Shown here: one piece after another, positions 1-64,000 of the stretch
How the letters are laid out: the number at the start of each line of letters is the position of its first letter
Position numbering within the stretch: position 1 is the first letter of the stretch
Source: Candidatus Omnitrophota bacterium
Lineage (GTDB): Bacteria; Omnitrophota; Gorgyraeia; Gygaellales; Profunditerraquicolaceae
Direction: 5' to 3'
DNA length: 64,000 bases
Assembly (NCBI GenBank): GCA_003598025.1
Contig: QZKH01000003.1
Span: forward strand, 375,221 to 439,220
Program-made: the position numbers and the translations under genes
Notes under the pieces: model-generated
Database searches by the model: none
Told to the model about the DNA's origin: nothing
What the model saw: the letters and a program-made list of their open reading frames with translations, nothing else

Positions 1-728
1 TTGATACCGATAAAGTTGGCAAACGACTTACTCATCTTTTGCACTCCATCAAGGCCCTCCAGAATGGGCATTGTCATTACTACCTGTTGCGGCATGCCAT
101 AATCCTTTTGCATATCCCTGCCAACCAATAGATTAAAGATCTGGTCAGTGCCTCCAATTTCTATATCTGCAGCAAGTTTTACCGAATCATACCCCTGTAA
201 AAGCGGATACATAAACTCCAGCAAAGATATATCCTCATTTCTGGATAATCTTTTCTTGAAATCAGCCCTTGCCAACATCTGGGATACTGTAGCATGGGTA
301 GTCAGGTTCAGCATGTCGGCAACCGACATCTTTCTGAACCAGCTGCTGTTAAAGGTTATCTCAACCTTGTTCATATCCAGAATCTTACCGATCTGGTTTT
401 TATATGTCTTTGCATTCTCGGCTACTTCTTTGCTGCCAAGCTGTTTTCTCTTTTCAGACCTGCCCGTCGGGTCTCCTATCATTGCAGTAAAATCGCCTAT
501 CAAGAAAACCACCTTATGCCCAAGTTCCTGGAATTTACGCAATTTCCTTAGAAGTACGCAATGGCCCAGATGCATATCAGGCGCAGTAGGGTCAAAACCG
601 GCTTTTATAATAAGCGGCTTCTTATCCTTGAGGCTATTGTTAAGTTTCAGCCTTAATTCCTGCTCAGAGATTATCTCGACAGCGCCACGCTTAATTATTT
701 CTAGCTGCTCGTTTACGCTCTTAACCAT
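1..728 (-). CDS. tyrS: Tyrosyl-tRNA synthetase, N-terminal part. The gene starts near 728 and runs off the left edge of the window.
   Basis: Reverse-strand translation reads [20 protein letters not shown]...[13 protein letters not shown]...[13 protein letters not shown]. The class I HIGH-type (HLGH) and KMSKS motifs are present. An AGGAA RBS lies upstream. The ORF track misses it because it runs off the window edge. Confidence 0.8.
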
Positions 729-746
729 CTTTATTCCTTTTTAAAG

Positions 747-2288
747 TTAAACTTTTGCGCTTAATCCGATCTTCGCCTGGTCAATATCAACCTTGATTAC
801 CTTTACTTTTATTTTATCGGAAGGTTTAAGTTTAGCAGATTCCTCTTTATCAATTTCGCTGGCGTAAATTAAGCCCTCAAGGTCCTCGTCAATTTTGACA
901 AAGACACCAAAATCGGTAATGCTGACGACTTCGGCTTCAAGCACGGTATCCAAGGGGTACTTCTCGGCAATTTGCTGCCAAGGATTGTCCTGCAGCTGCT
1001 TAAGGCCCAGAGATATCCTCCTGTTTTGGCTGTCAACCGAAAGGATAACTACCTCAATTTTTTGCCCTTTCTTAAGTAATTCCTGAGGATGGTTTATTCT
1101 CTTTGTCCATGACATATCGGAGACATGAATCATACCCTCAAGATTGCTGTCTAGTTCCACAAAAGCTCCGTAGTCGGTAAAACTCCTGACTTTGCCGGTG
1201 ACTTTGGAGTTAACAGGATATCTGTTTTCTGCGTCAAGCCATGGATTCTGCTCCAGTTGTTTAAGGCTCAACGATATTCTCCGGGATTCAATATCCACGC
1301 TCAGAATCTGGGCTTCCACCATATCCCCTATGGCAAATATTTCGTTGGGGTTGCTGATCCTTTTTGTCCATGAGATCTCTGAGATATGGATAAGGCCCTC
1401 TATCCCCTTTTCTAGCTCTACAAAAACCCCATAAGGCAATATATTAACAATTTTGCCTTTGACCTTAGAACCAACGCTATATTTATCCTCAATCCCCTGC
1501 CATGGATCGGGCAACCTTTGCTTCAACCCTAAAGAAACCTTTTCAGCGGCCTTATCCATATTAAGTATCATAACCTCGATCTTGTCTCCAAGAGCCACTA
1601 TCTCGGAAGGATGGCTTATTTTCGACCATGACATATCGGTAATATGCAATAGCCCGTCAACGCCTCCCAAATCGATAAAAGCCCCGAAATCGGTTATTGC
1701 CTTAACAGTCCCGGAAAATACCTGGCCGATCTTTAGGTCGTTCCACACCTTCTCCTTGACCTCTTCTTTGAATTTCTGCACGGCTTCCTTCCGGGAAAGG
1801 ATTATGCTGTGCCTTAGATTGTTTATCTTAACGATTTTAAACTTAAATTCTTTGCTTAAGATATCCCTGTCCTGTATACCTTTAAAGGAAGATAGCGATA
1901 GGGGCAGAAATCCTTCCACACCCATGACATCCACAAGGAACCCTCCTTTTACTTTTTTATTCGGCCTGCCGCTGACAAATTCCTGAGTATTATATGAACT
2001 GACTATCTTATCCCAACCCTTGATCCGGATTGCTTTTTCCCGTGATAAGCCGATCATGCCGGAGTCGTCTTCGATTGAGTCAACAAGAAAATCAAGCTCC
2101 TTATCGACCTGAAGGTCTTCCTTGCTGAATTCTGAGATAGGAACGATTCCTTCCGATTTAAATCCCACATCGACTAAAACCTCTTTAGGTTTGACAGAAA
2201 CGATTCTACCCTTAATTATCTGGCCTTCGCTTATATCCTTGATACTTTCATTGTAAAGCTGCTCTAAACTCATGCTTGCGTCTTTCAT
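747..2288 (-). CDS. rpsA: 30S ribosomal protein S1
   Basis: 513 aa with repeated S1 RNA-binding domain signatures (G.V.G.V..I..FGAFV.L..G..GL.HIS). Confidence 0.85.
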   Translation of the reverse strand: MKDASMSLEQLYNESIKDISEGQIIKGRIVSVKPKEVLVDVGFKSEGIVPISEFSKEDLQVDKELDFLVDSIEDDSGMIGLSREKAIRIKGWDKIVSSYNTQEFVSGRPNKKVKGGFLVDVMGVEGFLPLSLSSFKGIQDRDILSKEFKFKIVKINNLRHSIILSRKEAVQKFKEEVKEKVWNDLKIGQVFSGTVKAITDFGAFIDLGGVDGLLHITDMSWSKISHPSEIVALGDKIEVMILNMDKAAEKVSLGLKQRLPDPWQGIEDKYSVGSKVKGKIVNILPYGVFVELEKGIEGLIHISEISWTKRISNPNEIFAIGDMVEAQILSVDIESRRISLSLKQLEQNPWLDAENRYPVNSKVTGKVRSFTDYGAFVELDSNLEGMIHVSDMSWTKRINHPQELLKKGQKIEVVILSVDSQNRRISLGLKQLQDNPWQQIAEKYPLDTVLEAEVVSITDFGVFVKIDEDLEGLIYASEIDKEESAKLKPSDKIKVKVIKVDIDQAKIGLSAKV

Positions 2289-2392
2289 TTATTGATTCCT
2301 CCTAATATTATTTTAGTTAGTTTTTTACGTTAGTATCCACAAAACCGCACCTTTTAAGGTACGGATGGAGTGTGTACGTTCAGTATTCCGCT

Positions 2393-2420
2393 CCAAGAAA
2401 CCTCAGGCTAAAGCCTGAGG
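2393..2420 (-). terminator. Candidate rho-independent terminator downstream of plsC
   Basis: Perfect hairpin cctcaggc-taaa-gcctgagg, followed on the minus strand by TTTCTT. It sits between the plsC stop and the rpsA leader. Confidence 0.3.
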
Positions 2421-2515
2421 GCCTTCATTTTCTATTTATTTTAACTTGCTACAAAAAAACACCTCCCTTACGGATAATTTTTAGACCTTAAGGCATCGCC
2501 CCAGAATAATCATTA

Positions 2516-3112
2516 TCAGGCATTTGAGACAGAGGCGATATCTTTTATTTCCCGCATTACACGCTGGGCATTTTCTTCATACGATAACGCAGGATCTGAA
2601 ACCAGCTGTTTGCCAAAAATAACTTTTATCTTGGCAAATTTTATAAATTTAGCGCCCTTAGGAAGCACCAGGTTACTTCCGGTTATAAAAGCCGGGACTA
2701 CGGGTGCCTGGGTTTTTGACATAAGAAAACCTACGCCTGCACGCGGGTCTTTGATTTGGCCGTCGGCACTGCGTGTCCCCTCCGGGAATAATATAATACC
2801 GAAATTAGCCTTGACTTCCCTTATGGCTATTTTTAATGCCGATATATCTGCGGAACCGCGTTTAAGCTTAATAGTCCTTAAAAGAGGAAGCAACCAGTTC
2901 ATGACAGGGGCTTCAAAAAGATCGTGCCTGGCCATATAGCTTACTTTCCTGGGACATGCAACTCCCAAAACAACAGGATCAAAATAGCTTACATGGTTAG
3001 ACACCAGTATAAAACCGCCGCTTCTCGGAATATTTTCCAGGCCGCTCACACCAAGCCTGAAGAAAATCTTAAGCACAACAAAACAAATAAATCTTGCGAT
3101 ATTATAAAACAT
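2516..3112 (-). CDS. plsC: 1-acyl-sn-glycerol-3-phosphate acyltransferase
   Basis: NHVSYFDP (HX4D acyltransferase motif) and a downstream FPEGTRS motif. Confidence 0.75.
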   Translation of the reverse strand: MFYNIARFICFVVLKIFFRLGVSGLENIPRSGGFILVSNHVSYFDPVVLGVACPRKVSYMARHDLFEAPVMNWLLPLLRTIKLKRGSADISALKIAIREVKANFGIILFPEGTRSADGQIKDPRAGVGFLMSKTQAPVVPAFITGSNLVLPKGAKFIKFAKIKVIFGKQLVSDPALSYEENAQRVMREIKDIASVSNA

Positions 3113-4487
3113 CAGTAACCATCTTAGTGCCGTAAGATAAAAGCTGTTTTGAACGCAAAAGACTCCTGGCTTCCGAATAGATCCGCATTATCGGTTCTGT
3201 GCCCGAACCCCTGAACATCAGCCAGCCTTCATCCTCACAAATCAATTTTATGCCGTCAAAATCCTTTATCTGCACAACCTTCTTGCCCAATATTTCTTTT
3301 GGCAGGACCAGGTCTTTGATATCGACCATTGTTTTTAGGCGGAGGTCATTTCTCAAATAATAATATTTACCAAATTTTTTCTCTGTCTCTTCAAGGATCT
3401 TTCTTATGTCTTTGTTCCGGTAAACCATCATCTCAAGAAGCAATAAACCTGCAACAGTGCCATCGCGTTCAGGGATATATCCTTTTACCCCCATACCTCC
3501 TGCCTCTTCGCCTCCTGTTACGATATCCTCTTTCTCCATAAGATTTGATATGTACTTAAAACCAACCGGGGTTTCATATAATTTTACTTTCAGGGCATCA
3601 GCGATATTATCAATCATGGTCGAGCCGGCGATAGTTTTTACGATACCACCTGACCAGCCGCGGTCCTCATGCAGATGCAATGCAAGCAAGCCTAGTATTT
3701 TCTGCGGATGTATAAAAAGCCCTCCTGGAGCAACAGCTGCGATCCTGTCTGCATCACCGTCTAAGGCTATGCCCAGGTCAAATTTTCCATCTTTTACCCT
3801 TCTTTTTAACTCAGCAAGATTGTCTTCGATCGGTTCCGGCCCGCGGCCGCCGAAAGCCGGATTCACATCATTCCTGATAAACTCAATCTTTATATTTGTA
3901 CCTTTAAGCACCTGGCTTATATAACTGTCCCCTGAACCATGCATTGAATCTACAAGCACCTTGAATTTCTTGCTTTTTATACGTTTGAAATCAATATAAT
4001 TCCTGATAAAACTTATATAATCATTAACCATATTGTATTCTTTTATTTGAACAGAGTCAGTGCTGTCTTTAACAACAGGATTCTTACCGAGAAGCCCTTC
4101 AACTTCAGCAGTTACTTCAGGCCCGGCAGCCCCTCCGGCAGAATTTTTTATTTTAAAACCATTGTATTCGGGAGGGTTATGCGAGGCGGTTATCATTATT
4201 CCCAAATCAAGCTTCTTATTCTTCACCGCAAAGCTTAACGTAGGAGTAGGTATTGCCCTATCAGAAAGCAATACAGAATGCTTGTTATTGCTTAACACCT
4301 TGGATACGATTTTAGCGAATTTATCGGACATAAAACGCGTATCAAAACCCACCGCTACTTTTTTTGGCCCTGACAAATAATCTGAAACAGCCTGAGAAAC
4401 TATTTTAAGATTCTCGAATGTATAGTTGTCTGCTATGACGCCGCGCCAGCCGTCAGTCCCGAATTTTATTTCATCCCTGTCCTTCAT
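3102..4487 (-). CDS. Phosphoglucomutase/phosphomannomutase family (alpha-D-phosphohexomutase)
   Basis: Active-site phosphoserine loop GIMITASHNPPEYNGFK. 461 aa. Confidence 0.75.
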   Translation of the reverse strand: MKDRDEIKFGTDGWRGVIADNYTFENLKIVSQAVSDYLSGPKKVAVGFDTRFMSDKFAKIVSKVLSNNKHSVLLSDRAIPTPTLSFAVKNKKLDLGIMITASHNPPEYNGFKIKNSAGGAAGPEVTAEVEGLLGKNPVVKDSTDSVQIKEYNMVNDYISFIRNYIDFKRIKSKKFKVLVDSMHGSGDSYISQVLKGTNIKIEFIRNDVNPAFGGRGPEPIEDNLAELKRRVKDGKFDLGIALDGDADRIAAVAPGGLFIHPQKILGLLALHLHEDRGWSGGIVKTIAGSTMIDNIADALKVKLYETPVGFKYISNLMEKEDIVTGGEEAGGMGVKGYIPERDGTVAGLLLLEMMVYRNKDIRKILEETEKKFGKYYYLRNDLRLKTMVDIKDLVLPKEILGKKVVQIKDFDGIKLICEDEGWLMFRGSGTEPIMRIYSEARSLLRSKQLLSYGTKMVTDVL

Positions 4488-5122
4488 AATTTCATCCTTT
4501 CTATTGCTGTCTTTACATCGTTGGATTTAAATATATAAGAGGCGGCTACAAGTATGTTCGCACCTGCCTCTTTTGCTAACCTGCCAGTATGTTCATTTAT
4601 GCCTCCATCAACGGCAATATCTCCGTCATAAATACTGCGTAGTTTTTTTATTTTAGGTAATACCCGCGGAATAAAACTCTGCCCCGAGAACCCGGGCCTT
4701 ACCGACATAACCAAGATAAAATCAACACATCCAATAACATCTTTGATCCTGCTTAAAGGCGTGGATGGATTAAGAGATATACCGGGACGGGCCTTAAGCC
4801 TGCGTATCTTGACTGCCAACTTCTTAAAAGCTGCGGGAGTGATTGCTTCAATATGCAGAGTAACGATATCTGCTCCTGCCTTTATGAATTCTTCTATATA
4901 GTCCTGGGGCCTCTCTATCATCAAATGCGCTTCAATAGGGAGTTTCGTGACTTTGCGTATGTCTTTTACCACAACGGGACCGATGGTTATATTAGGGACA
5001 AAATTACCGTCCATAACGTCAACGTGGATCATATCCGCACCGGAAGACTCGACCATTTTTATCTGTTCGCCCAGGCAGGAAAAATCAGCAGACAAAATCG
5101 ACGGAGAAACCTGTATCTTCAT
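4484..5122 (-). CDS. rpe: Ribulose-phosphate 3-epimerase
   Basis: Begins MKIQVSPSILSADF..MIHVDVMDGNFVPNIT, as RPE does. 4-bp overlap with the upstream gene. Confidence 0.85.
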   Translation of the reverse strand: MKIQVSPSILSADFSCLGEQIKMVESSGADMIHVDVMDGNFVPNITIGPVVVKDIRKVTKLPIEAHLMIERPQDYIEEFIKAGADIVTLHIEAITPAAFKKLAVKIRRLKARPGISLNPSTPLSRIKDVIGCVDFILVMSVRPGFSGQSFIPRVLPKIKKLRSIYDGDIAVDGGINEHTGRLAKEAGANILVAASYIFKSNDVKTAIERMKL

Positions 5123-5685
5123 ATGTATAGCCTCTTTCTTAAGATATACCTAAAGACCTTATCCGGGACAAGATACCTGAAAGATTTTCCTTCTCTGATA
5201 CTCTTTCTTATCTCAAAGGCAGAAATATCCACTGCCCTGATATTAATTTTTGAAATATATGAGGGGATCTTTTCTAAGGGGTATCCCGGACGGGTCGCCA
5301 CTATGAACTTGACCATCTTAATAATCTCATCCAGGTCCTTCCATTCATCCAGATAATTCAACAGGTCTGAGCCGGTAATAAAAAAAAGTTCAGCCTTAGG
5401 ATATACCTTCCTTAATTCCCCTAAAGTATCTATTGTAAAAGATGGCCCTTTCCTTTTAATTTCTATGTCCGAGACCGAAAAATATTTGTTCCCTTCTATG
5501 GCCATTTTAACCATTTTATACCGGTCGCCTGCCGAAGCGATATCTGAGCTATCCTTATGCGGCGGCAGGAATGTAGGCACAAATATTACATGGTCAAAGG
5601 AAAGCTTCTCTCTAATTTCTTCGGCCATAATTAAGTGGCCTACATGTATCGGATTAAAGGTGCCCCCCAGAATCCCCAGTTTCAT
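5119..5685 (-). CDS. nadD: Nicotinate-nucleotide adenylyltransferase
   Basis: GILGGTFNPIHVGH nucleotidyltransferase motif. Confidence 0.8.
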   Translation of the reverse strand: MKLGILGGTFNPIHVGHLIMAEEIREKLSFDHVIFVPTFLPPHKDSSDIASAGDRYKMVKMAIEGNKYFSVSDIEIKRKGPSFTIDTLGELRKVYPKAELFFITGSDLLNYLDEWKDLDEIIKMVKFIVATRPGYPLEKIPSYISKINIRAVDISAFEIRKSIREGKSFRYLVPDKVFRYILRKRLYI

Positions 5686-6938
5686 TGTCTTATTTGCCCG
5701 TTTCCAAAAACCATATATTTATAAGTGGTCAGTTCTTCGAGCGCCATTGGCCCCCGTGCATGCAACTTATCCGTGGATATACCGATTTCAGCCCCCATCC
5801 CAAACTGATAACCATCGGTAAAACGGGTAGAGGCATTAACATAAACACATGCCGAATCAACCTGTTTAAGGAATTCCATGGCGTTATCGTAATTTTCAGT
5901 AACTATGGAATCAGAATGATGAGAACCATAATTATTTATATGGTCTATCGCAGCTTTCACATCATTAACGACCTTGACTGAAAGCACAAGATCAAGGTAT
6001 TCTGTCCGGTAATCTTTTTCAGTGGCCTTTCTTAAGCCTTTGACTATTTTTAAAGTGATCGGACAGCCGCGTATTTGGACTCCGGAAGCACGTAATTTTT
6101 TCAGCATTGAAGGCAGGAACCTTACGGCAGCGTCCTTATGTACAAGCATACTCTCCATAGCATTGCATACTCCCGGACGCTGGACTTTAGCGTTAAAACA
6201 TATGCTCTCAGCCATATTTAAATCCGCCCATTCATCTACATAAACATGACATATACCCTTATAGTGTTTGATTACAGGAATTTTTGAGATCTCTGTAACC
6301 CTGTTTATAAGCCCTTGGCCGCCTCTAGGAATGACCAAATCAATATCATTATTAAGAGCCAGCAGGTAATCGACAGCCTTCCTGTGCTTAAATTCCAACA
6401 GGTTCGCTGCACCTTTAGGTATATGGTTTGCAAGCAATACTTTATTAAGCACCTTGAAAATAGCCAGGTTAGAATACAATGATTCGCTCCCCCCCTTTAA
6501 TATGACACTGTTACCTGACTTGAAACATAAGCCTATACAGTCAGAGGTGACATTAGGGCGAGATTCATAAATAATGGCAATAACTCCTATCGGCACACGC
6601 ACCTTATGGATCCAAAGCCCATTGGGTCTTCTCCAGGCTTTAATAACTTCTCCGATAGGATCGCTCAGCTTAGAAATCTCAAGCAAAGAATCAGACATAT
6701 CAGCTATTCTTTTGTCGCTGAGTATAAGACGGTCAATAAAAGCTGCACCCAACTTCATTTTCCTTGCTGCGCTGATATCTTTTTTATTGCCATTGATAAT
6801 CTCAGCTTTAAATCTTATTAATGCCAGTGCCATATCTTTAATAATCTTATTCTTCTTTTCAGAAGAAAGATTCACCAGGGCGCTAGCAGCAAGTCTGGCT
6901 TCTGAAGCCATTCTTTTTATTTCTTTTTTAGAATCCAT
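5682..6938 (-). CDS. proA: Gamma-glutamyl phosphate reductase (glutamate-5-semialdehyde dehydrogenase)
   Basis: 418 aa. Aldehyde dehydrogenase fold. The ProA-type C-terminus NASTRFTDGYQFGMGAEIGIST is present. It sits next to proB. Confidence 0.85.
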   Translation of the reverse strand: MDSKKEIKRMASEARLAASALVNLSSEKKNKIIKDMALALIRFKAEIINGNKKDISAARKMKLGAAFIDRLILSDKRIADMSDSLLEISKLSDPIGEVIKAWRRPNGLWIHKVRVPIGVIAIIYESRPNVTSDCIGLCFKSGNSVILKGGSESLYSNLAIFKVLNKVLLANHIPKGAANLLEFKHRKAVDYLLALNNDIDLVIPRGGQGLINRVTEISKIPVIKHYKGICHVYVDEWADLNMAESICFNAKVQRPGVCNAMESMLVHKDAAVRFLPSMLKKLRASGVQIRGCPITLKIVKGLRKATEKDYRTEYLDLVLSVKVVNDVKAAIDHINNYGSHHSDSIVTENYDNAMEFLKQVDSACVYVNASTRFTDGYQFGMGAEIGISTDKLHARGPMALEELTTYKYMVFGNGQIRQ

Positions 6939-6961
6939 AATCCACCCCTTTAAAGGAATAG

Positions 6962-8011
6962 TTAGATCAAAAGAACCAGGTTGTCACAATGTATTATCTC
7001 TTTAGGGAAACGCCTGCCTTTTATTTTATCGACTTCTTTCTCGGAAAAGTCAGCTCTGCCCCGGGCAAATTCATTATTTTCGGAATCAATGATACTTACC
7101 ACATCTCCGCGCTCAAAAGAGCCTTTAGTGGCAATTACACCAACAGATAATAGGCTCTTCTTCCTTAACAGTGCTTCCTTTGCACCGTCATCAACTACGA
7201 TCTTGCCTAAAGGGTTTGTTCCATGCGCTATCCAATGCTTCCTGGAACTAAGCTTATTTTGAGATAAAAATAGAGTTCCGCTGCCCTCAGGGTCAATTAA
7301 TACGGAATTTATGATACCTGGCTTTCTTCCATTTGCTATAACGCATGGGATACCTGAATCAATAGCGATTTTGGCAGCTTCAAGCTTGGTAATCATGCCT
7401 CCGACGCAGGTCTTTTTACTGGTCGGACATGCTAATTCTTTAATCTGAGATGTAATCTGAGTAACCAGGCTGATTAACTTTCTCTTTTTATCCAGCAATC
7501 CATCAACATCAGAAAGTATTATAAGCAAATCAGCTGAAATTAATTTTGCCACAAGCGCTGATAACCTGTCATTATCCCCAAACTTAATCTCATTTGTGGA
7601 TACAGTGTCATTTTCATTTACTATCGGAAGGCTCTTATATTTAAGCAGGGCAAGCAAGGTTTCTCTTGCTCTTAAATAACGCTTACGGTCATTAAAATCT
7701 TCCCAGGTAAGAAGCACCTGTGCTGTTCTTGTTTTACCATTAAAGAATCCCCGGTAAGCGCTCATTAATTCGTTCTGCCCAATAGCTGAAGAGGCCTGTA
7801 AAGCGCTCATTTGCCTTGGCCTTTCCTTTAACCCCAAGGCACGCACTCCGCATGCAATAGCCCCGGAAGACACCAGCACAACCTCTTTCTTGCCGTCAAT
7901 AAGCGATTGCACCTGGGCGCATACTTCATAAAGCGCATCGAGCTCCAAAGATTCGCTACCGCCAAATATACTGCTACCGATTTTTATAACGATCCTCTTA
8001 AAGTTTTTCAT
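6962..8011 (-). CDS. proB: Glutamate 5-kinase with C-terminal PUA domain
   Basis: IVIKIGSS...VSSGAIA amino-acid kinase motifs. C-terminal PUA-like segment. Confidence 0.85.
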   Translation of the reverse strand: MKNFKRIVIKIGSSIFGGSESLELDALYEVCAQVQSLIDGKKEVVLVSSGAIACGVRALGLKERPRQMSALQASSAIGQNELMSAYRGFFNGKTRTAQVLLTWEDFNDRKRYLRARETLLALLKYKSLPIVNENDTVSTNEIKFGDNDRLSALVAKLISADLLIILSDVDGLLDKKRKLISLVTQITSQIKELACPTSKKTCVGGMITKLEAAKIAIDSGIPCVIANGRKPGIINSVLIDPEGSGTLFLSQNKLSSRKHWIAHGTNPLGKIVVDDGAKEALLRKKSLLSVGVIATKGSFERGDVVSIIDSENNEFARGRADFSEKEVDKIKGRRFPKEIIHCDNLVLLI

Positions 8012-8951
8012 TTATCGCCTCTATCAGTTCTTTAAGCCCGGTTTTTTCTAAGGCTGAGATCGGATATATTTTCTTTTTTATCTTCCTTCTGAATTTCTTA
8101 AGATTCTCATCCGAACCAGCTATGTCCATTTTATTAGCCGCAATCACCTGCGGCTTTTTATTAAGCAATGGGCTATGTTTTTTTAACTCAACAATAATTT
8201 TCTTATAATCCTCAACCGGATCCCTGCCTTCAACTGCGGCCATGTCAATTACATGGAGCAGGACCTTGGTCCTTTCAATATGCCTGAGGAATTTATCTCC
8301 CAGGCCTTTGCCGGAAGAAGAACCCTCGATTAGGCCGGGTATATCAGCGATTATAAATTTATTAGAACCTGTATTTACGCTTCCCAGGACCGGGAATTTG
8401 GTAGTGAAAGGGTATGATGCTATCTCTGGGCGCGCATTTGAAATAGCCGTAATAAGGGTAGATTTACCAGCATTAGGAAAGCCTATAATACCGACATCGG
8501 CAATAAGCTTTAAATCCAGTATTAAATCTCTTTCTTGCCCAGGCTGGCCATCGGTGACCTCTTTATTCCGGTAATTACCATTACCTCCCAGCCCGCCTTT
8601 TGCTACAACAAATTCTTCCTGGTCATTCTCCAGGTCACGCAAGATACAACCGCTGGCAAGGTCTTTAATAACAGTTCCGCAGGGTACGCGGATGATCAGG
8701 TTTTGGGCGTCCCTCCCTTTTTGATTTTTGCCTGATCCGTGCGAACCGTTTTGTCCATTAAAATGCCTGTTATACTGGAAATCCAGCAAAGTGCTTAAAT
8801 TACGGTCAGCGCGGATTACAACGCTTGCTCCGTCACCGCCGCTACCGCCATCAGGTATTCCTTTTCTCTGGTATTTATCCCGATAGAAACTTTTGCAACC
8901 TTTGCCACCGTTGCCTGCCTTAACATTAATTTTGACGGTATCAATGAACAT
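7998..8951 (-). CDS. obg: GTPase Obg/CgtA. Short form (317 aa) without a C-terminal extension.
   Basis: Gly-rich Obg fold (GGKGGNGG.., GG.GG.G) followed by G1-G4 GTPase motifs (GFPNAGKST). Confidence 0.85.
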   Translation of the reverse strand: MFIDTVKINVKAGNGGKGCKSFYRDKYQRKGIPDGGSGGDGASVVIRADRNLSTLLDFQYNRHFNGQNGSHGSGKNQKGRDAQNLIIRVPCGTVIKDLASGCILRDLENDQEEFVVAKGGLGGNGNYRNKEVTDGQPGQERDLILDLKLIADVGIIGFPNAGKSTLITAISNARPEIASYPFTTKFPVLGSVNTGSNKFIIADIPGLIEGSSSGKGLGDKFLRHIERTKVLLHVIDMAAVEGRDPVEDYKKIIVELKKHSPLLNKKPQVIAANKMDIAGSDENLKKFRRKIKKKIYPISALEKTGLKELIEAINEKL

Positions 8952-8955
8952 CCAT

Positions 8956-9273
8956 TTATTTACCTACCTTTATATCTTTGATTTTGATCCTAGTAAGTTG
9001 CTGACGGTGGCCTTTCGTCCAATGAGAAGACTTCCTCCGGCGGTATTTAAAAGATATTTTTTTATCCGACTTTACCTGGTCAAGCACTGAGGCATGGACT
9101 ATCGCATTCTTTAAATAAGGCTGCCCTATCAGGATATTCTCTGAATCCGCTGTCAGTAGTACTTTATCCAGCAAAAGCTCTTTGTTTTTCTGAGCGTCCT
9201 GCTTCTCAACATCAATAATATCGTCCTTTTTTACAACATATTGTTTTGCTCCAACTTCAATAACTGCATACAT
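8956..9273 (-). CDS. rplU: 50S ribosomal protein L21
   Basis: Starts MYAVIEVGAKQYVV, as L21 does. Confidence 0.85.
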   Translation of the reverse strand: MYAVIEVGAKQYVVKKDDIIDVEKQDAQKNKELLLDKVLLTADSENILIGQPYLKNAIVHASVLDQVKSDKKISFKYRRRKSSHWTKGHRQQLTRIKIKDIKVGK

Positions 9274-9365
9274 TTGTTATCCTCCTTAAATCAAATATTA
9301 GTTACGGGTGAGCATAAATTATACTACCTAAGCCTGGTCAGGTCAAGGATAAATTAAGCATTAAT

Positions 9366-10814
9366 TCAATAGATGCTGACTTCCTCTATATGCATGGAAG
9401 GGTCAGGGATAAGATTGATCTTGGTCCTGAATTTATTTTCCAGATACCTAAGGCTGTTTTTGTTTCTTAGCACCTCTTCGGCAACCAGGGAATTCAGTTT
9501 AAGGTTCAATTGCCTGTCCTTTTGAGGTTTCATGACTTTAAGCGCTTTTTTCAGTTCTTTCATTGCCGAAATTGATATGGTAAGCACGCTCCTTATCTTG
9601 CCTTTTCCGTTGCAATAAGGGCAATTTTGGAAGGTCATAGTCTGGACTGTATTGTGTATCCTCTCCCTGGTCATTTCAACTAAACCGAATTTAGAAATAC
9701 CGAGGATATCGTATTTAGCCCTATCATTACTAAGAGCGCGCTTAAGGGTATTTAAGACTTCCCTGCGATGGTTTTCTCTCTGCATATCAATAAAATCTAT
9801 CACTATAATCCCGCCCAAATCCCTTAGCACTAATTGCCGCGCCACTTCTTCGGCCGCCTCGCAATTAACCTTAAAAGCCGCTTCTTCCTGTTGGATATTT
9901 CTCTTAAATCCGCCGCTGTTAACGTCAATGACCACCAGACCCTCTGTCGGCTCGATAACCAGGTAGGCCTTAGATTTTAAATAAACTTTTGCATCAAATA
10001 TCCTGTTTATCTGTTTTTCGATATCTTTATCCAGGAATAAGTCTTCGCCCCTGTATAAATCTACCTTTGAGTTAAGATAATTCATAAAGGCCTTCATGAA
10101 CCTTTTTATCCTTATGAATTCATTCTTGGAATCAACTATTAACTTATCGACATCATCGCTGAATGAATCCCTGATAACCCTGAAAACCAAATCGTATTCT
10201 TCATATATTAGCGCAGGGGACTTCCTGGCCTGGATTATCCTCTCGATCCTCTTCCATAGCTTTATAAGAAAATAAGCGTCTCTCTGCAACTCCTGCTTTG
10301 ACTTCCCCCAGGCAGCAGTCCGGACGATAAAACCTACGCCCTTGGGCAGCTTGATCTCCGCAAGTATTGACCTGAGCCGTTTTCTTTCCTCATCATCTTC
10401 TATCCTTCGCGAAACCCCAATTTGCGAATCTTGAGGCATAAGCACAATATATCTTCCGGCTATGCCTATGTGGCAAGAAAGCCTCGGGCCTTTATTCCCA
10501 AAAGATTCTTTGACTACCTGCACCAGGACCTCCTGGCCCTTTTCTACTTTCTTTGCAGAAAAAACGGCATTATCAGATAATTCATAATTCGAATCAATCT
10601 CAGAAAGATAAAGGAACCCCTTTTTGTTTAAACCGATATCGACAAATGCCGCCCCAATAGAAGGCATAACTGCCTCTATCCTGCCTTTATAGATATTACC
10701 GACTATTGTTTTATCCTGGGGCCTCTCAATATAAAACTCCTGGAGCCGCCCGTCTTTTACTATCGCTACTCTCTTTTCCTGCTCTTCAATATTGATTAGA
10801 ATTTCTTTATGCAT
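9366..10814 (-). CDS. rng: Ribonuclease E/G family endoribonuclease
   Basis: N-terminal S1 domain (GNIYKGRIEAVMPSIGAAFVDIG) and the RNase E/G catalytic core. 482 aa. Confidence 0.8.
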   Translation of the reverse strand: MHKEILINIEEQEKRVAIVKDGRLQEFYIERPQDKTIVGNIYKGRIEAVMPSIGAAFVDIGLNKKGFLYLSEIDSNYELSDNAVFSAKKVEKGQEVLVQVVKESFGNKGPRLSCHIGIAGRYIVLMPQDSQIGVSRRIEDDEERKRLRSILAEIKLPKGVGFIVRTAAWGKSKQELQRDAYFLIKLWKRIERIIQARKSPALIYEEYDLVFRVIRDSFSDDVDKLIVDSKNEFIRIKRFMKAFMNYLNSKVDLYRGEDLFLDKDIEKQINRIFDAKVYLKSKAYLVIEPTEGLVVIDVNSGGFKRNIQQEEAAFKVNCEAAEEVARQLVLRDLGGIIVIDFIDMQRENHRREVLNTLKRALSNDRAKYDILGISKFGLVEMTRERIHNTVQTMTFQNCPYCNGKGKIRSVLTISISAMKELKKALKVMKPQKDRQLNLKLNSLVAEEVLRNKNSLRYLENKFRTKINLIPDPSMHIEEVSIY

Positions 10815-11178
10815 TTTTGTCTTCCTTATAAATAAGAACCTCTTTAATCTTTATGTCTGAAGGCAGCTGCTCCTGCAGCCTTTCCTTGAAATCTGATGCG
10901 GAAACCATTTTTTCCAAAATTATTGTCGCTTCCTGGTCAATACCCTTTAATCCCAGCTTCAATGCCTGCTTTATGCTGAATTTAGGATGCGGGTTGAATC
11001 CTTTTGTAATTAAAAGAGGGAATTCAGAACGCCTGAATGCCCTCATAAATAATCTCATTAAGTCCAGATGAGATATATATACCATCTGGCCTATCTTATC
11101 AAATTTAAAGTTTACGCTATACATGCAAAATAAAGGGACACTCCTAATATTTAGAGTGCCCCCATTTTCCCGTATCAA
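10807..11178 (-). CDS. DUF2344 (TIGR03936-like) radical-SAM-associated protein fragment. The real start is probably the internal MYSV.
   Basis: FISHLDLMRLFMRAFRRS...GFNPHPK matches the N-terminal DUF2344 signature. The ORF is about half the usual length and there is no radical-SAM partner nearby. Confidence 0.5.
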   Translation of the reverse strand: MIRENGGTLNIRSVPLFCMYSVNFKFDKIGQMVYISHLDLMRLFMRAFRRSEFPLLITKGFNPHPKFSIKQALKLGLKGIDQEATIILEKMVSASDFKERLQEQLPSDIKIKEVLIYKEDKNA

Positions 11179-11194
11179 TAAGAACTCTCTAGGG

Positions 11195-12940
11195 CTATCT
11201 CTTCTTATTTTTCTTCTTGTTTTCCGGATCCGGATATCCTATGCCCTCAGGAGTAAGCCCAACCCGCTCCTCATATTTAGAAATATTCTCTACTGAGAAA
11301 TCTATATCCCGTATAACTCTGACAGTAATAAAGATCAATAAATCTATTTTTTGAGTATCAATTGTTTCTCTTTTAAACAATAAACCCAAAAGCGGGATCT
11401 TATTCAAGAACGGAACACTCAAGATCTGTTTCTTCTTAACATCTTTAAGCAGGCCTCCGATTACAATCGTCTCTCCATCCCTCATTAAGATACGCGTCTC
11501 AGCTTCTCTGGTATCGATTATCGGATAGGCGTTTGTACCAAGCGTGCTCGTATAATCAGTAACAGCAGGATGTATAACCATATTGATATCATCATTAGCT
11601 CCTACTTGAGGCACCACGTTAAGCTGAATACCAATATCCTGATAATAATCCAAAGTAACCTGTGTAGTCGCTGTTTCGGTGCCGGATATTTCAGTCTTGA
11701 GTATAGGATACCTGGTTCCTACAAGAATACTGGCCTCCTGATTATTAAGCGTTACTATGCTCGGGGACGATAACACATTGCTTCCGCTAGTTTCTTCCAC
11801 GGCATGTAAGATAGCCTCAAATTCATAACCGGTCAGTTTTTTAAAAATCAACTCCAGGCCGGCCTTGTAAGGATATGTACCGGGAAAAGTAGTTGTTCCT
11901 TCCGTCGGGCCAAAGACTGTAGGCGTAAATTCGGAAGCCAAATTTCTTCCGGCGACTGTCCGCGTATTACCTTTGTTGACGCCGATATCTTCAGGGGCCG
12001 TTGCATAACTTGAAGCTCCCGCGCTTCCTGTACCTAAATCAAGACCGATATCTTTAAGCTTATCCCGGTTTATCTCCACAACTTTTGTCTGGATTAAGAC
12101 CTGCTTGGGTTTAATATCTATCTTATCAATTACCTCCTTTAACTTATCCATAATCGGAGGTATATCGCTGACTATAAGTATTTTGGAACGGCTAAGTTTA
12201 TCTTCTGACGCCCTCTTTCTTTTTCCGAGTTCAGACCCTCCGAATTCCCAACCGGCCTGCCCTGTCATTTCCAAAACAGTGATCTTACCCCTTGATGATA
12301 ATTGTGGGTCAAGAGCCTTTTTTGCATCCTGCGCGTCAATATACTTTAAATTAAATACTTCAGTAACCGTCGGCTGAACCTGTGCCAACTCAACCTCTTG
12401 CTTCTTAAGCACAGTCAATTTTTCAATTGGCGCTACGGTTATAATATTAGCTTGTTTCTCGTAACCAAAACCATAGGTCCTTAAGATAACATCCAAAGCC
12501 TTTTCCCACGGTACATCAACCAACCTGATTGTGACATTACCTATAACCTCAGGAGTGGTAACAATATTTACTCCGGATTTATAAGAAATTATCTTGAGTA
12601 CATTACGGATATCAGCTTCTTTAAAATCTAATGTTACGTTCCTTGAAGCAGCTAAATCATCAATCACCGCTTCCTGTTTTTCTACAGGCTCAGTTTTTGC
12701 CTGTTCGGCAACCATGCCTTCATTTTCCATGGTTACTGCAGCAGGCGCTTCTTCAGTGCCGCTTATTGCAATCGGGGCTCTCGCATCCTGAACTAGCATC
12801 CCATGGGCTTCTTCCGGCAGCTGTTTTTTCTCTTGGTCCTGGCTAAATACACGGGTAGCGCCAAACGCTAATATTGAAGCAATTATCAGCGCTAAGATAA
12901 AATTGCGCTTATACATAGTAAAGACCCGGATAAATTTCAT
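11195..12940 (-). CDS. pilQ: Type IV pilus secretin
   Basis: Signal peptide, AMIN/secretin-N repeats (NVTLDFKEADIRNVLKII..) and a C-terminal secretin domain. It follows pilMNOP. Confidence 0.8.
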   Translation of the reverse strand: MKFIRVFTMYKRNFILALIIASILAFGATRVFSQDQEKKQLPEEAHGMLVQDARAPIAISGTEEAPAAVTMENEGMVAEQAKTEPVEKQEAVIDDLAASRNVTLDFKEADIRNVLKIISYKSGVNIVTTPEVIGNVTIRLVDVPWEKALDVILRTYGFGYEKQANIITVAPIEKLTVLKKQEVELAQVQPTVTEVFNLKYIDAQDAKKALDPQLSSRGKITVLEMTGQAGWEFGGSELGKRKRASEDKLSRSKILIVSDIPPIMDKLKEVIDKIDIKPKQVLIQTKVVEINRDKLKDIGLDLGTGSAGASSYATAPEDIGVNKGNTRTVAGRNLASEFTPTVFGPTEGTTTFPGTYPYKAGLELIFKKLTGYEFEAILHAVEETSGSNVLSSPSIVTLNNQEASILVGTRYPILKTEISGTETATTQVTLDYYQDIGIQLNVVPQVGANDDINMVIHPAVTDYTSTLGTNAYPIIDTREAETRILMRDGETIVIGGLLKDVKKKQILSVPFLNKIPLLGLLFKRETIDTQKIDLLIFITVRVIRDIDFSVENISKYEERVGLTPEGIGYPDPENKKKNKKR

Positions 12941-13311
12941 TCTTCCTCCTTCTTTAGTTTAACAACAAAGAGCTGACCCTCTCTTACGAACCTGACTTCA
13001 TCTTTTTCTATTTTAAGCACCTGATAATCTCCGACATAATCTCCGACATTCACAACATCCTGGTTTACTATAGCATAAGAAACGCCGTTCTCATCAAAGA
13101 TTATCCCCTCTAAAGCCAAGGCTTCATTTCCTTCCTCAACGTCGAGCTTAAGCAGCCTTCCGTCGGGAGTGACCAATGCAATAAAAGGATTGCGCTTACT
13201 ATGGCTATCATAAACAAAATCGGCCTGCGCTGCCGACAACTTCAGGCCTATAAATAAAACTGAAATAATTAATGTAATAAAAAAAGTTTTATTTTTTAAC
13301 ATATGCTTCAA
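12937..13311 (-). CDS. pilP: PilP-like pilus assembly lipoprotein
   Basis: Position between pilO and pilQ. Signal peptide and an RNPF motif (PilP has RDPF). Confidence 0.5.
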   Translation of the reverse strand: MKHMLKNKTFFITLIISVLFIGLKLSAAQADFVYDSHSKRNPFIALVTPDGRLLKLDVEEGNEALALEGIIFDENGVSYAIVNQDVVNVGDYVGDYQVLKIEKDEVRFVREGQLFVVKLKKEEE

Positions 13312-13831
13312 TCAGAAAATAAGCCTTTTGCTGGAAATTATCCCCAGGGACATTATTCATCCTGAATTCTTTTACAGCAATAAGTTCTTTAGAATTCTCC
13401 AAATCATTGATAAATGCCCCTATTCTATGGTAATCACCCAATAAATCAAGAGAGATCAGCGTAAGCCCCTGTGCCTGTTTTGCCTTACCTTCTTTGATCG
13501 GCTTCATCTGCATGATCCTCACGTTACGTTCGTTTGCTTTGTTAAATATAGTCTGTAATAATGCCGGTACTTGCTCCTCTTTTATGATCAACCTGGATGC
13601 TAACGCATTATCTTTGACCAAAGAAGCGTTCTTTAATAATTCCAGATCTTTATTTATCTGTGATATCTCTTCTCTTAATTTTGAAACTTTAGTGTCCGCA
13701 GCTTTAAGAGAGCGCAATTGTGCCGGGAATAAAAGTGCTATATCCAGATACAATATAGTACAAGCAACTATCAAAATCAGCACAAGCTTTTTGCTATCCA
13801 GCTCAATCTTTTCGATAATGTCGATATTCAT
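13289..13831 (-). CDS. pilO: PilO-like pilus assembly protein
   Basis: Single N-terminal TM helix followed by a coiled coil. Position in the pilMNOPQ order. Confidence 0.55.
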   Translation of the reverse strand: MNIDIIEKIELDSKKLVLILIVACTILYLDIALLFPAQLRSLKAADTKVSKLREEISQINKDLELLKNASLVKDNALASRLIIKEEQVPALLQTIFNKANERNVRIMQMKPIKEGKAKQAQGLTLISLDLLGDYHRIGAFINDLENSKELIAVKEFRMNNVPGDNFQQKAYFLIEAYVKK

Positions 13832-13834
13832 CTC

Positions 13835-14404
13835 TTATTTATGCTCCCCGCTTAAGGTAAACTCGACGATCTCATAACCTGCCAGCATCTTTCTTTGGGC
13901 TGAAACCAGCTCGATCTTGGTGAAATTCTTATAAAAATCATGGTCCTTCCTGAGTTTTTCTATGAATTCATTTATAAGGTTCATCTCTGCTTTCTCTAAA
14001 GAGACTACCGAACCTTTAATAGTAAAGTCCTTGTCTGCTGAACTTACCTCTGTAAACCATACCCCTGAAGGCAAATCCATGCTAAGCCTGTTTATCTTCT
14101 GAGACCAATTTATCCTCTTCCTTAATATATCTTCTATCTGTTTAGTATCCTGGCTAAACAGCTGCTTATCCTGCCTGAATTTCTCCAGAGTTGTCTTATT
14201 TGGCTCAAGCTTGGCTAATTCAGACCTGCGCCTGTTTAAATCAATTCCCTTAACCAAGCCTAATAATACTAAAAATAAATGGGCAATTATCAATACGGAA
14301 AAAACCAGAGGTATAATATAAAGTAGTTTCTTATTTTTAGCACTCTGCTCAGTCTTCTTTATTTTAGTCTTTAGCTCTTCTGGAAGAAGGTTTATCTCAA
14401 TCAT
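13835..14404 (-). CDS. pilN: PilN-like pilus assembly protein
   Basis: N-terminal INLLP motif, one TM helix, then a coiled coil. Confidence 0.65.
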   Translation of the reverse strand: MIEINLLPEELKTKIKKTEQSAKNKKLLYIIPLVFSVLIIAHLFLVLLGLVKGIDLNRRRSELAKLEPNKTTLEKFRQDKQLFSQDTKQIEDILRKRINWSQKINRLSMDLPSGVWFTEVSSADKDFTIKGSVVSLEKAEMNLINEFIEKLRKDHDFYKNFTKIELVSAQRKMLAGYEIVEFTLSGEHK

Positions 14405-14407
14405 ATT

Positions 14408-15436
14408 TTAAGTACGTAGAGCCAGCCCGATCGCTACAGCCAGCTGGCCGGAATATTGTTTCAGCTTATCTGAATCTACCGTATCAGCGATAGTTATATT
14501 CCTAAGCACATCCCAATGTTCTACCTGTATACCCATAAGATTTGTCAGGCTTTCCCTTAAGCCGGCAAACATACTGCTCCCCCCGGTTAAATAAATCCTG
14601 CTTACAGAGGAGGCATTCTGGCTTTCATAATAATCAAAAGATGTCCTTAAATCCCTGGCTAAATTAGACAATACGTTATCAATACAAGAAATAACGCTTG
14701 AGGTTTGCTTCTCAGGGCTTACTTTTATCTTCTCGGCCTCTTTAAATTCTAAACCCTGAATATCCGATATCTTTTTCGTAAAATGATTTCCTGCAATATG
14801 GATATCCCTGCTTAACCTAGGAAATCCGCTATCAAGTATGTTTAAATTACTTTCGGTTGCTCCGATATTAAGTAAAGCCACTGCTTTATCTTTAATAGAC
14901 TCGTCATCGCTATAATTGTGGTTGAAAGTATTAATCAAAGCAATGGAATCTATATCAACGGCACCGAGCCTGACGCCCAGGTTATCGCAGAGCTTAATCC
15001 TTGACTCTATGGCATCTTTTTTTGCAGCGGCCAACAGAACCAGCATCTTGTTATCCGGTAAATCATCTTTTAAAATAAAACCATCGACATTCACTTCAGA
15101 CAAAGGGAAGGGGATGTGTTTTTGTGCCTCGAATTTAAGAGCCTGCTTAAACTCATCGTTGCTCATCTTCGGGAAGTCTGTATACCTGGTAATAGTCTGT
15201 AACCCTGACAGGGAGAGATTCAATTTCTTGATGCCGAATGACTGGAAGTGCCTCTTAAGCAATCCCTCAAGATCAAGGCCTACGGGCTCAACCGCGAAAC
15301 CTTCTATATTGACACTATCCTTTAAAACGCTGAGTTTAACCAGCTTGATAAAGTGGGAACCTAAATCTAGTCCAAATGATAGCCGCGGCTTGAAAGGGAT
15401 CTTTGGTTTAACTTTCGGGAAAGGGACAATCTTCAT
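14408..15436 (-). CDS. pilM: PilM, actin-like ATPase-fold pilus assembly protein
   Basis: FGLDLGSHFIKLV actin/FtsA-like phosphate-1 motif. 342 aa. First gene of pilMNOPQ. Confidence 0.75.
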   Translation of the reverse strand: MKIVPFPKVKPKIPFKPRLSFGLDLGSHFIKLVKLSVLKDSVNIEGFAVEPVGLDLEGLLKRHFQSFGIKKLNLSLSGLQTITRYTDFPKMSNDEFKQALKFEAQKHIPFPLSEVNVDGFILKDDLPDNKMLVLLAAAKKDAIESRIKLCDNLGVRLGAVDIDSIALINTFNHNYSDDESIKDKAVALLNIGATESNLNILDSGFPRLSRDIHIAGNHFTKKISDIQGLEFKEAEKIKVSPEKQTSSVISCIDNVLSNLARDLRTSFDYYESQNASSVSRIYLTGGSSMFAGLRESLTNLMGIQVEHWDVLRNITIADTVDSDKLKQYSGQLAVAIGLALRT

Positions 15437-15478
15437 AGTTATTATTATATCAAAAAAATAAATATTAAATATTAAATT

Positions 15479-16363
15479 TTATAATTCTTGCCAAGAAACG
15501 ACTTCCGGGTGCAAGAACTGTAAACTTGATAAAGCATCCGTTATAGCCGCAATATCATAATTAAGTGTGACGTTTCCAGTCATAGTCGTATCTTCTACTA
15601 TTTCTGTATCGCTCTCAGCAAGTACTGTCCCGTTTATAACCGGATTGCCGGAAAGGCGGAGTTCTCCTATTACATAAATTATTCCGCTGAACGTACCCCC
15701 TGTTATTTGCGCATCACCGGCTACGACCAATATACCGCTGCCTGACCAAGTATCGCTTGCTATGCGGAATTCATTCCCGGGGCTTACGTCTACCCAGGTT
15801 ATCCCATCAACCGGTGTAATATCAACCGCCGGGTCTGAATAATAATTCGTAGCAAAAGACCTTATATCCTCTTTGCTATAACCAAATAAATCAGGAAAAT
15901 CAAGCACGGAATATTCTTTTTTGCTATCGCTAGGGTTAATATCAACACTGCCTCTGATCACAAGATGCACAGTAGTCTCAATAGCATACTGGAATTTTGA
16001 AGGGTCAATAGCGTTTGTCTTTGCAACAGCCCTTAATCTCCTGCTGATTACTTCGTCTTGGCCTGCCAGCCTTGGGAGCGTTACAGTGCCGGTAGAATCA
16101 ATCTGGTAATATAACCCGGTTAAGTTAGAGACATTAACATCATAACAATTATTCGTTTCTATGCATCCTGCTGTGCCTAAAGGCAAATGGTACAGGCCTT
16201 CAGCAATTCCTGCCTCAGCAAGCCAGAAAGCCTTCACGGAATTAACATATCTTCTTGAGAGGTTATTTTCATTCATGGTAGTCAAGAAAAACGAGCCGAG
16301 CATAACCATAAAAACAAAAATTATAAGTAAACCAAATACTAAAGCAGCTCCCTTTTTATCCAT
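15479..16363 (-). CDS. PilX-N-domain-like pilus-associated protein
   Basis: N-terminal hydrophobic helix followed by NLSRRYVNSVKAFWLAEAGI (PilX_N-like). It sits in the pilin cluster. Confidence 0.45.
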   Translation of the reverse strand: MDKKGAALVFGLLIIFVFMVMLGSFFLTTMNENNLSRRYVNSVKAFWLAEAGIAEGLYHLPLGTAGCIETNNCYDVNVSNLTGLYYQIDSTGTVTLPRLAGQDEVISRRLRAVAKTNAIDPSKFQYAIETTVHLVIRGSVDINPSDSKKEYSVLDFPDLFGYSKEDIRSFATNYYSDPAVDITPVDGITWVDVSPGNEFRIASDTWSGSGILVVAGDAQITGGTFSGIIYVIGELRLSGNPVINGTVLAESDTEIVEDTTMTGNVTLNYDIAAITDALSSLQFLHPEVVSWQEL

Positions 16364-16931
16364 TTCTTAACCTTATCTCCGTAGTTAATGTTACCTGTGG
16401 ATTGATATTACCTATTGCATTTTCTCTTACTGTTACCGTCACCGTCAATTTATTATTAATAAGCTCTGTAATATCAAAGGGCGGAACCATAATATTATCA
16501 AATTCCCAGCTCTTAACGCTCAACCCATCGATCTGGCGCCTTGTCAATGTATTATTGATAGGATTGTAAATATACTCTATAAACTCACTGCTCCATAAGA
16601 GGTTCGAACCGTCATGCCCGATACATTGCTTAAATTTTATATGCCCGTTCGTAGGCAGGTTATTAATGATCTGATAACTGCTGGTTTGCCGGACATCTTT
16701 TACAATCCAGCCCATAATGTTGCGCGCATTTTGCTCAACAGAAAGCTTAGCTATATTAACCCGGTCTGATAGATGCACGGCATTAAGCACGAAAATGAGC
16801 ATACCTGCGATTACAATGAATATCGCGCTTGTTATTAAAACCTCAATTAAAGTAAAGGCTTTAATTTTACCTGGGTATACGGGTAACAATTTCAATATTT
16901 CTCTGCCTCTGCCTTTCAGTCCAGCTGACAT
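16356..16931 (-). CDS. Minor pilin, prepilin-type N-terminal domain, non-canonical leader
   Basis: KAFTLIEVLITSAIFIV has the class III signal helix with E at +5 but Ala at -1. It overlaps the neighbouring pilin gene by 65 nt, so the true start is uncertain. Confidence 0.45.
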   Translation of the reverse strand: MSAGLKGRGREILKLLPVYPGKIKAFTLIEVLITSAIFIVIAGMLIFVLNAVHLSDRVNIAKLSVEQNARNIMGWIVKDVRQTSSYQIINNLPTNGHIKFKQCIGHDGSNLLWSSEFIEYIYNPINNTLTRRQIDGLSVKSWEFDNIMVPPFDITELINNKLTVTVTVRENAIGNINPQVTLTTEIRLRNG

Positions 16932-17244
16932 TAACTCTTATTTGAGCTATCTTTGAGCCTATGCTTCTGTTTATTGTAACAGCCTCATCTTGCAAATTTG
17001 TTAAAGAAGGCGGCACATATGTAGCGATATTATTATAGGCCAGGGATTTCATCTGCTCTAAGACCATCTGGGCATCATTAGTGGCGGTGATTAAATTGGC
17101 ATTTGATTCGTTAAGTAATATACAAACAACGTAAGAATACAATAACCCCGAGATAACGATAACCAGTATGACTATAGTTGTCATCAGCTCAAGAAGTGTA
17201 AATCCCTTGCCTTTCTTAAAACAGCTTTTAGCTAACTTAGGCAT
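16867..17244 (-). CDS. Minor pilin (prepilin-type cleavage/methylation domain)
   Basis: KGKGFTLLELMTTIVILVIV is a canonical G/FTLxE prepilin motif. Confidence 0.6.
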   Translation of the reverse strand: MPKLAKSCFKKGKGFTLLELMTTIVILVIVISGLLYSYVVCILLNESNANLITATNDAQMVLEQMKSLAYNNIATYVPPSLTNLQDEAVTINRSIGSKIAQIRVNVSWTERQRQRNIEIVTRIPR

Positions 17245-17259
17245 ATGAATAGTTAAAAG

Positions 17260-17694
17260 TTATTTAACAATTTCATCATCAGGGCCTGCTGGTCCGCTGG
17301 AATTAGATCTGATTATCCCGCTCTCATCAAGATAAAAATATTTGCCTTTTAACAACCCCGTAGAAGTAGGGTTTGCATTGACGGTAAAATGGTCGTTATC
17401 CACCAAAGAATAATTAAATTGGTAACTCTGTTTTCTCCCTGAGGCAATCGTATTATCCAGGTACGGCGGATTAGCTGCAGGCTCTGCCATATCAGTCATA
17501 CTGGAGGGATATGCTTCTTCGTTAACATGGTAGAGCTGACAGGCATTATTGATCGCCTTAAGGTTGCCTAATGCCGCGCTTTCGTTGGCTACTACCCTTG
17601 ACCGCAATATATTCGGCACAGCCAAAGTTATCAATCCGGCAACCAAACCTACTACAATCATTATTTCAACCAACGTAAAGCCTCTTTTGCCCAT
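17260..17694 (-). CDS. Type IV pilin paralog
   Basis: MGKRGFTLVEIMIVVGLVAGLITLAVPNILRSR is a canonical pilin N-terminus. Confidence 0.7.
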   Translation of the reverse strand: MGKRGFTLVEIMIVVGLVAGLITLAVPNILRSRVVANESAALGNLKAINNACQLYHVNEEAYPSSMTDMAEPAANPPYLDNTIASGRKQSYQFNYSLVDNDHFTVNANPTSTGLLKGKYFYLDESGIIRSNSSGPAGPDDEIVK

Positions 17695-17701
17695 ATGAGG
17701 A

Positions 17702-18124
17702 CTACTCCTTTTTATAGCAGTTCTCCGTTTTAATCACTCCGCCGGTAGAAACTGAATACACGGTGTTGCCGCTTACTCTGCAGATAATCGGGCGGGCGTT
17801 ACAGCTGTAGCCTGACTCATCAAGGCGGTTGCAGTTAAAATTATAGCCTCTTAAAAATGATTGCCCGGTATAATCTTTATCAAGATAATACGGCTCAGCA
17901 TCAACAAGCTTATTTATATTATCCGGGAATAAGCTTTTATGGTCTTTGGCATATTTTTCTATTGCCGCAGAAACAAGCTTAAGCGTGCTCAACGCGTTGG
18001 ACTCATTCTGCTTTATGCTGAATTTTATCAGATGCTCCAGCCCAAACCTGAGGGAAACCGAAGCCACAGCAATTACTATCATTATTGTGATGAAACTTTT
18101 TGCGTTACAAGAGGTTAAATTCAT
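17702..18124 (-). CDS. Pilin-like protein with a degenerate N-terminus. No G/F and no E at +5.
   Basis: The C-terminal half resembles the neighbouring pilins (Cys pairs, SGYSCNA as against GYSCTA). The N-terminus is SFITIMIVIAV. Confidence 0.35.
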   Translation of the reverse strand: MNLTSCNAKSFITIMIVIAVASVSLRFGLEHLIKFSIKQNESNALSTLKLVSAAIEKYAKDHKSLFPDNINKLVDAEPYYLDKDYTGQSFLRGYNFNCNRLDESGYSCNARPIICRVSGNTVYSVSTGGVIKTENCYKKE

Positions 18125-18177
18125 ATTTGTTTTGATTTTAGCATAAAATCAGGCTTACGCAAGCAAAATTATTTTAC

Positions 18178-18215
18178 AAAAAAATAAGGGGCTTCTATCT
18201 TTCGATAAAAGCCCC
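18178..18215 (-). terminator. Rho-independent terminator directly after pilA
   Basis: The stem GGGGCTTTTATC-gaaa-GATAGAAGCCCC is followed by TTATTTTTTT on the minus strand. Confidence 0.55.
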
Positions 18216-18240
18216 CACACACTAAAAAACTAACAGCCAG

Positions 18241-18648
18241 TTACACGCAAGCAGCTGATGTTAATACACCGCCTGTTGTAATAGTGTAAGTTTGCGTACC
18301 GGTCGTACCGCAGGTTACTGGCGTAGCTGTGCAGCTATATCCGGCTACTCCCATGGTTCCGCATGCGAAATTATACCCCTGACGTGCTGCTGCGGTATAA
18401 TTTTCATTTAAATAAGGAGGAGTTGCTGTTGTTAAATCGGTGAATGCTGCTGGATAATTACCATTATTTGCCGCTGCAAAGCTCTCACAAGCAGTAGAAA
18501 TAGTCCTTAGGGTTGCCTGTGCATTTGTCTGGTTTGCATTGACTCTTGCACGTAATAAGTTGGGAATTGCTATGGCAGCCAGCAATGCTATGATAGCAAC
18601 AACAATCATGATTTCGACTAATGTAAAACCTCTCTTCTTCATGGCCAA
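18241..18648 (-). CDS. pilA: Major type IV pilin
   Basis: MAMKKRGFTLVEIMIVVAIIALLAAIAIPNLLRARV. Ala/Thr/Gly-rich C-terminus with Cys pairs. Strong SD AGAGGAGG. A strong promoter and terminator flank it. Confidence 0.8.
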   Translation of the reverse strand: MAMKKRGFTLVEIMIVVAIIALLAAIAIPNLLRARVNANQTNAQATLRTISTACESFAAANNGNYPAAFTDLTTATPPYLNENYTAAARQGYNFACGTMGVAGYSCTATPVTCGTTGTQTYTITTGGVLTSAACV

Positions 18649-18712
18649 TGACCTCCTCTCTAAGGTTAAATTAGCTCTGACTCTCTGTCCTCGCTCTTAC
18701 GATCATCTTATA

Positions 18713-18741
18713 ATTATAACTTTTTAACGCGAGGTGTTCAA
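18713..18741 (-). promoter_or_regulatory. Sigma-70-type promoter for pilA (TTGAAC-17 bp-TATAAT)
   Basis: Reading the minus strand gives ttgaacacctcgcgttaaaaagt TATAAT. This leaves an approximately 65-nt leader before the SD and ATG. Confidence 0.45.
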
Positions 18742-18936
18742 AGAGCAAGCCGCCTTGGCTTATTTGTTCTTATATCACCTACCTTGCTTATTGTCAAGAA
18801 TAAAAAAACCTATCCACCATTTATGGCGAATAGGTTTGTTAAGCTATTAAAATATAATAATTTATTATAAAAACGTCTTACTTCCCTATCCTTATAAATG
18901 GCTCTATCGTAAGTATAACATAATTACCCGCCAAAT

Positions 18937-19875
18937 TCAATGCGCCCGGTTAGACCTGAACCAGGAGATAGTCTCGGTTAAGCCTTCGTCCAGCTTTATT
19001 TTAGGTTTCCAGCCCAATAATTTCTTAGCCTTACTTATATTTGGCTGGCGCTGGCGCGGATCATCCTGAGGAAGCGGTTTAAATATTATCTTTGATTTTG
19101 TTCCAGTAAAATCTATGACCTTTCTGGCAAGCTCAAGGATGGTAAACTCGTCAGGGTTCCCTAAATTTACAGGGTCATTATATTTTGAGAACATAAGTTT
19201 TATTATGCCGCTTACCAGGTCGCTTACATAACAGAAACTTCTGGTTTGGTTACCTGTGCCATAAACGGTAATTGGCTTACTATTTAATGCCTGATATATA
19301 AAATTAGGCACCACTCTTCCGTCATTCATCCTCATTCTCGGTCCATAGGTATTAAAAATCCTTACGATTTTGATATCAACCCTATGCACTCTGCGGTAAG
19401 CCATAGCAATAGCTTCCCCGAAACGTTTTGCTTCATCATAACATCCGCGCACCCCCACAGGATTGACATGCCCCCAGTAAGATTCAGGCTGAGGGTGGAC
19501 ATGCGGGTCGCCATAGACCTCAGATGTAGAAGCAAGGATAAATTTCGCTTTCTTGTCTTTTGCCAGGCCAAGGGCATTATGCGTGCCCAGAGAACCGACT
19601 TTCAATGTTTGTATAGGATATTTCAAATAGTCTTCGGGGGAAGCAGGCGAGGCAAAATGCATAACATAATCTAACTTACCGCTATAGTTAATGAATTTCG
19701 TAACATTATGCTCAATAAAGCTGAAATTCTTCTCTTTAAATAAGTGCCGGATATTTTCTTTTGACCCGGTTATAAAATTATCCATGCATATTACTTTATG
19801 CCCTTTTGCAATCAACGCATCACAGAGATGGGAACCGATAAAACCAGCTCCTCCAGTTATCAAGAATTTTTTCAT
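18937..19875 (-). CDS. uxs: UDP-glucuronate decarboxylase (UDP-xylose synthase), NAD-dependent epimerase/dehydratase family
   Basis: [12 protein letters not shown] Rossmann motif and overall similarity to UXS1/ArnA-decarboxylase-like proteins. 312 aa. Confidence 0.75.
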
Positions 19876-21233
19876 AGCTTATGCACCTTATCGTTATTTA
19901 TATTTTTATAAACATTGCGCGTATCAAAGATAATTTTGGAATTTTTCAGGATCAATTTATAATCCAGGCTGGAATGGTCAGTAGCAATAATCACGCAATC
20001 AAACTTAGCCAGCCCTTTGCCGGTGATAGCTGTCGACCTTAGATGTATATCCTTAAACTTCAAATAAGGGATCAACGGATCGCTATACGCTACCGATAAA
20101 CTCTGCTCCTGAAGAATATGGATAACGTCAAGAGCAGGAGACTTCCTTAAATCTTTGACATCCTTCTTGTAGGTAGCACCGACAACCAGGATTCTGGAAG
20201 AGGAAAGCTTCTTGCCTTTTGCCGACAACAGATCTTTAACCCTGGCCACGACATAAGCAGGCATAGAATTGATCATATCCGAAGAAAGCTTTATAAAACG
20301 AGACCTGAATCCGCTTTTCTTTGCCTTCCAATAAAGATAAAGCGGGTCTTTAGGTATACAATGCCCCCCTACTCCCGGCCCGGGATAAAAAGGCATAAAC
20401 CCAAAAGGCTTGGTCTTGGCAGCATCTATTATCTCCCAGATATCAACGCCCATCTTATGGGCCATCATCGCCATTTCATCTACCAGCCCGATATTGACTA
20501 TCCTAAAAGTGTTCTCCAATAACTTGACCATTTCTGCTATCCGGCTGGAAGAAACCCTTATTACCTTTTTTATTATAACCGAATAAACCGCCTCTCCCAT
20601 TAACGAGGCCTCGCTATTAATACCCCCTATCACCTTGGGTATTTTACTTAAGGGATACCGGACATTACCAGGGTCTATTCTCTCAGGAGAAAAACAAAGG
20701 AAGAAATCGCGTCCGTGTTGCAGGCTGCTGCCTTCAAGCATAGGCAAGATCACCTCTTCGGTTGTACCGGGATAAGTGGTACTTTCCAGGATTATCAAAG
20801 CCCGCTTCTTCAGGTTCTTAGAAATTGCTTTTATAGCATTACGTATATATGATATGTCCGGATGGTACTTCCGCTTTAACGGAGTAGGCACGCACACCAA
20901 CACCACATCTGCGCCCTTAAGATTCCTGAAATCATTGGAAGCAAAGAATCTTTTAGTATCGATTATCTTTCTAAGTTCGGCTGTAGATATATCTGTTATA
21001 TATGATTGCCTGCGGCCGATACTCTTGATTCTGTCCAAATCAAGGTCTATGCCATAGACAATAAAATTCTTTTTCACAAATTCAACTGCAAGGGGCAGAC
21101 CTACATAACCCAAGCCAACCACTCCGATCTTTATATCTTTTTTCTTGAGCCTTGCTTTAAAACCGTCTAAAAAACTATCCATCTTAACTCCTTTATTATC
21201 TTTTTGAAAAACGCCCTCTGCCCATACATACAT
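19872..21233 (-). CDS. Nucleotide-sugar dehydrogenase of the UDP-GlcNAc/ManNAc 6-dehydrogenase (TviB/WbpA) type. The likely true start is the internal MDSF near 21182.
   Basis: [18 protein letters not shown]-terminal NAD motif. 453 aa. Confidence 0.7.
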
Positions 21234-22521
21234 AGATAAAGCCTGTTTTCTTCATCATATGCGGATCATAGATATTGCGGCCATCAATGATCAAAGGCCT
21301 CTTGAGCAGTTTTTTAACTCTAAGAAAATTCAGCTCTTTGAATTCCGGCCATTCAGTAAGAACTAACAGGCAGTCGCTTCCCTGGCAGACCTGATATGGC
21401 CCGGAACAAAATCTTATGCCTTTTAATACTCCCTTGGCCTTGTCCATAGACTGAGGATCGTAGACACGTAAATGCGCGCCTTCCTGCTTAAGCGCCTTAA
21501 TGATCTCAATCGAAGGCGCATTTCTTATATCATCGGTATTCGGTTTAAAAGACAAGCCGAGCACGCCGATAGTCTTATCCTTTATTATCCATAAATTATC
21601 TCTTATTTTCTTAAGATATGCGCTCCTTTGGGTCTGGTTCACTTCTCTTACTGCCTTAAGTAATTTAAAATCATACCCTAACTTTCCGGAAATATTAACA
21701 AAAGCATCCAAGTCTTTAGGAAAACATGATCCCCCGTAACCTATACCTGGTTTTAAGAAATCCGGGCTTATCCTTTTATCTAAACCCATGCCTTCTGCTA
21801 CTTCTTCTACATCGGCACCGACTCTGTCGCATATATCAGATATGGCGTTTATAAAGGATATTTTTGTGGCTAAAAAAGAATTAGAGGCATGCTTTATAAG
21901 CTCTGCTGACTTTATATCCGTAACCACGATCCGTGCGTTAAGCGGCCTGTATAAATTCATAAGCATTTCTTTGGCCTGCCTCGATTCCACACCTATAACT
22001 ATCCTGTCCGGATTCATAAAATCATTTATAGCCTGGCCCTCTCTTAAGAATTCGGGGTTAGAAGCAACATCAAAACTTATTTTTCGCTTTAAATTAAGCT
22101 CTATTGTCTCCTGCACCCATTTGCCCGTTTCAACTGGAACGGTAGATTTTTCCACAATCAGATGGTAATCATCTCTTTTCTTCAAAGAAGACAGGCTGGC
22201 AGCTATGCTTCTTGCTACATTCTCAATATAGGTTAAATCAGCTTCCCCGTTCTCCATCGAAGGAGTGCCTACAGCAATAAATGTTATAACGGTCTTAGAA
22301 ACAGCTTCTCTTATATTGGTTGTAAACTTAAGCCTCTTCTTTTTTAAATTGTTTATAATCAGCTCTTTCAAGCCCGGCTCATATATAGGTATAATACTCT
22401 TTTTTAAGCTGGATATCTTTTTAGAGTCATTATCAACGCAGATTACGTGGTTGCCAAGCTCTGCAAGGCAGGCTCCGGTGACCAAGCCAACATACCCTGC
22501 TCCGATTATAGAAATATTCAT
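21196..22521 (-). CDS. ugd: UDP-glucose 6-dehydrogenase
   Basis: MNISIIGAGYVGLVTGACLAELGH and a catalytic-Cys region GGSCFPKD. Confidence 0.8.
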   Translation of the reverse strand: MNISIIGAGYVGLVTGACLAELGNHVICVDNDSKKISSLKKSIIPIYEPGLKELIINNLKKKRLKFTTNIREAVSKTVITFIAVGTPSMENGEADLTYIENVARSIAASLSSLKKRDDYHLIVEKSTVPVETGKWVQETIELNLKRKISFDVASNPEFLREGQAINDFMNPDRIVIGVESRQAKEMLMNLYRPLNARIVVTDIKSAELIKHASNSFLATKISFINAISDICDRVGADVEEVAEGMGLDKRISPDFLKPGIGYGGSCFPKDLDAFVNISGKLGYDFKLLKAVREVNQTQRSAYLKKIRDNLWIIKDKTIGVLGLSFKPNTDDIRNAPSIEIIKALKQEGAHLRVYDPQSMDKAKGVLKGIRFCSGPYQVCQGSDCLLVLTEWPEFKELNFLRVKKLLKRPLIIDGRNIYDPHMMKKTGFIYVCMGRGRFSKR

Positions 22522-22549
22522 TACTTCCTTCCTTTCATGAAACTAGTTT

Positions 22550-24742
22550 TTATTGAGATTGAGACCCTGTTTTAGGCCCGTGATAACTCTGATTAAACCC
22601 AAATTCTGTTTCAGGGAACGCTTTAAGCCTGAAAATAAGCCAGATTGTCTCGCCTTCGTCTCTTTTAACATTATAAGTGAGATCCCATGACCAGCAATGC
22701 AGGTCCCGGGATATTGTATACTCCTGTTCATTTAATCCTTTAGCTACAGAAGTATCGCTGCCTATGTTACTTCTCAAATAAGCAGAAAATTTCCATTTCG
22801 GATTTAACCTCCAGTTTAAGCTCTGGGTTATTTCATCAGAGCCCTTCCTCTCATAACGCTGCCCGATGCCGATAGCACGATCATTTCCGAAATTAAAATT
22901 GATATCGTAATTAATGCTAGAGAACTTACCGTAATTCGGGTCGCTGTTACGGTCTCCAGAGTGTTCCCAGGTGGCATCGGAATCAATGCTCAGCCACGAA
23001 TAAGGATGGAGCTCCATTTCAAAAAGTATATCCGAAAGATAACTCCCTGTTTTGACTCCGGAATCAGGTTTGTTGTAATATATGGAGGAGACTCTAAAGT
23101 CCGCCAGATCAACGGAAATATTATCGCGCTTCGTTTGGAATTTGTTCGAAATCCCCAAAGTCACGGAATTGTTTTGAGCGATTGAATCTATAGAATCAAT
23201 CTGTTTTAGCTGCGAACTCTTTACTGTAGGCTCATGATTATAGGCATATCCTATAGTAGGCGTGATAATATGCCTTAATTTATCTATATCTAGCTTCAGG
23301 AAATTTGTTTTTACATCAAATATACGGAAAAATTTTGTGCTCAAATCCGCTCCCGTATAAAAAATAGTCCTGGGATGCACACTTGAGTTGCCTATGTCGC
23401 TGCTATAAAAAGTTTCGCGGTTCATCACAAAAGGGGTAAATTTCACGAAACTCACCTTCATCGGCAAAGAAAATTTATTAGTCGTATCAAACCTGGACAT
23501 CTGGATATCATTATTAGAGTCTGAAGGGACTGCGTACTTATAATTAAAATTTGCTGCCTGGGAAGTATGTTCGTAATAAACCGAAGAATTCCCTACCTGG
23601 ATACTGGGCAAAGAGTAATTGACCTCCGGCAGCTTCTCCAATTGAGTGTACCAGCGGTTGACACGTTTCTGCAACAGCAGGTCCAGGCTGGAATTGGTGA
23701 AATTACGGTGCACCTGCACATAAGACAAAGGCTGGGAATCCTTTTCATATTCACGATAGAAATAATCCTTTAAGAAATTATTATCTGAACCAATTATTAT
23801 CCTTTTGGAATCAGTTATTTTATAATACTCCGAAGTCAAATCTGTGTTTCTGTCAATATCCCATTTATGGCGCCAGCGGATCAGATATCTTTCAAATTCA
23901 GCAGGCGTGCCTTGCTCTAGCGTGTTATCCCTTTCCTGTGTATAATAATATTTAAAATCGCCTTTCCCGAATAAATCCTTTGTAACATAGTTTGCGCCGA
24001 ATCCCTCGGCAACACCAAGCCTTGAACGGTAATCAGCATATATCCTGCCGCTGACTGTATCACTGAGGTTATAACGCCATGCCGTCAAAATATACGGGCC
24101 CCAATCTTTGCTTTTACCCGGAGTAACCTGCACATGCATTAAGGGGTCTTTCAAGCTGTGGTTAAACCTGGGCAGGTACATTATAGGGATCTTGCCGATT
24201 AAAAATACATCATTCTTAGTCTGGATTTTATCATCGGGAAACACATTTATCTTGCCTGATTTTATCCTGTAATGCGGATTATCAAAACTGCAGCTGCTGG
24301 CATAACCGTCTAAAGCAATGAATTCTTTCTCGCTAGGCTTATCAACTCTGGCAGCTTTGCCAAAATAGGGGTTTGACCTGAATTCCGCATCCATAATTAC
24401 ACCTGTCTTGGAATCCAGGTTGTATATTATCTTCTTACCTTCAACAGTACCCTGCTTATCATCTAACCTGACATTACCTTCAGCGACCGCATCTTTTGTA
24501 ACAGTATCTACGGTGATCTTATCACAAGTAAGCTTTGAACCCTTGTAGGTTATTGAAACATTGCCCGAAGCTACGACTTCGTTTTTTTCCGTAGCATACT
24601 CTAGAACATCCGCATTAACTATAACCGGCTTATTATCTTTAGCCTCCTCGGCTGATGCTCCCGAAAAAACCAACAAGCAAAGTATCGTTAATAATACTTT
24701 GCTTATGGCCCTCATTTTAGAATAATCTATTGGCATTATCAA
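22550..24742 (-). CDS. lptD: LPS-assembly outer-membrane protein LptD (OstA family)
   Basis: Signal peptide, N-terminal OstA/LptD-N beta-jellyroll, then a large beta-barrel rich in aromatic and Gly residues. 730 aa. Confidence 0.75.
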   Translation of the reverse strand: MIMPIDYSKMRAISKVLLTILCLLVFSGASAEEAKDNKPVIVNADVLEYATEKNEVVASGNVSITYKGSKLTCDKITVDTVTKDAVAEGNVRLDDKQGTVEGKKIIYNLDSKTGVIMDAEFRSNPYFGKAARVDKPSEKEFIALDGYASSCSFDNPHYRIKSGKINVFPDDKIQTKNDVFLIGKIPIMYLPRFNHSLKDPLMHVQVTPGKSKDWGPYILTAWRYNLSDTVSGRIYADYRSRLGVAEGFGANYVTKDLFGKGDFKYYYTQERDNTLEQGTPAEFERYLIRWRHKWDIDRNTDLTSEYYKITDSKRIIIGSDNNFLKDYFYREYEKDSQPLSYVQVHRNFTNSSLDLLLQKRVNRWYTQLEKLPEVNYSLPSIQVGNSSVYYEHTSQAANFNYKYAVPSDSNNDIQMSRFDTTNKFSLPMKVSFVKFTPFVMNRETFYSSDIGNSSVHPRTIFYTGADLSTKFFRIFDVKTNFLKLDIDKLRHIITPTIGYAYNHEPTVKSSQLKQIDSIDSIAQNNSVTLGISNKFQTKRDNISVDLADFRVSSIYYNKPDSGVKTGSYLSDILFEMELHPYSWLSIDSDATWEHSGDRNSDPNYGKFSSINYDINFNFGNDRAIGIGQRYERKGSDEITQSLNWRLNPKWKFSAYLRSNIGSDTSVAKGLNEQEYTISRDLHCWSWDLTYNVKRDEGETIWLIFRLKAFPETEFGFNQSYHGPKTGSQSQ

Positions 24743-25671
24743 TTTCTCTTCATTAAACTTTGCTTCACGAGGATACCTGCGCCTATTAAACCAGCGTCAT
24801 TGCCCAGCATGGCCTTAATTACCTTAACATGGCGCGCCTGCACAACCATAGCCCTGTCCTTGACTGTTCTTCTGACTTCATCAAATAAAACTTTTCCGGC
24901 ATTACTTACCCCTCCGCCAATAACAATACAATCAGGATTAAGAAGGTTTACTATCCCGCTTAAAACAATGCCCAGCTGCCGGCCGGAATCTCTCCAGATT
25001 TTTTTAGCAATACCGTTATCAGCCTTTGACATACGGCTTAATTCTTCAAGACTCACCTGGCGCCCGAAAGCATTCTTTGCTTTCCCCATAATCACCTTAT
25101 TACCTATATAGGTCTCTAAACATGCGTAAGAGCCGCAATTACATTTAGCGCCTGCCTCATTAAGCGGCATATGACCTAACTCGCCTGCTGCGTTATTAAA
25201 TCCTCTATGCAACCTGCCATCAATTATCAACCCTCCGCCAACGCCTGTACCTAAAGTGATACAGACAGCTGTATTAGCTCCTTTAGCTGCCCCGGCATGG
25301 AACTCTGCCATCGCCATCAGTTTAGCGTCGTTATCAACAAATACATCCAACCCGAGTTTTTTTCTTAAGAGTTTTTTCAGCGGCACATCCCTCCATCCCG
25401 GGATGTTTGTCAGAGAATAAACTACGCCATTCTTAAAATCAACCGGACCAGGCAAACCTACTCCTACCCCTAATATCCTTTGATTATTCAACTTATTCCT
25501 GGACTTGATACCGCTGGCTTGATTTACTATCGCATGGATAAGGCTGTCTTTACTTTTAAAATCAGAGGTACTGGTAGAACTGCTATCGATTATATTATTG
25601 GCACTATCCAATAAAGCTGATTTTAGGTTGGTCCCCCCCACATCGAAGGCAATAATAAAATTTTGTTTCAT
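24739..25671 (-). CDS. ROK-family sugar kinase (glucokinase-like)
   Basis: DVGGTNLK motif and the Zn-binding CNCGSYACLE ROK signature. Confidence 0.75.
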   Translation of the reverse strand: MKQNFIIAFDVGGTNLKSALLDSANNIIDSSSTSTSDFKSKDSLIHAIVNQASGIKSRNKLNNQRILGVGVGLPGPVDFKNGVVYSLTNIPGWRDVPLKKLLRKKLGLDVFVDNDAKLMAMAEFHAGAAKGANTAVCITLGTGVGGGLIIDGRLHRGFNNAAGELGHMPLNEAGAKCNCGSYACLETYIGNKVIMGKAKNAFGRQVSLEELSRMSKADNGIAKKIWRDSGRQLGIVLSGIVNLLNPDCIVIGGGVSNAGKVLFDEVRRTVKDRAMVVQARHVKVIKAMLGNDAGLIGAGILVKQSLMKRN

Positions 25672-25721
25672 AGCGAATTATTTTATATTAAATGGCACCT
25701 AAAATCAATAAATATCTGAAG

Positions 25722-26729
25722 TTACACACATGAGTCGTCATAGACACACACTTTATCCCTGCCTGAATCCTTAGCCCTGTACAATGCCTTATCAGCCCTA
25801 TCAATCATAGTCTTGGCATCTTTGGCGTCATTGCGAAAAGTAGAGATCCCCACGCTTATGCTTACATTGATGGCTTCATCATAAACATTGACCCGTTTAT
25901 TTCTTACAGCTTCTCGTATGCGCTCGGCAGCAAATTTTGCTTTTGAGCTGTCGGTCTCAGTCAAAATTATAAGAAATTCTTCGCCTCCGTACCTGCCGAC
26001 AAGGTCAATCTGCCGGGAATTGTCTCTTATGGCTTTTGAAATCTCCCTCAATATAGCATCACCCACCAAATGCCCGTAATGGTCATTTATATCCTTAAAA
26101 TTATCTATATCAACCATAAGCAGGGAGAATTGATACTTCATCTTTCTCGAACGCTCAAGCTCTTCCTGCAGCCTTTCAAAGCAGTATTTTCTGCTGAAGG
26201 CCTGTGTTAAAGTATCGGTTATCGCCAACTCCTGTATTTTTTCATAAAAATACGCCCTCTTAAATCCCAGCAAAAACTGCTGGCCGAGAATATTAAATTT
26301 ATCTTTATCTTCATCCGATACACCGCTAACGCCCAAGTGGCCGATATTCTTGTTCCCGAGCTTAAGGGGCATGATTGAATAACCTTCATATTTTGATAGA
26401 TCATCTTCTGCCTGAATAAATTTACAGTCTTGCACTTTTATATAACTATTGATATGGCTGCTAAAGAGTTCAAATACGCGCTCTTTCTCGAGGCTTTTGC
26501 ATATTTGTTTAGTAATATCATAAAGCGCTATGGTATCATGTAGTTCCTTCTCCAAAATAGAGCTTTCTTTTTTCTGCCTGATATCTTCCTGGATTAGGCC
26601 GTTATAATCGTTCTGGAAATTAGAATAATCTCTGGCAGATTTTTGATATATCACGGCAAACTCTTTTTTGATACGAAGATAGAGCGCCCATGTGAATATT
26701 AACAGAATAATTACTTTTATTATCATCAT
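25722..26729 (-). CDS. Membrane-anchored diguanylate cyclase (GGDEF domain)
   Basis: N-terminal TM helix and RYGGEEF with the full GGDEF domain signature. Confidence 0.8.
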   Translation of the reverse strand: MMIIKVIILLIFTWALYLRIKKEFAVIYQKSARDYSNFQNDYNGLIQEDIRQKKESSILEKELHDTIALYDITKQICKSLEKERVFELFSSHINSYIKVQDCKFIQAEDDLSKYEGYSIMPLKLGNKNIGHLGVSGVSDEDKDKFNILGQQFLLGFKRAYFYEKIQELAITDTLTQAFSRKYCFERLQEELERSRKMKYQFSLLMVDIDNFKDINDHYGHLVGDAILREISKAIRDNSRQIDLVGRYGGEEFLIILTETDSSKAKFAAERIREAVRNKRVNVYDEAINVSISVGISTFRNDAKDAKTMIDRADKALYRAKDSGRDKVCVYDDSCV

Positions 26730-26730
26730 A

Positions 26731-27699
26731 TTAAGAGAAAATTACCGTTTTATTCCTGCCGCTTTTTTTAGCGTCATATAGGGCTTTATCAGCTTTAAAT
26801 AAAAGATCCTCTTCTTCCGTAGAATCTTTCGGGCAGGAAGCAACGCCTATAGAAACAGTCACATTGGTAGGCTGCCTGCGCAAAACAAGCTTGAGATGCC
26901 CGATTGCTTTTCTTAGATTTTCAGCGGCAGCAAATGCTTCCTCCTTGTCCCTGTGAGTAAGCGCGATACAAAACTCTTCGCCTCCAAAACGGCATAATAT
27001 TGGTTCATACTCTGCAAGGTTCTCAGAAATACATTGTGTCAGCCTTTTTAAGACCAGGTCGCCAGCTGTATGGCCGTAGGTATCGTTATATTTCTTAAAG
27101 AAATCTATATCCAGCATAAGGATAGACAAGGGCTTCTTCTGGCGCAGACTTCTCTTTAATTCCTCTTTTAATCTGTCGATAAAATATTCTTTGCGGTAAA
27201 AAGAAGTAAGCCCGTCGCGTATTGCCAGCTCCTGCGTCCTCTGGAACAACTGTCCGTTCTCAATCGCAATTGCCCCGAAATCACTGATCGTTGCAAGAAA
27301 TCGCAAGTCATCCTGGGCAAAGGTGCCCGGACCGGGATTATCGATCCTTAATAAAGCAATAAACCTGTTCTCGCTGATTAACGGCGCGCTGATAAGACTG
27401 GAAATATGCCTGGAATGTTCTGCTTCAAGCCGGTTCAAATCAAAACGGAAATCATTCTTTATATCCTCTATCAAAAGCGGATTAGCGTGTTTAAGAACCC
27501 AGGTATCAAACAAGTCCCCCTCTTTAGCCTTTATAACAAGTTTACTGTCTTCTTTCATTGACTTAAATAACCGTAGTTTTACGTTTTCATGCGGCTCAAC
27601 CAGGTATAATATGCACGTACCCCTGCCCTTAGCTACTTCTTTAGAAGCAATGGAAACCAGCCTATCCGAGACATAATCCAAAGATAACTCAGAATTCAA
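26731..27699 (-). CDS. GAF-GGDEF diguanylate cyclase. The ORF as given starts at TTG, and the in-frame upstream segment encodes a TM helix (see findings).
   Basis: RFGGEEF GGDEF domain with a GAF-like sensor region before it. Confidence 0.7.
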   Translation of the reverse strand: MNSELSLDYVSDRLVSIASKEVAKGRGTCILYLVEPHENVKLRLFKSMKEDSKLVIKAKEGDLFDTWVLKHANPLLIEDIKNDFRFDLNRLEAEHSRHISSLISAPLISENRFIALLRIDNPGPGTFAQDDLRFLATISDFGAIAIENGQLFQRTQELAIRDGLTSFYRKEYFIDRLKEELKRSLRQKKPLSILMLDIDFFKKYNDTYGHTAGDLVLKRLTQCISENLAEYEPILCRFGGEEFCIALTHRDKEEAFAAAENLRKAIGHLKLVLRRQPTNVTVSIGVASCPKDSTEEEDLLFKADKALYDAKKSGRNKTVIFS

Positions 27700-28061
27700 T
27701 TCTTCAAGTATATGTTTGAGGTTGCTGTAACGCTTTATTTTCTCAGAGATAGAATCGGAGAATTTAAAATTCCGTAGGATCTCATCTTTAAGGACATTGA
27801 TTTTTTCCTGGGTATGCTGGCTCTTTATTTCAAATGCATTTCTCTTTTTAATAGCCCTGCTTAACAGGAAAAAAATAAGGATAGCATGAACGAGGTAGAA
27901 AACCAGCAGTAATATAAACGAAGGCTCTTTAGGTAAGTGGATTACAATAACCGGTAGGAAGACATAGAAGGCTAAATATATAAGTATATTCTTAAAAACT
28001 ATTCGGGCTTTCGTATCTTAATTCCCAGTTTTAACAATTATTAGTAAATGCTTGATAAATA

Positions 28062-29165
28062 CTAGACTATCGTCTCTTCAGTGACTTTATCGAAGAAGTG
28101 AGCTTTGCTCATATCAAAAACAAGATCCATATCCTGGTTAACCTGCGGTTTATCATGCGCGCCTACCCTGGCTATAAAAGTATGATTGCCGGTATTTAAG
28201 TACAGGAATACTTCCGAACCCATAGTCTCAAAAACCTCGCAATTCACCGTAACCACATTACCCGGAGGGGCGTCTGATACAAAAAGTTTGTCATATATAT
28301 CTTCAGACCTTATGCCGAAAATTATATCTTTGCCTACGTAGGCAGTAAGCTTCTTATACATATCCTCGACTACTTTTACACAGATCTTGCCTTCGTCAAA
28401 ATAGATCCTGCCTTCCTTCTTTATCAGTTTTCCTTCCATAAAATTCATCGGGGGAGAACCGATAAATCCGGCGACAAATTTATTCTTAGGATGGTCATAA
28501 ACCTCTATCGGATCAGCTACCTGGTGGATTACGCCGCCCTTCATTACCGCTATCCTGTTGCCCATGGTCATAGCCTCAACCTGGTCATGGGTAACATAAA
28601 TTATCGTTGTCTGTATCCTGATATGCAGTTTATGGATTTCGGTGCGCATCTGTACCCTTAACTTCGCATCCAGGTTGCTTAAAGGTTCATCAAACAAAAA
28701 TGCAAGGGGTTTTCTTACTATTGCCCGGCCTACGGCTACGCGCTGCCTCTCTCCGCCGGATAACTCACGCGGCCTGCGGCCAAGTAAATGTTTGATCCCC
28801 AGGATATCTGCTGCTTCATTTACGCGGGAGATGACTTCGGATTTCGGATAACGACGCAGTTTCAGGCCAAAAGCCATATTTTCAAATACGGTCATATGCG
28901 GGTATAATGCGTAATTCTGAAAAACCATGGCAATGTCCCTGTCTTTTGCCGGGACATTATTGACCATCTTATCTCCTATAAATATATTACCCTGGCTTAT
29001 CTCTTCGAGCCCGGCTATCATCCGCAGGGTGGTGGACTTACCGCAGCCTGAAGGGCCGACCAGCACCATGAATTCTTTGCTCTCAACGCCAAGGTTTAAA
29101 TTATCTACAACTTTTGTCCCATTAGGGAAAATCTTTGAAACATTCTGAAGGCTTACCTGAGACAT
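28062..29165 (-). CDS. ABC transporter ATP-binding protein, MalK/UgpC/MsiK type with a C-terminal TOBE domain. No permease genes are nearby.
   Basis: Walker A GPSGCGKST, ABC signature LSGGERQR, Walker B FLFDEPLSNLD. 367 aa. Confidence 0.8.
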   Translation of the reverse strand: MSQVSLQNVSKIFPNGTKVVDNLNLGVESKEFMVLVGPSGCGKSTTLRMIAGLEEISQGNIFIGDKMVNNVPAKDRDIAMVFQNYALYPHMTVFENMAFGLKLRRYPKSEVISRVNEAADILGIKHLLGRRPRELSGGERQRVAVGRAIVRKPLAFLFDEPLSNLDAKLRVQMRTEIHKLHIRIQTTIIYVTHDQVEAMTMGNRIAVMKGGVIHQVADPIEVYDHPKNKFVAGFIGSPPMNFMEGKLIKKEGRIYFDEGKICVKVVEDMYKKLTAYVGKDIIFGIRSEDIYDKLFVSDAPPGNVVTVNCEVFETMGSEVFLYLNTGNHTFIARVGAHDKPQVNQDMDLVFDMSKAHFFDKVTEETIV

Positions 29166-29240
29166 TTTTTATTCTTCCTCTTTAATTATTTATTGGTTTG
29201 TGAATTGAAGCCTATATTATAAACAATAAAATTTAGAAAA

Positions 29241-30080
29241 TCAACTCAAATAGTCAATCAACTGGGCCAAAGTGGCCTTCATATCTTTGCGGTTTACAAT
29301 CATGTCTATTAAACCGTGGTCAAGGAGAAATTCGGAACGCTGAAAACCCGGTGGAAGTTTTTGCCTTATCGTTTGCTCTATAACCCTGGGCCCGGTAAAC
29401 CCGATCAGTGCTTTTGGTTCTGCTATTATTATATCTCCTAACCCTGCAAACGATGCCATTATCCCTGCCATTGTCGGGTTGGTCAGGACCGATATAAAAG
29501 GAAGCCCTGCCTTATGATGATATGCCAGAGCAGCTGAAGTTTTCGACATCTGCATGAGGCTGAAAACCCCCTCATACATCCTGGCTCCTCCGCCGGAACC
29601 GGAAATGATTATTACCGGCAGCTTCTTTTTAGTAGCTGTTTCAATTACGCGGGTTATCTTCTCTCCGACAACCGAACCCATTGAACCCATGATGAACCTT
29701 GAATCTGTAACGGCGATCAAGGTATCTCTGCCGTCTATTAAACCTTGCCCTGTTATCACCGCATCTTTAAGCCCGGTCGCCTGCTGGTCCTGGGCCAGCT
29801 TTTCTTTGTATGTCTTCGGGCCTTTAAAATCCAGCGGGTCAAGCGAAGACATATCTTTGTCGGACTCCTGGAATGTTTCTTTATCTACAAGCAGGTTGAT
29901 CCTCTCCCAGGCAGTAAGCACAAAATGATAGCCGCATTTTGGGCAGACCTTCATGTTTTCATCAAGGGCCTTATTAAATAAAACCGCTGAACAGCTCTCG
30001 CACTTAGTCCAGAGCCCTTCAGGTATTTCCTTCTTTTTAAGCCTTACTATTGTATATTTTGGTTTTCCAAAAATAGCCAT
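29241..30080 (-). CDS. accD: Acetyl-CoA carboxylase carboxyltransferase beta subunit
   Basis: N-terminal Zn ribbon CESC...CPKC plus the carboxyltransferase domain. 279 aa. Confidence 0.85.
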   Translation of the reverse strand: MAIFGKPKYTIVRLKKKEIPEGLWTKCESCSAVLFNKALDENMKVCPKCGYHFVLTAWERINLLVDKETFQESDKDMSSLDPLDFKGPKTYKEKLAQDQQATGLKDAVITGQGLIDGRDTLIAVTDSRFIMGSMGSVVGEKITRVIETATKKKLPVIIISGSGGGARMYEGVFSLMQMSKTSAALAYHHKAGLPFISVLTNPTMAGIMASFAGLGDIIIAEPKALIGFTGPRVIEQTIRQKLPPGFQRSEFLLDHGLIDMIVNRKDMKATLAQLIDYLS

Positions 30081-30081
30081 A

Positions 30082-31359
30082 TTATAATTTGTTGATTAAT
30101 AACCCGGATAAAAGCTTCGGATAAAAAAAAGTCGACTTAGCAGGCATCTTTTCTCCTTCCAGGGCGACTGACATTATTTGCTCTATTTTAACAGGATTTA
30201 AGAAAAAACCAATTGAAGTTTTATCTTTGGCAAGCTCATCCAGGAGTTCATCCTGATTATGATAATATGATATTCTCTCTGCTTCCTTAGAAGCAAAACC
30301 CAGGATCTTTTCAAAAACAAGGTGGTTCAACACAGAGACATCAAGAGTCCTGTAAACTTTAGGTTTGTCTGATATAAGTTTATCCAGTATTTTGACGTTC
30401 TTGAGCCTCATAAACCAGAAAGCCCCGTGAATGCAGGCTCCGATTGCATGTTCGTTTCTGGCGGCTTTCTCAAGAAGGTAAAAAAGCTGGGCTTTGTCTT
30501 TAATGGGTTCAACGGCGAAAAATTCCTTCAATTGTGTAATGAAATGCTCCGTATTGAAATTAGGCCCGACTATAACCCGCCTATGGATAGGGAGTATGGT
30601 CAAGCCAAGTGAATTTGCGCTGGTAAAATATGCCATCGTATAGTCAACCGGTTCATCATCGCTTAGTTTATCCGCATGCTTTTTTCTTACCATGTCCCTG
30701 TAAGCGCATGACACCTCATAACGATGATGACCATCTGCAATAAAAGTGTCTTCATGTGAAATAGCAGATTGTACAGAAGCAATAACGTCCGGTGAATCAA
30801 TGCGCCAGACCTTATGTTCTGTCCCTTCCTCATCTTTTAAGTCTATGAATGGGGCCTGTGTTGATATTGCCTGGTTAAAGATACGGGTTACAATCCTGTT
30901 TTTGTCCGGGAATACTATAAATATCGGGCTTAGGTTAGCCTTAACTGCGCTCATAAGCTTAAACCTGTCCTCTATTGCCTGGTGGCGGGTATGTTCGTGC
31001 TTAAAAACCTTGGAGCTGCCTTCTTCCAGGCGCAAGAGGGCGATAAACCCTAGCCTGATTTTACTTTCTCCTCTTAGCTTATACCGCTGGCTGTAAAAAT
31101 ATATCGCCGGAGATACATCCTGGCAAAACACAGCTTCTTTCACCCAGCTCTGAAAATATTCCTGGGCCTTCTTATATTTGTCTTCTTGTGGGGTATCCTT
31201 ACCCAGTAGTATATGGATAAGGTTATTTTTATGCTTTTGATGGAAATACTCCTGTTTCTCTTTTGATATGACATCGTAAGGCGGGCAGACAACTGATGCT
31301 ATATCTTTGATCTTATCTTTATTATAAACTAATGCCTTAAAAGGTTTTATCCGGGTCAT
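30082..31359 (-). CDS. DUF1015 family protein
   Basis: N-terminal KPFKALVYN matches the DUF1015 signature. 425 aa. Confidence 0.6.
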   Translation of the reverse strand: MTRIKPFKALVYNKDKIKDIASVVCPPYDVISKEKQEYFHQKHKNNLIHILLGKDTPQEDKYKKAQEYFQSWVKEAVFCQDVSPAIYFYSQRYKLRGESKIRLGFIALLRLEEGSSKVFKHEHTRHQAIEDRFKLMSAVKANLSPIFIVFPDKNRIVTRIFNQAISTQAPFIDLKDEEGTEHKVWRIDSPDVIASVQSAISHEDTFIADGHHRYEVSCAYRDMVRKKHADKLSDDEPVDYTMAYFTSANSLGLTILPIHRRVIVGPNFNTEHFITQLKEFFAVEPIKDKAQLFYLLEKAARNEHAIGACIHGAFWFMRLKNVKILDKLISDKPKVYRTLDVSVLNHLVFEKILGFASKEAERISYYHNQDELLDELAKDKTSIGFFLNPVKIEQIMSVALEGEKMPAKSTFFYPKLLSGLLINKL

Positions 31360-31715
31360 TTATAAAATAAATTTGTGAGAAAAACGCCTATGCTGTCATT
31401 AACAACATCAATCAACGCAGGCTCTCTTCCTAAGACAAAAGACTGATGCCATTCGTCAAGTATAGCATAAAACAGGCAAAAAATGAATATCCATAGGAAC
31501 CTCTGCGTATAGCTTAAGTTAAAATAAGCTATAACCGCCCTGTTGACAAAAAACGCAAGCACCGCATATTCAATTATATGCAGAATAATATCCTGGTTCT
31601 CGAATAATTCCGGTACATCATCTCCCGGTATCGAAGAAAGGTAGGATATAAGGCCCGCGCATAAAATTACGGGAAGCCAATAAATAATAAACTTAAGCAG
31701 TTTATTATTTTCCAT
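31356..31715 (-). CDS. VanZ-like membrane protein (start trimmed to the internal MENNKLL)
   Basis: LDEWHQSFVLGREP matches the VanZ family DExHQ motif. Three to four TM helices. The longer ORF-track start overlaps fmdB. Confidence 0.5.
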   Translation of the reverse strand: MENNKLLKFIIYWLPVILCAGLISYLSSIPGDDVPELFENQDIILHIIEYAVLAFFVNRAVIAYFNLSYTQRFLWIFIFCLFYAILDEWHQSFVLGREPALIDVVNDSIGVFLTNLFYK

Positions 31716-31956
31716 GGCCGCAACCATCACAGCCCTCTTTTGATTTAGGGCAAACTGGCGAGCCGGAAGAACTGCTTTTTTTATAATCGGTGGCATAAAA
31801 ACCGGCCCCTTTAAAAATTATGCCAGAGCCTCCGCCGATCAACCTTTTTACTTTTTTACTGCACTTCGGACATCTATCCAACGGCTTATCATTTATTAAC
31901 TGGAATAGCTCAAAATGGTGTCCGCAGTTTGTACATTCATATTCATATGTAGGCAT
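31705..31956 (-). CDS. FmdB-family zinc-ribbon putative regulatory protein
   Basis: MPTYEYECTNCGHHFE...CPKCS matches the FmdB/CxxC-CxxC signature. 83 aa. Confidence 0.7.
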   Translation of the reverse strand: MPTYEYECTNCGHHFELFQLINDKPLDRCPKCSKKVKRLIGGGSGIIFKGAGFYATDYKKSSSSGSPVCPKSKEGCDGCGHGK

Positions 31957-31976
31957 GCTTTACCTCATTTCTTTTA

Positions 31977-32047
31977 GTTCATGGTTCACGGTTCATGGTT
32001 CATAAAAAATACCAAGGCTATGAACAATGAACTATCAACTATGAACT
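31977..32047 (-). repeat. Heptamer-tandem inverted repeat (hairpin) between the dnaJ stop and the fmdB start
   Basis: Four copies of GTTCAYG (31977-32003), a 16-nt spacer, then four copies of ATGAACW/ATCAACT (32020-32047). The arms pair over about 27 nt. Confidence 0.6.
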
Positions 32048-32050
32048 AAT

Positions 32051-33211
32051 TTATCTAAACGTCTTCTTTATCTTTTCCGTAAAGCTTTCCTTGTTTATTT
32101 CTTCGCCGGAAAGCCTGGCAAATTCTTCTATCAGCCTTCTCTGCTCGCTGGTCAATTCAGATGGAATCAGCACATTTACCCTAACCAGCTCATCGCCTAT
32201 ACCCCTGCCATGCAAATCTGCAATCCCTTTAGCCCTCAACCTGAACACCTTGCCGGCTTGAGTACCTGCAGGTATCTTCATCTTAACTTTGCCTAATAAA
32301 GTTGGCACCTCTATTTCAGAACCTAAAATAGCTTTAGATAAGCTTATATCCTTTTCGGTTAATATATCATTGCCGTGCCTCTGGAATAACGGATGAGGTT
32401 CAACCTCAATTACAACATACAAGTCGCCCTTGGCAGACGTGCCGGCTTCGCCTTCTCCTCTTACCCTCAACTGAGAGCCTGTATCGACGCCGGGAGGTAT
32501 TTTGACCTTTATTTTGCGGGTAACTTTGGTCTTACCCTGGCCGTTACAAACCGGGCAAGGACTCTGGATTATTGTGCCTTCTCCACCGCACTTTGAGCAA
32601 GTTTGTGTAAGTTGAAAAAAACCGTTGGAAACAACCATTCTCCCGGTACCCCGGCATTGGGAACAAGTTGTTTTCTTAGAACCGGGCTTAGCCCCTGTCC
32701 CGGAACAATTTGAACATATCTCATATCGCGGGACAGTTACTGTTTTTTCAGTACCCATTGCTGCCTCTTCAAGCCTTATACTTACGGCAATTTGCAGGTC
32801 GCGCCCGCGTCTGCCTCCGCGGCGGCCAGGCTTGCCCCCGAGATCAAAGCCAAGGTCGCCGAATATTTCATCGAACAATCCTCCGCCAAAACCAAAATCG
32901 GACAAATCGCTGAATACCGAGCTAAAATCTGCTCCTTTGAAAATATCTTCGTAAGCATACTTCTGGTCAATGCCTGAATGGCCATACTGGTCATAGAGCC
33001 CCCTCTTCTGGGGATCGGAAAGGACAGCGTAAGCCTCTGATATTTCTTTAAATTTCTCTTCTGCTTCCTTCTTCTGCTCATGCGGCACCCTGTCAGGATG
33101 AAATTGCAAAGCAAGCTGCCTATAGGCTTTCTTTATTTCATCTAAAGAAGCGCTTTTATTTACCCCTAATATTTCGTAATAGTCGCGTTTAGTGGACATA
33201 TATTGGTTCAT
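32051..33211 (-). CDS. dnaJ: Chaperone DnaJ. The conserved start is probably the internal [13 protein letters not shown] near 33199.
   Basis: J-domain HPD motif (QFHPDR), G/F region and four CxxCxGxG zinc-finger repeats. Confidence 0.9.
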
Positions 33212-33277
33212 TGATCATGGTTCATGGATCATGGTCCATGGATATCTCTATGAACTATGAACCATGAACTATGAACT
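33205..33277 (-). repeat. Heptamer-tandem inverted repeat that fills the whole dnaK-dnaJ intergenic region and contains the ORF-track dnaJ ATG
   Basis: Five copies of GRTYCAT (33205-33241), the spacer gatatctct, then four copies of ATGAACY (33250-33277). Confidence 0.6.
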
Positions 33278-33279
33278 AT

Positions 33280-35157
33280 TTATTTCTTATCATCTTCCTC
33301 TTTATATTCTGCGTCGATAACGTCGTCCTTCTTATCCTCGGGCTTTTCTTGTGTCCTTGTGTCCTTGTGTCCTTGTGACTCTTTGCTTTCTTTTTGCTGT
33401 TTTTCCGCTGCCTGCTTATAAATTTCTTCTGCAAGCTTATGGGACGACTTAGTCAGCTCCTCCATGCCCTTTTTGATCCTATCGACGTTTTTATCCTTAA
33501 TAGCCTGTTTTAAATCATTGGTCTTAGCTTCTATATCAGCCCTTTCAGCCTGGCTTACTTTATCGCCGAACTCTTTCAGAGATTTTTCAGTTGAATAAAC
33601 CAGCGTATCAGCCTGGTTTATAACCTCTATTTCTTCTTTTTTCTTTGAGTCTTCAGCCGCGAATTTTTCAGCATCCTTGACCATCTTTTCAATTTCTTCT
33701 TTAGATAACTTCTTAGGCGCGGTTATCCTTATGGATTGCTCTTTGCCCGTACCTAAATCTTTGGCTGAAACATGCACGATACCGTTGGCATCGATATCAA
33801 AAGCGACCTCTATCTGCGGTACGCCTCTGGGCGCAGCCGGTATGCCTACAAGGTCAAACCTGCCCAGCTCCACGTTGTCATTTGCCATAGAGCGCTCGCC
33901 CTGGAGAACGCGGATAGTTACTGCAGTCTGGTTATCGGCCGCGGTAGAAAAAACCTGGCTCTTTTTCGTAGGAATGGTCGTATTGCGCTCGATTAATTTT
34001 GTATTTACTCCGCCTAATGTTTCAATGCCAAGAGACAAAGGAGTAACATCAAGCAGAAGCACATCCTTCATGTCCCCTTTGATTATTGCTGCCTGAATTG
34101 CTGCGCCTAAAGCCACGCACTCCATAGGGTCAACTCCGCGCTCAATCTTCTTGCCTACGTAGTCCTCGACAAATTTTTGCACTATCGGCATCCTTGTCGG
34201 GCCGCCTACCATTATGATCTTGTCAATATCTGCGGATTTAAGCCTTGCATCTGCAAGCGCCTGTTCCATAGGGTGTTTGCATTTTTCAATTATGGGAGAT
34301 ACCAATTCCTCCAGCTTTGCGCGCGTAATCGACATAGTAAGGTGCTTAGGACCGGTTGCGTCGGCGGTAATAAAAGGCAGATTTATATCTGTGGTAAGAG
34401 TAGAGGACAACTCCACCTTTGCCTTTTCAGCTGCCTCACGCAGCCTTTGCGTTGCCATCTTATCGTTATGCAGGTCAATGCCTGTTTCTCTTTTGAACTG
34501 ATTTACTATATAATCAATCAGGATATTATCCATATCGGTACCGCCAAGCTGGGTATCTCCGGAAGTTGATTTTACCTCAAATACACCCTGGGCCATCTCC
34601 ATTATCGTAACGTCCAGTGTCCCGCCGCCAAGATCAAAGACCATTATCTTCTGTTCCTTATGCGACTTCTCCAGGCCATAAGCCAGGCATGCGGCAGTGG
34701 GCTCATTGATAATCCTCAAAACTTTCAAGCCGGCAATTTCACCTGCATCCTTGGTTGCGGTCCTCTGGTTATCATCAAAATATGCGGGGCACGTAATAAC
34801 AACTTCTTCTACTTTATCTCCCAGGTAAGCCTCGGCATCCTGCTTTATTTTCTGGAGGATGAACGCAGATATTTGTTGTGGCGTATATTCCTTGCCATGG
34901 GCTTTAAACTTATAGTCCGTACCCATTTTACGCTTAGCAGCATGAATCGTGCCTTCAGGATTAATCGCAGCTTGCCTTCTTGCGGGTTCCCCGACCAACC
35001 GCTGGCTATCTTTCGTAAAAGCTACAAACGAAGGGAAGGCTTTACCGCTTGCGACACCTGCGCCTTCAGCAGAAGGTATAATCACAGGCCTGCCGCCCTC
35101 CATAACTGCTGCTGCAGAATTTGATGTACCTAAATCAATACCTATAACTTTTGCCAT
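33280..35157 (-). CDS. dnaK: Chaperone DnaK (Hsp70)
   Basis: [19 protein letters not shown] and the other Hsp70 signatures. 625 aa. SD AGAGGAGG. Confidence 0.95.
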
Positions 35158-35188
35158 ATCTCTACCTCCTCTATTATTTTAGTCAATG

Positions 35189-35246
35189 GTCGACAGTCCA
35201 TAATCAACAATCATGCCTGTGAACCGTGGTCCGTGGACTGTGGACA
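35189..35246 (-). repeat. Heptamer-repeat hairpin spanning the grpE 3' end and the grpE-dnaK spacer
   Basis: TGTGAAC CGTGGTC CGTGGAC TGTGGAC (35218-35245, inside the grpE coding sequence) pairs with GTCGACAGTCCAT (35189-35201). Confidence 0.45.
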
Positions 35247-35774
35247 TTTTTTTGATACCTTAACCTTGCTCGTCCTTACGACCCTGTCATTAAGCAAATA
35301 ACCTTTTTGTAATTCCTCTACAATAGTATGCTCCGGTAAATCATCACATTGTTCTTCCATCAAAGCTTCATGAAAACTGGGGTCAAATTTCTTGTTCTTT
35401 GCTTCAATAGGCTTTACCCCGTGCTCTTTAAGCATTTCGTAGAGATGGGCTAAAATCATCTCTACGCCTTTTAAAAACGCCGATAAATCCTGATGCTTGC
35501 TTTGAGCCAGTTCAACTGTACGCTCAAGGTCATCAAGCACATTCAATAATTCCATTACAATTCTTTCATTGGCAAACTTTATAAATTCCTGTTTGTCTCG
35601 TTCCAGGCGTTTCTTAGTATTTTCAAATTCAGCCTGCATCCTCAAAATCCTGTCCCAATGGTCTTCAGCTTTAGCTGCCGCCTCTTTAAGCTTAAGGTAC
35701 TCAGCCTCGCTGATTGTGACTGTCTTATCCTGTGATACAAGTTCTTCTTTTTTTTCTTTGTTATTCTTTTCCAT
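35211..35774 (-). CDS. grpE: Nucleotide exchange factor GrpE
   Basis: Coiled-coil N-terminus followed by the GrpE domain. It overlaps the hrcA stop, which suggests one operon. Confidence 0.85.
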   Translation of the reverse strand: MEKNNKEKKEELVSQDKTVTISEAEYLKLKEAAAKAEDHWDRILRMQAEFENTKKRLERDKQEFIKFANERIVMELLNVLDDLERTVELAQSKHQDLSAFLKGVEMILAHLYEMLKEHGVKPIEAKNKKFDPSFHEALMEEQCDDLPEHTIVEELQKGYLLNDRVVRTSKVKVSKKCPQSTDHGSQA

Positions 35775-35776
35775 GT

Positions 35777-36514
35777 CTAAAATTTGTTTAAAACATCATC
35801 TAAAACTTCTGATATATACTCAAGAGCAGGTATAATATGTTCGTATTCCATGCGCGAGGGGCCTATTACCGCCACCCTGCCTTTATGTTTTTTCTTATTC
35901 CCGTAGGTAGAGACAACTATCGAGCAATGGCTCATCTCAGGGCATTGAAGCTCCTCGCCTATATAAACTTTTACCTTGTTGTCAAAATCCCGGTTGATTA
36001 TCTCAAGTAGTTTTTGTTTTTCCTCGATCAATCTGATCAAAGCCTTAAGCTTGACTGCGTCCTGGAACTCGGGCTGTTCCAATATATGGCTTATGCCTTT
36101 ATAGAATATCTTATCGTGCCAATCCAGGAAGGAAACTATCCCCGTATATTTGGTTATCTTGGATATTATCTCCGAAGTATTCTCAAGTACGTCTTCAAGC
36201 TGATTGATCTTACTGCTGCAGTCTTTTACAATACGCTCTTTTTCATCATCCAGCAATTCCATCTGCGATATAAGGAAATCAACATAATACCTGTATCCCT
36301 TATTTGTAGGAAGGCGGCCTCCTGAGGTATAAGGGTGAGTAAGATATCCTTCATTCTCAAGCTCACAGAGTATATTCCTTATTGTTGCCGAACTTAAGCT
36401 GAATTCTTCCGCCAGGTCATCTGAAGCAACTGGAGAAGCATCTTTAATATATTTGTTAATAGCCAGAGATAAGACTGCTTTTCTTCTGCTATTATAATCA
36501 ACTGTTCTTACCAT
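35777..36514 (-). CDS. hrcA: Heat-inducible transcription repressor HrcA (short, 245 aa)
   Basis: N-terminal winged HTH (SSATIRNILCELENEGYL). A CIRCE element and promoter lie directly upstream. Confidence 0.8.
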   Translation of the reverse strand: MVRTVDYNSRRKAVLSLAINKYIKDASPVASDDLAEEFSLSSATIRNILCELENEGYLTHPYTSGGRLPTNKGYRYYVDFLISQMELLDDEKERIVKDCSSKINQLEDVLENTSEIISKITKYTGIVSFLDWHDKIFYKGISHILEQPEFQDAVKLKALIRLIEEKQKLLEIINRDFDNKVKVYIGEELQCPEMSHCSIVVSTYGNKKKHKGRVAVIGPSRMEYEHIIPALEYISEVLDDVLNKF

Positions 36515-36535
36515 AAAAACCTCGCTTTTTCTAAA

Positions 36536-36562
36536 TTAGCACTTTACCCCTTAGAATGCTAA
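36536..36562 (-). promoter_or_regulatory. CIRCE operator (HrcA binding site) upstream of hrcA-grpE-dnaK-dnaJ
   Basis: TTAGCACTT-N9-GAATGCTAA against the consensus TTAGCACTC-N9-GAGTGCTAA (16 of 18). Confidence 0.7.
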
Positions 36563-36568
36563 ATAGAA

Positions 36569-36596
36569 ATTTTAACACAAAATCGATGTTTGTCAA
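36569..36596 (-). promoter_or_regulatory. Sigma-70 promoter of the hrcA operon (TTGACA-16-TAAAAT), 6 nt upstream of CIRCE
   Basis: Reading the minus strand gives ttgacaaacatcgattttgtgt TAAAAT. Confidence 0.5.
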
Positions 36597-36635
36597 CAAG
36601 GCATTTAACCTTATATTACTAAAAAAGTTAACTTA

Positions 36636-39251
36636 TTAGCCTATATCAAAAACAAGGGCTTCCTTGTCGGCATTTACCAACACTTTGCTGCCGGATTTCA
36701 AAGAACCATCCAGTATCTTCATTGAAAGCGGATCCTGTACGTATTTCTGAATCGCCCTTTTAAGGGGCCTGGCTCCGAAATTACTGTCAAAACCTTTTCC
36801 CGAAAGAAAGGCTTTTGCCTTTGCCGATACCTTTAATTCAATGCCAAGCTGGCTGAGCTTATTCTTAACGGGCAGCAATTCAATATCAACGATCTCTTCA
36901 ACAGATTCTTTAGATAAAGGATTAAAGACTATTATATCGTCAATCCTGTTTATGAATTCCGGGCGGAAATACCCTTTTACCTGATCAAGGAGCTTTTCTT
37001 TCATATCGGCGAAGCTATCCTTCTGTAGCTTGTTAGGCTTAAATCCAAGGCTTGCCTGCTGCTGTATCAGCTCCTGGCCTATATTAGAAGTCATGATTAT
37101 CACTGTGTTCTTAAAATTAACCGTCCTGCCCTGGCCGTCAGTAAGCCTGCCGTCATCAAGTATCTGCAATAACACATTGAATATTTCCGGATGCGCTTTT
37201 TCTATCTCATCAAGCAATATGACTGAATACGGCCTTCTTCTTACTTTCTCGGTAAGCTGCCCGCCTTCCTCATAGCCTACATACCCTGGAGGGGCGCCGA
37301 TCAACCTGGAAACACTGAACTTCTCCATGTATTCAGACATGTCTATTCTCAAAATAGCATTTTCGTCATCAAATAAAAACCATGCAAGTGTTTTGGCTAA
37401 TTTGGTCTTGCCTACTCCTGTCGGGCCCAAGAATATAAACGAACCCATCGGTCTTGCCTCATCGGAGAGTCCGGACCTGGAGCGCCGTATACAGCTTGAA
37501 ATTATGCTGACAGCTTCATCCTGGCCGATTACCTTGCTCTTTAAGCGCTCTTCCATCTTAAGAAGCTTCTGGGTATCGGCTTCCATAAGCTTAGTTAAAG
37601 GCAGGCCTGTCCACTCCGCGACAATCTCAGCGATATCTTCATCATTGACTTCCTGGCGCAGCATCCCTAAACCACTCTCAAGCCTGGAAAACTCTTGGTT
37701 ATATTTATTAAGCTCAATATCTAATTCTCTTAATTTTCCGTATTTGATCTCCGCAACCTTACCCAGGTCTCCCGACTGTTCAGCTGCCTGCGCCTGGTTT
37801 TTCAATTCTTCGATATTCTCCTTGATAGTTTTGATTTTTAATATTATGCTTTTTTCTTTCTCCCATTGCTTCTTCTTCGTTGACAATTCCTTATTCAGAT
37901 TTTCAAGCTCCGCATCTATCTTCTTAAGCCTTTCTACGGCAGGCTGGTCTTTATCTTTTTTTAATGCCTGCTTCTCTACCTCAAGCTGGACGATCCTTCT
38001 TTGCACAAATTCAATCTCGGCAGGCATGCTGTCTATCTCAATGCGTAAACGTGAAGCCGCCTCATCGATCAAATCTATCGCTTTATCAGGAAGATGCCTT
38101 TCCGTAAGGTAGCGGTGCGATAGCATCGCAGCGGCGATAATCGCAGAATCTTTGATACGCACGCCATGGTGTATCTCATATTTTTCTTTCAGGCCGCGTA
38201 AAATAGCGATGGTATCCTCAATACCGGGTTCATTAACATAAACCTGCTGGAACCTTCGCTCTAAAGCCCTGTCTTTCTCTATATATTTCCTATATTCATC
38301 CAAAGTAGTAGCTCCGATACAGCGCAATTGCCCGCGTGCAAGCAAAGGCTTAAGCATATTAGAGGCATCAATAGCGCCCTCTGCGGCTCCGGCTCCGACT
38401 ATAGTGTGAAGTTCATCGATGAATAAAATTATCTGCCCGTTTTTATTTTGTATCTCACGCAATACGGCTTTAAGCCTGTTCTCAAATTCCCCTCTGAATT
38501 TCGTCCCGGCGACCAAGCTACCCATGTCCAACGCTATTATCTTTTTATCTTTTAAGCCCTCAGGCACATCTTTAGAAATTATCCTTTGGGCAAGCCCTTC
38601 AACTATCGCAGTCTTACCGACACCTGCTTCGCCTATCAATACGGGGTTATTCTTGGTCCGCCGCGATAACACCTGGATTAAGCGCCTGATTTCTTTATCC
38701 CTGCCGATAACCGGATCAAGTTTCATACGCGCGGCTAATTCAGTAATGTCCTGGCCGTATTTTTTTAAAGCGTTGAATTTCTCTTCCGGGTTCTCGTCAG
38801 TTATCCTGTGGCTGCCGCGTAACTCTGCAAGCGATGCTAAAACCTTTTCTTTATCAATCCCGTTATTCTTCAGTTCCCTTAAAATCAATGATTCATTATC
38901 TGATAGCGAAGCCAGAAGCACATGCTCGGCTGAAATGAATTCATCCTTAAGCCCGGCCGCCTCTTTTGCCGCCTGAGCAAACAGTTTATTTGTGCGCCCT
39001 GAAAAGTAAACCTGCGAGCCCTGGCCGCTTACGGCAGGTTTATTATGCAAATATTCCTCCAGCTTTTTTATGAGGCCTGCAATAGAAACACCGAGTTTAT
39101 CAAGGGTGTCAGCAAAGATAGATTCTTCCTGTTTAATAAGGATATACTCCAGATGTTCAGGGTCTATTTGTTGATGGCCTGATTCAGTAGCAAAACTTAT
39201 TGCTTCTTGTAAAGCTTCCTGCATTTTCGCTGTAAGTTTATCCAATCTCAT
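36636..39251 (-). CDS. clpB: Chaperone ClpB (Hsp100 disaggregase)
   Basis: Two AAA+ modules ([16 protein letters not shown]), a long coiled-coil middle domain and the ClpN N-terminus. 871 aa. Confidence 0.9.
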
Positions 39252-39292
39252 ATTAATCTCCTTAAAATTTGTCTTAATTTTAATTTCTCAAA

Positions 39293-39319
39293 TTAGCAAT
39301 CCATCTTAAAGAGTGCTAA
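39293..39319 (-). promoter_or_regulatory. Second CIRCE operator, between hspR and clpB
   Basis: TTAGCAATC-N9-GAGTGCTAA (17 of 18 to the consensus), 41 nt upstream of the clpB ATG. Confidence 0.65.
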
Positions 39320-39340
39320 TCATAAAACAAAAAAATTTAA

Positions 39341-39601
39341 TTATTTGCCTTCAACCTCAAGGATTAACTTTATACCATGAATATTAACATGCTTTTCTTG
39401 CATCAGATAATGTATGTATTCCAGCTTTTTTATGTCTTTCAAAGAATATAGCCTGCTTTTTTTACCTATACGCTTAGGTTTAAGCACTCCGCTTTTATCC
39501 AGTTGCCGTAAAGTCCAGATAGGTATATCTACCAGCCTGCTTACCACGCTAATGACATAGACCGGCTCGTCAGGGCTAATGTAAATATCAAACATCGGCA
39601 T
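39341..39601 (-). CDS. hspR: MerR-family HTH regulator, HspR-like
   Basis: YVISVVSRLVDIPIWTLRQLDKSGVLKPKR is a MerR-type HTH. It sits immediately upstream of clpB. Strong SD AGGAGG. Confidence 0.5.
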   Translation of the reverse strand: MPMFDIYISPDEPVYVISVVSRLVDIPIWTLRQLDKSGVLKPKRIGKKSRLYSLKDIKKLEYIHYLMQEKHVNIHGIKLILEVEGK

Positions 39602-39626
39602 TTCTGCCTCCTTTTTATCTTATAGA

Positions 39627-39688
39627 AGTATATCATAACATAATTATCTTGTCAAGATAATATTATTTTTTTTGTTAGATAATCTAAC
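39627..39688 (-). promoter_or_regulatory. hspR promoter (TTGACA-17-TATACT) with two palindromic operator-like sites
   Basis: The palindrome TTATCTTG-t-CAAGATAA (39644-39660) contains the -35 hexamer. A second palindrome GTTAGAT-a-ATCTAAC lies at 39674-39688. Confidence 0.4.
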
Positions 39689-39742
39689 AGTTACATAACA
39701 TATTTACTAACAATTAGTTATAGCGCAGATTACTGTTGGTTA

Positions 39743-41008
39743 CTACTCTAACCACTTTATTTCTTTTATATTTAGCAGGTTTTGATATACATTTTTAGGA
39801 AGGCTGGCTTTGATTTTTATGCTGTCTTGCAGGTATTTAATCTCTTCTATCCTGGCTTGGCGATACAGAAGGTTTACCAGATCCATGCGCGTTAGAGGAA
39901 GCTTGAATTCTTTTGATATGTTATGGTTAACGAACATTGAAGTTATTTTTTCAAACAAAACATCAAAATTCTTCCCGTTCTTTGCCGAGATACAAACACT
40001 GTTGGCAAATGTTTTCTTCATCTTCTCCAGGTATTCATTGTCCTCTACCAGGTCTATCTTATTAAGCGCAGTAATCATCGGTTTATCTTTAGCGCCCAAT
40101 TCATCCAGGACTTTAAACACAGCCTCGGCTCTCTTCTCTGCCATAGACTGGCTTATATCCAAGACATGGATCAATATGTCCGCATATACAACCTCTTCAA
40201 GCGTGGCTTTAAATGCTTCAATTAAATGATGCGGTAATTCGCTTAAAAAACCTACAGTATCCGAAATAACAATTTTCTCATTATTCGGCAAGGTAAAGGA
40301 TTTTGTTAATGGGTCAAGGGTAGTAAACAGGCTATTGCTCACTATTTGCGAAGATTTAGTTATGGTATTAAGAAGAGTGGACTTGCCGGCATTCGTGTAG
40401 CCTACAAGAGCTATTTGAGGTATAGAATTGTCTTTCCTTTTTTTTCTTATTGTCTGGCGGTGCATTTCCAGGTGCTTAAGTTCATGCTTAAGGCGTATAA
40501 TTCTTTCTCTAATACGCCTGCGGTCAATTTCAAGCTTCTGCTCTCCCGGCCCGCTGGTCCCCACCCCGCCTCCGAGCCTGGATAATACAAGCCCTTTGCC
40601 GATAAGCCGTGGCAAAAGATATTCGCTTTGGGCTAACTCCACCTGCATCTTTCCTTCGGGGCTCCTGGCGTGCTTTGCGAATATATCAAGAATAAGCTGA
40701 GTCCTGTCTATTGTCTTCTTGCCTATTATATCTTCGAGGTTACGCTGCTGTATCCCGGATAAATCATGGCTGAAGATAACGACATCGATTTTCTCTTCCT
40801 GGCATATCAGGGCGATCTCTTCAGTCTTTCCTTTTCCTATCAATAAATTCGGCGTGGGCTTATCGCACACACAGCTTATATTATCCACGATCTCTACCCC
40901 GCAGGAAGCAACCAGGTCTTCAAGTTCACAGGCAATCTCGTCAATAGACCAGGTATTTCTCTGAGATTTAAATCTTATAGTTACAAGTAATGCTCTTTCC
41001 ATAATCAA
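39743..41008 (-). CDS. hflX: GTPase HflX
   Basis: HflX N-terminal domain followed by the G domain (GYTNAGKSTL, DTVGF). 421 aa. Confidence 0.8.
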   Translation of the reverse strand: MIMERALLVTIRFKSQRNTWSIDEIACELEDLVASCGVEIVDNISCVCDKPTPNLLIGKGKTEEIALICQEEKIDVVIFSHDLSGIQQRNLEDIIGKKTIDRTQLILDIFAKHARSPEGKMQVELAQSEYLLPRLIGKGLVLSRLGGGVGTSGPGEQKLEIDRRRIRERIIRLKHELKHLEMHRQTIRKKRKDNSIPQIALVGYTNAGKSTLLNTITKSSQIVSNSLFTTLDPLTKSFTLPNNEKIVISDTVGFLSELPHHLIEAFKATLEEVVYADILIHVLDISQSMAEKRAEAVFKVLDELGAKDKPMITALNKIDLVEDNEYLEKMKKTFANSVCISAKNGKNFDVLFEKITSMFVNHNISKEFKLPLTRMDLVNLLYRQARIEEIKYLQDSIKIKASLPKNVYQNLLNIKEIKWLE

Positions 41009-41011
41009 GTG

Positions 41012-41503
41012 TCATTTCAATTCAAACTCATTGGTCCTGGCTTCAAGCCACCGCCAATCCTTTGAATCATCGCTTTCTCTTATCTGGTAATTTAATATAA
41101 TACGGTACGTTCCGGGCTGCGCCAACCTGTTTTTGCCATTGTCCCCTTTGACATATACCTGCGGCTTCCATAAAATAATCGCGTTATTTTGCGGCTGCAT
41201 TGCAACCGGCGCATCAAAATCTATATCACATTCGGGCATGCTGCAATTGACTTCATACGCTGCCCAGGAACCGTCAGGCTCCTTCTTCTCAAGCCTGTTG
41301 ATGGCAAATTGAGGCGTAGAGCTGGCAGCGATACTGTAAATTACATCATCGCTCATATTTAAAAAAGTTATTTTTACATCTTGGCCTACATAGTAACTTT
41401 TTATATCTGTCTTTGCCTCTATTCCTTGGCCAAAAACGGCGCTGCCGGTAAAAAGCAGCGCTGCAAATGATGCCAAAACAATGCTAATTAGTATACACCT
41501 CAT
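41012..41503 (-). CDS. Hypothetical secreted protein
   Basis: Signal peptide MRCILISIVLASFAALLFTGSAVFGQ. No family recognised. Confidence 0.4.
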   Translation of the reverse strand: MRCILISIVLASFAALLFTGSAVFGQGIEAKTDIKSYYVGQDVKITFLNMSDDVIYSIAASSTPQFAINRLEKKEPDGSWAAYEVNCSMPECDIDFDAPVAMQPQNNAIILWKPQVYVKGDNGKNRLAQPGTYRIILNYQIRESDDSKDWRWLEARTNEFELK

Positions 41504-42492
41504 TTTGCCGCCCCCAAAAGCTTATTTATTCTTTCAGCAACAGACGAAGCCCTCTCCCCCGGCTTTAGCGTTACCCACTTTATCCTTTTATCCTTCCTAA
41601 ACCAGGTTAACTGCCTTTTGGCATAAAGCCGGCTGTTATGTTTCATACATTCTTTTGCCTCTTCAATGGAAATATCGGAATCGAAATATTTCTTTAATTC
41701 ATTTATCCCTATTGCATATCTGGCAGTTTTGCTTAATTTGTTTCTTAGCAACTTTTGCACCTCGTTTATAAGCCCAAGCCTGAACATTCTATCAACTCTT
41801 TTGTTTATCCGGTTGTAAAGAAATTTTCTGTCCATATTGATACAAAAAATCCTTACGTCATAATCGCTGTAAAGCCCGCTGCGCAGCTTTTGTAATTCTG
41901 ATATAGGCTTTCCTGTAGAAATATACACTTCAATAGCTCTTACAATGCGTCTGGTATCATTAGGGTGGATCTTAGCTGCAGCCGCAGGATCAATAAGCCT
42001 AAGCCTTTCATGCAACGCCGGGCTCCCTGTTTTTAAAGCCTCCGCATAAAGTTTATTTCTGACTTTCATATCTGGCCTGCCCTGCTGAAAGAGCCCGTCT
42101 ATTAATGCCGAAATATAGAGCCCGGTTCCGCCTACAAACAGCGGAACCTTGCCTTTTTTCAATATGCGCTCTATTATTTTTACTGCTTCGCTTCTAAATT
42201 TTGATACGCTATAATCCCTGGCCGCCGGCACCGTGCCGAACAGATGATGCCTGATACTTTTAAGTTGGAACGCCGTAGGTTTTGCTGTCAAAATATCCAT
42301 CCCTTTATAAACCTGCATCGAATCACAAGAGATTATCTCTGCGTTTATCTTTTTAGCCAGCGCAATTGAAATATCGGTTTTTCCGGACGCAGTAGGGCCG
42401 GCAAGAAAAATGATCTTTTCCTTCCCGGTACGGCTTTTTGCGCTTGTATTATAGTCCTTTGATACCGAAATCATGCTTTTACGGACGGCCAT
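41500..42492 (-). CDS. miaA: tRNA dimethylallyltransferase
   Basis: P-loop GPTASGKT and the DSMQVYKGMDI.TAKP motif. Confidence 0.85.
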   Translation of the reverse strand: MAVRKSMISVSKDYNTSAKSRTGKEKIIFLAGPTASGKTDISIALAKKINAEIISCDSMQVYKGMDILTAKPTAFQLKSIRHHLFGTVPAARDYSVSKFRSEAVKIIERILKKGKVPLFVGGTGLYISALIDGLFQQGRPDMKVRNKLYAEALKTGSPALHERLRLIDPAAAAKIHPNDTRRIVRAIEVYISTGKPISELQKLRSGLYSDYDVRIFCINMDRKFLYNRINKRVDRMFRLGLINEVQKLLRNKLSKTARYAIGINELKKYFDSDISIEEAKECMKHNSRLYAKRQLTWFRKDKRIKWVTLKPGERASSVAERINKLLGAAK

Positions 42493-43250
42493 CAGGGGCA
42501 GATTTTGGTAGGATAACCTTCAGCGGACAGTTGCTTTCCCAGGCTTTCCGCATCCTGTTTTTCTGAAAGCTTGCCCACTCTTACACGATAAGAAGAGGAA
42601 GAATCAAGGGTCGCTTCTTCTATGTATGCAGAGTACCCTTTTTTAAGCAATTCCTGCACCAGGTTTTTGGCATTATCCTGGCTGGAAAATGCGCCCACCT
42701 GCACCGAATAATAAGTAACATCTTTTTTATCAATCAGGCAAAAATCCCTGTCATTCTTTTCTTCCAGGCTTAATGGAAATTCCGTTTTTAATTTTTCCGA
42801 ATATTCCTTGCCTTGAGCGGCATTGCCAAGCTTAAACCCGGTTTCGCTTAAACGGTAATAAATACGCGCGCGTAGCTCCTCATTACCCAATAGCTCTTTA
42901 TAAATCAAATCTGCCTTATTGTAATCTCCTCTTAAAAGATAAACATCCCCAAGCCCGAGCTTCGCTTTGTCTTTATACTTTGCAGGTTTTAATTCATTTA
43001 TAATTATTTCAAATATATCCGAGGCTCTTAAATAGTTTCCGTCTTGCAAATAGCTTAAACCAAGCAGATAATAAAGCTCATCAATACCGTAAGAAGAATG
43101 GTCTGAGGAAGATACCAATTTTTCTCCTTCTTTTATCGCTGCCTTATAATCCCCCTGGAGGTATTTGATCTTTATATTATCAAGGTTAAGGCCGTAAACG
43201 CCAGTTGAAACAAAGGCTAAAACCAGGAATAAAATTATAGTTATACGCAT
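42492..43250 (-). CDS. TPR-repeat protein with a C-terminal SPOR (peptidoglycan-binding) domain
   Basis: Signal peptide, TPR-like repeats and a C-terminal YSVQVGAFSSQDNAKNLVQELLKKGYSAYI SPOR signature. Confidence 0.6.
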   Translation of the reverse strand: MRITIILFLVLAFVSTGVYGLNLDNIKIKYLQGDYKAAIKEGEKLVSSSDHSSYGIDELYYLLGLSYLQDGNYLRASDIFEIIINELKPAKYKDKAKLGLGDVYLLRGDYNKADLIYKELLGNEELRARIYYRLSETGFKLGNAAQGKEYSEKLKTEFPLSLEEKNDRDFCLIDKKDVTYYSVQVGAFSSQDNAKNLVQELLKKGYSAYIEEATLDSSSSYRVRVGKLSEKQDAESLGKQLSAEGYPTKICP

Positions 43251-43253
43251 AAC

Positions 43254-44486
43254 TTAACCCTTCGTGCTTTTGGAGATTTTCCTTTGTAAATCCAGGACCT
43301 TCTTATGCCTCATATTCTTTTCCTGCGCATCGATGTTATCGGCAAATTTTAAGGCTTCGGTATGAGGCCGCGGAGAATATTTGAATATGTAGGCTGAGTT
43401 AAATTCAACTTCTTTGACTAAATTGTAGGTATCCATAAAATCTTCTTCGGATTCACTGGGAAAGCCTACGATAACATCAGTAGTTAATACCCCATTTTTA
43501 ACTATTTTACGATAATTAGACACTAAATCCAAATAGAATTTTCTGGTATAACCCCTATTCATCAAATTAAGTATCTTATCAGAACCTGACTGCACCGGCA
43601 AGTGCAGTGATTTCTTGAGCTTGTCAAAGCCTGCCACTGCCTTAAAAAGTTCATTTGTTGTATCCCTAGGATGCGAAGTAAGGAAACTAAATTCCTTTAG
43701 CCCTTTAACCCTATTAACCATTTCCAATAATTTAACAAAATCTATGAACTCTGAACCATGAACTATGAACTTATAGGCGTTTACGTTCTGCCCCAATAGT
43801 GTAATACTCGTTATTCCTTTATCAATTGCCTGCTCAATTTCCTTGATTATATCCTCTGGCTTTCGCGAACGCAAATTTCCCCTGACATAAGGGACAACAC
43901 AATAAGAACAATAATTTTCGCAGCCTTCTGAAATTACCACAAAAGCATGATTCTTATCCGCATAAAATCCGGTATGATAAATCTCATCGGGCCTCACCAG
44001 ACTATCCGTTTCCCAAATTTTCTTCTCAAACATGCTTTTACCATTAACCATGAACTGTGAACCATGAACAAGTATCTCTATTATCCCCGGTATCTTATGT
44101 ATATCCGTTGGGCCAACAACAAAATCCACATTAGGCGCTATCTCAAAAACCTTATCTTTATAATTCTGCGCCATACACCCCACAAGGCCAATTATTGGTG
44201 ACTTTGTGACTTTGTGACTTTGTGACTCATTTTTGTAGGCACCTATCTGGCTCCAGACCCTATCCTCCGCATGCTGCCTAACCGCGCAGGTATTCAGGAT
44301 TATTACATCAGCAGCCTTAGGATCAGTTGATAGTTCATAGTTCATAGATCGTAACAAACCAGCGATAACCTCCGAATCCCGCGCATTCATTTGACATCCG
44401 AAGGTGCGCAAAAGCACTCGTAACTTCTTCTCGCTTTTGCCCCCGGAATTGCCTGATTTGTCGTCTTTTCGCTCATTTTCAACCAT
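43254..44486 (-). CDS. miaB: tRNA-2-methylthio-N6-dimethylallyladenosine synthase (MTTase). The N-terminus is atypical and overlaps the recombinase gene.
   Basis: RTFGCQMN MTTase motif, radical-SAM CENYCSYC and a TRAM-like C-terminus. It contains in-frame 7- and 8-nt tandem repeats. Confidence 0.75.
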   Translation of the reverse strand: MVENERKDDKSGNSGGKSEKKLRVLLRTFGCQMNARDSEVIAGLLRSMNYELSTDPKAADVIILNTCAVRQHAEDRVWSQIGAYKNESQSHKVTKSPIIGLVGCMAQNYKDKVFEIAPNVDFVVGPTDIHKIPGIIEILVHGSQFMVNGKSMFEKKIWETDSLVRPDEIYHTGFYADKNHAFVVISEGCENYCSYCVVPYVRGNLRSRKPEDIIKEIEQAIDKGITSITLLGQNVNAYKFIVHGSEFIDFVKLLEMVNRVKGLKEFSFLTSHPRDTTNELFKAVAGFDKLKKSLHLPVQSGSDKILNLMNRGYTRKFYLDLVSNYRKIVKNGVLTTDVIVGFPSESEEDFMDTYNLVKEVEFNSAYIFKYSPRPHTEALKFADNIDAQEKNMRHKKVLDLQRKISKSTKG

Positions 44487-46066
44487 TTTGTCCCCTCTTC
44501 ATAGCAAGTCTTCCACGGCTCATTCAGCTCGAACTTCACGATCTCCTGATTCTGGATGTGAATCGACTTGAAGATGATCCGCATAAAGGTTTTGACCAGA
44601 TAATCCAACTGGTGGTCATCCGGCGTGTTCCGCAACCTCAAAAGGAAATCCTGCGTCGCCTTAACAAGGTTTGCGGAATTGCGCTTATCCAGAATCTTGA
44701 GCTGAATCGCCTTGATATCCTGCTTTAGTTTTTTCTCTTCATTACTTAAAAGCTCTGCTCTTTCCTTGTAGAGCGCAAGATTAATCTTATCCTCCGAGAA
44801 AAGCTCGTAAATCCCCCGTTGCTTCTCAATATTTTTCTTAAGATGCGCTTCCTTCTCCTCCAATTGTTCAATGTATAATTGCTCCGGCTCAGAAGCGCTT
44901 AATTTGATCATGTCACCCAACTCCTCGATGACATGGATATTCTTTCGGATGACTTCAATAATATCCCATATCGGCCTATTGAGCGCGTCAGCCGTAACCG
45001 ATTTATTATTGCACTTAATATGCGGAATGCCCTTCGATGAGCAACGATACCACGGCCTGCGCATCTTGGTGCGATGATTAACGGTAGACATAATTCCGCG
45101 ATAATTACCGCCGCATTCATTGCACTTTATGATTCCAGAAAGATGATAAACATTATTTCTAAACCTAACCACGCCATTGGTGCGGTTCCGTTTAAGAAGC
45201 TCTCTTGCCTCGTCAAAATCTTTTTGCGTGATGATCGCCTCGTGGGTATTGAATACTTCAATAATCTTCGAGGGATCGTTATTCACATACTTATACCCTT
45301 TACCTTCGCCGTTCTTAGTTTTCTCTTTTGTGTTGTAGCGGCGACGGTTCCACACCAGCATGCCCAGATAAACTTTGCTCTGCAGAATATTGGAGATGAA
45401 TTTGTTATAAAACCGGCCTCCCTGCCGCGATGGAATCCCGAGAGCGTAATAATGCCCGGCAATCTGCGAAGTGCTTTTGCCGCTGATATACATCGCATAA
45501 ATCTCTTTAACGATCTTTGCTTCCTCCGGATGGACTTCCAGTTTCTTGGCGTCTTTATTATATCTGTAGCCATACGGCGCATACCTCGCGCCCTGCCAGT
45601 GGCCACGCTTAACCCCTACGACCATGCCGGGAAATACGCGCTCAACCAGACGATTGCGTTCAAACTCTGCGCAACTACCAAGCATCTGAATCGCCATCTT
45701 TCCCGCGCTGGACGTAGTATCAAACGGTTCGGTGGCTGATTTATATCCGATACCAAGTGAATCAAACTCCTCAAGCAATCCCAGCAGATCCTTGAGCCGC
45801 CTGCTTAAACGATCTTGTTTGTAGACCAAAACAAGATCAAATTGTTTATTACGCGCGTCAAACAAAAGCCGCTGAAGCGCCGGTCTGTCCATATTCCCGC
45901 CGGAATAGCCATCATCCACATAAACATCCCTGCCTGACATGGTACAAATAACATCCCAGGTGAAATTTTTCGCGTATTGCAAAAGATATGCCCTCTGAAC
46001 CTCCAGCGAAAAGCCTTCCCGCGCCTGATCCTCTGTGCTGACTCTTGTATATAACGCTACTCTCAT
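44387..46066 (-). CDS. Large serine recombinase (integrase)
   Basis: N-terminal resolvase catalytic domain MRVALYTRVSTEDQ with the catalytic Ser, a recombinase domain, a Zn ribbon (CNECGG) and a coiled coil. 559 aa. Confidence 0.85.
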   Translation of the reverse strand: MRVALYTRVSTEDQAREGFSLEVQRAYLLQYAKNFTWDVICTMSGRDVYVDDGYSGGNMDRPALQRLLFDARNKQFDLVLVYKQDRLSRRLKDLLGLLEEFDSLGIGYKSATEPFDTTSSAGKMAIQMLGSCAEFERNRLVERVFPGMVVGVKRGHWQGARYAPYGYRYNKDAKKLEVHPEEAKIVKEIYAMYISGKSTSQIAGHYYALGIPSRQGGRFYNKFISNILQSKVYLGMLVWNRRRYNTKEKTKNGEGKGYKYVNNDPSKIIEVFNTHEAIITQKDFDEARELLKRNRTNGVVRFRNNVYHLSGIIKCNECGGNYRGIMSTVNHRTKMRRPWYRCSSKGIPHIKCNNKSVTADALNRPIWDIIEVIRKNIHVIEELGDMIKLSASEPEQLYIEQLEEKEAHLKKNIEKQRGIYELFSEDKINLALYKERAELLSNEEKKLKQDIKAIQLKILDKRNSANLVKATQDFLLRLRNTPDDHQLDYLVKTFMRIIFKSIHIQNQEIVKFELNEPWKTCYEEGTKWLKMSEKTTNQAIPGAKARRSYECFCAPSDVK

Positions 46067-46067
46067 T

Positions 46068-46838
46068 TTATACCCTTTGCGCCTTACGTAATTCTATGAA
46101 CTCCTCATCGCTAATTTCCTTATTTTCATAAACAGTTTCATCCCGTAATAAATTTTGTCCTTTGACCGTTTCAACACGATGTCCGTAGCCAGTTAAAATA
46201 CAATGTGGGATTATCATTTCCTTAACAAACGGATTTTCCTCAGCAGTCTTCTTTATATATATTTCACCAGGTGACCAGAAATAGATATCTTCTCTTGCGC
46301 CTACCGCAAAAAAATATGTCGTAATATCATAAATTATTTTTAAAGCGCTTAAAGTTTTGGCCTCAATGTCTTCCAGCTTATTAAAATGAATAACTTCGTG
46401 CCGAATATCTTTAAGCTCCATATACTTCACTTTTATCTCATCTGAGATAATTACCTTCCAATCACATAATATGTCTACCGATTTCGACCAATCATCGAAT
46501 GAATCTTTTCTATATATATGCTTGTAGTGTTCACTAGATTTATAATGATCTCGAAGTCGCAGTAAAAGAATATTAAAAATCCTTTCGCCCAAACAACATG
46601 CGGAGGTTAATGCGGGATAATATAAACCATAAATGAAGCAATCCTCTATTTCTTGCAGTAAATCATGATATTCAGTAATTACCCGTAACGAAGGTGGCTT
46701 AAAAGACATATATCTCTCAAATTTTTCATCAAGATTCAAATCGCCGTAACGACTAGCAACATGCTGTTTTATTTCCTGCGGCACAGGAATATTTCTAATG
46801 CAATCAATAAAGAAATTTGTTGCCCTATATCGCTTCAT
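46068..46838 (-). CDS. Uncharacterised 256-aa cargo protein of the element
   Basis: No motif recognised. It lies between the Xis-like gene and the integrase, with a 1-bp gap to the integrase gene. Confidence 0.4.
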   Translation of the reverse strand: MKRYRATNFFIDCIRNIPVPQEIKQHVASRYGDLNLDEKFERYMSFKPPSLRVITEYHDLLQEIEDCFIYGLYYPALTSACCLGERIFNILLLRLRDHYKSSEHYKHIYRKDSFDDWSKSVDILCDWKVIISDEIKVKYMELKDIRHEVIHFNKLEDIEAKTLSALKIIYDITTYFFAVGAREDIYFWSPGEIYIKKTAEENPFVKEMIIPHCILTGYGHRVETVKGQNLLRDETVYENKEISDEEFIELRKAQRV

Positions 46839-46845
46839 CCCTAAA

Positions 46846-47040
46846 TCACCCTTCTTTTAACGTCTCCCGCCACTCTTTAATCTTGGCGATACACTCATCC
46901 GTAAACACCGGCCAGTCTTTATAATCGCGTTTGGGTTTGACCCAGCCTTTGCGGATCCAATTGATCATGGTCTGGCGGTGCACACCCAACATCTTTGCAG
47001 TCTCTGTCATGGTGTAAGTTTTCATATTTGGCATCCTCAA
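46846..47040 (-). CDS. Excisionase/AlpA-like small HTH DNA-binding protein
   Basis: TMTETAKMLGVHRQTMINWIRKGWVKP is a helix-turn-helix of the Xis/MerR-like type. 64 aa. Confidence 0.55.
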   Translation of the reverse strand: MRMPNMKTYTMTETAKMLGVHRQTMINWIRKGWVKPKRDYKDWPVFTDECIAKIKEWRETLKEG

Positions 47041-47073
47041 CTATTGGTGCCCAGTATACCGTAATATACAACC

Positions 47074-47295
47074 TTATACAAGTGGTTTTTTCTCCGCGGA
47101 ATAAATCGTCATAAACATTTTTGCAAGCGTTTCAATCCCCTCAAAGAATGACTTTCGGGCTTCTTGGATTTCGGCACAAGACAAACCGCGGCTTTTAAGC
47201 TTTATCTCTAAAGCCTCCCAGCCCCGCAGGGTAACCGCCTGATCCTTATTTGTGCTTACATCCTTGTCCATTTTTCCCACTGCCCAATAGGACAT
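47074..47295 (-). CDS. Hypothetical small protein (73 aa)
   Basis: ORF only. Its start codon is embedded in the inverted repeat 47290-47326. Confidence 0.3.
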   Translation of the reverse strand: MSYWAVGKMDKDVSTNKDQAVTLRGWEALEIKLKSRGLSCAEIQEARKSFFEGIETLAKMFMTIYSAEKKPLV

Positions 47296-47371
47296 TCGGA
47301 CATCGCAAATGTCCGGTTGTGTCCGGTTTTACTGACATACTGACATCCAAAATGTCAGAGGATGTCAGTCA
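47290..47371. promoter_or_regulatory. Two operator-like composite inverted repeats in the element's regulatory region
   Basis: First: GGACAT-tc-GGACAT-cgcaa-ATGTCC-ggttgt-GTCCGG. Second: CTGACAT-a-CTGACAT-ccaaa-ATGTCAG-agg-ATGTCAG. Both have tandem direct half-sites mirrored. Confidence 0.45.
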
Positions 47372-47715
47372 AAACGCCATCCAAAACCCATGAAATCCCC
47401 CAAATTTGACCTTTTTCCCTCAAAAAACGCCTATTTCAGCAACTTTTGACCCGATTTTAACGTTCTCCCGATAACCCCATATGACATGACATCGCTTTTT
47501 TAAAATTTTGTATCACTGACAAACTGCGCCTCGCCCGACCCGCGGCCGACACCTCCTTGGAAGGACCCGTGAACCGGCCTTAAGCTACCAGTGACAACAA
47601 TGACATTTTTTCTCATGGTTATCTTTTTACTTCCCGCACTCAATCCTCCTGCTCCTTACTCCCAACCTACGAACACAATTAATGAAAATTTCTGTCATAA
47701 TCGTCATAGCTGTCA

Positions 47716-49845
47716 TTAGAATGGCCGCTCCGAATAATCAACCTCACCCTCCTTGCGGATGCGTATGCCGTCCCATCGACGCGATGCGCCACACCGCCCT
47801 CTATTGATAACGGTATATTGACGCAAGATCTCTCGGCCAAACATGATCTTGCTAAGCGGACGGTATTCGCTCTCAAGGCACCAGTCCCGGTAAGCCACAT
47901 ACAGGGCGTCATAGCTTACGTCTGCCTGAGCATCCAAAATGCACTGCTCCTCAACGAAAATAATGACGTTATTGTTCTCCTTGCGATAGGCGTCCTTCAC
48001 GGTCTGCATCGATGCGCTCTCCTCGAAATACCCGCGTTTTCGTAAACGCGTAAGGCCGTTAAGAGACCACAAGAAAATACCGTCCAATTCACTGGCCACG
48101 ATCTTGTGCTTTAACTTGGGATCACGTTCCTCTATGGAAAACTGCCGGTTAAAAGGAAGAATCAAAAGACGCCGGTAATACCCTTCGGTCTTATCCCCCA
48201 CGCGCGGCATGTTATTAGTTGAGAAAAGAAGCTTGCAGTAAGGTTTGAACTGAAACGGCTGGCCGTATTTTTCGTCAGCGGAGATCGTATCGCCGGTCAC
48301 GATCGCCTTGAACATGTTGTCATAGACATTTGTCTTGGCATTGGTTTCAAGGCTGATATTGACCAGTTTGTCCCGAAGCCGGGCGATGTAATGGGAATCG
48401 TTAAACTTCTCAAGCGGAATGGATGAGCAATTATCCTTGCCGATAAGCTCCTCGAGTACATACAAAACAACGCTCTTGCCGTTGGCCCCCTCGCCAAACA
48501 AAAAGAGCGCCTTTTCATAATCATTGTCTCGGGTGAGGCAATAGCCGAAATACTCCTGCAAAAGCATAATCCGGGCCGCGTCGCTTTCGAATATCTGATC
48601 AAGACTCTTCTGCCACAACAAACACTCGGCGTTCTCGCGATATGTCACATTAAGCTGGTTGATGGAATAGACGTCCGCCGAATGCGGCAAGAGCTTCATC
48701 TTGTCGATGTCATAAAGCCCGTTTTTGACATTAAAGAGCGTGATGCCATTAATGATGTCCGGCTTGATGAAAGTCTCGGTCTTAAGAGCAACCAGAACAT
48801 TGCGAAGCTTGCTCGCCGAAAACCCGGCCCCGCACGCATCCTTGATCCACTTCTGAACCTCCTCGATAAAGAGCGGCCGGTAACATCCGCCTTTATATTC
48901 GTAATAGGTGTCAGCGAAGTTGATTAGCCGATGATGTTTGAGGATTTCGTCAGCGACCTCATTGGCATTAACCTTTCTGGCTATCAGCAGGCTTGGTCGC
49001 GATGGCGTATAAACCTCACGACAATCATTCACCGCCTTTTCGATAACCGACTGACCATAAGTCCGGCCATCTCCGAAATGCTTTTCATCCCACTTGGGCC
49101 GCATAAGGCCGGACTGCCGGAATAACGCATCCATCTGCCCGGAGTCTTTGCCTGTCCAAAACGCCAGCTTATTGCAGAGTGCCAGATCCGCTTCACTTTG
49201 AGAGGGATAATCATTCTGCCATTGGCCGGAATAAAGCCGCTGAAATCTCTCCGCGTCTTTGCTCTTGGCGATTAAGGAAAGGATCTCGTTCGCGGGAGCT
49301 TTATCTACAAACCGACCGAATATGTCTTTAAGCGCATCGGTACATTCTTTCAGTTCAGCCGGATAGTTTTCAAGGCGGTTGCCGGTAACGGTAAAGAATC
49401 GGCCCTTTGTATAAATCTCCAAGCCGATCTTTGAAATCTTGCAGGCCCGGGCAATCTTGCCCTTACAAAGAATATGAATACCGGTGCCGCTTGGCGAATA
49501 CTCGGAATAGGAATTTAGCGCCTTGAGAATCTCAACCGCATAAGGCACGATGGCTCCATCTTTGACGCAATGATCGATATCCACGCCCACATATGGTGGC
49601 TGGAATACAAAGCCTACTCCCGCATACCCGCGCTGAAGCGCAAGATCGCTTGCGGTCGTATAATCCGTCCATGTGCTTGGATCGTTTGTTTTGGCAGGAC
49701 GTCCGCTCAGGACGTTCATCGGGACCTTGTCGGTGCGGTCTTTATTGCGCCTAAGCTCGTACCCAACCCAACAAGACAATTTGAGCAGTTCCTGAGGAAT
49801 AACCTCTTCCATCGTTCTCTTCTCTTTTCTTCTCTCGTCTTCCAT
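47716..49845 (-). CDS. Primase-helicase with an N-terminal prim-pol/bifunctional primase domain and a C-terminal P4-family/D5-like SF3 helicase
   Basis: The N-terminus YAGVGFVF..DIDH..SPSGTGIHIL is a primase-polymerase fold. The C-terminal Walker A GEGANGKS places it in the P4 alpha/D5 family. 709 aa. Confidence 0.8.
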   Translation of the reverse strand: MEDERRKEKRTMEEVIPQELLKLSCWVGYELRRNKDRTDKVPMNVLSGRPAKTNDPSTWTDYTTASDLALQRGYAGVGFVFQPPYVGVDIDHCVKDGAIVPYAVEILKALNSYSEYSPSGTGIHILCKGKIARACKISKIGLEIYTKGRFFTVTGNRLENYPAELKECTDALKDIFGRFVDKAPANEILSLIAKSKDAERFQRLYSGQWQNDYPSQSEADLALCNKLAFWTGKDSGQMDALFRQSGLMRPKWDEKHFGDGRTYGQSVIEKAVNDCREVYTPSRPSLLIARKVNANEVADEILKHHRLINFADTYYEYKGGCYRPLFIEEVQKWIKDACGAGFSASKLRNVLVALKTETFIKPDIINGITLFNVKNGLYDIDKMKLLPHSADVYSINQLNVTYRENAECLLWQKSLDQIFESDAARIMLLQEYFGYCLTRDNDYEKALFLFGEGANGKSVVLYVLEELIGKDNCSSIPLEKFNDSHYIARLRDKLVNISLETNAKTNVYDNMFKAIVTGDTISADEKYGQPFQFKPYCKLLFSTNNMPRVGDKTEGYYRRLLILPFNRQFSIEERDPKLKHKIVASELDGIFLWSLNGLTRLRKRGYFEESASMQTVKDAYRKENNNVIIFVEEQCILDAQADVSYDALYVAYRDWCLESEYRPLSKIMFGREILRQYTVINRGRCGASRRWDGIRIRKEGEVDYSERPF

Positions 49846-49847
49846 CG

Positions 49848-50078
49848 TTACACTCCGTTTTGAAATAGATAATCTTTAACCCTTCGGTAACAATCAAACA
49901 GCTTGCGCGCCTCTGAATCGGCATAAAAGTCCTCGCAGGCCTTATGAACAGCCGGGATGTCGTCAAACAAGACCCGCTTAAGCCTCCCCGAACCTTCAAT
50001 ACCCCGCATGGCAAACCCGCAATAAAGTAAATACGTAGCCAAATAGAGATTCCCTGCCTCAAAATGCTTGTTTTTCAT
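49848..50078 (-). CDS. Hypothetical small protein (76 aa) upstream of the primase gene
   Basis: ORF in operon position, 2-bp gap to the primase start. The ORF track also lists an alternative overlapping 103-aa ORF. Confidence 0.3.
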   Translation of the reverse strand: MKNKHFEAGNLYLATYLLYCGFAMRGIEGSGRLKRVLFDDIPAVHKACEDFYADSEARKLFDCYRRVKDYLFQNGV

Positions 50079-50093
50079 AGTTTCAATGCCTCC

Positions 50094-50357
50094 TACTAGC
50101 TACATACGCAAGGATTTGGAAAACTGACGGAAATATTTTCATTTTTTTCGACCCTCTACTAGCTACATACGACGTTTTTTGTAAAACTGACGGAAATATT
50201 TTCACTTTCTTCACCACTTTCACTCCCCTAAGCGTATATTCCCCTTTTTCCCGAAAAGTGTCGGAACTTTCTGCCCCCTCATAGGTGATTACGCAAAATT
50301 TCCAAAAGTGTCGGGGCTCTCACCTATGTACACGCAATATTTTTCAAAGTGTCGAAC
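50094..50357. repeat. Iteron-like direct repeats (putative origin of the element)
   Basis: Two 48-bp direct repeats (50094-50141 and 50157-50204, sharing CTACTAGCTACATACG...AAAACTGACGGAAATATTTTCA). Three copies of AAAGTGTCG(G/A) at about 50253, 50303 and 50344. ATAGGTGA/TCACCTAT flanks the middle copy. Confidence 0.5.
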
Positions 50358-50414
50358 TGCCCTTCTACTAACCCATACAGGAACTTTCCCGAAACTGGCG
50401 TAACTATTTACGCC

Positions 50415-50456
50415 TAACAAGAAAAAGCCATCTCCGGCCAATTGACTGGAAATGGC
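50415..50456 (-). terminator. Rho-independent terminator of the ars operon
   Basis: Stem GCCATTTCC-loop-GGAGATGGC, followed on the minus strand by TTTTTCTTGTT. Confidence 0.45.
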
Positions 50457-50611
50457 TTTTCCCGCACAGGCGAAACAGTGATCAGCTGTCCCGTAAGTCT
50501 ATTTTAATTTTATAACAGCGCGAATCTTTCTCAAGGGGGTCGTTACTACAAAATAGCAATAATTAGAAGAGGGCCTTTTTGCTAAAAAAGGCTTTTGGAA
50601 GGAGTAATTCT

Positions 50612-51037
50612 TTATATTGACTTAATCCACTCTTTGATTTTTACTTCTATCTGATCTCTGACCTCTTTTGTTTTCTTCAGCTTCTCTTCCGGCGATCCAG
50701 TAAAAGCGGATGGGTCCGGGAATCCCCAGTGAAGTTTTTGCGCAATGCCCGGGAATATCGGGCACCTCTCCGATTGCGATTCATCGCAGACGGTAACCAC
50801 ATAATTGTAGAGTTTGCCTTGCTTATAAAAATCAAACACACTCTTGGTTTTATTCTGCGAAATATCGATCCCGGCGTCTTTCATCGCCTCGACTACAACG
50901 GGATTGAGCTTGCCCGGCTCAAGGCCTGCGCTCTCCACCTCAAAACGATCGCCTGCATATTTCTTCAAGAATGCCTCTGCCATCTGCGAGCGCGCAGAGT
51001 TGTGAATACATACAAACAAAACCTTTTTCTTATCCAT
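50612..51037 (-). CDS. arsC: Arsenate reductase, LMW-PTPase family (thioredoxin-coupled)
   Basis: P-loop CIHNSARS (CX5R) and downstream Cys residues. 141 aa. Confidence 0.8.
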
Positions 51038-52130
51038 GGCTACCGCCCGATAATTTAAACCAATTTTGGGTTCTCAAACAAACCTTAACCAGCATCAGCA
51101 TCACCGGCACTTCGATAAGGACTCCTACAACCGTTGCCAGTGACGCTCCGGATGAAAGTCCGAAAAGAATTGTCGAAGTGGCGATAGCCACCTCAAAGTG
51201 ATTGCTCGCCCCTACCAACGCCGACGGTGCCGCATCCCGATACGACAGCTTCAACCATTTTGCCAAAGCATATGTTATGGCGAAAATAAGGCAGGTTTGA
51301 ATGAAAAGCGGTATCGCTATAAGAAAAATTATTTGCGGCTGGTTAATGATCAACTCCCCCTTAAAAGAAAACAACAAAACCAGCGTCAATAGCAATGCGC
51401 ATATCGAAACCGGCGTCAGATAATGCAGGAATTTCTCCTCAAACCACTTGAATCCTTTCTTGGCGATCAGCAATTTTCTTGAGTAATAGCCCAGGAGTAG
51501 CGGTAACCCGACATAGATCACCACTGACAATACGATTGTCTGCCACGGAATAGGCATTTTATTCACACCCAAGAGCCATCCACCAAGCGGCGCATACAGA
51601 AACAGCATTGTGAGGGAATTGATAGCTACCATAACAAGCGTGTGGCCGTCGTTTCCTCTAGCCAAATGCCCCCAGATCAGAACCATGGCCGTGCATGGCG
51701 CTATGCCTAACAAAATGCATCCTGCGATATACGACCGAAACAATTCGACCTGCGCCCCGCCTTTAACAATCTCCATCCCCGGAAGCCACCCTTTAAACAA
51801 TACCCCAAGGAAAAGCCATGCGATCGCAAGCATCGTAAACGGTTTTATGCACCAGTTCACAACTAAAGTCAGAATAACCGGCTTAGGCGCCTTTCCTGCT
51901 TTAATGACCTCCGCAAAATCAATCTTGACCATGATCGGGTACATCATGAAGAATAGGCAGATTGCGATAGGAATAGACACTTGATAAATCGAGATCTGAT
52001 CCAACGCCACCGCCACCTGCGGAAACAACTTGCCCAAAGCGATCCCAATTCCGATACAAAGCACTACCCATCCAGTGAGATACTTCTCGAAAAAGCTTAA
52101 TTTTCGTTCCTCATGAATAACGTGTTCCAT
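51030..52130 (-). CDS. acr3: Arsenite efflux transporter ACR3
   Basis: ACR3/ArsB-type membrane protein. Ten predicted TM helices. 366 aa. Confidence 0.8.
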
Positions 52131-52139
52131 CCGCCCTCC

Positions 52140-52826
52140 TTAAAATAACCGCAGGATATAAATTCCTGTGTAATAAAGACCGACAAGAATAAAAATCACC
52201 CCGGTAATTCTACGGGTAAAAAATTCCAGCTTCGTGATCTTATTAAACCAATGGCTCATTGAAGTCACGCCCAATGCGATAGCGACAGCGAACACCAGCA
52301 CCGGAAGTCCTGTCCCTATCCCATAAATAAACGGCAATAGCGTCCCTGCTTTGCTATTAAGCGCTAATGGTATCAAACTGCCGAAGAATAACGCCGCTGA
52401 AACCGGACAAAACGCTAAAGCGAATATCAATCCCAAAAGAAAAGCGCCGGGAGCTCCGGACTCAACAAGTTTATTGTGATGTTTTTGAGACAATGCCACA
52501 CCGGGCAATTTTATCGTGATCACTTCAAGTAAAAATAATCCGGTGATTATCAAGAGAGGCCCTAAGGCCTTGACCATGTATTTCTGCAAAAACTGCGCCA
52601 CCTGCGGAACACTTAAAAGCGAACTGATAATGATCCAGCCAAGCACTGCATACGCCGCCATCCTGCCGAGCGTATAAGCCAGTCCTGAAATGAATACCAT
52701 AACCGGATGCGCAATTTTCTTCGAGAGAAAAGACACCGCCGCGATGTTTGTCGCCAAGGGACAAGGACTGATTGACGTTAATATCCCCAGCCACAGCGCA
52801 GACCCCAAAGCGATCAATAGCTCCAT
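52140..52826 (-). CDS. ccdA: CcdA/DsbD-family thiol-disulfide electron transporter
   Basis: Six TM helices with conserved Cys in TM1 (ISPCP) and TM4 (AFCP). Confidence 0.65.
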   Translation of the reverse strand: MELLIALGSALWLGILTSISPCPLATNIAAVSFLSKKIAHPVMVFISGLAYTLGRMAAYAVLGWIIISSLLSVPQVAQFLQKYMVKALGPLLIITGLFLLEVITIKLPGVALSQKHHNKLVESGAPGAFLLGLIFALAFCPVSAALFFGSLIPLALNSKAGTLLPFIYGIGTGLPVLVFAVAIALGVTSMSHWFNKITKLEFFTRRITGVIFILVGLYYTGIYILRLF

Positions 52827-53245
52827 TATTGCGCGTCCTTCATAAATGCGTTTACCTCACCAGTCACGTAATCCATAAACTTTTGCTTATTGCGGGCAAG
52901 CTCCCAAATCTTGTCGAGATTTTTTGACTTTACTTCCTTGCCGTCCTTGACCAGAGAAAGAATGAGCGTTTTCGTATACAGCTTATAGTCATTTACGAAA
53001 TGTTCGTTGCCCTTCTCCTCGACATTAACCGCCTTAAACTCAAGCCCGCCGGAAGCAAGGGCATCCTTAAAGTTTGCATCAATCGCTTCTCTTGAGTATT
53101 TCTCCATTGCGGTGCATGTAGGACACCGAAACGATCCATGAAAATAATACGCTATGACTTTCGCCTGCGGGCTTGATTGCGCTAAAGCGAAAGACCCGGC
53201 ACTAAGTGCCGCAACAACCGCAAGAACCTGAATTATTCTTTTCAC
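52826..53245 (-). CDS. Exported thioredoxin-like protein (CPTC). The start is re-set to GTG at 53245 behind an AGGAGG SD. The ORF-track start is 53278.
   Basis: After re-setting the start the signal peptide is MKRIIQVLAVVAALSAGSFALAQ. CPTC redox motif. Confidence 0.45.
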   Translation of the reverse strand: MKRIIQVLAVVAALSAGSFALAQSSPQAKVIAYYFHGSFRCPTCTAMEKYSREAIDANFKDALASGGLEFKAVNVEEKGNEHFVNDYKLYTKTLILSLVKDGKEVKSKNLDKIWELARNKQKFMDYVTGEVNAFMKDAQ

Positions 53246-53483
53246 ATCCGCCTCCTGAAAGGATTGTTTTGATCTCATTCTTACTTAAGACTTTCCCGGA
53301 TGAAACCACCTTGCCGTCAATGGCCAGCCCGGGCGTCATCATGACACCGTATTCGGTGATCTTGTCGATATCCGTCACCTTACCGATCTCAGCTTGAATA
53401 TTTAATTCTTTCACAGCCGCCTCAGCATTCGCCGTAAGCTGTTTGCATTTAGGACAACCGACACCTAATATCTCAATTTTCAT
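53202..53483 (-). CDS. Small thioredoxin-fold 'redox-active disulfide protein 2'-like protein with a Cys-rich C-terminal tail (start trimmed to MKIEILG)
   Basis: MKIEILGVGCPKCKQL matches the Thioredoxin_3/TIGR00412 style. The C-terminus is GGGCEKNNSGSCGCCGT. Confidence 0.55.
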   Translation of the reverse strand: MKIEILGVGCPKCKQLTANAEAAVKELNIQAEIGKVTDIDKITEYGVMMTPGLAIDGKVVSSGKVLSKNEIKTILSGGGCEKNNSGSCGCCGT

Positions 53484-53496
53484 TTTAAGCCTCCAA

Positions 53497-54279
53497 TTAT
53501 TTTTTAACTGCCGCAACCTTTACGCTAGCTATTGCATCTTGGGCGGCATCAAGATTATCAAACATAGCGTCTACTGGATAACTTGACTCGCTTATAACCT
53601 TGACGTCCTTAAATCCCGCTTGTTTAATAAAACCCAGATATTCCTCTTTTTTAATGGCTCCGGCAAGGCATCCCACATACGCCTCAACAGAATCTTTGAT
53701 TTTTTTCGGCAGATCTTTCGCCAATACCAAGTCCGAAACCATCAGCCTACCGCCTGTTCTTAAAACCCTATAAGCCTCCTTGAAAACCGCTTCTTTATCA
53801 GGCGAAAGGTTAATGACACAGTTTGAAATAATAACGTCAATGGAATTGTCCTCAACGGGTAATTTCTCAATCTCACCTAAACGAAATTCAATATTGGAAT
53901 ACTTACCCTTCTTAGCATTCTCATTCGCTTTAGAGACCATCTCGGGTGTCATATCAACGCCAATAACCCTGCCGGTCTTGCCAACTCGTTGTGCTGATAA
54001 GAAAGCGTCGAATCCCGCACCGCTCCCCAGATCAAGCACCACATCCCCTTCTTTTAACGAGGCCAGAGCAACTGGATTCCCACACCCAAAGCCTAAATTC
54101 GCCCCTTCGGGTACAGCGTTCATTTCAGATTCGCTATAGCCTACCTTTTTGCTGATGTCTTCCGCCTGTGTTACGCCGCCACAGCATGAACTTGATGAAC
54201 AGCATGATTTTTTCTGCGACAACGCTTTTGTATAGCCTTCTCTGACAATCTTTTTAATTTTATCCGCTTCGTTTCTCAT
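53497..54279 (-). CDS. arsM: Arsenite S-adenosylmethionine methyltransferase
   Basis: Class I SAM methyltransferase fold (VLDLGSGAG) with Cys clusters CCSSSSCC and GCGNP typical of ArsM. Confidence 0.8.
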   Translation of the reverse strand: MRNEADKIKKIVREGYTKALSQKKSCCSSSSCCGGVTQAEDISKKVGYSESEMNAVPEGANLGFGCGNPVALASLKEGDVVLDLGSGAGFDAFLSAQRVGKTGRVIGVDMTPEMVSKANENAKKGKYSNIEFRLGEIEKLPVEDNSIDVIISNCVINLSPDKEAVFKEAYRVLRTGGRLMVSDLVLAKDLPKKIKDSVEAYVGCLAGAIKKEEYLGFIKQAGFKDVKVISESSYPVDAMFDNLDAAQDAIASVKVAAVKK

Positions 54280-54280
54280 T

Positions 54281-54445
54281 TTATATCCCTTCCCTCCTCA
54301 TTTTCGAGGCGTTCTCTTTATCAACTTGCTTCTTGATCACTTCTTTGACAAAATCCAAGGCGCCATCTTTATCCCTGTCGATTACGATTCGCTCAACTCT
54401 AAGCAAATCATCCTCAGTAAGATTGATGGTCTTTTTAATTATCAT
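54281..54445 (-). CDS. Candidate small ORF (54 aa). Its start overlaps the arsP stop (ATGA) and it ends 1 nt before the arsM ATG.
   Basis: MIIKKTINLTEDDLLRVERIVIDRDKDGALDFVKEVIKKQVDKENASKMRREGI is charged and helical. It is below the ORF-track length cutoff. Confidence 0.3.
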   Translation of the reverse strand: MIIKKTINLTEDDLLRVERIVIDRDKDGALDFVKEVIKKQVDKENASKMRREGI

Positions 54446-55647
54446 TTAACCACCGCTCCAAAAATCATACCACTGATAGTTGCCATGACCACAACTAAAG
54501 CCACATACACTGCTGTTTTTTTGGTTCCCATGATGCTCCGAAGCACAAGCATGCTCGGCAAGCTCAAAGCAGGCCCGGCCAAGAGAAGCGCCAAAGCAGG
54601 CCCTTTACCCATTCCTGAGTTCATCAATCCCTGTAATATAGGCACTTCTGTAAGCGTGGCGAAATACATAAATGCCGCCACAATTGATGAGAAGAAATTC
54701 GCCCATAACGAATTGCCGCCAACAAGCATGGTCACATATCGTGAAGGGATAACTCCCTCATGTCCTACCCTACCAAGCAGAAAACCTGAAACTAAAACTC
54801 CTCCTAAAAGAAGCGGCAATATCTGAAGCGCAAAACCCCATGTCGCTCCAGTCCATTCTCTTAACTCATCCCTTTTGAACCACTTGAAGAGCATAATCGC
54901 TAAGCTCATAAAAGATAATCCAGCGATCCACCATTTATACTGATAAATTATTGACCAAATACCATGATCACCCTCAAGCGGCTTCCCCCAGTTAGCAAAC
55001 ACCAAAAAAGCTACCATTGAGGCGAAATATAAAACGGTTTTACCTAAGGAGCGGGTTTCTTTTAACTCTCCAACATTGAAGTCCCCATTGGCGTGACGAG
55101 CCCTTTCTTCTTTTAAAAAGATGAGATGCATTAATAGTCCGATGACAACACTAAATACCACCGCTCCAATAGCTCGTGCCAACCCTAGCTCCCACCCAAG
55201 GATACGTGCGGTTAGAATGATTGCTAAAACATTTATGGCAGGCCCGGAATATAGAAAAGCGATCGCGGGTCCAAGCCCTGCCCCTCTTTTGTATATGCCT
55301 GAAAATAGCGGTAAAACCGTACAAGAACAAACAGCGAGAATTGTTCCCGACACAGAAGCGACACTATAAGAAAGGAATTTATTCGCCTTAGCCCCGAAAT
55401 ACTTCATCACGGACGCTTGGCTGACAAAAACAGATATCGCTCCGGCTATAAAGAACGCCGGAACAAGACACAAAAGCACGTGCTCCCGGGCGTACCATTT
55501 AACAAGAGCCAGAGCCTCAAAGACAGCATTGGTAAAACGAAGATTTTCTACCGGCAGGTAAAAACAGCCTAAGAATATGGCGGCAATATAAAGAAACTTC
55601 TTCCACTCTTTCATTTCTTGACCGTCCTCCCTCCAATAGTACAGCAA
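54442..55647 (-). CDS. arsP: Permease of the DUF318/YraQ type, ArsP-like organoarsenical efflux permease
   Basis: Multi-TM protein with a conserved CSC in a TM helix (ILAVCSCTVLP, like the TPFcSCS motif). It sits in an ars operon next to arsM. Confidence 0.55.
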   Translation of the reverse strand: MLYYWREDGQEMKEWKKFLYIAAIFLGCFYLPVENLRFTNAVFEALALVKWYAREHVLLCLVPAFFIAGAISVFVSQASVMKYFGAKANKFLSYSVASVSGTILAVCSCTVLPLFSGIYKRGAGLGPAIAFLYSGPAINVLAIILTARILGWELGLARAIGAVVFSVVIGLLMHLIFLKEERARHANGDFNVGELKETRSLGKTVLYFASMVAFLVFANWGKPLEGDHGIWSIIYQYKWWIAGLSFMSLAIMLFKWFKRDELREWTGATWGFALQILPLLLGGVLVSGFLLGRVGHEGVIPSRYVTMLVGGNSLWANFFSSIVAAFMYFATLTEVPILQGLMNSGMGKGPALALLLAGPALSLPSMLVLRSIMGTKKTAVYVALVVVMATISGMIFGAVVK

Positions 55648-55919
55648 CCGCCTTCAATACGGATCGCCTTAACATTCACCAGCGCGTCTGTGACTTTTTT
55701 GCAGGCTGATGCAACAATCCGCGAAAATGTCGGCCGGGATATCTTCATAAGTTTTGCCGCATCCCTCTGCTTCATCGCTTCCAAGCAGGCCAGCCGCATC
55801 GCCTCAAATTCATCGATGCTTAAAACAACACCTTCGAGTTTATTCAAAGGCTTGCATTTTGGCCGGAAACATCTCTCCCCCGGCAAACATTTAACCCATC
55901 TTGTTTTCTTTGGACGCAT
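55611..55919 (-). CDS. DUF134 (UPF0251) predicted DNA-binding protein, Cys-rich
   Basis: MRPKKTRWV..P....FKP......LEGVVLSIDEFEAMRL..LE...Q.DAA..M.ISRPTFSRI is the DUF134 signature. It ends with a vicinal Cys pair (EGGCCTIGG). Confidence 0.6.
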   Translation of the reverse strand: MRPKKTRWVKCLPGERCFRPKCKPLNKLEGVVLSIDEFEAMRLACLEAMKQRDAAKLMKISRPTFSRIVASACKKVTDALVNVKAIRIEGGCCTIGGRTVKK

Positions 55920-55933
55920 AAATAGACCTTTCG

Positions 55934-55953
55934 GTTATGAACATTGGTTCATA
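55934..55953. promoter_or_regulatory. Perfect 8-4-8 palindrome TTATGAAC-attg-GTTCATAA, 15 nt upstream of the DUF134 start
   Basis: Seen in the sequence. It is a candidate operator of the ars operon. Confidence 0.35.
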
Positions 55954-56021
55954 ACAATTTTAACACAAAGCGGATCAATGTCAATGACAAAACATTCATG
56001 CGGCTACAAAATTGGTAATAA

Positions 56022-58505
56022 TTATTTGGAGGGTTTTGAAGCTGAGGAATTATTGGTATTGGATTTTTGTCTTCTTGACAATCGCTTCTGTCTTGTCTGT
56101 TCATACCATGTCCAATATGATTCAATACCCAGATGCATCTGTTGCGTCGCATCACACAAATTCTGAATTCCATCACGAATATGCCAATTATTGGCAAATG
56201 CTTCGTATGGCGTCCCCTTATCTTTCCAGCAAGAAGGTGGCTCAAAGTCATCAAATAGCTCAATGCCGGTTAGAATTAAAACGGGATTTACCCACTGCTC
56301 GGCTTTTAGATGTTTTCTGCCTCGCCTTGCCAAACTTGCAATCAACTTCTTTTCACGATCTTTTAAAGTCTTACGTAAAGTACAGAACGCAATAATAGCA
56401 CCCGGGAATTTATCCGCTATCACCCTCATGCGGCCCACATCTGCTTGAGTAAACTCATTGAAAGATTTACATTCTCCGAAAATAATTAACGGAGTCTTGA
56501 TTTCATCCATGCGGCCTTCCGATAAAAACATTCCAAAATCAGCTTCAAGCGGTTTCTCTTCTTTGGCTTTAAGAATAAATGACGGGATCCAAGTCATTTC
56601 GTTTGATAATCCATGGCCGCCAAAGAACTCTAAGCTAAGAGCGACACAATATCCGCCTTGTGCATAATTTTCGACTGAGAAAGGCCCGATTGTCCTCAAA
56701 TGCCAATTGTTCTCGGATATTGGTCTAACAATAGGAAAATCAAACTTCTCAAGGCATCTTTCGCAGACTACCATGTCAGATAAATCATCCAAGGAGTACC
56801 ATGTTCTCTGAGCACATTCAGGACACTGTAACGTTACTCCCCCTTTAAGAATTTTGTAGCCAAGCAAATTCTGAAGTCGTCTTTCAGCAATCTCGGGTGA
56901 ATTAGCTAGGCTGATTCTTTGCAATAAATCCTGCCATTTTTTCACTGGTACCGTCTTTGCGCGCACCTTCGATTTAATCTCTCCCTCGGCAGAACCTTCA
57001 ACTTCAGTTTCCACTGCGGCATGAGACATATCGTTTAGAAGCTTAACTATTTCTTCATCCTGAAATGCCCTTGCCCCATGTATGCCACCAACAGAGTCAA
57101 TGATCTTTAGCGAAATTCGCCCCGAACCAGAGAGCTCGATATCATAGCCTTGCTCCTTGAACCATGCCTCAAACACTTTCAGACTGCTGGGAATCTCAAA
57201 AAAATGGCTCCATTCATAATGTTCACAAGGAATATTAATGCCTTCATTAGATACCCAAGCCTTATGAAAGCTATGAGCTCCAAACAGATGGTATGCGTCT
57301 TTTAAATTCCTAGGGAGCACGGTCGGGCAATCATATCTTTTATAAAAATCTTTAAGCTTGAGAGTGTTCATCCAGCGAGGTTTTCCACCCCCACCGTAGC
57401 GGTCTACAAAACTTGGAGAAATATCTTTAAATCGCGCATAATCATCGTCCAAAGATATCTCTTCCGACTCTTCTTTCGCTACAATTGAGCAAAGCTCAAC
57501 ATGGTCTTTGTCTTTCGCCCATTCATCCCACATGCGCGGATACCAGTGCTGTAATGAATAAGCGTGATCTCCCGGGGAAGTTAATTTCTTGGAAAAAGCC
57601 TGCATCTCATCCATAGAGGATGATCGTGAGCAAATAAAAGTCGTATGGTGCATCATGTCCTTATTATGTCGGTAAGGCACATAATTATGCTTGATGATTC
57701 CATTGACCAAATCAATATAATGATCCGCATATTGTTTTGGAAGCGGCAACACATCCCTGCCCACTGCTCTTAAATTCCAATAGTCAACGATATCAAGCCA
57801 TGAGGTCGCGTCCATAAAGAATATCGACGCATCCGCCCTCCAGCCACGCGGAGACGCTTTAAGCTCGGCACGTGTTATCCTCATTGGAGAAACGCCTTCA
57901 TTTAAGAAGCATTCGAGAAAATTATTCGGCTTAATGAGCAAATCCTTGGCGTTAAAGCAATGACAATAATTTTTCTTAACATATGCCATTTCTTTCTTAT
58001 CAGGAAAATCGCCAAAACTACAGGCTGACAGCAAGGATATTTCCCTTGACGGCTTTGGACAAAATACTTTGATACGATGCCGCCGCTCAAACTTAAAATC
58101 CTTATCATACAAGTGCCAATATAAGTCGGTCACATCTACACCATACGATATTGGCTCTTCATCTTTACTATTCATAACGTCATCAAAGGACAGGAGTCGC
58201 TCTTTATCGAAAAGTGATCCGGCTATTTTCTGCTTATCTTTTACAACAAGATAATCCGGATCGAATGAATCCAAATACCCCTTAGTGATAGATGAGGCTG
58301 GAGGATGGCGGAATCGACGATCTTCCCAATTAGGTGGCGTTTTCTTGAAGTAAGGAATTATAGGATTATAAACCCCTCCCCACAGACAAGTATTAATCTT
58401 GAACACTTCTCGTAGGGTTCGGTTATCGTCCTTCTTAACCAAAAATGCAAGCCTGATCGGACGCAGTTTTTTATCAATCGTGATTTTCTTATCTTTTATC
58501 GCCAT
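56022..58505 (-). CDS. Uncharacterised 827-aa protein encoded directly downstream of hsdS. No family recognised.
   Basis: A 14-bp gap to hsdS on the same strand. Cys4 Zn ribbon CPEC-x16-CERC (aa 561-584). A PD-(D/E)xK-like D656...E678-C-K680 (ADFG...IIFGECK). Confidence 0.5.
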   Translation of the reverse strand: MAIKDKKITIDKKLRPIRLAFLVKKDDNRTLREVFKINTCLWGGVYNPIIPYFKKTPPNWEDRRFRHPPASSITKGYLDSFDPDYLVVKDKQKIAGSLFDKERLLSFDDVMNSKDEEPISYGVDVTDLYWHLYDKDFKFERRHRIKVFCPKPSREISLLSACSFGDFPDKKEMAYVKKNYCHCFNAKDLLIKPNNFLECFLNEGVSPMRITRAELKASPRGWRADASIFFMDATSWLDIVDYWNLRAVGRDVLPLPKQYADHYIDLVNGIIKHNYVPYRHNKDMMHHTTFICSRSSSMDEMQAFSKKLTSPGDHAYSLQHWYPRMWDEWAKDKDHVELCSIVAKEESEEISLDDDYARFKDISPSFVDRYGGGGKPRWMNTLKLKDFYKRYDCPTVLPRNLKDAYHLFGAHSFHKAWVSNEGINIPCEHYEWSHFFEIPSSLKVFEAWFKEQGYDIELSGSGRISLKIIDSVGGIHGARAFQDEEIVKLLNDMSHAAVETEVEGSAEGEIKSKVRAKTVPVKKWQDLLQRISLANSPEIAERRLQNLLGYKILKGGVTLQCPECAQRTWYSLDDLSDMVVCERCLEKFDFPIVRPISENNWHLRTIGPFSVENYAQGGYCVALSLEFFGGHGLSNEMTWIPSFILKAKEEKPLEADFGMFLSEGRMDEIKTPLIIFGECKSFNEFTQADVGRMRVIADKFPGAIIAFCTLRKTLKDREKKLIASLARRGRKHLKAEQWVNPVLILTGIELFDDFEPPSCWKDKGTPYEAFANNWHIRDGIQNLCDATQQMHLGIESYWTWYEQTRQKRLSRRQKSNTNNSSASKPSK

Positions 58506-58519
58506 ATTCTTTAAAAATC

Positions 58520-59719
58520 CTACCTTACCAACTCCCCGCGAAAGGCTTTAGCTAAAATGGACTGCTCCAGCTTGTCGGTATAACCCTTTGCCTTATTAAA
58601 CTCATTCTCATTCTTTTCAATAAAAGCAAAGGATGATTTGAGCCTCTTTACAATTTCTTCTTGTTCATCGATAGGCGGCAAAGATATCTGTAAGTTTTTA
58701 ACTTCTTCACTGTTAATGTTGTTTACGCCACTTGTTGAACGCGCCGGTAATTCAATCTGCAATCTCATCGCATACGACTGAAATTGATATTGTAAAAATT
58801 CCGGTAAAATCAGCTCTTTATTTACCCTAAGCCGGATCAAATAACCAGCATACGCCATGCTTTCTTCTTTATCGGTAACCAGTGCCGTTCGGCCAACAAG
58901 CGAAACGCTTCCGTTTGAGCGGATTAACAAGATATCACCAGGTTCAAGTTTTAGGCTTTCATACTCTTTCTTATCCAGATCGGCGTATTTCAAATCATCC
59001 AGGTCGATATACCCTTGCACAACGTTCGGAATTCTCAAGACCGGATGCTTCTTTTTCTCTTTGAAGCATTTTTTTGCTGTCCCATATTTCAGATCATTGA
59101 GCACTTCTCCAAGTCTAACTTCCCGCCATTCTTCTTCATCCTCCTTTTTCTTCCACGTCTTGGTCAGCTCGCCGGAGAAGGCCGCGGCAAGGACAGATTG
59201 ACGGAAACGATTCAAGATGACAGGAATTGTGTCGAGGCGGGATTGGGCGTCTTTGACTTTAGGCAACAGTGCCTTTAACTTAGACAAAATTTTCTCTCGT
59301 TCTATCGGAGTAGGTAATGGCATAACTAGCTTATTGATATCACCTACAGTTAGCATCGGTATAGCTCCACCCTTCGTAAGCTCTCTCCAATTAATTGTTT
59401 TGAGCCACAGGCAACAATAATCTGTGAGTGCTTCATCACGTAGCTTTAAAGCGATAGTTGTTTGTGTAGATGCAAAACGATCGTTCTTTGGAATTTTTGG
59501 AAAACCAATAGATCCTCGAGCCGAAACAACAATAGTCCCTTTAGCATGAATTTTCTTTGGTTTTTCCAAAAATCCCCAGGGAGTGTTATCCATGCCTGCA
59601 GAATATACGGGAATCCCGCTCCCGGTGAGGTCTTTTGCTAAAATAGTTTCTCCCATTCGAGCGTCAGCAACTTCACTTAATGGTAATTCGTCCCATCCGT
59701 CTGGTAAATTATTCTCCAT
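58520..59719 (-). CDS. hsdS: Type I restriction-modification specificity subunit
   Basis: Two target-recognition domains separated and flanked by conserved coiled-coil repeats. 399 aa. It overlaps hsdM by 11 nt. Confidence 0.8.
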   Translation of the reverse strand: MENNLPDGWDELPLSEVADARMGETILAKDLTGSGIPVYSAGMDNTPWGFLEKPKKIHAKGTIVVSARGSIGFPKIPKNDRFASTQTTIALKLRDEALTDYCCLWLKTINWRELTKGGAIPMLTVGDINKLVMPLPTPIEREKILSKLKALLPKVKDAQSRLDTIPVILNRFRQSVLAAAFSGELTKTWKKKEDEEEWREVRLGEVLNDLKYGTAKKCFKEKKKHPVLRIPNVVQGYIDLDDLKYADLDKKEYESLKLEPGDILLIRSNGSVSLVGRTALVTDKEESMAYAGYLIRLRVNKELILPEFLQYQFQSYAMRLQIELPARSTSGVNNINSEEVKNLQISLPPIDEQEEIVKRLKSSFAFIEKNENEFNKAKGYTDKLEQSILAKAFRGELVR

Positions 59720-61115
59720 TACTCTCCAGCTCCGCTACGATTTCTTTAAGGCTGTCAACAACCGTTTCCAGCTCTGTAATAGCTTCGGATGCCAAAACCT
59801 GCGGCTCCGGCAAGTCCTCCGGATTATCCAATGACTCATCCTTAAGCCATGTTACATCGAGCTTATAGCCGCGATCCTTGATCTCCTTAATGTTGAACCG
59901 ACGAAAACGTCCATCGACGCCAAGGTCTGTCCTCTTGCTCTGCCCATTAGGATCGGAGCCGTAACACTTCTCAAATTCTTTAAAGTGCTCCCCTGAAAGC
60001 GGCCGATCCTTTTTAGTTATTCCGGGCACGTTGGAGCGACCGTCGAATATCCAGACATTCTCCGTAGGCAATCCCTTCTGGAAGAAAATCACGTTCGCCT
60101 TCACTCCTTGGCTATAGGGCGTAAATGTCCCTCTGGGCAGGCGTAAGATCGTGTGCAGGTTGCAATCCTGTGTCAGAATCTCAATCACCTCTCCGGCCTT
60201 GTCTTCAAAAAGGCAGTTATCCGGTAAAACCATAGCCGCGCGGCCTCCGGGGCGTAGCACATTCACGACGTGCTGAATAAAGTTGAGCTGTTTATTGCTC
60301 GTTGAAATCGTAAAATCATCCCTCTCCGGAGCCTGATTCGCTCCCTTAGTACCGAACGGCGGATTCGTAAGAATACAATCGTATCGCGTACCTTTCATTG
60401 GCTCATAAATAGAATCACCAAGATAAATGTCCGCATGGATTCCGTGTAGGTATAGATTCATCAAAGCAAGTCGGCGCGGCCGGGCAACAAGCTCGGTGCC
60501 GGTGTAAACCTTATTTGCTATCCGTTTAGCATCATCACGCTCAAGACTGCCCTTGGTTTGCTCCATTAGCCACTCATAAGCACAGACCAAAAAGCCCCCA
60601 GTCCCAGCCGCAGGATCATGGATAATGAAGTCCTTTGACTTTCGCGGATCAGGCTTCATGCATTTGACGATTGACTGAATAAGAACACGCGGGGTGAAAT
60701 ATTGTCCGGCTCCCTTCTTGCCTTCCGAAGCAGATTTCTCAAGCAACCCTTCATAAGCGGCCGCTTTAACATCTACATTAAGACTTGTCCATTCGGTTTC
60801 ATCAATCAGGTTAATAAGCTTCTTAAGATTGACCGGATTGGCAAATTTTGAGATCGCTCCAGCATAGATATCCCCAAGCGTTCCTTTTTGTTTGCCAAGG
60901 CCGCGTAAAGCATCCACATAAAAATCAGTTAAATCTGTTCCTGACTTCTCACGCAGGACTGGCCATGAATATTCCTTGGGAATATCCGCACCCTTCTCCT
61001 CTGCCATTTTCAAGAACAGCAAATACGTCAACTGTTCAATATAATCACCGTAATCCACGCCGTCATGGCGTAGCGTGTGACAAAATCCCCATAATTTTCC
61101 GACTACATCGCTCAT
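59709..61115 (-). CDS. hsdM: Type I restriction-modification N6-adenine DNA methyltransferase subunit
   Basis: HsdM N-terminal domain. SAM motif I (HDPAAGTGGFL) and motif IV NPPFG. 468 aa. Confidence 0.9.
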   Translation of the reverse strand: MSDVVGKLWGFCHTLRHDGVDYGDYIEQLTYLLFLKMAEEKGADIPKEYSWPVLREKSGTDLTDFYVDALRGLGKQKGTLGDIYAGAISKFANPVNLKKLINLIDETEWTSLNVDVKAAAYEGLLEKSASEGKKGAGQYFTPRVLIQSIVKCMKPDPRKSKDFIIHDPAAGTGGFLVCAYEWLMEQTKGSLERDDAKRIANKVYTGTELVARPRRLALMNLYLHGIHADIYLGDSIYEPMKGTRYDCILTNPPFGTKGANQAPERDDFTISTSNKQLNFIQHVVNVLRPGGRAAMVLPDNCLFEDKAGEVIEILTQDCNLHTILRLPRGTFTPYSQGVKANVIFFQKGLPTENVWIFDGRSNVPGITKKDRPLSGEHFKEFEKCYGSDPNGQSKRTDLGVDGRFRRFNIKEIKDRGYKLDVTWLKDESLDNPEDLPEPQVLASEAITELETVVDSLKEIVAELESNGE

Positions 61116-63802
61116 GTAAGCACCGCCTCATTTATTTCTTTTAAGAGTTCATCCAATTTGCCGTCAAAAAGACGGTTGAGTTTTGAATAGCTCATCCCTT
61201 GCCTTGTAAAAATAGGCAAAGTATCGATATCATCCTTCTCGATGAGTAAGTTAGTCACTAAGTGATAGCGAATATGCTCAAGCCATGCGCTTTGCGCTTC
61301 TGAAAATTGATGCTTGGCCTTCACCTTCGTCAAGGCCCGATCAACGCGGCTCTCAACAGTCAGAAGCTCGTCATTTTTAGCCGCGTGCCTGATTATGGAA
61401 ACGATATCGGCGAGCTCCTTGTTATATGCCCGGCGAAGATTGCGCTCGTTAAACTTATCAACCAGATTATCCGGTCTGGTAGCCAGCTTCTCGCGTAACG
61501 CTTTAAGCTCATCTGTATCAAATTCTTTTGGCTTATTGAGCAGAATATCTATGGCGTCGATGTGTTCGGGATTCTTCCGGACAAACTCCTCAAACATCGC
61601 CAGATAATCGGCGGGCTTAAGTTCTTTACCGTCAGCCGCCCTGAATATGACCTCTGAAGTAACAAGATCCTCCGCGGTTTCCGCGATGACAAATTCTCGC
61701 TTGGGCCTCTGATAATTTTCGCAGATATGAAGAAACGCTTCGCCCTGAAGAATCTTGATCGTCCCTGCCCAATTCTTGGAGAGTTTATCCTCAAGTGTCA
61801 TGGCAAAATCAGCGATGTCTTCACCGAGGATATAGTTGAATTCGTTCCTGCTCTCTTGTGTAATATTCTTTGAAATACGCTGGAGCCGCTTGGATAAAAC
61901 TTTGATGTTATATGCCCGGCTTTGATTGTCAGCAATCGCTTGCACAATTTCTCGGATGGTTTTTGAGGGCTTAACCGGAGCTTCAGCAGTGATGCTGGTC
62001 GTTTTCTTAAAATACTCAAGTAACGTACCGCCGAAACAATCAAAAACAGTAAAATGAGTTTTATTGATCTCCGGACAAAGCCTTGTGCCGCGCCCCATCA
62101 TTTGCTCAAAGAGGATTCTTGATTTCACCGGACGCAGAAAAACGATATTCTCTATCTTCGGCACATCAACACCGGTCGAAAGCATATCAACGGTCACAAC
62201 AATGCCGGGATTCTGCCTATTTCTAAACTCTCTGATGCGCTGAAGCGGCCTGTCAACTGTTGGACTGCCGGTTATCTTCTGGACAAATGAATCTCCGCGG
62301 TTAAATTCATCCCGCAAAATCTCAATCAATTGATCGCAATGTGACGTGTGCGGTAAATCGTTATCCGCAAAAATTAATGTTTTGGGAAAATGCCCGATAG
62401 ATGCTTCTTGAGCCAGCAGGTATTTCTTGAGCTCCTGTACGATTTTTTTATTTCTGTCGGGTGCCGTCCACTCTGCCTCATTACTTTCAGGCGCAAGGAC
62501 ACGTTCATCCTCAAGCACATCAAAAACCATCTGGCCGGTTTTAGTGTCTTTTAACCCGACCTCTTCGCCTTCCTTTAAGAAGGCCCCGTTGAATGTAATA
62601 TCGGATTTGATCGCAACCGCATCATAATCAACCAAGAAGCCTTCCTTTACAGCACGTTCGTATTCGTAGCGAAACACAACTTCTTTGAAGAAAGCGGTCG
62701 TATGCGCCGCTGGCGTGGCAGTTAACCCAATCCTGATACCATCAAAATGCTTTAAAGCTTCGCGCCACTTGCTCTCCTCCTGAGCGGTATAACCACGATG
62801 GCATTCATCAGCTATAACCACATCAAAGGCATGAATCGGGATGTCCAACTTTTCATCCGCGTCAGATTCGTCATCCAGATCGCCGGTTGATTGCCCAAAC
62901 ATACCGTCTTTGCCGAAAAGATTGATGCCCATTCTCTGAATGGTGCAGACATAAACAAAACTATCGCGGCTTTTTGGATCGGTCAGATACTCGGTAGGCA
63001 AAACTTTTGGATCGTATTTGATATCCTCATCCAAATCCTCGCGTCTGAAACGTTGGCTGTAAACCTCGTAACACTTGTCAAACTTAAGTCCCGGCTCTGC
63101 CTCAAAACTCGCGAGCGCAGTAACTGCCTGTGCCGCCAGAGCGCGTCTATCCACAAGAAACAATATGCGCTTGGCCAGTTTTGACTTCATCAGCCGGTAT
63201 ATCAGATTAATAATTGTGAATGTCTTGCCTGTGCCGGTGGCCATGGCAACAAGCATGTTGCGCTTTCTGTCAGCGATAGCCTGTTCGATCGCTGAAATTG
63301 CTTCGATTTGATATGGCCGCAAAAATCGGTTGTCTATTGAGTTGCTCTTAAGCCACGCTTTTGCGGCATCTTCATCTCTTGAAAGTAATTCTTCTAAAGC
63401 ATTAGGCGTGTGAATCGCAGTAATCTCGCGAGAACGGTTCAACGGATGGCGCAGATCCTGAAACCAGATGATCTTGCCATTCGTGGAATAGATAAACGGG
63501 AGATGATACTCGCCAAATGTAAACGGGCTATTCTGGAATCCTCGGGCATATCGCTGTGCCTGTTGAAGCACGTTTTGAGGCCCGACTGAAATCTTTTTCC
63601 CTTCGACCGCCGCTAAAGAACGCTTGTCATGAAAAAGAGCATAGTCACAAGGACCTGTTTGCGTAGGATATTCTTCAACGGAACCATGCCCATAAGTCTT
63701 GCCTTCTTCAAAAGGAACGATCGGCCCCCACTTTGAATTAAGCAGGAGTTTGTCGATATATTGCTTTCTTGTCCTATGTTCGTTCCAATTTTGTTCAGGC
63801 AT
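61112..63802 (-). CDS. hsdR: Type I restriction enzyme R subunit (SF2 helicase with nuclease)
   Basis: Helicase motif I AMATGTGKT and motif II DECHRG. HsdR N- and C-terminal domains. ATGA overlap with hsdM. Confidence 0.85.
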   Translation of the reverse strand: MPEQNWNEHRTRKQYIDKLLLNSKWGPIVPFEEGKTYGHGSVEEYPTQTGPCDYALFHDKRSLAAVEGKKISVGPQNVLQQAQRYARGFQNSPFTFGEYHLPFIYSTNGKIIWFQDLRHPLNRSREITAIHTPNALEELLSRDEDAAKAWLKSNSIDNRFLRPYQIEAISAIEQAIADRKRNMLVAMATGTGKTFTIINLIYRLMKSKLAKRILFLVDRRALAAQAVTALASFEAEPGLKFDKCYEVYSQRFRREDLDEDIKYDPKVLPTEYLTDPKSRDSFVYVCTIQRMGINLFGKDGMFGQSTGDLDDESDADEKLDIPIHAFDVVIADECHRGYTAQEESKWREALKHFDGIRIGLTATPAAHTTAFFKEVVFRYEYERAVKEGFLVDYDAVAIKSDITFNGAFLKEGEEVGLKDTKTGQMVFDVLEDERVLAPESNEAEWTAPDRNKKIVQELKKYLLAQEASIGHFPKTLIFADNDLPHTSHCDQLIEILRDEFNRGDSFVQKITGSPTVDRPLQRIREFRNRQNPGIVVTVDMLSTGVDVPKIENIVFLRPVKSRILFEQMMGRGTRLCPEINKTHFTVFDCFGGTLLEYFKKTTSITAEAPVKPSKTIREIVQAIADNQSRAYNIKVLSKRLQRISKNITQESRNEFNYILGEDIADFAMTLEDKLSKNWAGTIKILQGEAFLHICENYQRPKREFVIAETAEDLVTSEVIFRAADGKELKPADYLAMFEEFVRKNPEHIDAIDILLNKPKEFDTDELKALREKLATRPDNLVDKFNERNLRRAYNKELADIVSIIRHAAKNDELLTVESRVDRALTKVKAKHQFSEAQSAWLEHIRYHLVTNLLIEKDDIDTLPIFTRQGMSYSKLNRLFDGKLDELLKEINEAVLT

Positions 63803-63810
63803 ACTTTTCC

Positions 63811-64000
63811 TTATTTGTAAGCGACCAGCTCGCCGCTATCAGCGAAGCTGTAATACTGGTTATCCCCTATAATTAAGTGATCGAGCACTTTGACCTGCAT
63901 CACATTGCCTGCCTGACAGAGCTCCCTTGTGAAATCCCTGTCCTCTTTGCTTGGTTTCGGATCCCCTGATGGATGATTGTGCAAACAGATGATCGATACC
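63811..64000 (-). CDS. RadC-like JAB/MPN domain protein (DUF2466), C-terminal part. The gene continues beyond the window.
   Basis: Reverse translation gives ...CLHNHPSGDPKPSKEDRDFTRELCQAGNVMQVKVLDHLIIGDNQYYSFADSGELVAYK*, which has the JAMM-like HNHPSG motif. Confidence 0.6.
   Translation of the reverse strand, partial: VSIICLHNHPSGDPKPSKEDRDFTRELCQAGNVMQVKVLDHLIIGDNQYYSFADSGELVAYK

Follow-up and report, generated by a model that had tools for sequence, protein, structure and literature searches.

What are the tandem-heptamer hairpins that lie between the genes of a dnaK operon in Candidatus Omnitrophota, and do they belong to the heat-shock response? The original prediction placed such a hairpin at every junction from grpE to the FmdB-type gene. 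We followed it up in the whole stretch of DNA analysed (64 kb, hereafter the window) and in related genomes. The operon, hrcA-grpE-dnaK-dnaJ-Zn-ribbon, lies on the minus strand under CIRCE/HrcA control, and by their sequence the promoter and the CIRCE operator upstream of hrcA are its actual heat-shock control elements. Its features are as follows.

31705..36514, minus strand: host operon with the three studied junctions; synteny conserved in relatives
36596-36569, minus strand: operon promoter TTGACA-16-TAAAAT, upstream of hrcA
36536-36562, minus strand: CIRCE operator upstream of hrcA; with the promoter it spans 36536..36596
35777-36514, minus strand: hrcA
35211-35774, minus strand: grpE, stop codon 35211-35213
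35182..35245, minus strand: degenerate third element, an array in the 3' coding end of grpE with a weak partner arm
33280-35157, minus strand: dnaK
33213..33276, minus strand: hairpin element 1, filling the spacer from the dnaK stop to the dnaJ start (folding, inverted-repeat scan)
32051-33211, minus strand: dnaJ, from the ORF-track start
31974..32049, minus strand: hairpin element 2, past the dnaJ stop and ahead of the Zn-ribbon gene (folding, inverted-repeat scan)
31705-31956, minus strand: Zn-ribbon (FmdB-type) gene
39293-39319: second CIRCE, upstream of clpB

Re-reading of the sequence found the heptamer arrays where they had been predicted. At the dnaK/dnaJ junction, the plus strand carries GGTTCAT TGATCAT GGTTCAT GGATCAT GGTCCAT and, after about 9 nt, ATGAACT ATGAACC ATGAACT ATGAACT. 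The mRNA pairs AGUUCAU x4 as its 5' arm (plus strand 33250-33277) with a 3' arm of five AUGRWYC-type units (plus strand 33205-33242), leaving about 8 nt in the loop. The RNA is predicted to fold at -27.8 kcal/mol into 25 bp (z -4.1, none of 200 shuffles being equally stable), the stem beginning 3-5 nt past the dnaK UAA. As predicted, the arm before dnaJ holds five AUGs and dnaJ has no SD sequence, a feature found throughout the lineage in the Omnitrophota relatives compared. The buried start is the ORF-track one, however; the true dnaJ start is probably the ATG at 33199, supported by homology (MSTKRDYY), and this AUG lies 13 nt 3' of the stem.

At the dnaJ/Zn-ribbon junction the arrays read GTTCATG GTTCACG GTTCATG GTTCATA, 15 nt, ATGAACA ATGAACT ATCAACT ATGAACT. 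In the mRNA the arms map to plus strand 32020-32047 (5') and 31977-32004 (3'), enclosing a 12-nt loop; the predicted fold has 28 bp at -31.8 kcal/mol (z -5.4). This stem begins 2 nt past the dnaJ UAA and leaves the Zn-ribbon SD (GAGG), 8 nt downstream, free. Elements 1 and 2 are the top inverted repeats of the entire window, and both stems carry one 1x1 mismatch per 7 nt, at every seventh position. An intrinsic (Rho-independent) terminator was considered for both and rejected, in agreement with the original view that these are not simple terminators: the tails 3' of the two hairpins (CCAAUAUAUG and CUAAAAGAAA) hold no U tract, and a scan of the minus strand found no terminator-like site at either.

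The expectation of a hairpin at every junction held for these two junctions but not for grpE/dnaK. The array there (TGTGAAC CGTGGTC CGTGGAC TGTGGAC, 35218-35245; four GUCCACR-type heptamers in the mRNA) lies within the coding end of grpE and encodes a tail, PQSTDHGSQA, that is common to relatives. Its partner arm is weak (GTCAATG GTCGACA GTCCATA, 35182-35202), and the junction RNA in the window was no more stable than its shuffles (z +0.18), with no significant stem. Two relatives, L126 and L128, have a good, intact hairpin at this junction. When the window, L126 and L128 were compared by eye, the coding constraint on the 5' arm confounded any reading of compensatory changes.

Scans with TRF and at lag 7 found eight period-7 arrays in the window, where dinucleotide-shuffled sequence gave 0.7. 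At other periods there were two arrays (period 8), none (period 9) and six regions against 2.7 shuffled (period 6). Copies of GTTCAT type comprise two full elements, one degenerate element and three solo arms. Intergenic copies occur at the dnaK-operon junctions only (3/3, against 0/15 elsewhere among spacers ≥45 nt). The remaining arrays lie in coding sequence.

33348..33377, minus strand: 8-nt tandem array CTTGTGTC x3.8 (as read on the plus strand), in the hypervariable C-terminal linker of the dnaK coding sequence
43742..43771, minus strand: solo heptamer arm (CTATGAA type) in the miaB coding sequence, encoding FIVHGSEF
44040..44069, minus strand: solo heptamer arm in miaB, encoding LVHGSQFMVNG in a variable loop
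44198..44227, minus strand: 8-nt tandem array GTGACTTT x3.8 in miaB, encoding SQSHKVTKS
44325..44347, minus strand: solo heptamer arm in miaB, encoding SMNYEL

The first miaB arm is a five-residue insertion relative to the ortholog of L127, which at the site matching the last arm carries CTATGAG x2.5 (SMSYEL). A search of the entire window with Rfam covariance models gave zero matches at gathering thresholds. A palindrome near the ars genes (ATGAACattgGTTCAT, 55937-55952) had been thought to use the same core as the arrays; we attribute this to chance, ATGAAC outside arrays occurring 34 times against 31 expected. The gene adjoining this palindrome is DUF134.

We then compared orthologous junctions in 89 Omnitrophota loci (82 without near-identical assemblies), counting by distinct spacer sequences. 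In about 85 loci a junction is either tight or taken up, all the way from stop to start codon, by two 7-/8-nt arrays in inverted orientation, and spacer lengths are bimodal. At dnaK/dnaJ, 36 of 68 distinct spacers are long; 25 have period-7/8 arrays and 26 of the 36 have z<-3, these z-scores, like those of all the relatives' spacers, being rough (25 mononucleotide shuffles each). In half of the relatives dnaK and dnaJ are overlapping or tight (TAAATG), without structure. Arrays were found in 15/73 distinct spacers at dnaJ/Zn-ribbon, in 9/48 at DUF1015/accD and in just 4/47 long spacers of promoter type. When a junction is counted as occupied if it holds an array or strong hairpin, dnaK/dnaJ ranks first in the lineage (34/68, against 56/205 or 27% for the others pooled; p ~0.001 with kinship ignored), and elements at dnaK/dnaJ and dnaJ/Zn-ribbon co-occur in a genome (odds ratio 6.5). 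Relatives also have elements away from heat-shock junctions, at DUF1015/accD, accD/ABC and miaA/hflX and in the hrcA 5'UTR. An even scatter without heat-shock bias, named beforehand as what would refute the prediction, is only half seen: the elements are not specific to heat-shock genes, yet dnaK/dnaJ is their most occupied site and the window's intergenic copies all lie in the dnaK operon.

Units are shared far more within a locus than across loci (45% vs 6.5% of array-site pairs). The clearest case is the pair L172 and L189, which are 92-97% identical over 13 kb (~94%). Their elements at the two junctions flanking dnaJ are unrelated, L172 having heptamers (GTTTACA) and L189 octamers (AGTRTCAW). 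Inside either genome, the copies at these two junctions are almost the same. Copies within a genome agree even in loops and flanks (47 nt in L189; three copies in L172). The accD/ABC site, empty in L172, is filled in L189 by a 120-nt GTTTACA-family insertion; this single empty/filled pair showed no clear target-site duplication. Between grpE and dnaK, L172 has 2 nt and L189 has 92 nt. GTTCAT-family elements of six genomes could be brought into a single consensus alignment. The assemblies L126 and L127, 99.99% identical, have (CCTTTAA)18 and (CCTTTAA)9, respectively, a difference for which short-read assembly collapse could account. A few spacers, such as those of L130 and L199, are single-arm or intermediate.

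Outside the phylum, a 20-base pattern with four TGAAC units matched at least 120 loci, against ~1 expected, in at least 15 phyla. The matches listed contained 237 period-7 arrays, of which 92 had an inverted partner. With the arrays of the search pattern masked, the matches listed gave 99 arrays of period 7, nine of period 8, two of period 6 and four of period 9.

The suggestion of a genome-specific REP/STRR-like family is favoured by these comparisons: units recur within a genome, differ across genomes, and are found at non-heat-shock and coding sites. With fair but by no means full confidence, we regard the junction hairpins as genome-specific dispersed palindromes of ~65-80 nt with arms of tandem 7-nt units, combining REPIN/MITE-like traits with those of heptamer SSRs. 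They are not a heat-shock-specific device. In the source genome the arm unit would be AGTTCAT / ATGAACY. In Omnitrophota such elements would settle between co-directional genes and as a rule take up the whole stop-to-start interval, with single arms tolerated where genes encode disordered regions or loops. Array length would shift through slippage, and whole elements would be gained, lost and replaced among close relatives.

A different account, which we consider rather unlikely, is that the hairpins are selected regulatory stem-loops, kept for chaperone stoichiometry (DnaK far above DnaJ and GrpE) through mRNA stabilisation, processing or partial termination, with the repeats as raw material. 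The high occupancy of dnaK/dnaJ speaks for it, as does the recurrence of the same structure from unrelated sequences, together with a stem that abuts the dnaK stop ahead of a dnaJ that is SD-less across the lineage. There is also precedent: transcript ratios within operons are set by intercistronic stem-loops, as in the cip-cel operon (PMC4423207), and the Bacillus dnaK operon mRNA is processed into segments and shows segmental decay (PMC3446304). In those cases too a stable stem-loop lies directly 3' of the cistron needed in excess in a polycistronic mRNA, but the structures are unique and locus-specific with measured effects, whereas the Omnitrophota element is a generic repeat known from its sequence. 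Against selection stand the unstructured dnaK/dnaJ junctions of half the relatives, the presence of the same elements at junctions of other kinds, in a 5'UTR and inside genes, and an occupancy that tracks the genome-wide element load. The strand data give it little help. Sense folding was better than antisense in 36/59 cases (p=0.02), which is no strong RNA-level signal; there was no RNA-strand bias at dnaK/dnaJ (12/25), and the window's two hairpins are more stable as antisense. This result fits a DNA-level palindrome and says nothing positive on mRNA function. Some selection for a hairpin at dnaK/dnaJ may nevertheless operate, because the intergenic copies of the window all lie in the dnaK operon and dnaK/dnaJ is the most occupied junction.

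A bolder extension of the dispersed-palindrome reading is, in our estimate, distinctly unlikely. Inverted heptamer/octamer-array palindromes would then be non-autonomous mobile elements, of a class that spans phyla but has escaped recognition. They would home to stop/start junctions and would have been co-opted repeatedly at Omnitrophota dnaK/dnaJ to uncouple DnaJ from DnaK and tune it down, the 7-nt period being set by the mobilising or replicating enzyme rather than by generic polymerase slippage.

Slippage is central to another explanation, that the arrays are purely in-situ SSRs, grown locally and made symmetric by hairpin template switching, with neither movement between loci nor function. 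The predominance of period 7, as in bacterial long SSRs (PMC4679880), the 18 vs 9 copies in near-identical assemblies and the few single-arm or intermediate spacers are all in keeping with it. We nevertheless judge it quite improbable: the near-identical copies of one genome share even loops and flanks, the elements of both junctions have been exchanged together between 94% identical genomes, a discrete 120-nt insertion faces an empty site, and spacer lengths are bimodal.

It is very improbable that the arrays are multivalent sites for an RNA- or DNA-binding protein, as has been proposed for the TAACTGA repeats that precede start codons in Beggiatoaceae and for Nostoc heptamers (PMC4679880; bioRxiv 10.1101/2022.06.06.494920). 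Arrays do often abut SD-less start codons, such as those of dnaJ and accD in relatives, but the units differ widely among close genomes and even inside one genome, each array pairs with its own inverted partner, and no candidate binding protein was identified. An RNA thermometer or other heat-shock-specific riboregulator, in which stems melt on heat shock and free translation of the downstream chaperone, would suit the operon, the AUGs in the 3' arm before an SD-less dnaJ and the regular mismatches, which would reduce the melting temperature, but is extremely improbable and not supported, because in folding predicted over 10-55 °C the stems persist (element 1 at -22.1 and -15.5 kcal/mol, element 2 at -25.4 and -17.5 kcal/mol, at 45 °C and 55 °C respectively), the SD sequences of dnaK and the Zn-ribbon gene stay free, the stem does not reach the dnaJ AUG favoured by homology, the operon already has its CIRCE/HrcA control, genes outside the heat-shock response carry such elements as well, and Rfam gives no match.

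Among known systems, bacterial heptanucleotide SSRs come close to the dispersed palindromes. Heptamers are the most abundant class of long SSR, and polymerase slippage has been proposed as their cause (PMC4679880, PMC4692102); the long SSRs of 5-11 nt were described by Mrazek 2007, as cited in these two papers. Cyanobacterial STRR, Xanthomonas GGGAATC, Beggiatoaceae TAACTGA and the four-/five-heptamer elements of Geobacter metallireducens (PMC2700814) likewise have 7-nt units in typically ~4 copies, are mostly intergenic and often near start codons, and vary in sequence and length among close relatives. Inverted pairs and within-gene arrays have been noted too, in Xanthomonas and Geobacter (PMC4692102, PMC2700814). 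The Omnitrophota elements differ in phylum and units, in being mainly inverted-pair hairpins that fill stop-to-start junctions, and in behaving as dispersed, replaceable whole copies, beyond local slippage. STRR in the strict sense, a repeat of heterocystous cyanobacteria, was rejected: the host is an Omnitrophota bacterium, and its units, AGTTCAT and GTCCACR, are not known as STRR1-3 units.

A REPIN is a pair of inverted REPs that folds into a mobile hairpin (PMC3116915). The RAYT-mobilised REP/REPIN repeats (PMC3116915, PMC3337134) likewise have two inverted arms in a 60-110 nt hairpin, form genome-specific families dispersed in the extragenic space between co-directional genes, and are present or absent among close relatives. 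Unlike them, the Omnitrophota arms have an internal 7-nt periodicity with a mismatch at every seventh position. A REP or REPIN would be expected to be strictly extragenic, whereas here solo arms lie in the miaB, dnaK and grpE coding sequences; a Pfam search of the 20 small ORFs of the 64-kb window found no Y1/RAYT transposase. REPs stabilise upstream mRNA, a likeness that may extend to the present elements. Rickettsia palindromic elements are small palindromic repeats also found in-frame inside protein-coding genes; they are 100-150 bp long and not known to be built of tandem heptamers. The Omnitrophota coding sequences, by contrast, hold single arms only, of 21-30 nt.

What would the dispersed palindromes do in the dnaK operon? 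Because they lie inside a CIRCE/HrcA-controlled operon, they would be transcribed with it, each as a 25-28 bp RNA stem. The stems after dnaK and after dnaJ would probably hinder 3' exonucleases or bring about a partial stop. The one before dnaJ would set the SD-less dnaJ start apart from the dnaK stop, so that DnaJ synthesis would be lowered and would depend on ribosomes that finish dnaK and open the base of the stem. We infer that the elements likely protect the upstream mRNA and damp dnaJ translation. The processing or stability effect on the relative expression of DnaK and DnaJ that had been suggested is plausible on this analysis.

For nearly two decades tandem heptamers have been on record as the commonest long simple repeats of bacteria, and no origin or function is known to have gained acceptance. 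Heptamer repeats are now extended to Omnitrophota, and the comparative data indicate that they can act as discrete, replaceable palindromes at operon junctions and not merely as slippage products. For annotation, the elements matter as a source of false start codons, such as the ORF-track start of dnaJ, and of repeat-encoded protein tails (GrpE) and loop insertions (MiaB). The ~94% identical pair with unrelated elements at the same junctions offers a tangible case in which to study the movement of such repeats and the reason for their period of seven.

The tandem-heptamer hairpins were examined at three junctions of the minus-strand operon hrcA-grpE-dnaK-dnaJ-Zn-ribbon (the last an FmdB-type gene):

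33213..33276, minus strand: element 1, dnaK/dnaJ hairpin
31974..32049, minus strand: element 2, dnaJ/Zn-ribbon hairpin
35182..35245, minus strand: third, degenerate element, grpE/dnaK

The arrays lay exactly where the original prediction had placed them, and the window held eight period-7 arrays against 0.7 in dinucleotide shuffles (about 10x commoner). Elements 1 and 2 ranked as the strongest inverted repeats of the 64-kb window. Their spacer RNAs are predicted to form stems of 25 bp (-27.8 kcal/mol, z -4.1) and 28 bp (-31.8 kcal/mol, z -5.4), respectively, and no shuffle equalled either. Both stems start 2-5 nt past the upstream stop codon, and in both a single mismatch regularly interrupts the pairing after about 6 bp. 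A long stem had been proposed for all three junctions; we found it at these two but not at grpE/dnaK, where four GUCCACR units lie within the last grpE codons and shuffled sequences fold as stably as the junction RNA (z +0.18). The ORF-track dnaJ start (33211), said to be buried and to lack an SD, does fall within the last repeat unit and has no SD, but homology (MSTKRDYY) points to the AUG at 33199, 13 nt past the stem, as the start. A shared core had also been suggested for a palindrome of the ars-like cluster:

55937-55952: palindrome ATGAACattgGTTCAT, upstream of the DUF134 gene (55611-55919) at the head of the cluster

The hexamer in common proved to be at chance level. Separately, the 533-nt spacer upstream of an arsC-like gene carries a 63-nt tandem duplication (50093-50212; 1.9 copies, 86% matches) adjoining an imperfect palindrome with 34-nt arms (50408-50475), both unrelated to the heptamer family.

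Almost all ORFs called in the window (61/62) are on the minus strand; this co-directional run (1-64000) is unusually long, with very tight or overlapping junctions. Pfam assignments gave the row clpB, hrcA, grpE, dnaK, dnaJ, Zn-ribbon, VanZ, DUF1015. Upstream of hrcA lie a CIRCE operator and a strong promoter-like site (TTGACA-16-TAAAAT); a second CIRCE was found upstream of clpB, placing clpB in the HrcA regulon here:

36536-36562: CIRCE, hrcA (TTAGCAC...N9...GTGCTAA, 1-2 mismatches)
39293-39319: CIRCE, clpB (TTAGCAC...N9...GTGCTAA, 1-2 mismatches)

The operon is therefore under heat-shock control of the usual HrcA/CIRCE kind.

We compared the junctions in 89 Omnitrophota loci (82 without near-identical assemblies) with conserved gene order, whose GrpE or DnaJ is 66-81% identical to that of the window and which were annotated with the window proteins. 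Junctions were bimodal: genes either overlapped or abutted (e.g. TAAATG at dnaK/dnaJ) or were separated by a 50-160 nt spacer made almost wholly of an inverted pair of short tandem arrays.

Occupancy of junctions in Omnitrophota (distinct sequences; spacer >=45 nt; period-7/8 array; array or stem z<-3)
dnaK/dnaJ: 68; 36; 25; 34
dnaJ/Zn-ribbon: 73; 25; 15; 20
DUF1015/accD: 48; 16; 9; 14
grpE/dnaK: 44; 26; 6; 16
accD/ABC: 40; 24; 4; 6

This occupancy means that the elements are not heat-shock specific; arrays were present, for example, at 9/48 DUF1015/accD junctions. Four types of promoter-bearing spacer had arrays in only 4/47 long examples. The dnaK/dnaJ junction was the most often occupied (Fisher p ~0.001, a statistic that ignores phylogeny), and presence there and at dnaJ/Zn-ribbon co-occurred within genomes (odds ratio 6.5), which points to a genome-level element load. 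Throughout the lineage dnaJ lacks an SD, with the element present or absent; dnaK always has one, as does the Zn-ribbon gene at 69/73 junctions. Many elements have a recurring motif of the type CCGAGCGAAGCGAGG in the stretch from their 3' arm to the start codon that follows (loci L164, L172, L187, L208, L209), and a similar ACGGAGTGAGGG is carried by the empty accD/ABC site of L172. This motif may serve as an extended ribosome-binding region or as a favoured target for insertion.

Repeat units varied strongly among genomes, both heptamers (GTTCATR, GCGTAAA, GCTCATA, AGCGTAT, ACTACCT, CTGACAA) and octamers (AGTRTCAW, CTGGTGAC, TTTGTGAC). Two array sites had a unit in common in 45% of comparisons within one locus and 6.5% between loci, in agreement with the suggestion of a genome-specific REP/STRR-like family. 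The clearest replacement was seen between L172 and L189, whose sequences share 92-97% identity across 13 kb. In L172, GTTTACA elements that share a GCTGCGC loop are present at dnaK/dnaJ, at dnaJ/Zn-ribbon and in the hrcA 5'UTR. The two junctions flanking dnaJ in L189 instead carry an octamer element unrelated to these, 47 nt being near identical between the two. At accD/ABC, L189 contains a 120-nt GTTTACA-family insertion and the L172 site is empty but otherwise identical; the grpE/dnaK spacers measure 92 and 2 nt, respectively. Local slippage and point mutation could not produce this pattern; copying between loci is required. Slippage is probably operating too: L126 and L127, from different samples and 99.99% identical over 7.4 kb, have 18 and 9 copies of CCTTTAA in the dnaK/dnaJ spacer (L126:7465-7650, L127:8029-8152), though assembly collapse is possible. 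These copies occupy a loop with short inverted arms on either side. The window family (AGTTCAT x4, loop, NATGAAC x4) aligned with elements of five other Omnitrophota genomes. Several divergent genomes also share, without a single change, a G+C-rich palindrome of 20 nt that lies within A/T-rich repeat arrays:

L002:9664-9683, L005:4991-5010, L131:5012-5031, L132:9993-10012, L168:388-407, L179:4828-4847: palindrome CCTGCCTGCCGRCAGGCAGG

Direct repeats of 12-20 nt border it in L002-L004 and L005, for example TAACGCAGATATACGCA on either side in L005. It has the look of a distinct, tiny insertion and is not present in the window.

Repeats were also found inside coding sequence. Within the miaB-like gene (43254-44486) are three heptamer arms with the junction-element unit plus one 8-nt array, and the DnaK C-terminal linker holds another 8-nt array. 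These octamers form a second family in the window (GTGACTTT and CTTGTGTC), both coding arrays terminating in TTGTGACTC:

44198-44227: 8-nt array, miaB
33348-33377: 8-nt array, DnaK linker

In one relative (L193) the dnaK/dnaJ hairpin itself is made of TTTGTGAC octamers. Set against solved MiaB structures and the ortholog from an Omnitrophota genome, the MiaB segments that the arrays encode map to variable loops, FIVHG being a 5-residue insertion. The GrpE C-terminal tail PQSTDHGSQA (35214-35245; proteins P0002, P0007, P0114) is translated heptamer repeat; the tail is found as PQS[TK]DHSPQ in several relatives of 67-73% identity and is missing in others, whose grpE adjoins or overlaps dnaK. At 44387-46838, a 559-aa ORF ends 100 nt within the annotated miaB 5' end. 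Its N-terminal sequence looks like that of a candidate large serine recombinase. With the 256-aa ORF that follows, which had no Pfam match, it may constitute an integrated element adjoining miaB, whose true start is probably downstream of the ORF-track start.

A search across phyla for four TGAAC units spaced 7 nt apart (a 20-base pattern, with about one match expected in 596 Gb) gave at least 120 loci in at least 15 phyla, isolates included. The matches listed contained at least 237 period-7 arrays, 94 with unrelated units and 92 with an inverted partner within 170 nt. With the search-pattern arrays masked, period 7 still prevailed in these matches over period 8 (99 vs 9) and period 6 (99 vs 2), and 62% of their arrays, against 11% of sequence, were outside ORFs. 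By eye, inverted GTTCAAR/YTTGAAC arrays in three Acidobacteriota loci (L031, L063, L102) appear to run from a stop to 0-10 nt from a plausible start. Stop-to-start placement may be general across phyla. Heptamers are the dominant long SSR of bacteria: about four units are usual in Xanthomonas, sometimes as inverted pairs, Geobacter has intragenic and intergenic elements of four or five, and those of Beggiatoaceae and Nostoc adjoin start codons (PMC4679880, PMC4692102, PMC2700814, bioRxiv 10.1101/2022.06.06.494920). A function has been established for none of these. Our cross-phylum results match these descriptions.

The original observation was thus largely right. The junction hairpins belong to a genome-specific, dispersed family of DNA-level palindromes with heptamer arrays as arms, an Omnitrophota member of the heptanucleotide-repeat/REPIN-like class. 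Transcription of the operon runs through them, and their predicted RNA stems are very stable. REPs and intercistronic stem-loops shield the mRNA upstream of them and determine the ratios of transcripts (PMC4423207, PMC3479197), and in Bacillus the dnaK operon is subject to segmental decay (PMC3446304). By analogy, the stems that follow dnaK and dnaJ would work in favour of the cistrons upstream. The one separating the dnaK stop from the SD-less dnaJ start would lower DnaJ synthesis, which would then rely on terminating ribosomes opening the stem base. Folding of sense and antisense strands gave no convincing RNA-specific signal. The data are fully compatible with neutral, tolerated parasites. 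An RNA thermometer, also proposed originally, is not supported: predicted stems are still folded at 55 °C, the SD sequences are unpaired and the identical element type occurs at non-heat-shock genes. The absence of a U tract argues against terminators, which that prediction had already dismissed. For this dispersed family, the concerted replacement, the stop-to-start placement and the dnaK/dnaJ hot spot merit genome-wide follow-up.

Follow-up and report, generated by a model that had tools for sequence, protein, structure and literature searches.

The tandem repeats inside dnaK, grpE and the miaB-like gene of this Omnitrophota bacterium belong to a population of short tandem arrays, built on heptanucleotides or sometimes octanucleotides, that is found throughout the lineage. 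In the Omnitrophota clade each array measures about 30 nt (4.3–4.6 units), occurs singly or in inverted, hairpin-forming pairs, and is ancient at set positions of the syntenic cluster miaB, SPOR-domain gene, miaA, hflX, clpB, hrcA, grpE, dnaK and dnaJ. At slightly better than an even chance, we regard the arrays as STRR-like heptamer microsatellites that homogenise themselves and survive in genes only if they are in frame, free of stops and structurally tolerated. The features of the window, that is the whole stretch of 64 kb analysed, were as follows.

31977–32048, minus strand: hairpin 3' of dnaJ, with arms (TAGTTCA)n and (ATGAACC)n
33204–33279, minus strand: intergenic hairpin between dnaK and dnaJ, each arm a heptamer array (one TTCATAG-type, the other CCATGAN-type)
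33280–35157, minus strand: dnaK (Pfam)
33348–33377 (30 nt), minus strand: dnaK C-terminal tail array, unit CTTGTGTC x3.75 by TRF, 100% perfect, CACAAGGA x3.75 on the sense strand, encoding 10 residues (codon register read)
35182–35203, minus strand: degenerate inverted arm, TGGACTGTCGACCATTGAC (mRNA strand), located upstream of the dnaK ribosome-binding site and able to pair with the C-terminal array of grpE
35211–35774, minus strand: grpE (Pfam), GrpE domain ending at about residue 175
35219–35245, minus strand: grpE C-terminal heptamer array, GTCCACA GTCCACG GACCACG GTTCAC, encoding CPQSTDHGS (TRF, codon register)
43254–44486, minus strand: miaB-like gene (Pfam)
43742–43771, minus strand: MiaB site 4 heptamer array, AGTTCAT AGTTCAT GGTTCAG AGTTCAT AG, encoding KFIVHGSEFI (TRF, codon register)
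44040–44069, minus strand: MiaB site 3 heptamer array, GTTCATG GTTCACA GTTCATG GTTAATG GT, encoding VHGSQFMVNG (TRF, codon register)
44198–44227, minus strand: MiaB site 2 octamer array, GTGACTTT x3.75 by TRF, 100% perfect, read as AGTCACAA x3.75, encoding ESQSHKVTKS
44323–44352, minus strand: MiaB site 1 array, TTACGAT CTATGAA CTATGAA CTATCAA CT, encoding LRSMNYELST (TRF, codon register)

The five coding repeat sites listed in the initial annotation (one each in dnaK and grpE, three in miaB) were all found as described using TRF and the codon register, and their motif family (TTCATRG, GTCCACR) is indeed shared with the intergenic hairpins at 31977–32048 and 33204–33279. The repeats do not come in threes, as had been stated; copy number is 3.75–4.4 units, or about 30 nt. 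The miaB array at 44323–44352 is a sixth coding array absent from that list. An octamer periodicity at miaB 43694–43723 was weak, lay inside the conserved peptide EMVNRVKGLKE and was set aside as probably due to chance.

Nine period-7 arrays of at least 2.8 copies were observed against a mean of 0.22 in 100 codon-shuffled windows (about 40-fold), and three period-8 arrays against a mean of 0.30 (about 10-fold). An independent autocorrelation scan gave six period-7 and two period-8 tracts, with 0.03 expected for each; periods 4–6 and 11 gave none, and periods 9, 10 and 12 one tract each. Eleven of the 12 arrays of period 6–8 were located inside 31977–44347, which is 19% of the window. Across about 441 kb of Omnitrophota loci, 26 period-7 arrays made up a length peak at 29–34 nt and others were grouped at 57–70 nt, while 848 kb from other phyla held no period-7 array longer than 26 nt except one of 50 nt. 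The codon frame alone is not a sufficient explanation of the size class of about 30 nt, because intergenic arrays, which are free of the frame, are also about 30 nt long. Density differed by genome, from zero in the 21-kb loci L006, L024 and L027 to 6–10 arrays per 10 kb in L003, L005, L013, L025 and L026.

Four loop positions of MiaB carry arrays in many Omnitrophota, with lineage-specific units and, in several genomes, a different unit at each site. Arrays orthologous to site 1 are present in L081 and L083. The perfect arrays of site 2 are each built on a different unit: AGTCACAA for the window, AGTGTCAA for L081 and GTCCACA for L083. With 4.0 copies, the AGTGTCAA array is perfect in L206 and L207 as well as in L081. 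The site 4 orthologs are AGTTCGG x4.6, perfect in the same three, and CAGTTCC in L083; the site 4 peptide follows the pattern X1X2V, four residues, X1X2V, where X1X2 is FG, FI, FE, SP or ST depending on lineage. Taken together, the arrays sit at a helix end, in loops, in a predicted beta-hairpin and in a protein tail, which agrees with their placement in insertion-tolerant parts of proteins. Site 2 lies in a variable-length loop following helix 71–90, site 3 in a low-confidence loop (mean pLDDT 61, residues 141–150), and the site 4 segment is a beta-hairpin by structure prediction.

Segment length is bimodal at site 3 (modes of 9–11 versus 16 residues) and at site 4 (10–11 versus 17), and both segments are 6–7 residues longer than in array-less orthologs, equivalent to about three heptamers. 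Site 1 shows no net length gain over array-less orthologs, with 8 of 12 residues changed, and the DnaK tail is not lengthened (625 aa versus 627–652 in relatives). The earlier view of the arrays as inserts fits MiaB sites 3 and 4 but is too simple for MiaB site 1 and the DnaK tail. Selection for keeping the frame, also proposed earlier, is supported by the gain at sites 3 and 4 and by deviant units that avoid stops: at site 1 the third full unit departs from the repeat exactly where an in-frame TGA would arise, and at site 4 an unbroken repeat would create an in-frame TAG at the very place of the deviant unit.

Judged by sequence comparison, the arrays are old and not recent local events, because they are common by position to species whose MiaB proteins are 60–70% identical. 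Within each array the units are uniform, while the unit sequence varies between lineages. In L081, L206 and L207, whose miaB DNA is 80–82% identical, all 63 nt of sites 2 and 4 agree, against a three-way background identity of 0.774 for all positions and 0.55 for third positions; the chance of this is about 2e-8 with independent sites and about 0.02 under concerted evolution of whole units. At site 3 in the same trio only 3 of 36 nt are kept at unchanged length, the units having been replaced. Such concerted evolution supports, at the level of sequence, a homogenising repeat process, and of the active repeat-generating process suggested earlier this is the part that stands, whereas no repeat-associated element or enzyme was found within the 64-kb window. 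A point against the microsatellite explanation is that near-identical genomes showed no length variants; the high slippage flux is thus inferred, and consensus assemblies cannot reveal such flux. The proposal of strain-variable segments was not borne out, as none occurred among the few near-identical pairs (L083 and L084, with 3 SNPs in 18 kb; L081 and L082, identical) or in RJP29066.1, a MiaB from a 567-kb contig that is identical at protein level to that of the window.

In the heat-shock genes, the hairpin between grpE and dnaK has the grpE C-terminal array as its 5' arm and folds with -19.1 kcal/mol on the mRNA strand and -24.2 on the plus strand; the grpE stop codon falls in the unit next to the array, and a homologous GrpE extension and hairpin are present in L083. 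The dnaK-dnaJ hairpin (-27.8 kcal/mol, z -4.7) has about one mismatch per unit, its 3' arm extends to the dnaJ start region, and L001, L007, L014, L022 and L026 have a hairpin of different units at this position. The one that follows dnaJ folds with -27.7 kcal/mol (z -6.5). Mismatches recur at 7-nt intervals along the hairpin stems, the pattern that separate homogenisation of the two arms would produce. REP/BIME-type extragenic palindromes are found inside operons at gene 3' ends, and the array hairpins resemble them in lying between co-transcribed genes (grpE-dnaK, dnaK-dnaJ and after dnaJ) as stable stem-loops with no U-tract. They differ in that their stems are tandem heptamers mismatched every 7 nt, and no GTAG or CGTC tag or RAYT-like gene was seen in the 64-kb window. 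The intergenic paired arrays probably act as REP-like mRNA hairpins in the heat-shock operon. In L013 (-41.6 kcal/mol, z -9.2), L025 (-38.7 kcal/mol) and L003 (-33.7 kcal/mol), miaB itself contains complete array hairpins in frame; together with the length-neutral change at site 1, they are awkward for purely local slippage.

These in-frame hairpin modules and the seeming overwriting of site 1 at unchanged length would fit miniature mobile or copy-paste elements. In that case an enzyme or ectopic gene conversion would place ready-made modules, about 30 nt long or about 70 nt for an array hairpin, at new sites by insertion or conversion, coding loops among them; we consider this explanation unlikely, though it is the best placed of the alternatives. 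The TTCATRG family occurs at no fewer than 7 loci of the window in both orientations, and units matching at 6 or more of 7 positions are 6–7 times commoner within a locus than between loci, which suggests exchange or spread between loci, unlike simple local slippage. The quantised module length with a second class about twice as long, the unrelated units that replace site 3 in genomes about 80% identical, and the sharply unequal density between genomes (0 versus 6–10 per 10 kb) point the same way. Against it, the copies share periodicity only, with no consensus; terminal repeats, target-site duplications and a candidate transposase were not found in the 64-kb window; the arrays are positionally orthologous across species and not scattered; sites 3 and 4 have a net gain of about 21 nt, short of 30; and the other 50 kb or so of the window, rich in housekeeping genes, is nearly devoid of arrays. 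In-frame MITE insertions occur in cyanobacteria, and Rickettsia palindromic elements (RPEs), reportedly described by Ogata and colleagues in 2000 as selfish DNA in protein-coding genes, are 100–150 bp long with a family consensus. As with these, repetitive DNA is tolerated in frame in conserved proteins at surface or loop positions, adding peptide segments with no evident function, and some copies can form hairpins. Unlike RPEs, the Omnitrophota modules measure about 30 nt singly and about 70 nt as pairs, have periodicity alone in common, and occupy positions orthologous across species, not independent insertions.

The nucleotide-level conservation of two arrays (63 of 63 nt in genomes about 80% identical) could instead reflect nucleic-acid function, the arrays serving, for example, as structured RNA or thermosensors, or binding a multimeric factor, within a heat-shock and miaB supra-operon, with selection on periodic nucleotides in DNA that also codes. 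Somewhat less probable still, this explanation draws on the concentration of 11 of the 12 arrays in the heat-shock gene cluster, which has CIRCE sites at 36536–36562 and 39293–39319, and on hairpins kept at conserved intergenic positions with differing sequences and arms that change together, some adjoining the dnaJ start codon. The arrays of MiaB sites 1 and 4 are moreover complementary (-26.6 kcal/mol in the window, -28.1 in L081, with one compensatory A-T to G-C change) and are paired with each other when the full-length mRNA is folded to its minimum free energy. However, duplex energies for the two sites are equally strong between and within genomes, P0004 and P0008 have site 4 only, and P0012, P0017 and P0043 have site 1 only. 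Lone coding arrays are unstructured when folded alone, unit diversity is too great for one sequence-specific binding partner, there was no Rfam match, contigs of other organisms with (TTCATRG)n show no link to heat-shock genes, and homogenisation under protein constraint also predicts a freeze at the nucleotide level.

Phase-variable simple-sequence contingency loci are described in Haemophilus, Neisseria and Moraxella (PMC4679880). The arrays are like them in lying within coding sequence, in a unit length not divisible by three and in evolving by slippage, and internal homogeneity implies that slippage is frequent. It is nevertheless very unlikely that slippage by one unit toggles the reading frame of miaB, dnaK or grpE, given short tracts of about four units, housekeeping and heat-shock genes instead of surface or restriction-modification genes, all assembled copies in frame, and no copy-number difference between near-identical genomes or independent assemblies. 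Chance, assembly artefact (a risk raised earlier, the source being a MAG) or convergent amino-acid constraint is hardly credible as the origin of more than the weak tract at 43694–43723, as the arrays stand 10- to 200-fold above shuffled controls, are shorter than a sequencing read, leave ORFs intact and recur identically in contigs from different samples, a second record (RJP29066.1) has the same MiaB protein, and orthologs with the same residues also share the DNA repeat.

The closest known counterparts of the arrays are heptanucleotide tandem repeats in other bacterial groups. Cyanobacterial STRR were reportedly described in Calothrix and Nostoc by Mazel and colleagues in 1990. Work on other phyla (PMC4679880; PMC4692102) describes heptamers among the long simple-sequence repeats (LSSRs), a class that PMC4679880 credits to Mrazek et al. 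2007, sets out a slippage model and notes that four units are preferred, with GGGNATC repeats in Xanthomonas and Nostoc (PMC4692102) and TAACTGA repeats in Beggiatoaceae (PMC4679880). The Omnitrophota arrays share with STRR/LSSR heptamers the 7-nt tandem unit, many dispersed loci, genome-specific units, the preference for about four units, frequent placement beside start or stop codons and an occasional one at ORF ends. In contrast to them, about half of the Omnitrophota arrays are translated in frame in conserved housekeeping proteins, at orthologous internal loops; inverted pairs make long hairpins, sometimes within coding sequence; and concerted evolution with a freeze-or-replace pattern is documented. 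The units also have no G-runs, so the G-quadruplex explanation of the four-unit preference is inapplicable. Within the literature searched, no paper linked Omnitrophota with heptamer repeats, which makes the phylum new for heptamer arrays on that basis.

Under the microsatellite explanation, arrays would originate or expand when a local unit of 7 or 8 nt is copied from the template with slippage or out of register, and frequent misaligned copying or repair inside the array would keep the units identical. In genes, the survivors would be net three-unit changes (21 or 24 nt) or length-neutral conversions, with selection purging any array that disrupts the frame, carries an in-frame stop or lies outside permissive loops and tails. 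A homogenised heptamer would be read in all three codon phases, so that no unit-level change is fully synonymous, and arrays in constrained peptides would for this reason be frozen even at third codon positions, while those in unconstrained loops would undergo complete turnover at constant length. The effect on the protein would be a surface segment of 7–10 residues of essentially arbitrary sequence.

The tandem arrays, blocks of 7- or 8-nt units about 30 nt long, lie in a region of the window where all genes are on the minus strand. The window comes from an Omnitrophota MAG, assigned to GCA_020060685.1, contig JAGUZT010000008.1. Gene identities were assigned by Pfam, and each operator carries 1-2 mismatches.

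32051-33211, minus strand: dnaJ (true start probably 33199)
33280-35157, minus strand: dnaK
35211-35774, minus strand: grpE
35777-36514, minus strand: hrcA
36536-36562: CIRCE-like operator upstream of hrcA
36636-39251, minus strand: clpB
39293-39319: CIRCE-like operator upstream of clpB
39341-39601, minus strand: small MerR-type gene just upstream of clpB
39743-41008, minus strand: hflX
41500-42492, minus strand: miaA
42492-43250, minus strand: TPR/SPOR-domain gene
43254-44486, minus strand: miaB-like methylthiotransferase

Because CIRCE operators precede hrcA and clpB, the region is assigned as a heat-shock cluster. The whole miaB-to-dnaJ stretch looks like a single heat-shock supra-operon, and its MerR-family gene may be HspR-like. 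Among solved structures, Bacteroides uniformis MiaB (E = 5e-78) is closest to the miaB-like protein. In this clade (comparison loci L001-L022 and L024) the miaB-like product stops at about residue 410 and is missing the C-terminal TRAM domain, which is retained in MiaB of more distant Omnitrophota (L023, L025-L027) and of other phyla. Across 1-64000, GC skew stays negative and the minus strand carries all long ORFs taken as genes; the 64 kb therefore appears co-oriented on one replichore.

Every coding array listed in the initial annotation was found by TRF, with matching peptides when read in codon register, and a sixth that had been overlooked was detected in miaB at 44323-44352. In MiaB relatives, arrays recur at these four positions with lineage-specific units. 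The coding arrays are given below, with window MiaB residues and structural context from an AlphaFold model (mean pLDDT 87.9).

44323-44352, minus strand: miaB site 1, residues 45-54, end of a helix
44198-44227, minus strand: miaB site 2, residues 87-97, lower-confidence loop
44040-44069, minus strand: miaB site 3, residues 140-149, loop with pLDDT ~61
43742-43771, minus strand: miaB site 4, residues 239-249, predicted beta-hairpin
35219-35245, minus strand: grpE C-terminus
33348-33377, in minus-strand dnaK: C-terminal tail

Nine period-7 arrays were observed against 0.22 expected from 100 codon-shuffled windows, and three period-8 arrays against 0.30. An independent autocorrelation scan returned six tracts of period 7 and two of period 8 (0.03 expected for each), one each at periods 9, 10 and 12, and none at 4-6 and 11. 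Eleven of the 12 period-6-8 arrays of the window fall within 31977-44347; the remaining ~50 kb, with some 40 housekeeping genes, holds only one, which is AT-rich. The window tally is five to six intergenic arms and six coding arrays, an intergenic enrichment relative to the small intergenic fraction. An 8-mer tract at 43694-43723 was left out, being weak and encoding a conserved peptide.

As first proposed, the coding heptamers of miaB and grpE belong to the families (TTCATRG, GTCCACR) of two intergenic hairpins. The TTCATRG family and its complement are dispersed over loci, at 31977, 32018, 33204, 33248, 43742, 44040 and 44325. Unit pairs matching at 6/7 positions or more make up 10-12% within a locus versus 1.5-2% between loci. 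An Rfam search of 31-48 kb with E up to 0.1 gave no match.

The hairpins downstream of dnaJ (31977-32048, z = -6.5) and between dnaK and dnaJ (33204-33279, z = -4.7) have heptamer arrays as arms. The grpE C-terminal repeat was present as originally listed, and is additionally the 5' arm of a third hairpin, between grpE and dnaK, with the stop codon in the following unit. The arms mismatch at every seventh base, as expected if each arm is homogenised separately; the hairpin of L007 consists of five 6-bp helices with single mismatches between them. Whole inverted-array hairpins are translated inside miaB in L013 (-41.6 kcal/mol), L025 and L003.

In each of the three hairpins the plus strand (antisense to the genes) gave the more stable fold, at -29.3 vs -27.7 kcal/mol for the mRNA strand in 31965-32055, -35.0 vs -27.8 in 33195-33285 and -24.2 vs -19.1 in 35155-35250. 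The periodic stem mismatch reads as G.U in one strand and as A.C in its complement. A recognisable Shine-Dalgarno sequence is lacking at dnaJ (33199-33243). There the 3' arm of the dnaK-dnaJ hairpin comes to within ~8 nt of the probable start codon, and the array contains the first ATG of the dnaJ ORF; this array-at-start arrangement is repeated in L007 and L026.

According to PDB and ortholog alignments and AlphaFold, the arrays sit in frame at surface positions of conserved proteins that tolerate them, and they are missing from some orthologs. In an alignment of 59 MiaB sequences, the segment falls into two length classes at site 3 (9-11 vs 16 residues) and at site 4 (10-11 vs 17 residues), a gain of 6-7 residues or about three heptamers, and is a constant 13 residues at site 1. 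The GrpE array forms a 12-residue extension past the GrpE domain, with a homologous extension in L083 (KKSPQSTDDSPQ vs KKCPQSTDHGSQA). Window DnaK, at 625 aa, is no longer than its relatives (627-652 aa). Selection is visible in deviant units that avoid in-frame stops: CTATCAA (site 1) and GGTTCAG (site 4) stand exactly where a perfect array gives in-frame TGA or TAG. The two perfect octamer arrays are stop-free in every frame.

Closer relatives for comparison were obtained via the protein database. Orthologous arrays proved near-perfect internally, with every unit differing between lineages. At site 2 the units are AGTCACAA x3.75 in the window, AGTGTCAA x4.0 in L081 and GTCCACA x4.0 in L083; at site 4 they are AGTTCAT, AGTTCGG x4.6 and CAGTTCC, respectively. 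The site 4 peptide reads X1X2V, four residues and X1X2V again, where X1X2 is FI, FG, FE, SP or ST. Lineage-specific and internally uniform, the arrays show concerted evolution.

The miaB DNA of L081, L206 and L207 is 80-82% identical. Outside the arrays, the fraction of positions shared by all three is 0.774 overall and 0.55 for third codon positions. The site 2 and site 4 arrays match at 63/63 nt in all three, an outcome with a probability of ~2e-8 if sites are independent and ~0.02 if units change as wholes. At site 3 only 3/36 nt are retained, with length unchanged, and the units in the three loci are CTCAGTC, TCCATCA and AACTCTC x5.0 (perfect). L081 has an array at site 1, where L206 and L207 have ordinary sequence. 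The strain-variable protein segments initially envisaged were not seen in the small set of near-identical pairs compared: arrays are identical in L083 and L084, two loci separated by 3 SNPs over 18 kb, and L081 and L082 are themselves identical. A second record, RJP29066.1, has a MiaB protein identical to that of the window.

For the wider distribution, a MiaB scan of one genome per species returned ~30 Omnitrophota loci; the comparisons rest on consensus assemblies with flanks of up to 20 kb. The miaB-to-dnaJ gene order is kept in Omnitrophota loci with sufficient flank. The density of period-7 arrays per 100 kb is 15 for Omnitrophota loci versus 5.7 for other phyla, and load varies sharply by genome, from none in the 21-kb loci L006, L024 and L027 to 6-10 per 10 kb in L003, L005, L013, L025 and L026. 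In 441 kb of Omnitrophota DNA, 26 arrays make up a sharp length class at 29-34 nt, and there is a lesser group at 57-70 nt; lengths in 848 kb from other phyla fall off steadily, none exceeding 26 nt except a single 50-nt array. Octamer arrays are also ~30 nt, and the preferred size is therefore set in nucleotides rather than units.

A metagenome scan with (TTCATRG)3 returned at least 80 loci (L085-L164) from very diverse organisms, some with telomere-like arrays. Among the matches listed there was no specificity to the window lineage, no other strain of the window species and no link to heat-shock genes. The TTCATRG/ATGAACY arrays of these contigs are often inverted pairs of ~29-32 nt, with GC from 0.34 to 0.65 and from many environments. 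Their presence in such varied contigs makes the heptamer widespread well outside the window lineage.

A small integrative element lies at the exact 5' end of miaB, at 44385-~50600.

44387-46066: large serine recombinase (integrase)
46068-46838: ORF of the element
47716-49845: primase-helicase, an NrS-1-type primase with D5-like helicase

The MiaB N-terminus is replaced by one supplied by the element (MVENERKDD...KKLRVLLRTFGCQMN). Identity of the integrase is 85-92% and that of the junction DNA 87-92% in L001, L006, L014, L016, L023 and L025-L027, whereas MiaB of these loci is only 41-63% identical to window MiaB. The sequences suggest a widely transferring element, for which the conserved FGCQMN-coding sequence of miaB may be the attachment site. 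A 63-bp unit repeated x1.9 (86% match) at 50093-50212, close to where the element is presumed to have its far end, may represent an iteron or attachment-site feature.

The arrays share the defining features of heptanucleotide LSSR/STRR repeats (7-nt head-to-tail units, at least three copies, significant excess, dispersed family). For the predominantly intergenic location of such repeats the picture is mixed: the window arrays are enriched between genes, yet their coding share is far above that reported for known heptamer repeats (PMC4692102, PMC4679880). Phase-variable contingency loci are long tracts in surface, virulence or restriction-modification genes with frame-shifted alleles, whereas the window tracts have about four units, lie in miaB, dnaK and grpE and leave all ORFs intact; copy-number variation is absent from the near-identical pairs L083/L084 and L081/L082. 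RPE/MITE-like elements share the in-frame permissive placement, but these form a family with a defined-length consensus, and the window units differ by site and genome and have only periodicity and ~30 nt in common; no defined termini or target-site duplications were evident in codon-register views of the arrays. The GTAG or CGTC tag of REP/BIME with RAYT is missing from the window hairpins, and no Y1 (RAYT) transposase was found among the window ORFs scanned. A literature search returned no paper joining Omnitroph* with heptamer. The repeat type is already known. What is new is that conserved proteins carry it systematically, in frame and at orthologous places, along with the hairpins inside coding sequence and the documented concerted evolution.

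The simplest model covering the facts combines a microsatellite, homogenisation and a frame filter, with a slippage flux that we infer. The arrays would be heptamer microsatellites of the type known from cyanobacteria, Xanthomonas and Beggiatoaceae, where published work describes an origin by slippage and about four units as the preferred size (PMC4692102, PMC4679880). Misaligned copying or repair inside an array would keep its units identical, and within genes arrays would persist only if frame-preserving, stop-free and in tolerant segments. The units of a homogenised heptamer array are translated in each of the three codon phases in turn, which means that changing the unit always changes amino acids. 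Where the peptide is constrained, an array would therefore be frozen to third positions; in disordered loops it could turn over. Such codon-phase reading would account for the freeze-or-replace pattern without a nucleic-acid function.

The model leaves over the fixed length of ~30 nt, intergenic arrays included, the occurrence of one unit family at many loci in both orientations, the overwriting of site 1 without length change, and the inverted-array hairpins translated inside miaB. On account of this remainder two rivals are retained: one in which arrays spread between loci by being inserted or converted, and one in which they are functional elements with dual coding. It is rather improbable, in our estimate, that the Omnitrophota heat-shock/miaB supra-operon maintains the arrays as dual-coding nucleic-acid modules, in which 30-nt periodic tracts, single or as complementary pairs or hairpins, would function as RNA or DNA (e.g. 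as temperature-sensitive structures or multimeric-factor sites) and be kept perfect or rewritten by dedicated length-preserving templating, even in coding sequence. Long-range pairing of miaB sites 1 and 4 (~-27 kcal/mol in the window and L081) was not specific enough, and is kept only as a minor rival because between-genome controls were equally strong and the arrays are not always co-present. A tie to the serine-integrase element was rejected, as the array-free genomes L006 and L027 also have it.

Heptamer repeats are a long-standing puzzle of some bacterial genomes and are usually treated as intergenic. Here conserved proteins carry the arrays in frame in orthologous loops, and protein alignments can therefore serve as an internal clock and as a gauge of constraint. 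Comparative data could address how fast arrays are homogenised, why their length sits near 30 nt at period 7 or 8, and whether protein or nucleic-acid selection freezes them. Gene callers and MAG curators should not handle such tracts as errors. The arrays illustrate a route to lineage-specific surface loops in essential proteins.

Follow-up and report, generated by a model that had tools for sequence, protein, structure and literature searches.

The integrase of Myxococcus phage Mx8 (intP/intX) has its attachment site in the 3' end of the integrase gene, and integration changes the integrase C-terminus. The Burkholderia podophage JC1 (Bcep22-like, Lessievirus) uses a serine recombinase to integrate in the 5' end of rimO, which it restores; in JC1-related prophages the integrase gene overlaps the target, and a phage-borne ATG keeps the frame while the N-terminus is altered (PMC9144972). 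[quoted passage not shown] Here we describe an island that a large serine recombinase has inserted in the 5' coding region of miaB, within a 64,000-nucleotide stretch of DNA from Candidatus Omnitrophota (the window; Table 1). The first-pass annotation had already proposed that an integrated element carrying a large serine recombinase lies at this place. We give a probability of about 70% to the reading that positions 44395 to about 50590 are a conserved core for integration and replication within a larger island, which measures at least 19.6 kb and runs off the window. Related contigs are referred to by L numbers.

Table 1. Features of the miaB-associated island in the window
Feature	Position	Strand	Evidence or remark
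Host-derived miaB body, codon ~32 (...QMNARDSEV) to stop	43254-44394	minus	
Integrase-side attachment junction (element arm + host arm)	44370-44420	minus	Alignments and BLAST end points
Element-encoded surrogate miaB 5' end	44395-44500	minus	RBS GAGGGG, ATG at 44486, codons 1-31 (MVENERKDDKSGNSGGKSEKKLRVLLRTFGC)
Large serine recombinase (integrase), 559 aa, intact	44387-46066	minus	Resolvase, Recombinase, Zn_ribbon_recom domains; phrog_95 integrase 3e-112
256-aa accessory gene	46068-46838	minus	Low-GC insertion between HTH gene and integrase gene
64-aa HTH_17/MerR-type protein	46846-47040	minus	HTH_17 27.5 bits (cutoff 27), MerR_1, PHROG excisionase
73-aa protein (p73), integration-module member	47074-47295	minus	Position and homologues
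Intergenic control region, 420 bp	47296-47715	minus	GACAT...ATGTC palindromes; ACTGACATCC/GGATGTCAGT
Primase-polymerase fused to D5/P4-type SF3 helicase, 709 aa, intact	47716-49845	minus	NrS1-1 HBD, D5_N, DUF5906, Pox_D5 domains
DUF5659 small protein, 76 aa, first gene of primase operon	49848-50078	minus	Pfam match
Upstream control/iteron region and end of conserved core	50079-50590	minus	Repeats, iterons, hairpin, promoter-like site, terminal block
CCGACACTTTT iterons	50254, 50304, 50345		Within 50079-50590
Hairpin	50408-50475		
Promoter-like TTGAGA-16-TAAAAT	50534-50507		Inward-facing
Conserved terminal block of core, GTAGTAACGACCCCCTTGAGAAAGATTC	within 50079-50590		
Distal cargo of same island (probable)	50612-64000	minus	Composition; Pfam matches
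Arsenic genes: LMWPc ArsC-like, ACR3-type SBF, DsbD_2, thioredoxin-like, ArsM-like methyltransferase, ArsP, DUF134	in 50612-64000		Pfam
827-aa protein (p827), no function assigned	in 50612-64000		
Type I restriction-modification HsdS/M/R	58520-63802		
RadC-like gene end	63810-64000		HNHPSG motif in sequence

The integrase-side junction and the start of miaB

The full miaB ORF (43254-44486) scored 386 bits against the TIGR01574 MiaB model (cutoff 355.3) and contains UPF0004 and Radical_SAM domains, with TRAM absent. Homology with unintegrated forms stops between 44395 and 44394, in ACC TTC GGA TG/T CAA ATG AAT (T-F-G-C-Q-M-N; the slash marks the break), and BLAST end points fell at 44395 for all of L081, L095 and L175. 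L081 is a free T7-like phage contig that encodes a T7_gp14-like protein, a small terminase, an MBL nuclease and a repressor, with no miaB. It has an integrase 81% identical to that of the window and is homologous to the window up to ...CTTTTGCGCACCTTCGGATG; past 44395, the window reads as miaB and L081 as phage DNA. Co-linearity of the window with L081 and with the unintegrated L095 and L175 extends to ...TTGCGYACCTTCGGATG (44395) and is then lost, the integrated forms reading YCARATGAAY (miaB) and the unintegrated ones CAAGATGG, GCCGATG or GCCTTC, and the right-hand arms of four unintegrated forms resemble each other only loosely. The alignments place the exchange point in the DNA for the invariant MiaB motif T-F-G-C-Q-M-N (TTCGGATG/YCARATGAA), and the element-side attachment arm inside the 3' end of the integrase gene.

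Co-linearity with L081 up to 44395 means that MiaB residues 1-31, the RBS and the start codon are element DNA. This agrees with the first-pass annotation, which had suspected an element-derived MiaB N-terminus and had noted the 100-nt overlap of the recombinase gene and miaB (44387-44486), where the surrogate start occupies a second frame inside the integrase 3' end. L081 itself encodes a homologous N-terminus, MAENRPNTGSSGGKTQKKPRVLLRTFGC, with no miaB after it, and a near-identical MiaB N-terminus occurs in L092 and L093 despite MiaB bodies 64% and 41% identical to that of the window (the hosts of sister elements span 41-64%). Native MiaBs, by comparison, have merely 4-12 residues ahead of the motif in five Omnitrophota relatives that lack the integrase and thus provide empty sites; the order miaB, TPR/SPOR gene, miaA, hflX is common to the window and Omnitrophota relatives. 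As judged from these sequence comparisons, the odd MiaB N-terminus tracks the element, not the host. Because the element brings its own RBS and ATG together with about 31 codons ending RVLLRTFGC, integration rebuilds an intact miaB. The integrase, in turn, becomes about 20 residues shorter once integrated (559 aa in the window vs 573-586 aa in unintegrated forms), because its frame meets a TGA inside the host's Met-Asn codons (ATG-AAT). Transcription of miaB may come from element promoters, probably with miaB as the last gene of a p73-HTH-p256-integrase operon; as a point against our reading, the 3' region of the integrase gene yielded no sigma-70-like promoter for miaB.

A related integrase (38-92% identical) abuts or overlaps miaB in about 26 contigs, Smithella included, and the targets tested all passed the MiaB equivalog cutoff (10/10), with none passing the RimO or MtaB cutoff (0/10). 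L081 and L082, which carry the window-type integrase, are podovirus-like. The integration module also accompanies a UvrD helicase in L174 and plasmid-like genes (Replic_Relax/ArdA) in L181, and its presence in such differing contexts points to module exchange. In L174, the host miaB keeps a surrogate 5' end together with no more than the final ~165 nt of an integrase gene, a fossil-like arrangement. In L095, the unrecombined site is followed downstream by a LexA-like gene, which in the integrated L178 and L179 is found 10 kb upstream of the integrase; this is as expected for circular permutation and favours a larger element.

Genes and control regions of the core

The ORFs listed by the first-pass annotation (recombinase, 256-aa protein, HTH protein, 73-aa protein, primase-helicase and small ORF) are all present and intact on the minus strand where it had placed them, and domain and HMM searches found the recombinase and primase intact rather than degraded. 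The integrase, in which the catalytic motif YTRVSTEDQ is readable, is 100% identical to RJP29067.1 (host Candidatus Omnitrophota) and 81-86% identical to those of L081, L082 and L091. Searches of Pfam, PHROG, PADLOC and NCBIfam gave no match to the 256-aa protein, whose gene has a GC3 of 0.30 vs 0.55-0.60 in neighbouring genes. It has homologues in L175 (89%) and L174 (75%). L091, L092, L093 and L095 lack it, and their HTH and integrase genes are directly adjacent. HEPN domains were the best PDB matches to its AF2 model (pLDDT 90), with weak E-values of 0.2-1, and R146 and H151 (Rx4H) are invariant across 31 homologues; the protein is probably an HEPN-like RNase. In about 30 related loci, a homologue of the 64-aa HTH protein (identity down to 39%) is encoded immediately upstream of the integrase, and we postulate that the protein may act as an excisionase (recombination directionality factor) or as a regulator of the integrase. 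Homologues of p73 with 62-82% identity are found at the equivalent position in L081/L082 (phage), L091-L095, L098, L119, L130 and L175.

The 709-aa primase-helicase matched phrog_1829 (5e-165) and TIGR01613 'primase, P4 family' (241 bits, cutoff 108.7), and the motifs VDIDH, SGTGIH and GEGANGKS are readable in it. Its closest full-length relatives in cultured phages are ~30% identical and belong to ordinary temperate Firmicutes phages. Among sister elements, the primase is 92-96% identical in L092, L093 and L095, the DUF5659 protein is 97-99% identical in L093 and L095, and together the two are 92-98% identical in L093, though its MiaB body is just 41% identical to that of the window. A core 92-98% identical across hosts whose MiaB bodies are 41-64% identical to the window's implies recent mobility.

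The 420-bp regulatory region with inverted repeats and the iterons, both claimed from the first reading, proved to be real. An Rfam search of the former (47296-47715) gave no match, and its stretch 47486-47570 is kept in L091, L098, L119, L130, L175 and L178, all of which have other replication modules. SaPI and SCC origins sit just downstream of the rep gene (PMC7581432), and the region here serves either as operator/promoter of the p73-HTH-integrase operon or as a replication origin downstream of the primase gene. In the upstream region, a repeat unit of 57-63 nt is present in two copies at about 50087-50212 (57-nt unit: 50093-50212), and CCGACACTTTT or near copies of it occur five times in 235 bp on one strand and 25 times in the whole window on both strands. 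The same upstream motif types are found in L093 and L095, with different copy numbers. We suggest that one of these two iteron/palindrome regions is the origin from which the primase-helicase would copy the excised circle.

Extent of the island

The element had initially been ended at 50410, but core homology with L093 and L095 runs on to about 50571-50590, beyond which the window, L093 and L095 have three unrelated flanks. In L093 and L095, a variable block of defence cargo begins at the same nucleotide as the core edge of the window; it holds a NACHT-like gene in one of them and DUF5677 and AAA_15/OLD nuclease genes in the other, and beyond it both share an HsdR-like gene with 97% amino-acid identity. 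The suggestion that the region is GC-richer than its flanks held for the left flank (45% in the core vs about 41%) and failed for the right, which is equally GC-rich. The predicted compositional discontinuity was confirmed, with tetranucleotide values of 0.89-0.94 between host segments, 0.83-0.88 between foreign segments (core, ars, p827, T1RM) and 0.68-0.79 between host and foreign segments. This marks 44.4-64 kb as one foreign block. The distal genes of the window have no homologue in sister loci, and it is because of composition and by analogy that we consider 50612-64000 the probable distal cargo of the same island. The segment right of the core may be a cargo hotspot, occupied here by arsenic-resistance and restriction genes.

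The first-pass annotation had treated the locus as a self-contained 6-kb unit. A satellite-like or plasmid-like integrative element of 6.2 kb (44395 to ~50590), next to an ars and restriction-modification region that is a separate older island or host DNA, would fit the finding of the same core with the same outer edge in three contexts, a core equipped with integrase, HTH protein, primase-helicase, iterons and inward-facing promoter-like site, and the small-looking element of L183. However, conservative insertion by a serine recombinase must leave the native 5' arm of the target, here miaB, at the far edge. No displaced miaB 5' remnant was found beside the core edge or anywhere to 64000, and only 40 bp, containing a terminator hairpin, separate the core edge from the arsC stop. 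The return of conservation past the variable block in L093 and L095 is hotspot behaviour, over 10 kb of additional genes follow the unrecombined site in L095, the segment 50.6-64 kb is like the core and unlike the host in composition, and a search for packaging or capsid-redirecting genes found none. We consider the self-contained element unlikely.

The proposed comparison of attachment sites yielded the integrase-side junction and the five empty sites. Neither the window nor any relative showed the far junction (host arm + element arm), which presumably lies beyond the window. Elements of 20-40 kb are indicated in relatives. An equally unlikely reading is that the island is locked in, the far site and native miaB 5' end and promoter having been deleted, so that it no longer excises and the host relies on the element-borne miaB start. 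This would explain the missing native 5' remnant, both by the core and across 19.6 kb of window, as well as its absence from the visible flanks (up to 10 kb) of L093, L098, L123 and L183, and the fossil-like miaB of L174 also speaks for it. The layout of L183, between an ABC transporter and a truncated receiver-domain fragment, is compatible with cargo as well as with loss of the far site. On the other hand, the integrase, HTH gene and primase are intact, the recent mobility implied by the near-identical cores speaks against it, and visible flanks limited to 10 kb are short relative to the element sizes indicated by relatives. A remnant of an L081/L082-type T7-like temperate prophage at miaB with its structural genes deleted is very improbable: integrase (81-84%) and p73 (63-65%) are similar to those phage contigs, which have T7_gp14-like and terminase genes beside the same integration module, but they lack the HTH gene and the primase/DUF5659 operon, L092, L093 and L095 keep the window core as a unit and have no phage genes with it, every core ORF is intact, and the shared part is only the integration module, which also occurs in the L174 and L181 contexts. 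The conserved core of a larger, cargo-bearing island remains our preferred reading.

Comparison with known systems

The initial classification as a P4-family satellite is not upheld. There are likenesses to P4 in the P4-family primase C-terminal helicase domain (TIGR01613), the small AlpA/excisionase-type HTH protein, the iterons and the defence/cargo hotspot between conserved segments, but only the helicase domain is actually shared, P4 has a tyrosine integrase at a tRNA gene where this island has a serine integrase at miaB, and no psu, sid, delta-like or other helper-exploiting gene was detected in the window. Mx8 likewise differs, in that its integrase is a tyrosine recombinase with a tRNA gene as target and supplies no target-gene N-terminus.

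The combination of serine recombinase and P4-type primase had been called an unusual mosaic. It is not unusual, because the pairing is already known in SCCmec elements: SCC pattern-2 elements have a large serine recombinase beside a Primase_Cterm/D5_N helicase (Cch2) and an iteron origin that lies between the two or next to them, insert at the end of an RNA-modification gene, and carry variable resistance cargo (PMC7581432). The best NCBIfam matches of the window integrase are CcrB and CcrC, yet far under their cutoffs (186 vs 900). SCC inserts at the 3' end of rlmH rather than the 5' end of miaB, its primase is an A-family polymerase pair rather than an AEP prim-pol fused to a helicase, and its host phylum differs from Omnitrophota. 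The dusA-specific clade resembles the present one in being carried by both prophages and cargo islands (PMC4482086), but its integrases are tyrosine recombinases with a different target gene, and a 5'-end remnant is seen at the far end of those elements.

JC1 is similar in that the phage contigs with the window-type integrase are also podovirus-like. The two integrases are only 24% identical over 146 aa, so that they represent independent lineages, and the target is rimO in JC1 and miaB here. In JC1 the recombinase gene starts 41 bp away from an attachment site upstream of it, and in the island the site is inside the integrase 3' coding region; JC1 changes 6/10 residues, while the island supplies about 31 and makes the protein longer; and the carrier is a phage in one case and a non-phage island in the other. 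The target miaB and this integrase lineage appear to be new, while the replacement of a gene's start by the integrating element is already known for the sister gene rimO in JC1.

Target gene and integrase-side junction

The target gene is miaB, encoding the tRNA ms2i6A37 methylthiotransferase: its product scored 386 bits against TIGR01574 (cutoff 355.3), contained UPF0004 and radical-SAM domains, and fell below the cutoffs for RimO and MtaB. A TRAM domain was not found by Pfam in this 410-aa protein. Because MiaB is equally short in Omnitrophota relatives (375–397 aa, versus 423–491 aa in other targets of the integrase clade), this absence seems to be a trait of the lineage, and not damage by the element. 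The closest relatives of the MiaB body belong to Candidatus Omnitrophota, at no more than 59% identity. Five Omnitrophota relatives (L001, L002, L003, L005 and L006) kept the order miaB, TPR/SPOR gene, miaA, hflX, and lacked a recombinase, with unrelated genes upstream of miaB and MiaB proteins whose N-termini are short (type MKKIFIRTFGC); they thus represent the empty site. In a sixth relative (L004), a 41%-identical recombinase overlaps miaB as in the window. The miaB coding region of the window also holds three to four tandem in-frame repeats of the 8-nt unit TTTGTGAC.

The hybrid junction was mapped against four unrecombined forms. The IMG/VR phage contig L081 encodes an integrase 81% identical to that of the window, preceded by a T7_gp14-like internal virion protein and a small terminase and followed by an MBL-fold nuclease and a repressor, and miaB is absent from the contig. 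The alignment spans the whole integrase gene to ...GTGCTTTTGCGCACCTTCGGATG, whose last base is window 44395; past this point the window reads TCAAATGAATGCGCGGGATTCGG, which is miaB, whereas L081 reads CAAGATGGCGGCAATG. The sister loci L095 and L175 break from the window at the identical point and both run on into non-miaB DNA. These alignments uphold the first-pass annotation, which had placed the insertion at the 5' end of miaB. Nine related loci (L091, L092, L093, L094, L098, L178, L181, L182 and L183) read YCARATGAAY beyond the break point. Since the left part of the junction (TTCGGATG) is near-invariant among integrated copies, where native genes differ (TTTGGCTG, TACGGGTG and others), while the right part changes with the host, the exchange is placed at approximately the step between TG and YC. 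Pattern scans of viral-contig DNA for further attachment forms returned L081 alone. Serine recombinases act on short, dissimilar attachment sites with a small common core, producing hybrid sites at both ends. For the window island, comparison with relatives yielded one of the two hybrid junctions sought as attL and attR, that on the integrase side; the far junction was not found in the window or in the relatives.

Phage L081 itself encodes MAENRPNTGSSGGKTQKKPRVLLRTFGC in the second frame of the integrase 3' end, and the corresponding MVENERKDDKSGNSGGKSEKKLRVLLRTFGC of the window is therefore element DNA. The N-terminus of MiaB tracks the element and not the host, consistent with the earlier proposal that this unconserved segment is element-derived. 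The element provides a new start codon and N-terminus with the target in frame, as in gene-restoring integration. The integrated integrase frame closes at a TGA within the host ATG-AAT, giving 559 aa here versus 573–586 aa in unintegrated forms.

Several further observations concern attachment-like sequences. The 8-mer GGATGTCA makes up the arms of the control-region palindromes and recurs at the junction (in CGGATGTCAAATG); as sister junctions, which read CGGATGCCAG, do not conserve it, this double occurrence is probably due to chance. The TTTGGATG motifs in the palindromic gap were ruled out as an internal attachment site, since they are palindrome arms whose conservation in relatives goes with that of the integrase operon. 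In the related contig L114, a 1-kb two-gene cassette between integrase and miaB is bracketed by a pair of 88-bp direct repeats of the attachment region, and a 141-bp inverted copy lies near the contig end; the cassette could be an integrase-less hitch-hiker on a rebuilt site, or an assembly artefact. In another, L099, a native-looking miaB whose N-terminus is short has an unrecombined-type junction (…TTCGGCTG followed directly by GCCGGTGG) 6.3 kb upstream of it, and a 1865-aa ORF lies between the two.

Features of the window and of related loci (nucleotide positions on each sequence)
Sequence	Feature	Position	Strand	Basis or remark
Window	miaB	43254-44486	minus	
Window	8-nt tandem repeats in miaB	44195-44226		
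Window	Junction copy of 8-mer	44388-44399		
Window	64-aa HTH_17/MerR-type protein		minus	Pfam; excisionase-family PHROG matches
Window	Gap with palindromes	47296-47715		
Window	8-mer palindrome arms	47339-47369		control region
Window	709-aa primase-polymerase (NrS-1 HBD domain) fused to D5_N/DUF5906/Pox_D5 helicase		minus	Pfam
Window	76-aa DUF5659 protein		minus	Pfam
Window	Two 57-63-nt repeats and five CCGACACTTTT-like sites			the five sites within 235 bp; all upstream of DUF5659
Window	827-aa ORF	56022-58505		
Window	End of RadC/JAB-like gene	63810-64000		motif HNHPSG, read by eye
L001	Second methylthiotransferase paralogue	1277		
L005	Second methylthiotransferase paralogue	7738		
L093	1370-aa NACHT-like STAND protein	1456-5568		
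L095	DUF5677 protein and AAA_15 ATPase with OLD-type TOPRIM nuclease	2988-6250		
L099	Unrecombined-type junction	9481-11202		
L099	Native-looking miaB	17332-18696		
L114	Copies of attachment region	118-258, 2017-2173, 3130-3217		surrogate miaB start through QMNIVD
L174	Host miaB with integrase remnant; inverted element	9147-9600, 14117-14594		
L175	Broken integrase	3041-4710		

The integrase clade and its partner genes

Large serine recombinases carry an N-terminal resolvase domain with a nucleophilic serine, followed by Recombinase and zinc-ribbon domains. The 559-aa protein is a complete member of this class, with Pfam matches above cutoff to Resolvase (PF00239, 117 bits), Recombinase (PF07508, 77 bits) and Zn_ribbon_recom (PF13408, 41 bits), and with the catalytic-serine motif YTRVSTEDQ at residues 6–14. 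It matched the phrog_95 integrase of PHROG at 3e-112, and its sequence agrees with RJP29067.1, a protein of an Omnitrophota MAG, at 100% identity. A database search with the integrase returned 475 proteins at E ≤ 1e-60, and a metagenome scan combined with exact-protein look-ups revealed about 26 loci, one of them in a Smithella MAG, in which a related integrase (38–92% identical) abuts or overlaps a methylthiotransferase gene. All 10 of the integrase-adjacent targets tested passed the MiaB equivalog cutoff, and none passed those for RimO or MtaB. The HTH gene partners the integrase in about 30 loci, and the other partners of this integration module vary, comprising T7-like phage genes (L081 and a second phage contig, L082), the window-type primase operon (L092, L093, L095), another prim-pol (L179, L183), a UvrD helicase (L174) and Replic_Relax/ArdA plasmid-like genes (L181). 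The integrase clade is dedicated to miaB, with one integration module serving phages, primase islands and plasmid-like elements.

In two Omnitrophota genomes (L001 and L005), a second methylthiotransferase paralogue bears an identical 17-nt motif, TAYGGNTGCCARATGAA, yet the genes next to the integrase were MiaB in all ten cases tested. In L175, the integrase is broken into pieces of 464 and about 95 aa by a frameshift or stop, at a locus whose junction runs into non-miaB DNA; this is the nearest relative with the 256-aa gene (89% identical).

The 256-aa gene is present in L174 and L175 and absent from L091–L095, in which the HTH and integrase genes are directly adjacent, and its GC3 is 0.30. 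No Pfam model exists for its family of 253 members; no sequence-profile match was obtained from Pfam, PADLOC or NCBIfam, and for this protein and the 73-aa protein PHROG likewise gave no family match, nor did the other three collections for the latter. HEPN RNases are marked by a four-helix fold with an Rx4-6H motif. The best PDB matches of the structure model (pLDDT 90) were HEPN proteins, although weak (E-values 0.2–1, target TM-scores 0.58–0.67), and Arg146 and His151 are invariant among homologues, suggesting that the protein is probably a HEPN-type nuclease whose gene was inserted as an accessory.

These results describe a widespread large serine integrase clade, found in poorly known phyla such as Omnitrophota as well as in Smithella, whose single target is precisely mapped and constrained by the protein: the 17-nt TTYGGNTGYCARATGAA, coding for the MiaB residues FGCQMN. 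The clade offers new pairs of integrase and attachment site for genome engineering, and in uncultured lineages an integrase overlapping miaB is a marker for islands and for links between hosts and viruses. It also carries a warning for annotation, in that such a miaB gene owes its first ~31 codons to the element.

Core genes and probable extent of the island

The ORFs listed in the first-pass annotation are exactly those on the minus strand between 43.2 and 50.1 kb, and its inverted repeats and iterons were recovered as well. The recombinase and primase genes are intact, the recombinase domains being complete and the 709-aa protein passing the P4-family model (TIGR01613 primase_Cterm, "primase, P4 family", 241 bits against a cutoff of 108.7; NCBIfam). 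The N-terminal primase part of this protein is an AEP prim-pol, and full-length relatives at about 30% identity are common in ordinary temperate phages. No tRNA genes were detected in the window, and Rfam gave no match in the gaps between genes.

The interpretation of this region as an element of about 6 kb was not sustained; it is probably the conserved core of something larger. In L093 and L095, the primase is 92–96% and DUF5659 97–99% identical to the window proteins, and homology ends at about 50571–50590, beyond which the flanks differ. In the window, an ArsC-like gene reaches its stop codon only 40 bp from the core edge, and a terminator hairpin lies in between. Conservative insertion must leave a native 5' fragment of the target gene, and none was present at the core edge, further on up to 64000, or in the visible flanks of relatives; the displaced fragment may lie beyond the available sequence. 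Nothing resembling a far junction was returned by local alignment of the junction to 49800–50700, by a 3-mismatch pattern search, by [FY]GC peptide expressions in all frames of the window and about 50 loci, or when the L081, L095 and L175 right-hand arms served as queries. A search with the HsdR-like gene of L093 toward upstream sequence found an unrelated Brocadiaceae locus only.

Past the core edge, L093 and L095 carry different genes (see table), which are candidate defence genes, and beyond these they have a common HsdR-like gene with 97% amino-acid identity, a pattern indicating a cargo hotspot inside a larger element. In L095, additional genes extend for more than 10 kb beyond the unrecombined site, among them a LexA-like gene; in the integrated loci L178 and L179 the homologue of this gene is found 10 kb upstream of the integrase, an arrangement that fits a circular permutation. 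Tetranucleotide composition, expressed as the leave-one-out correlation of 6-kb segments to the host part, showed the discontinuity anticipated in the first-pass annotation, with values of 0.92–0.975 for every segment to 45 kb and 0.75–0.82 for every segment from 45 to 63 kb. Similarities of 0.83–0.88 were obtained among the core, ars cluster, 827-aa gene and type I restriction-modification genes, compared to 0.68–0.79 between these and the host. From the lack of a miaB remnant at the core edge, the hotspot pattern, the circular permutation and the foreign composition, we take the stretch from 44395 to 64000 or beyond to be one putative island, the far junction of which was not found.

Two further genes in this region may be mentioned. 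The 827-aa ORF, between the arsenic cluster and the restriction-modification genes, had no Pfam match and may be a defence gene. The RadC/JAB-like gene end is found at the edge of the window, immediately upstream of HsdR; such genes are typical of mobile islands.

It is also conceivable, although we consider it improbable, that the element captures miaB, the native start and promoter being lost on integration and the only functional start and transcription signals of the host gene becoming element-owned. A native miaB remnant was seen in none of four contexts. If capture occurred, element loss would be costly, amounting to addiction by gene capture, ms2i6A tRNA modification would be tied to the integrase operon of the element, and the integration-dependent shortening of the integrase would constitute a directionality switch. 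In L174, a syntenic host miaB has a surrogate 5' end and only the last ~165 nt of an integrase gene, and an adjoining inverted complete element (HTH, 256-aa protein, UvrD helicase, integrase) is joined to a second miaB-like 5' region, 77% identical. This arrangement might represent a fossil scar, or else result from an inversion or from chimeric assembly.

Comparison with known systems

The first-pass annotation had called the element P4-like, a label that was not upheld. It does share with P4-family satellites an alpha-type primase-helicase, but those satellites have a tyrosine integrase and usually a tRNA target, whereas here a serine recombinase is directed at miaB, and no helper-phage-exploiting genes (capsid-size redirection, helper derepression) were found among the core ORFs with PHROG, Pfam or PADLOC. 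Nor is the combination an unusual mosaic, as had been supposed, since a large serine recombinase also occurs together with an iteron origin and a Primase_Cterm/D5_N helicase in SCC pattern-2 elements (PMC7581432). The window island resembles the SCC type in having a primase-helicase operon flanked by iterons and palindromes beside the recombinase gene, and in its cargo, which is variable in relatives and includes ars and restriction-modification genes in the window. However, the integrase scored 186 bits for CcrB and 161 bits for CcrC against cutoffs of 900, indicating a distant relationship to the Ccr recombinases. Listeria phage LP-030-2 was considered as an example of a P4-type primase with a serine integrase and was dropped, its integrase having 384 aa and no stated family.

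With regard to the target, the serine recombinase of Burkholderia phage JC1 integrates in the 5' end of rimO and supplies an in-frame ATG (PMC9144972). RimO is a paralogue of MiaB, the target here. The JC1 recombinase was ruled out as an orthologue of the window integrase (24% identity over 146 aa). A large survey lists rimO-targeting integrase clades, and miaB is not among its targets (PMC7192596). Islands in dusA also restore the 5' end of their target, but with tyrosine integrases (PMC4482086). In both the JC1/rimO and dusA-island types a displaced native 5' fragment is expected at the far end, whereas none was found for the window island up to 64000. Literature searches found no description of miaB as a target of a serine integrase or recombinase. 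With JC1 and rimO as the first case, the window element provides a second, independent one in which a serine-recombinase element is aimed at the conserved N-terminal motif of a methylthiotransferase, and in both cases the target is repaired by an overlapping-frame surrogate start. While the strategy itself is already known, miaB appears to be a new target, and the integrase an independent lineage.
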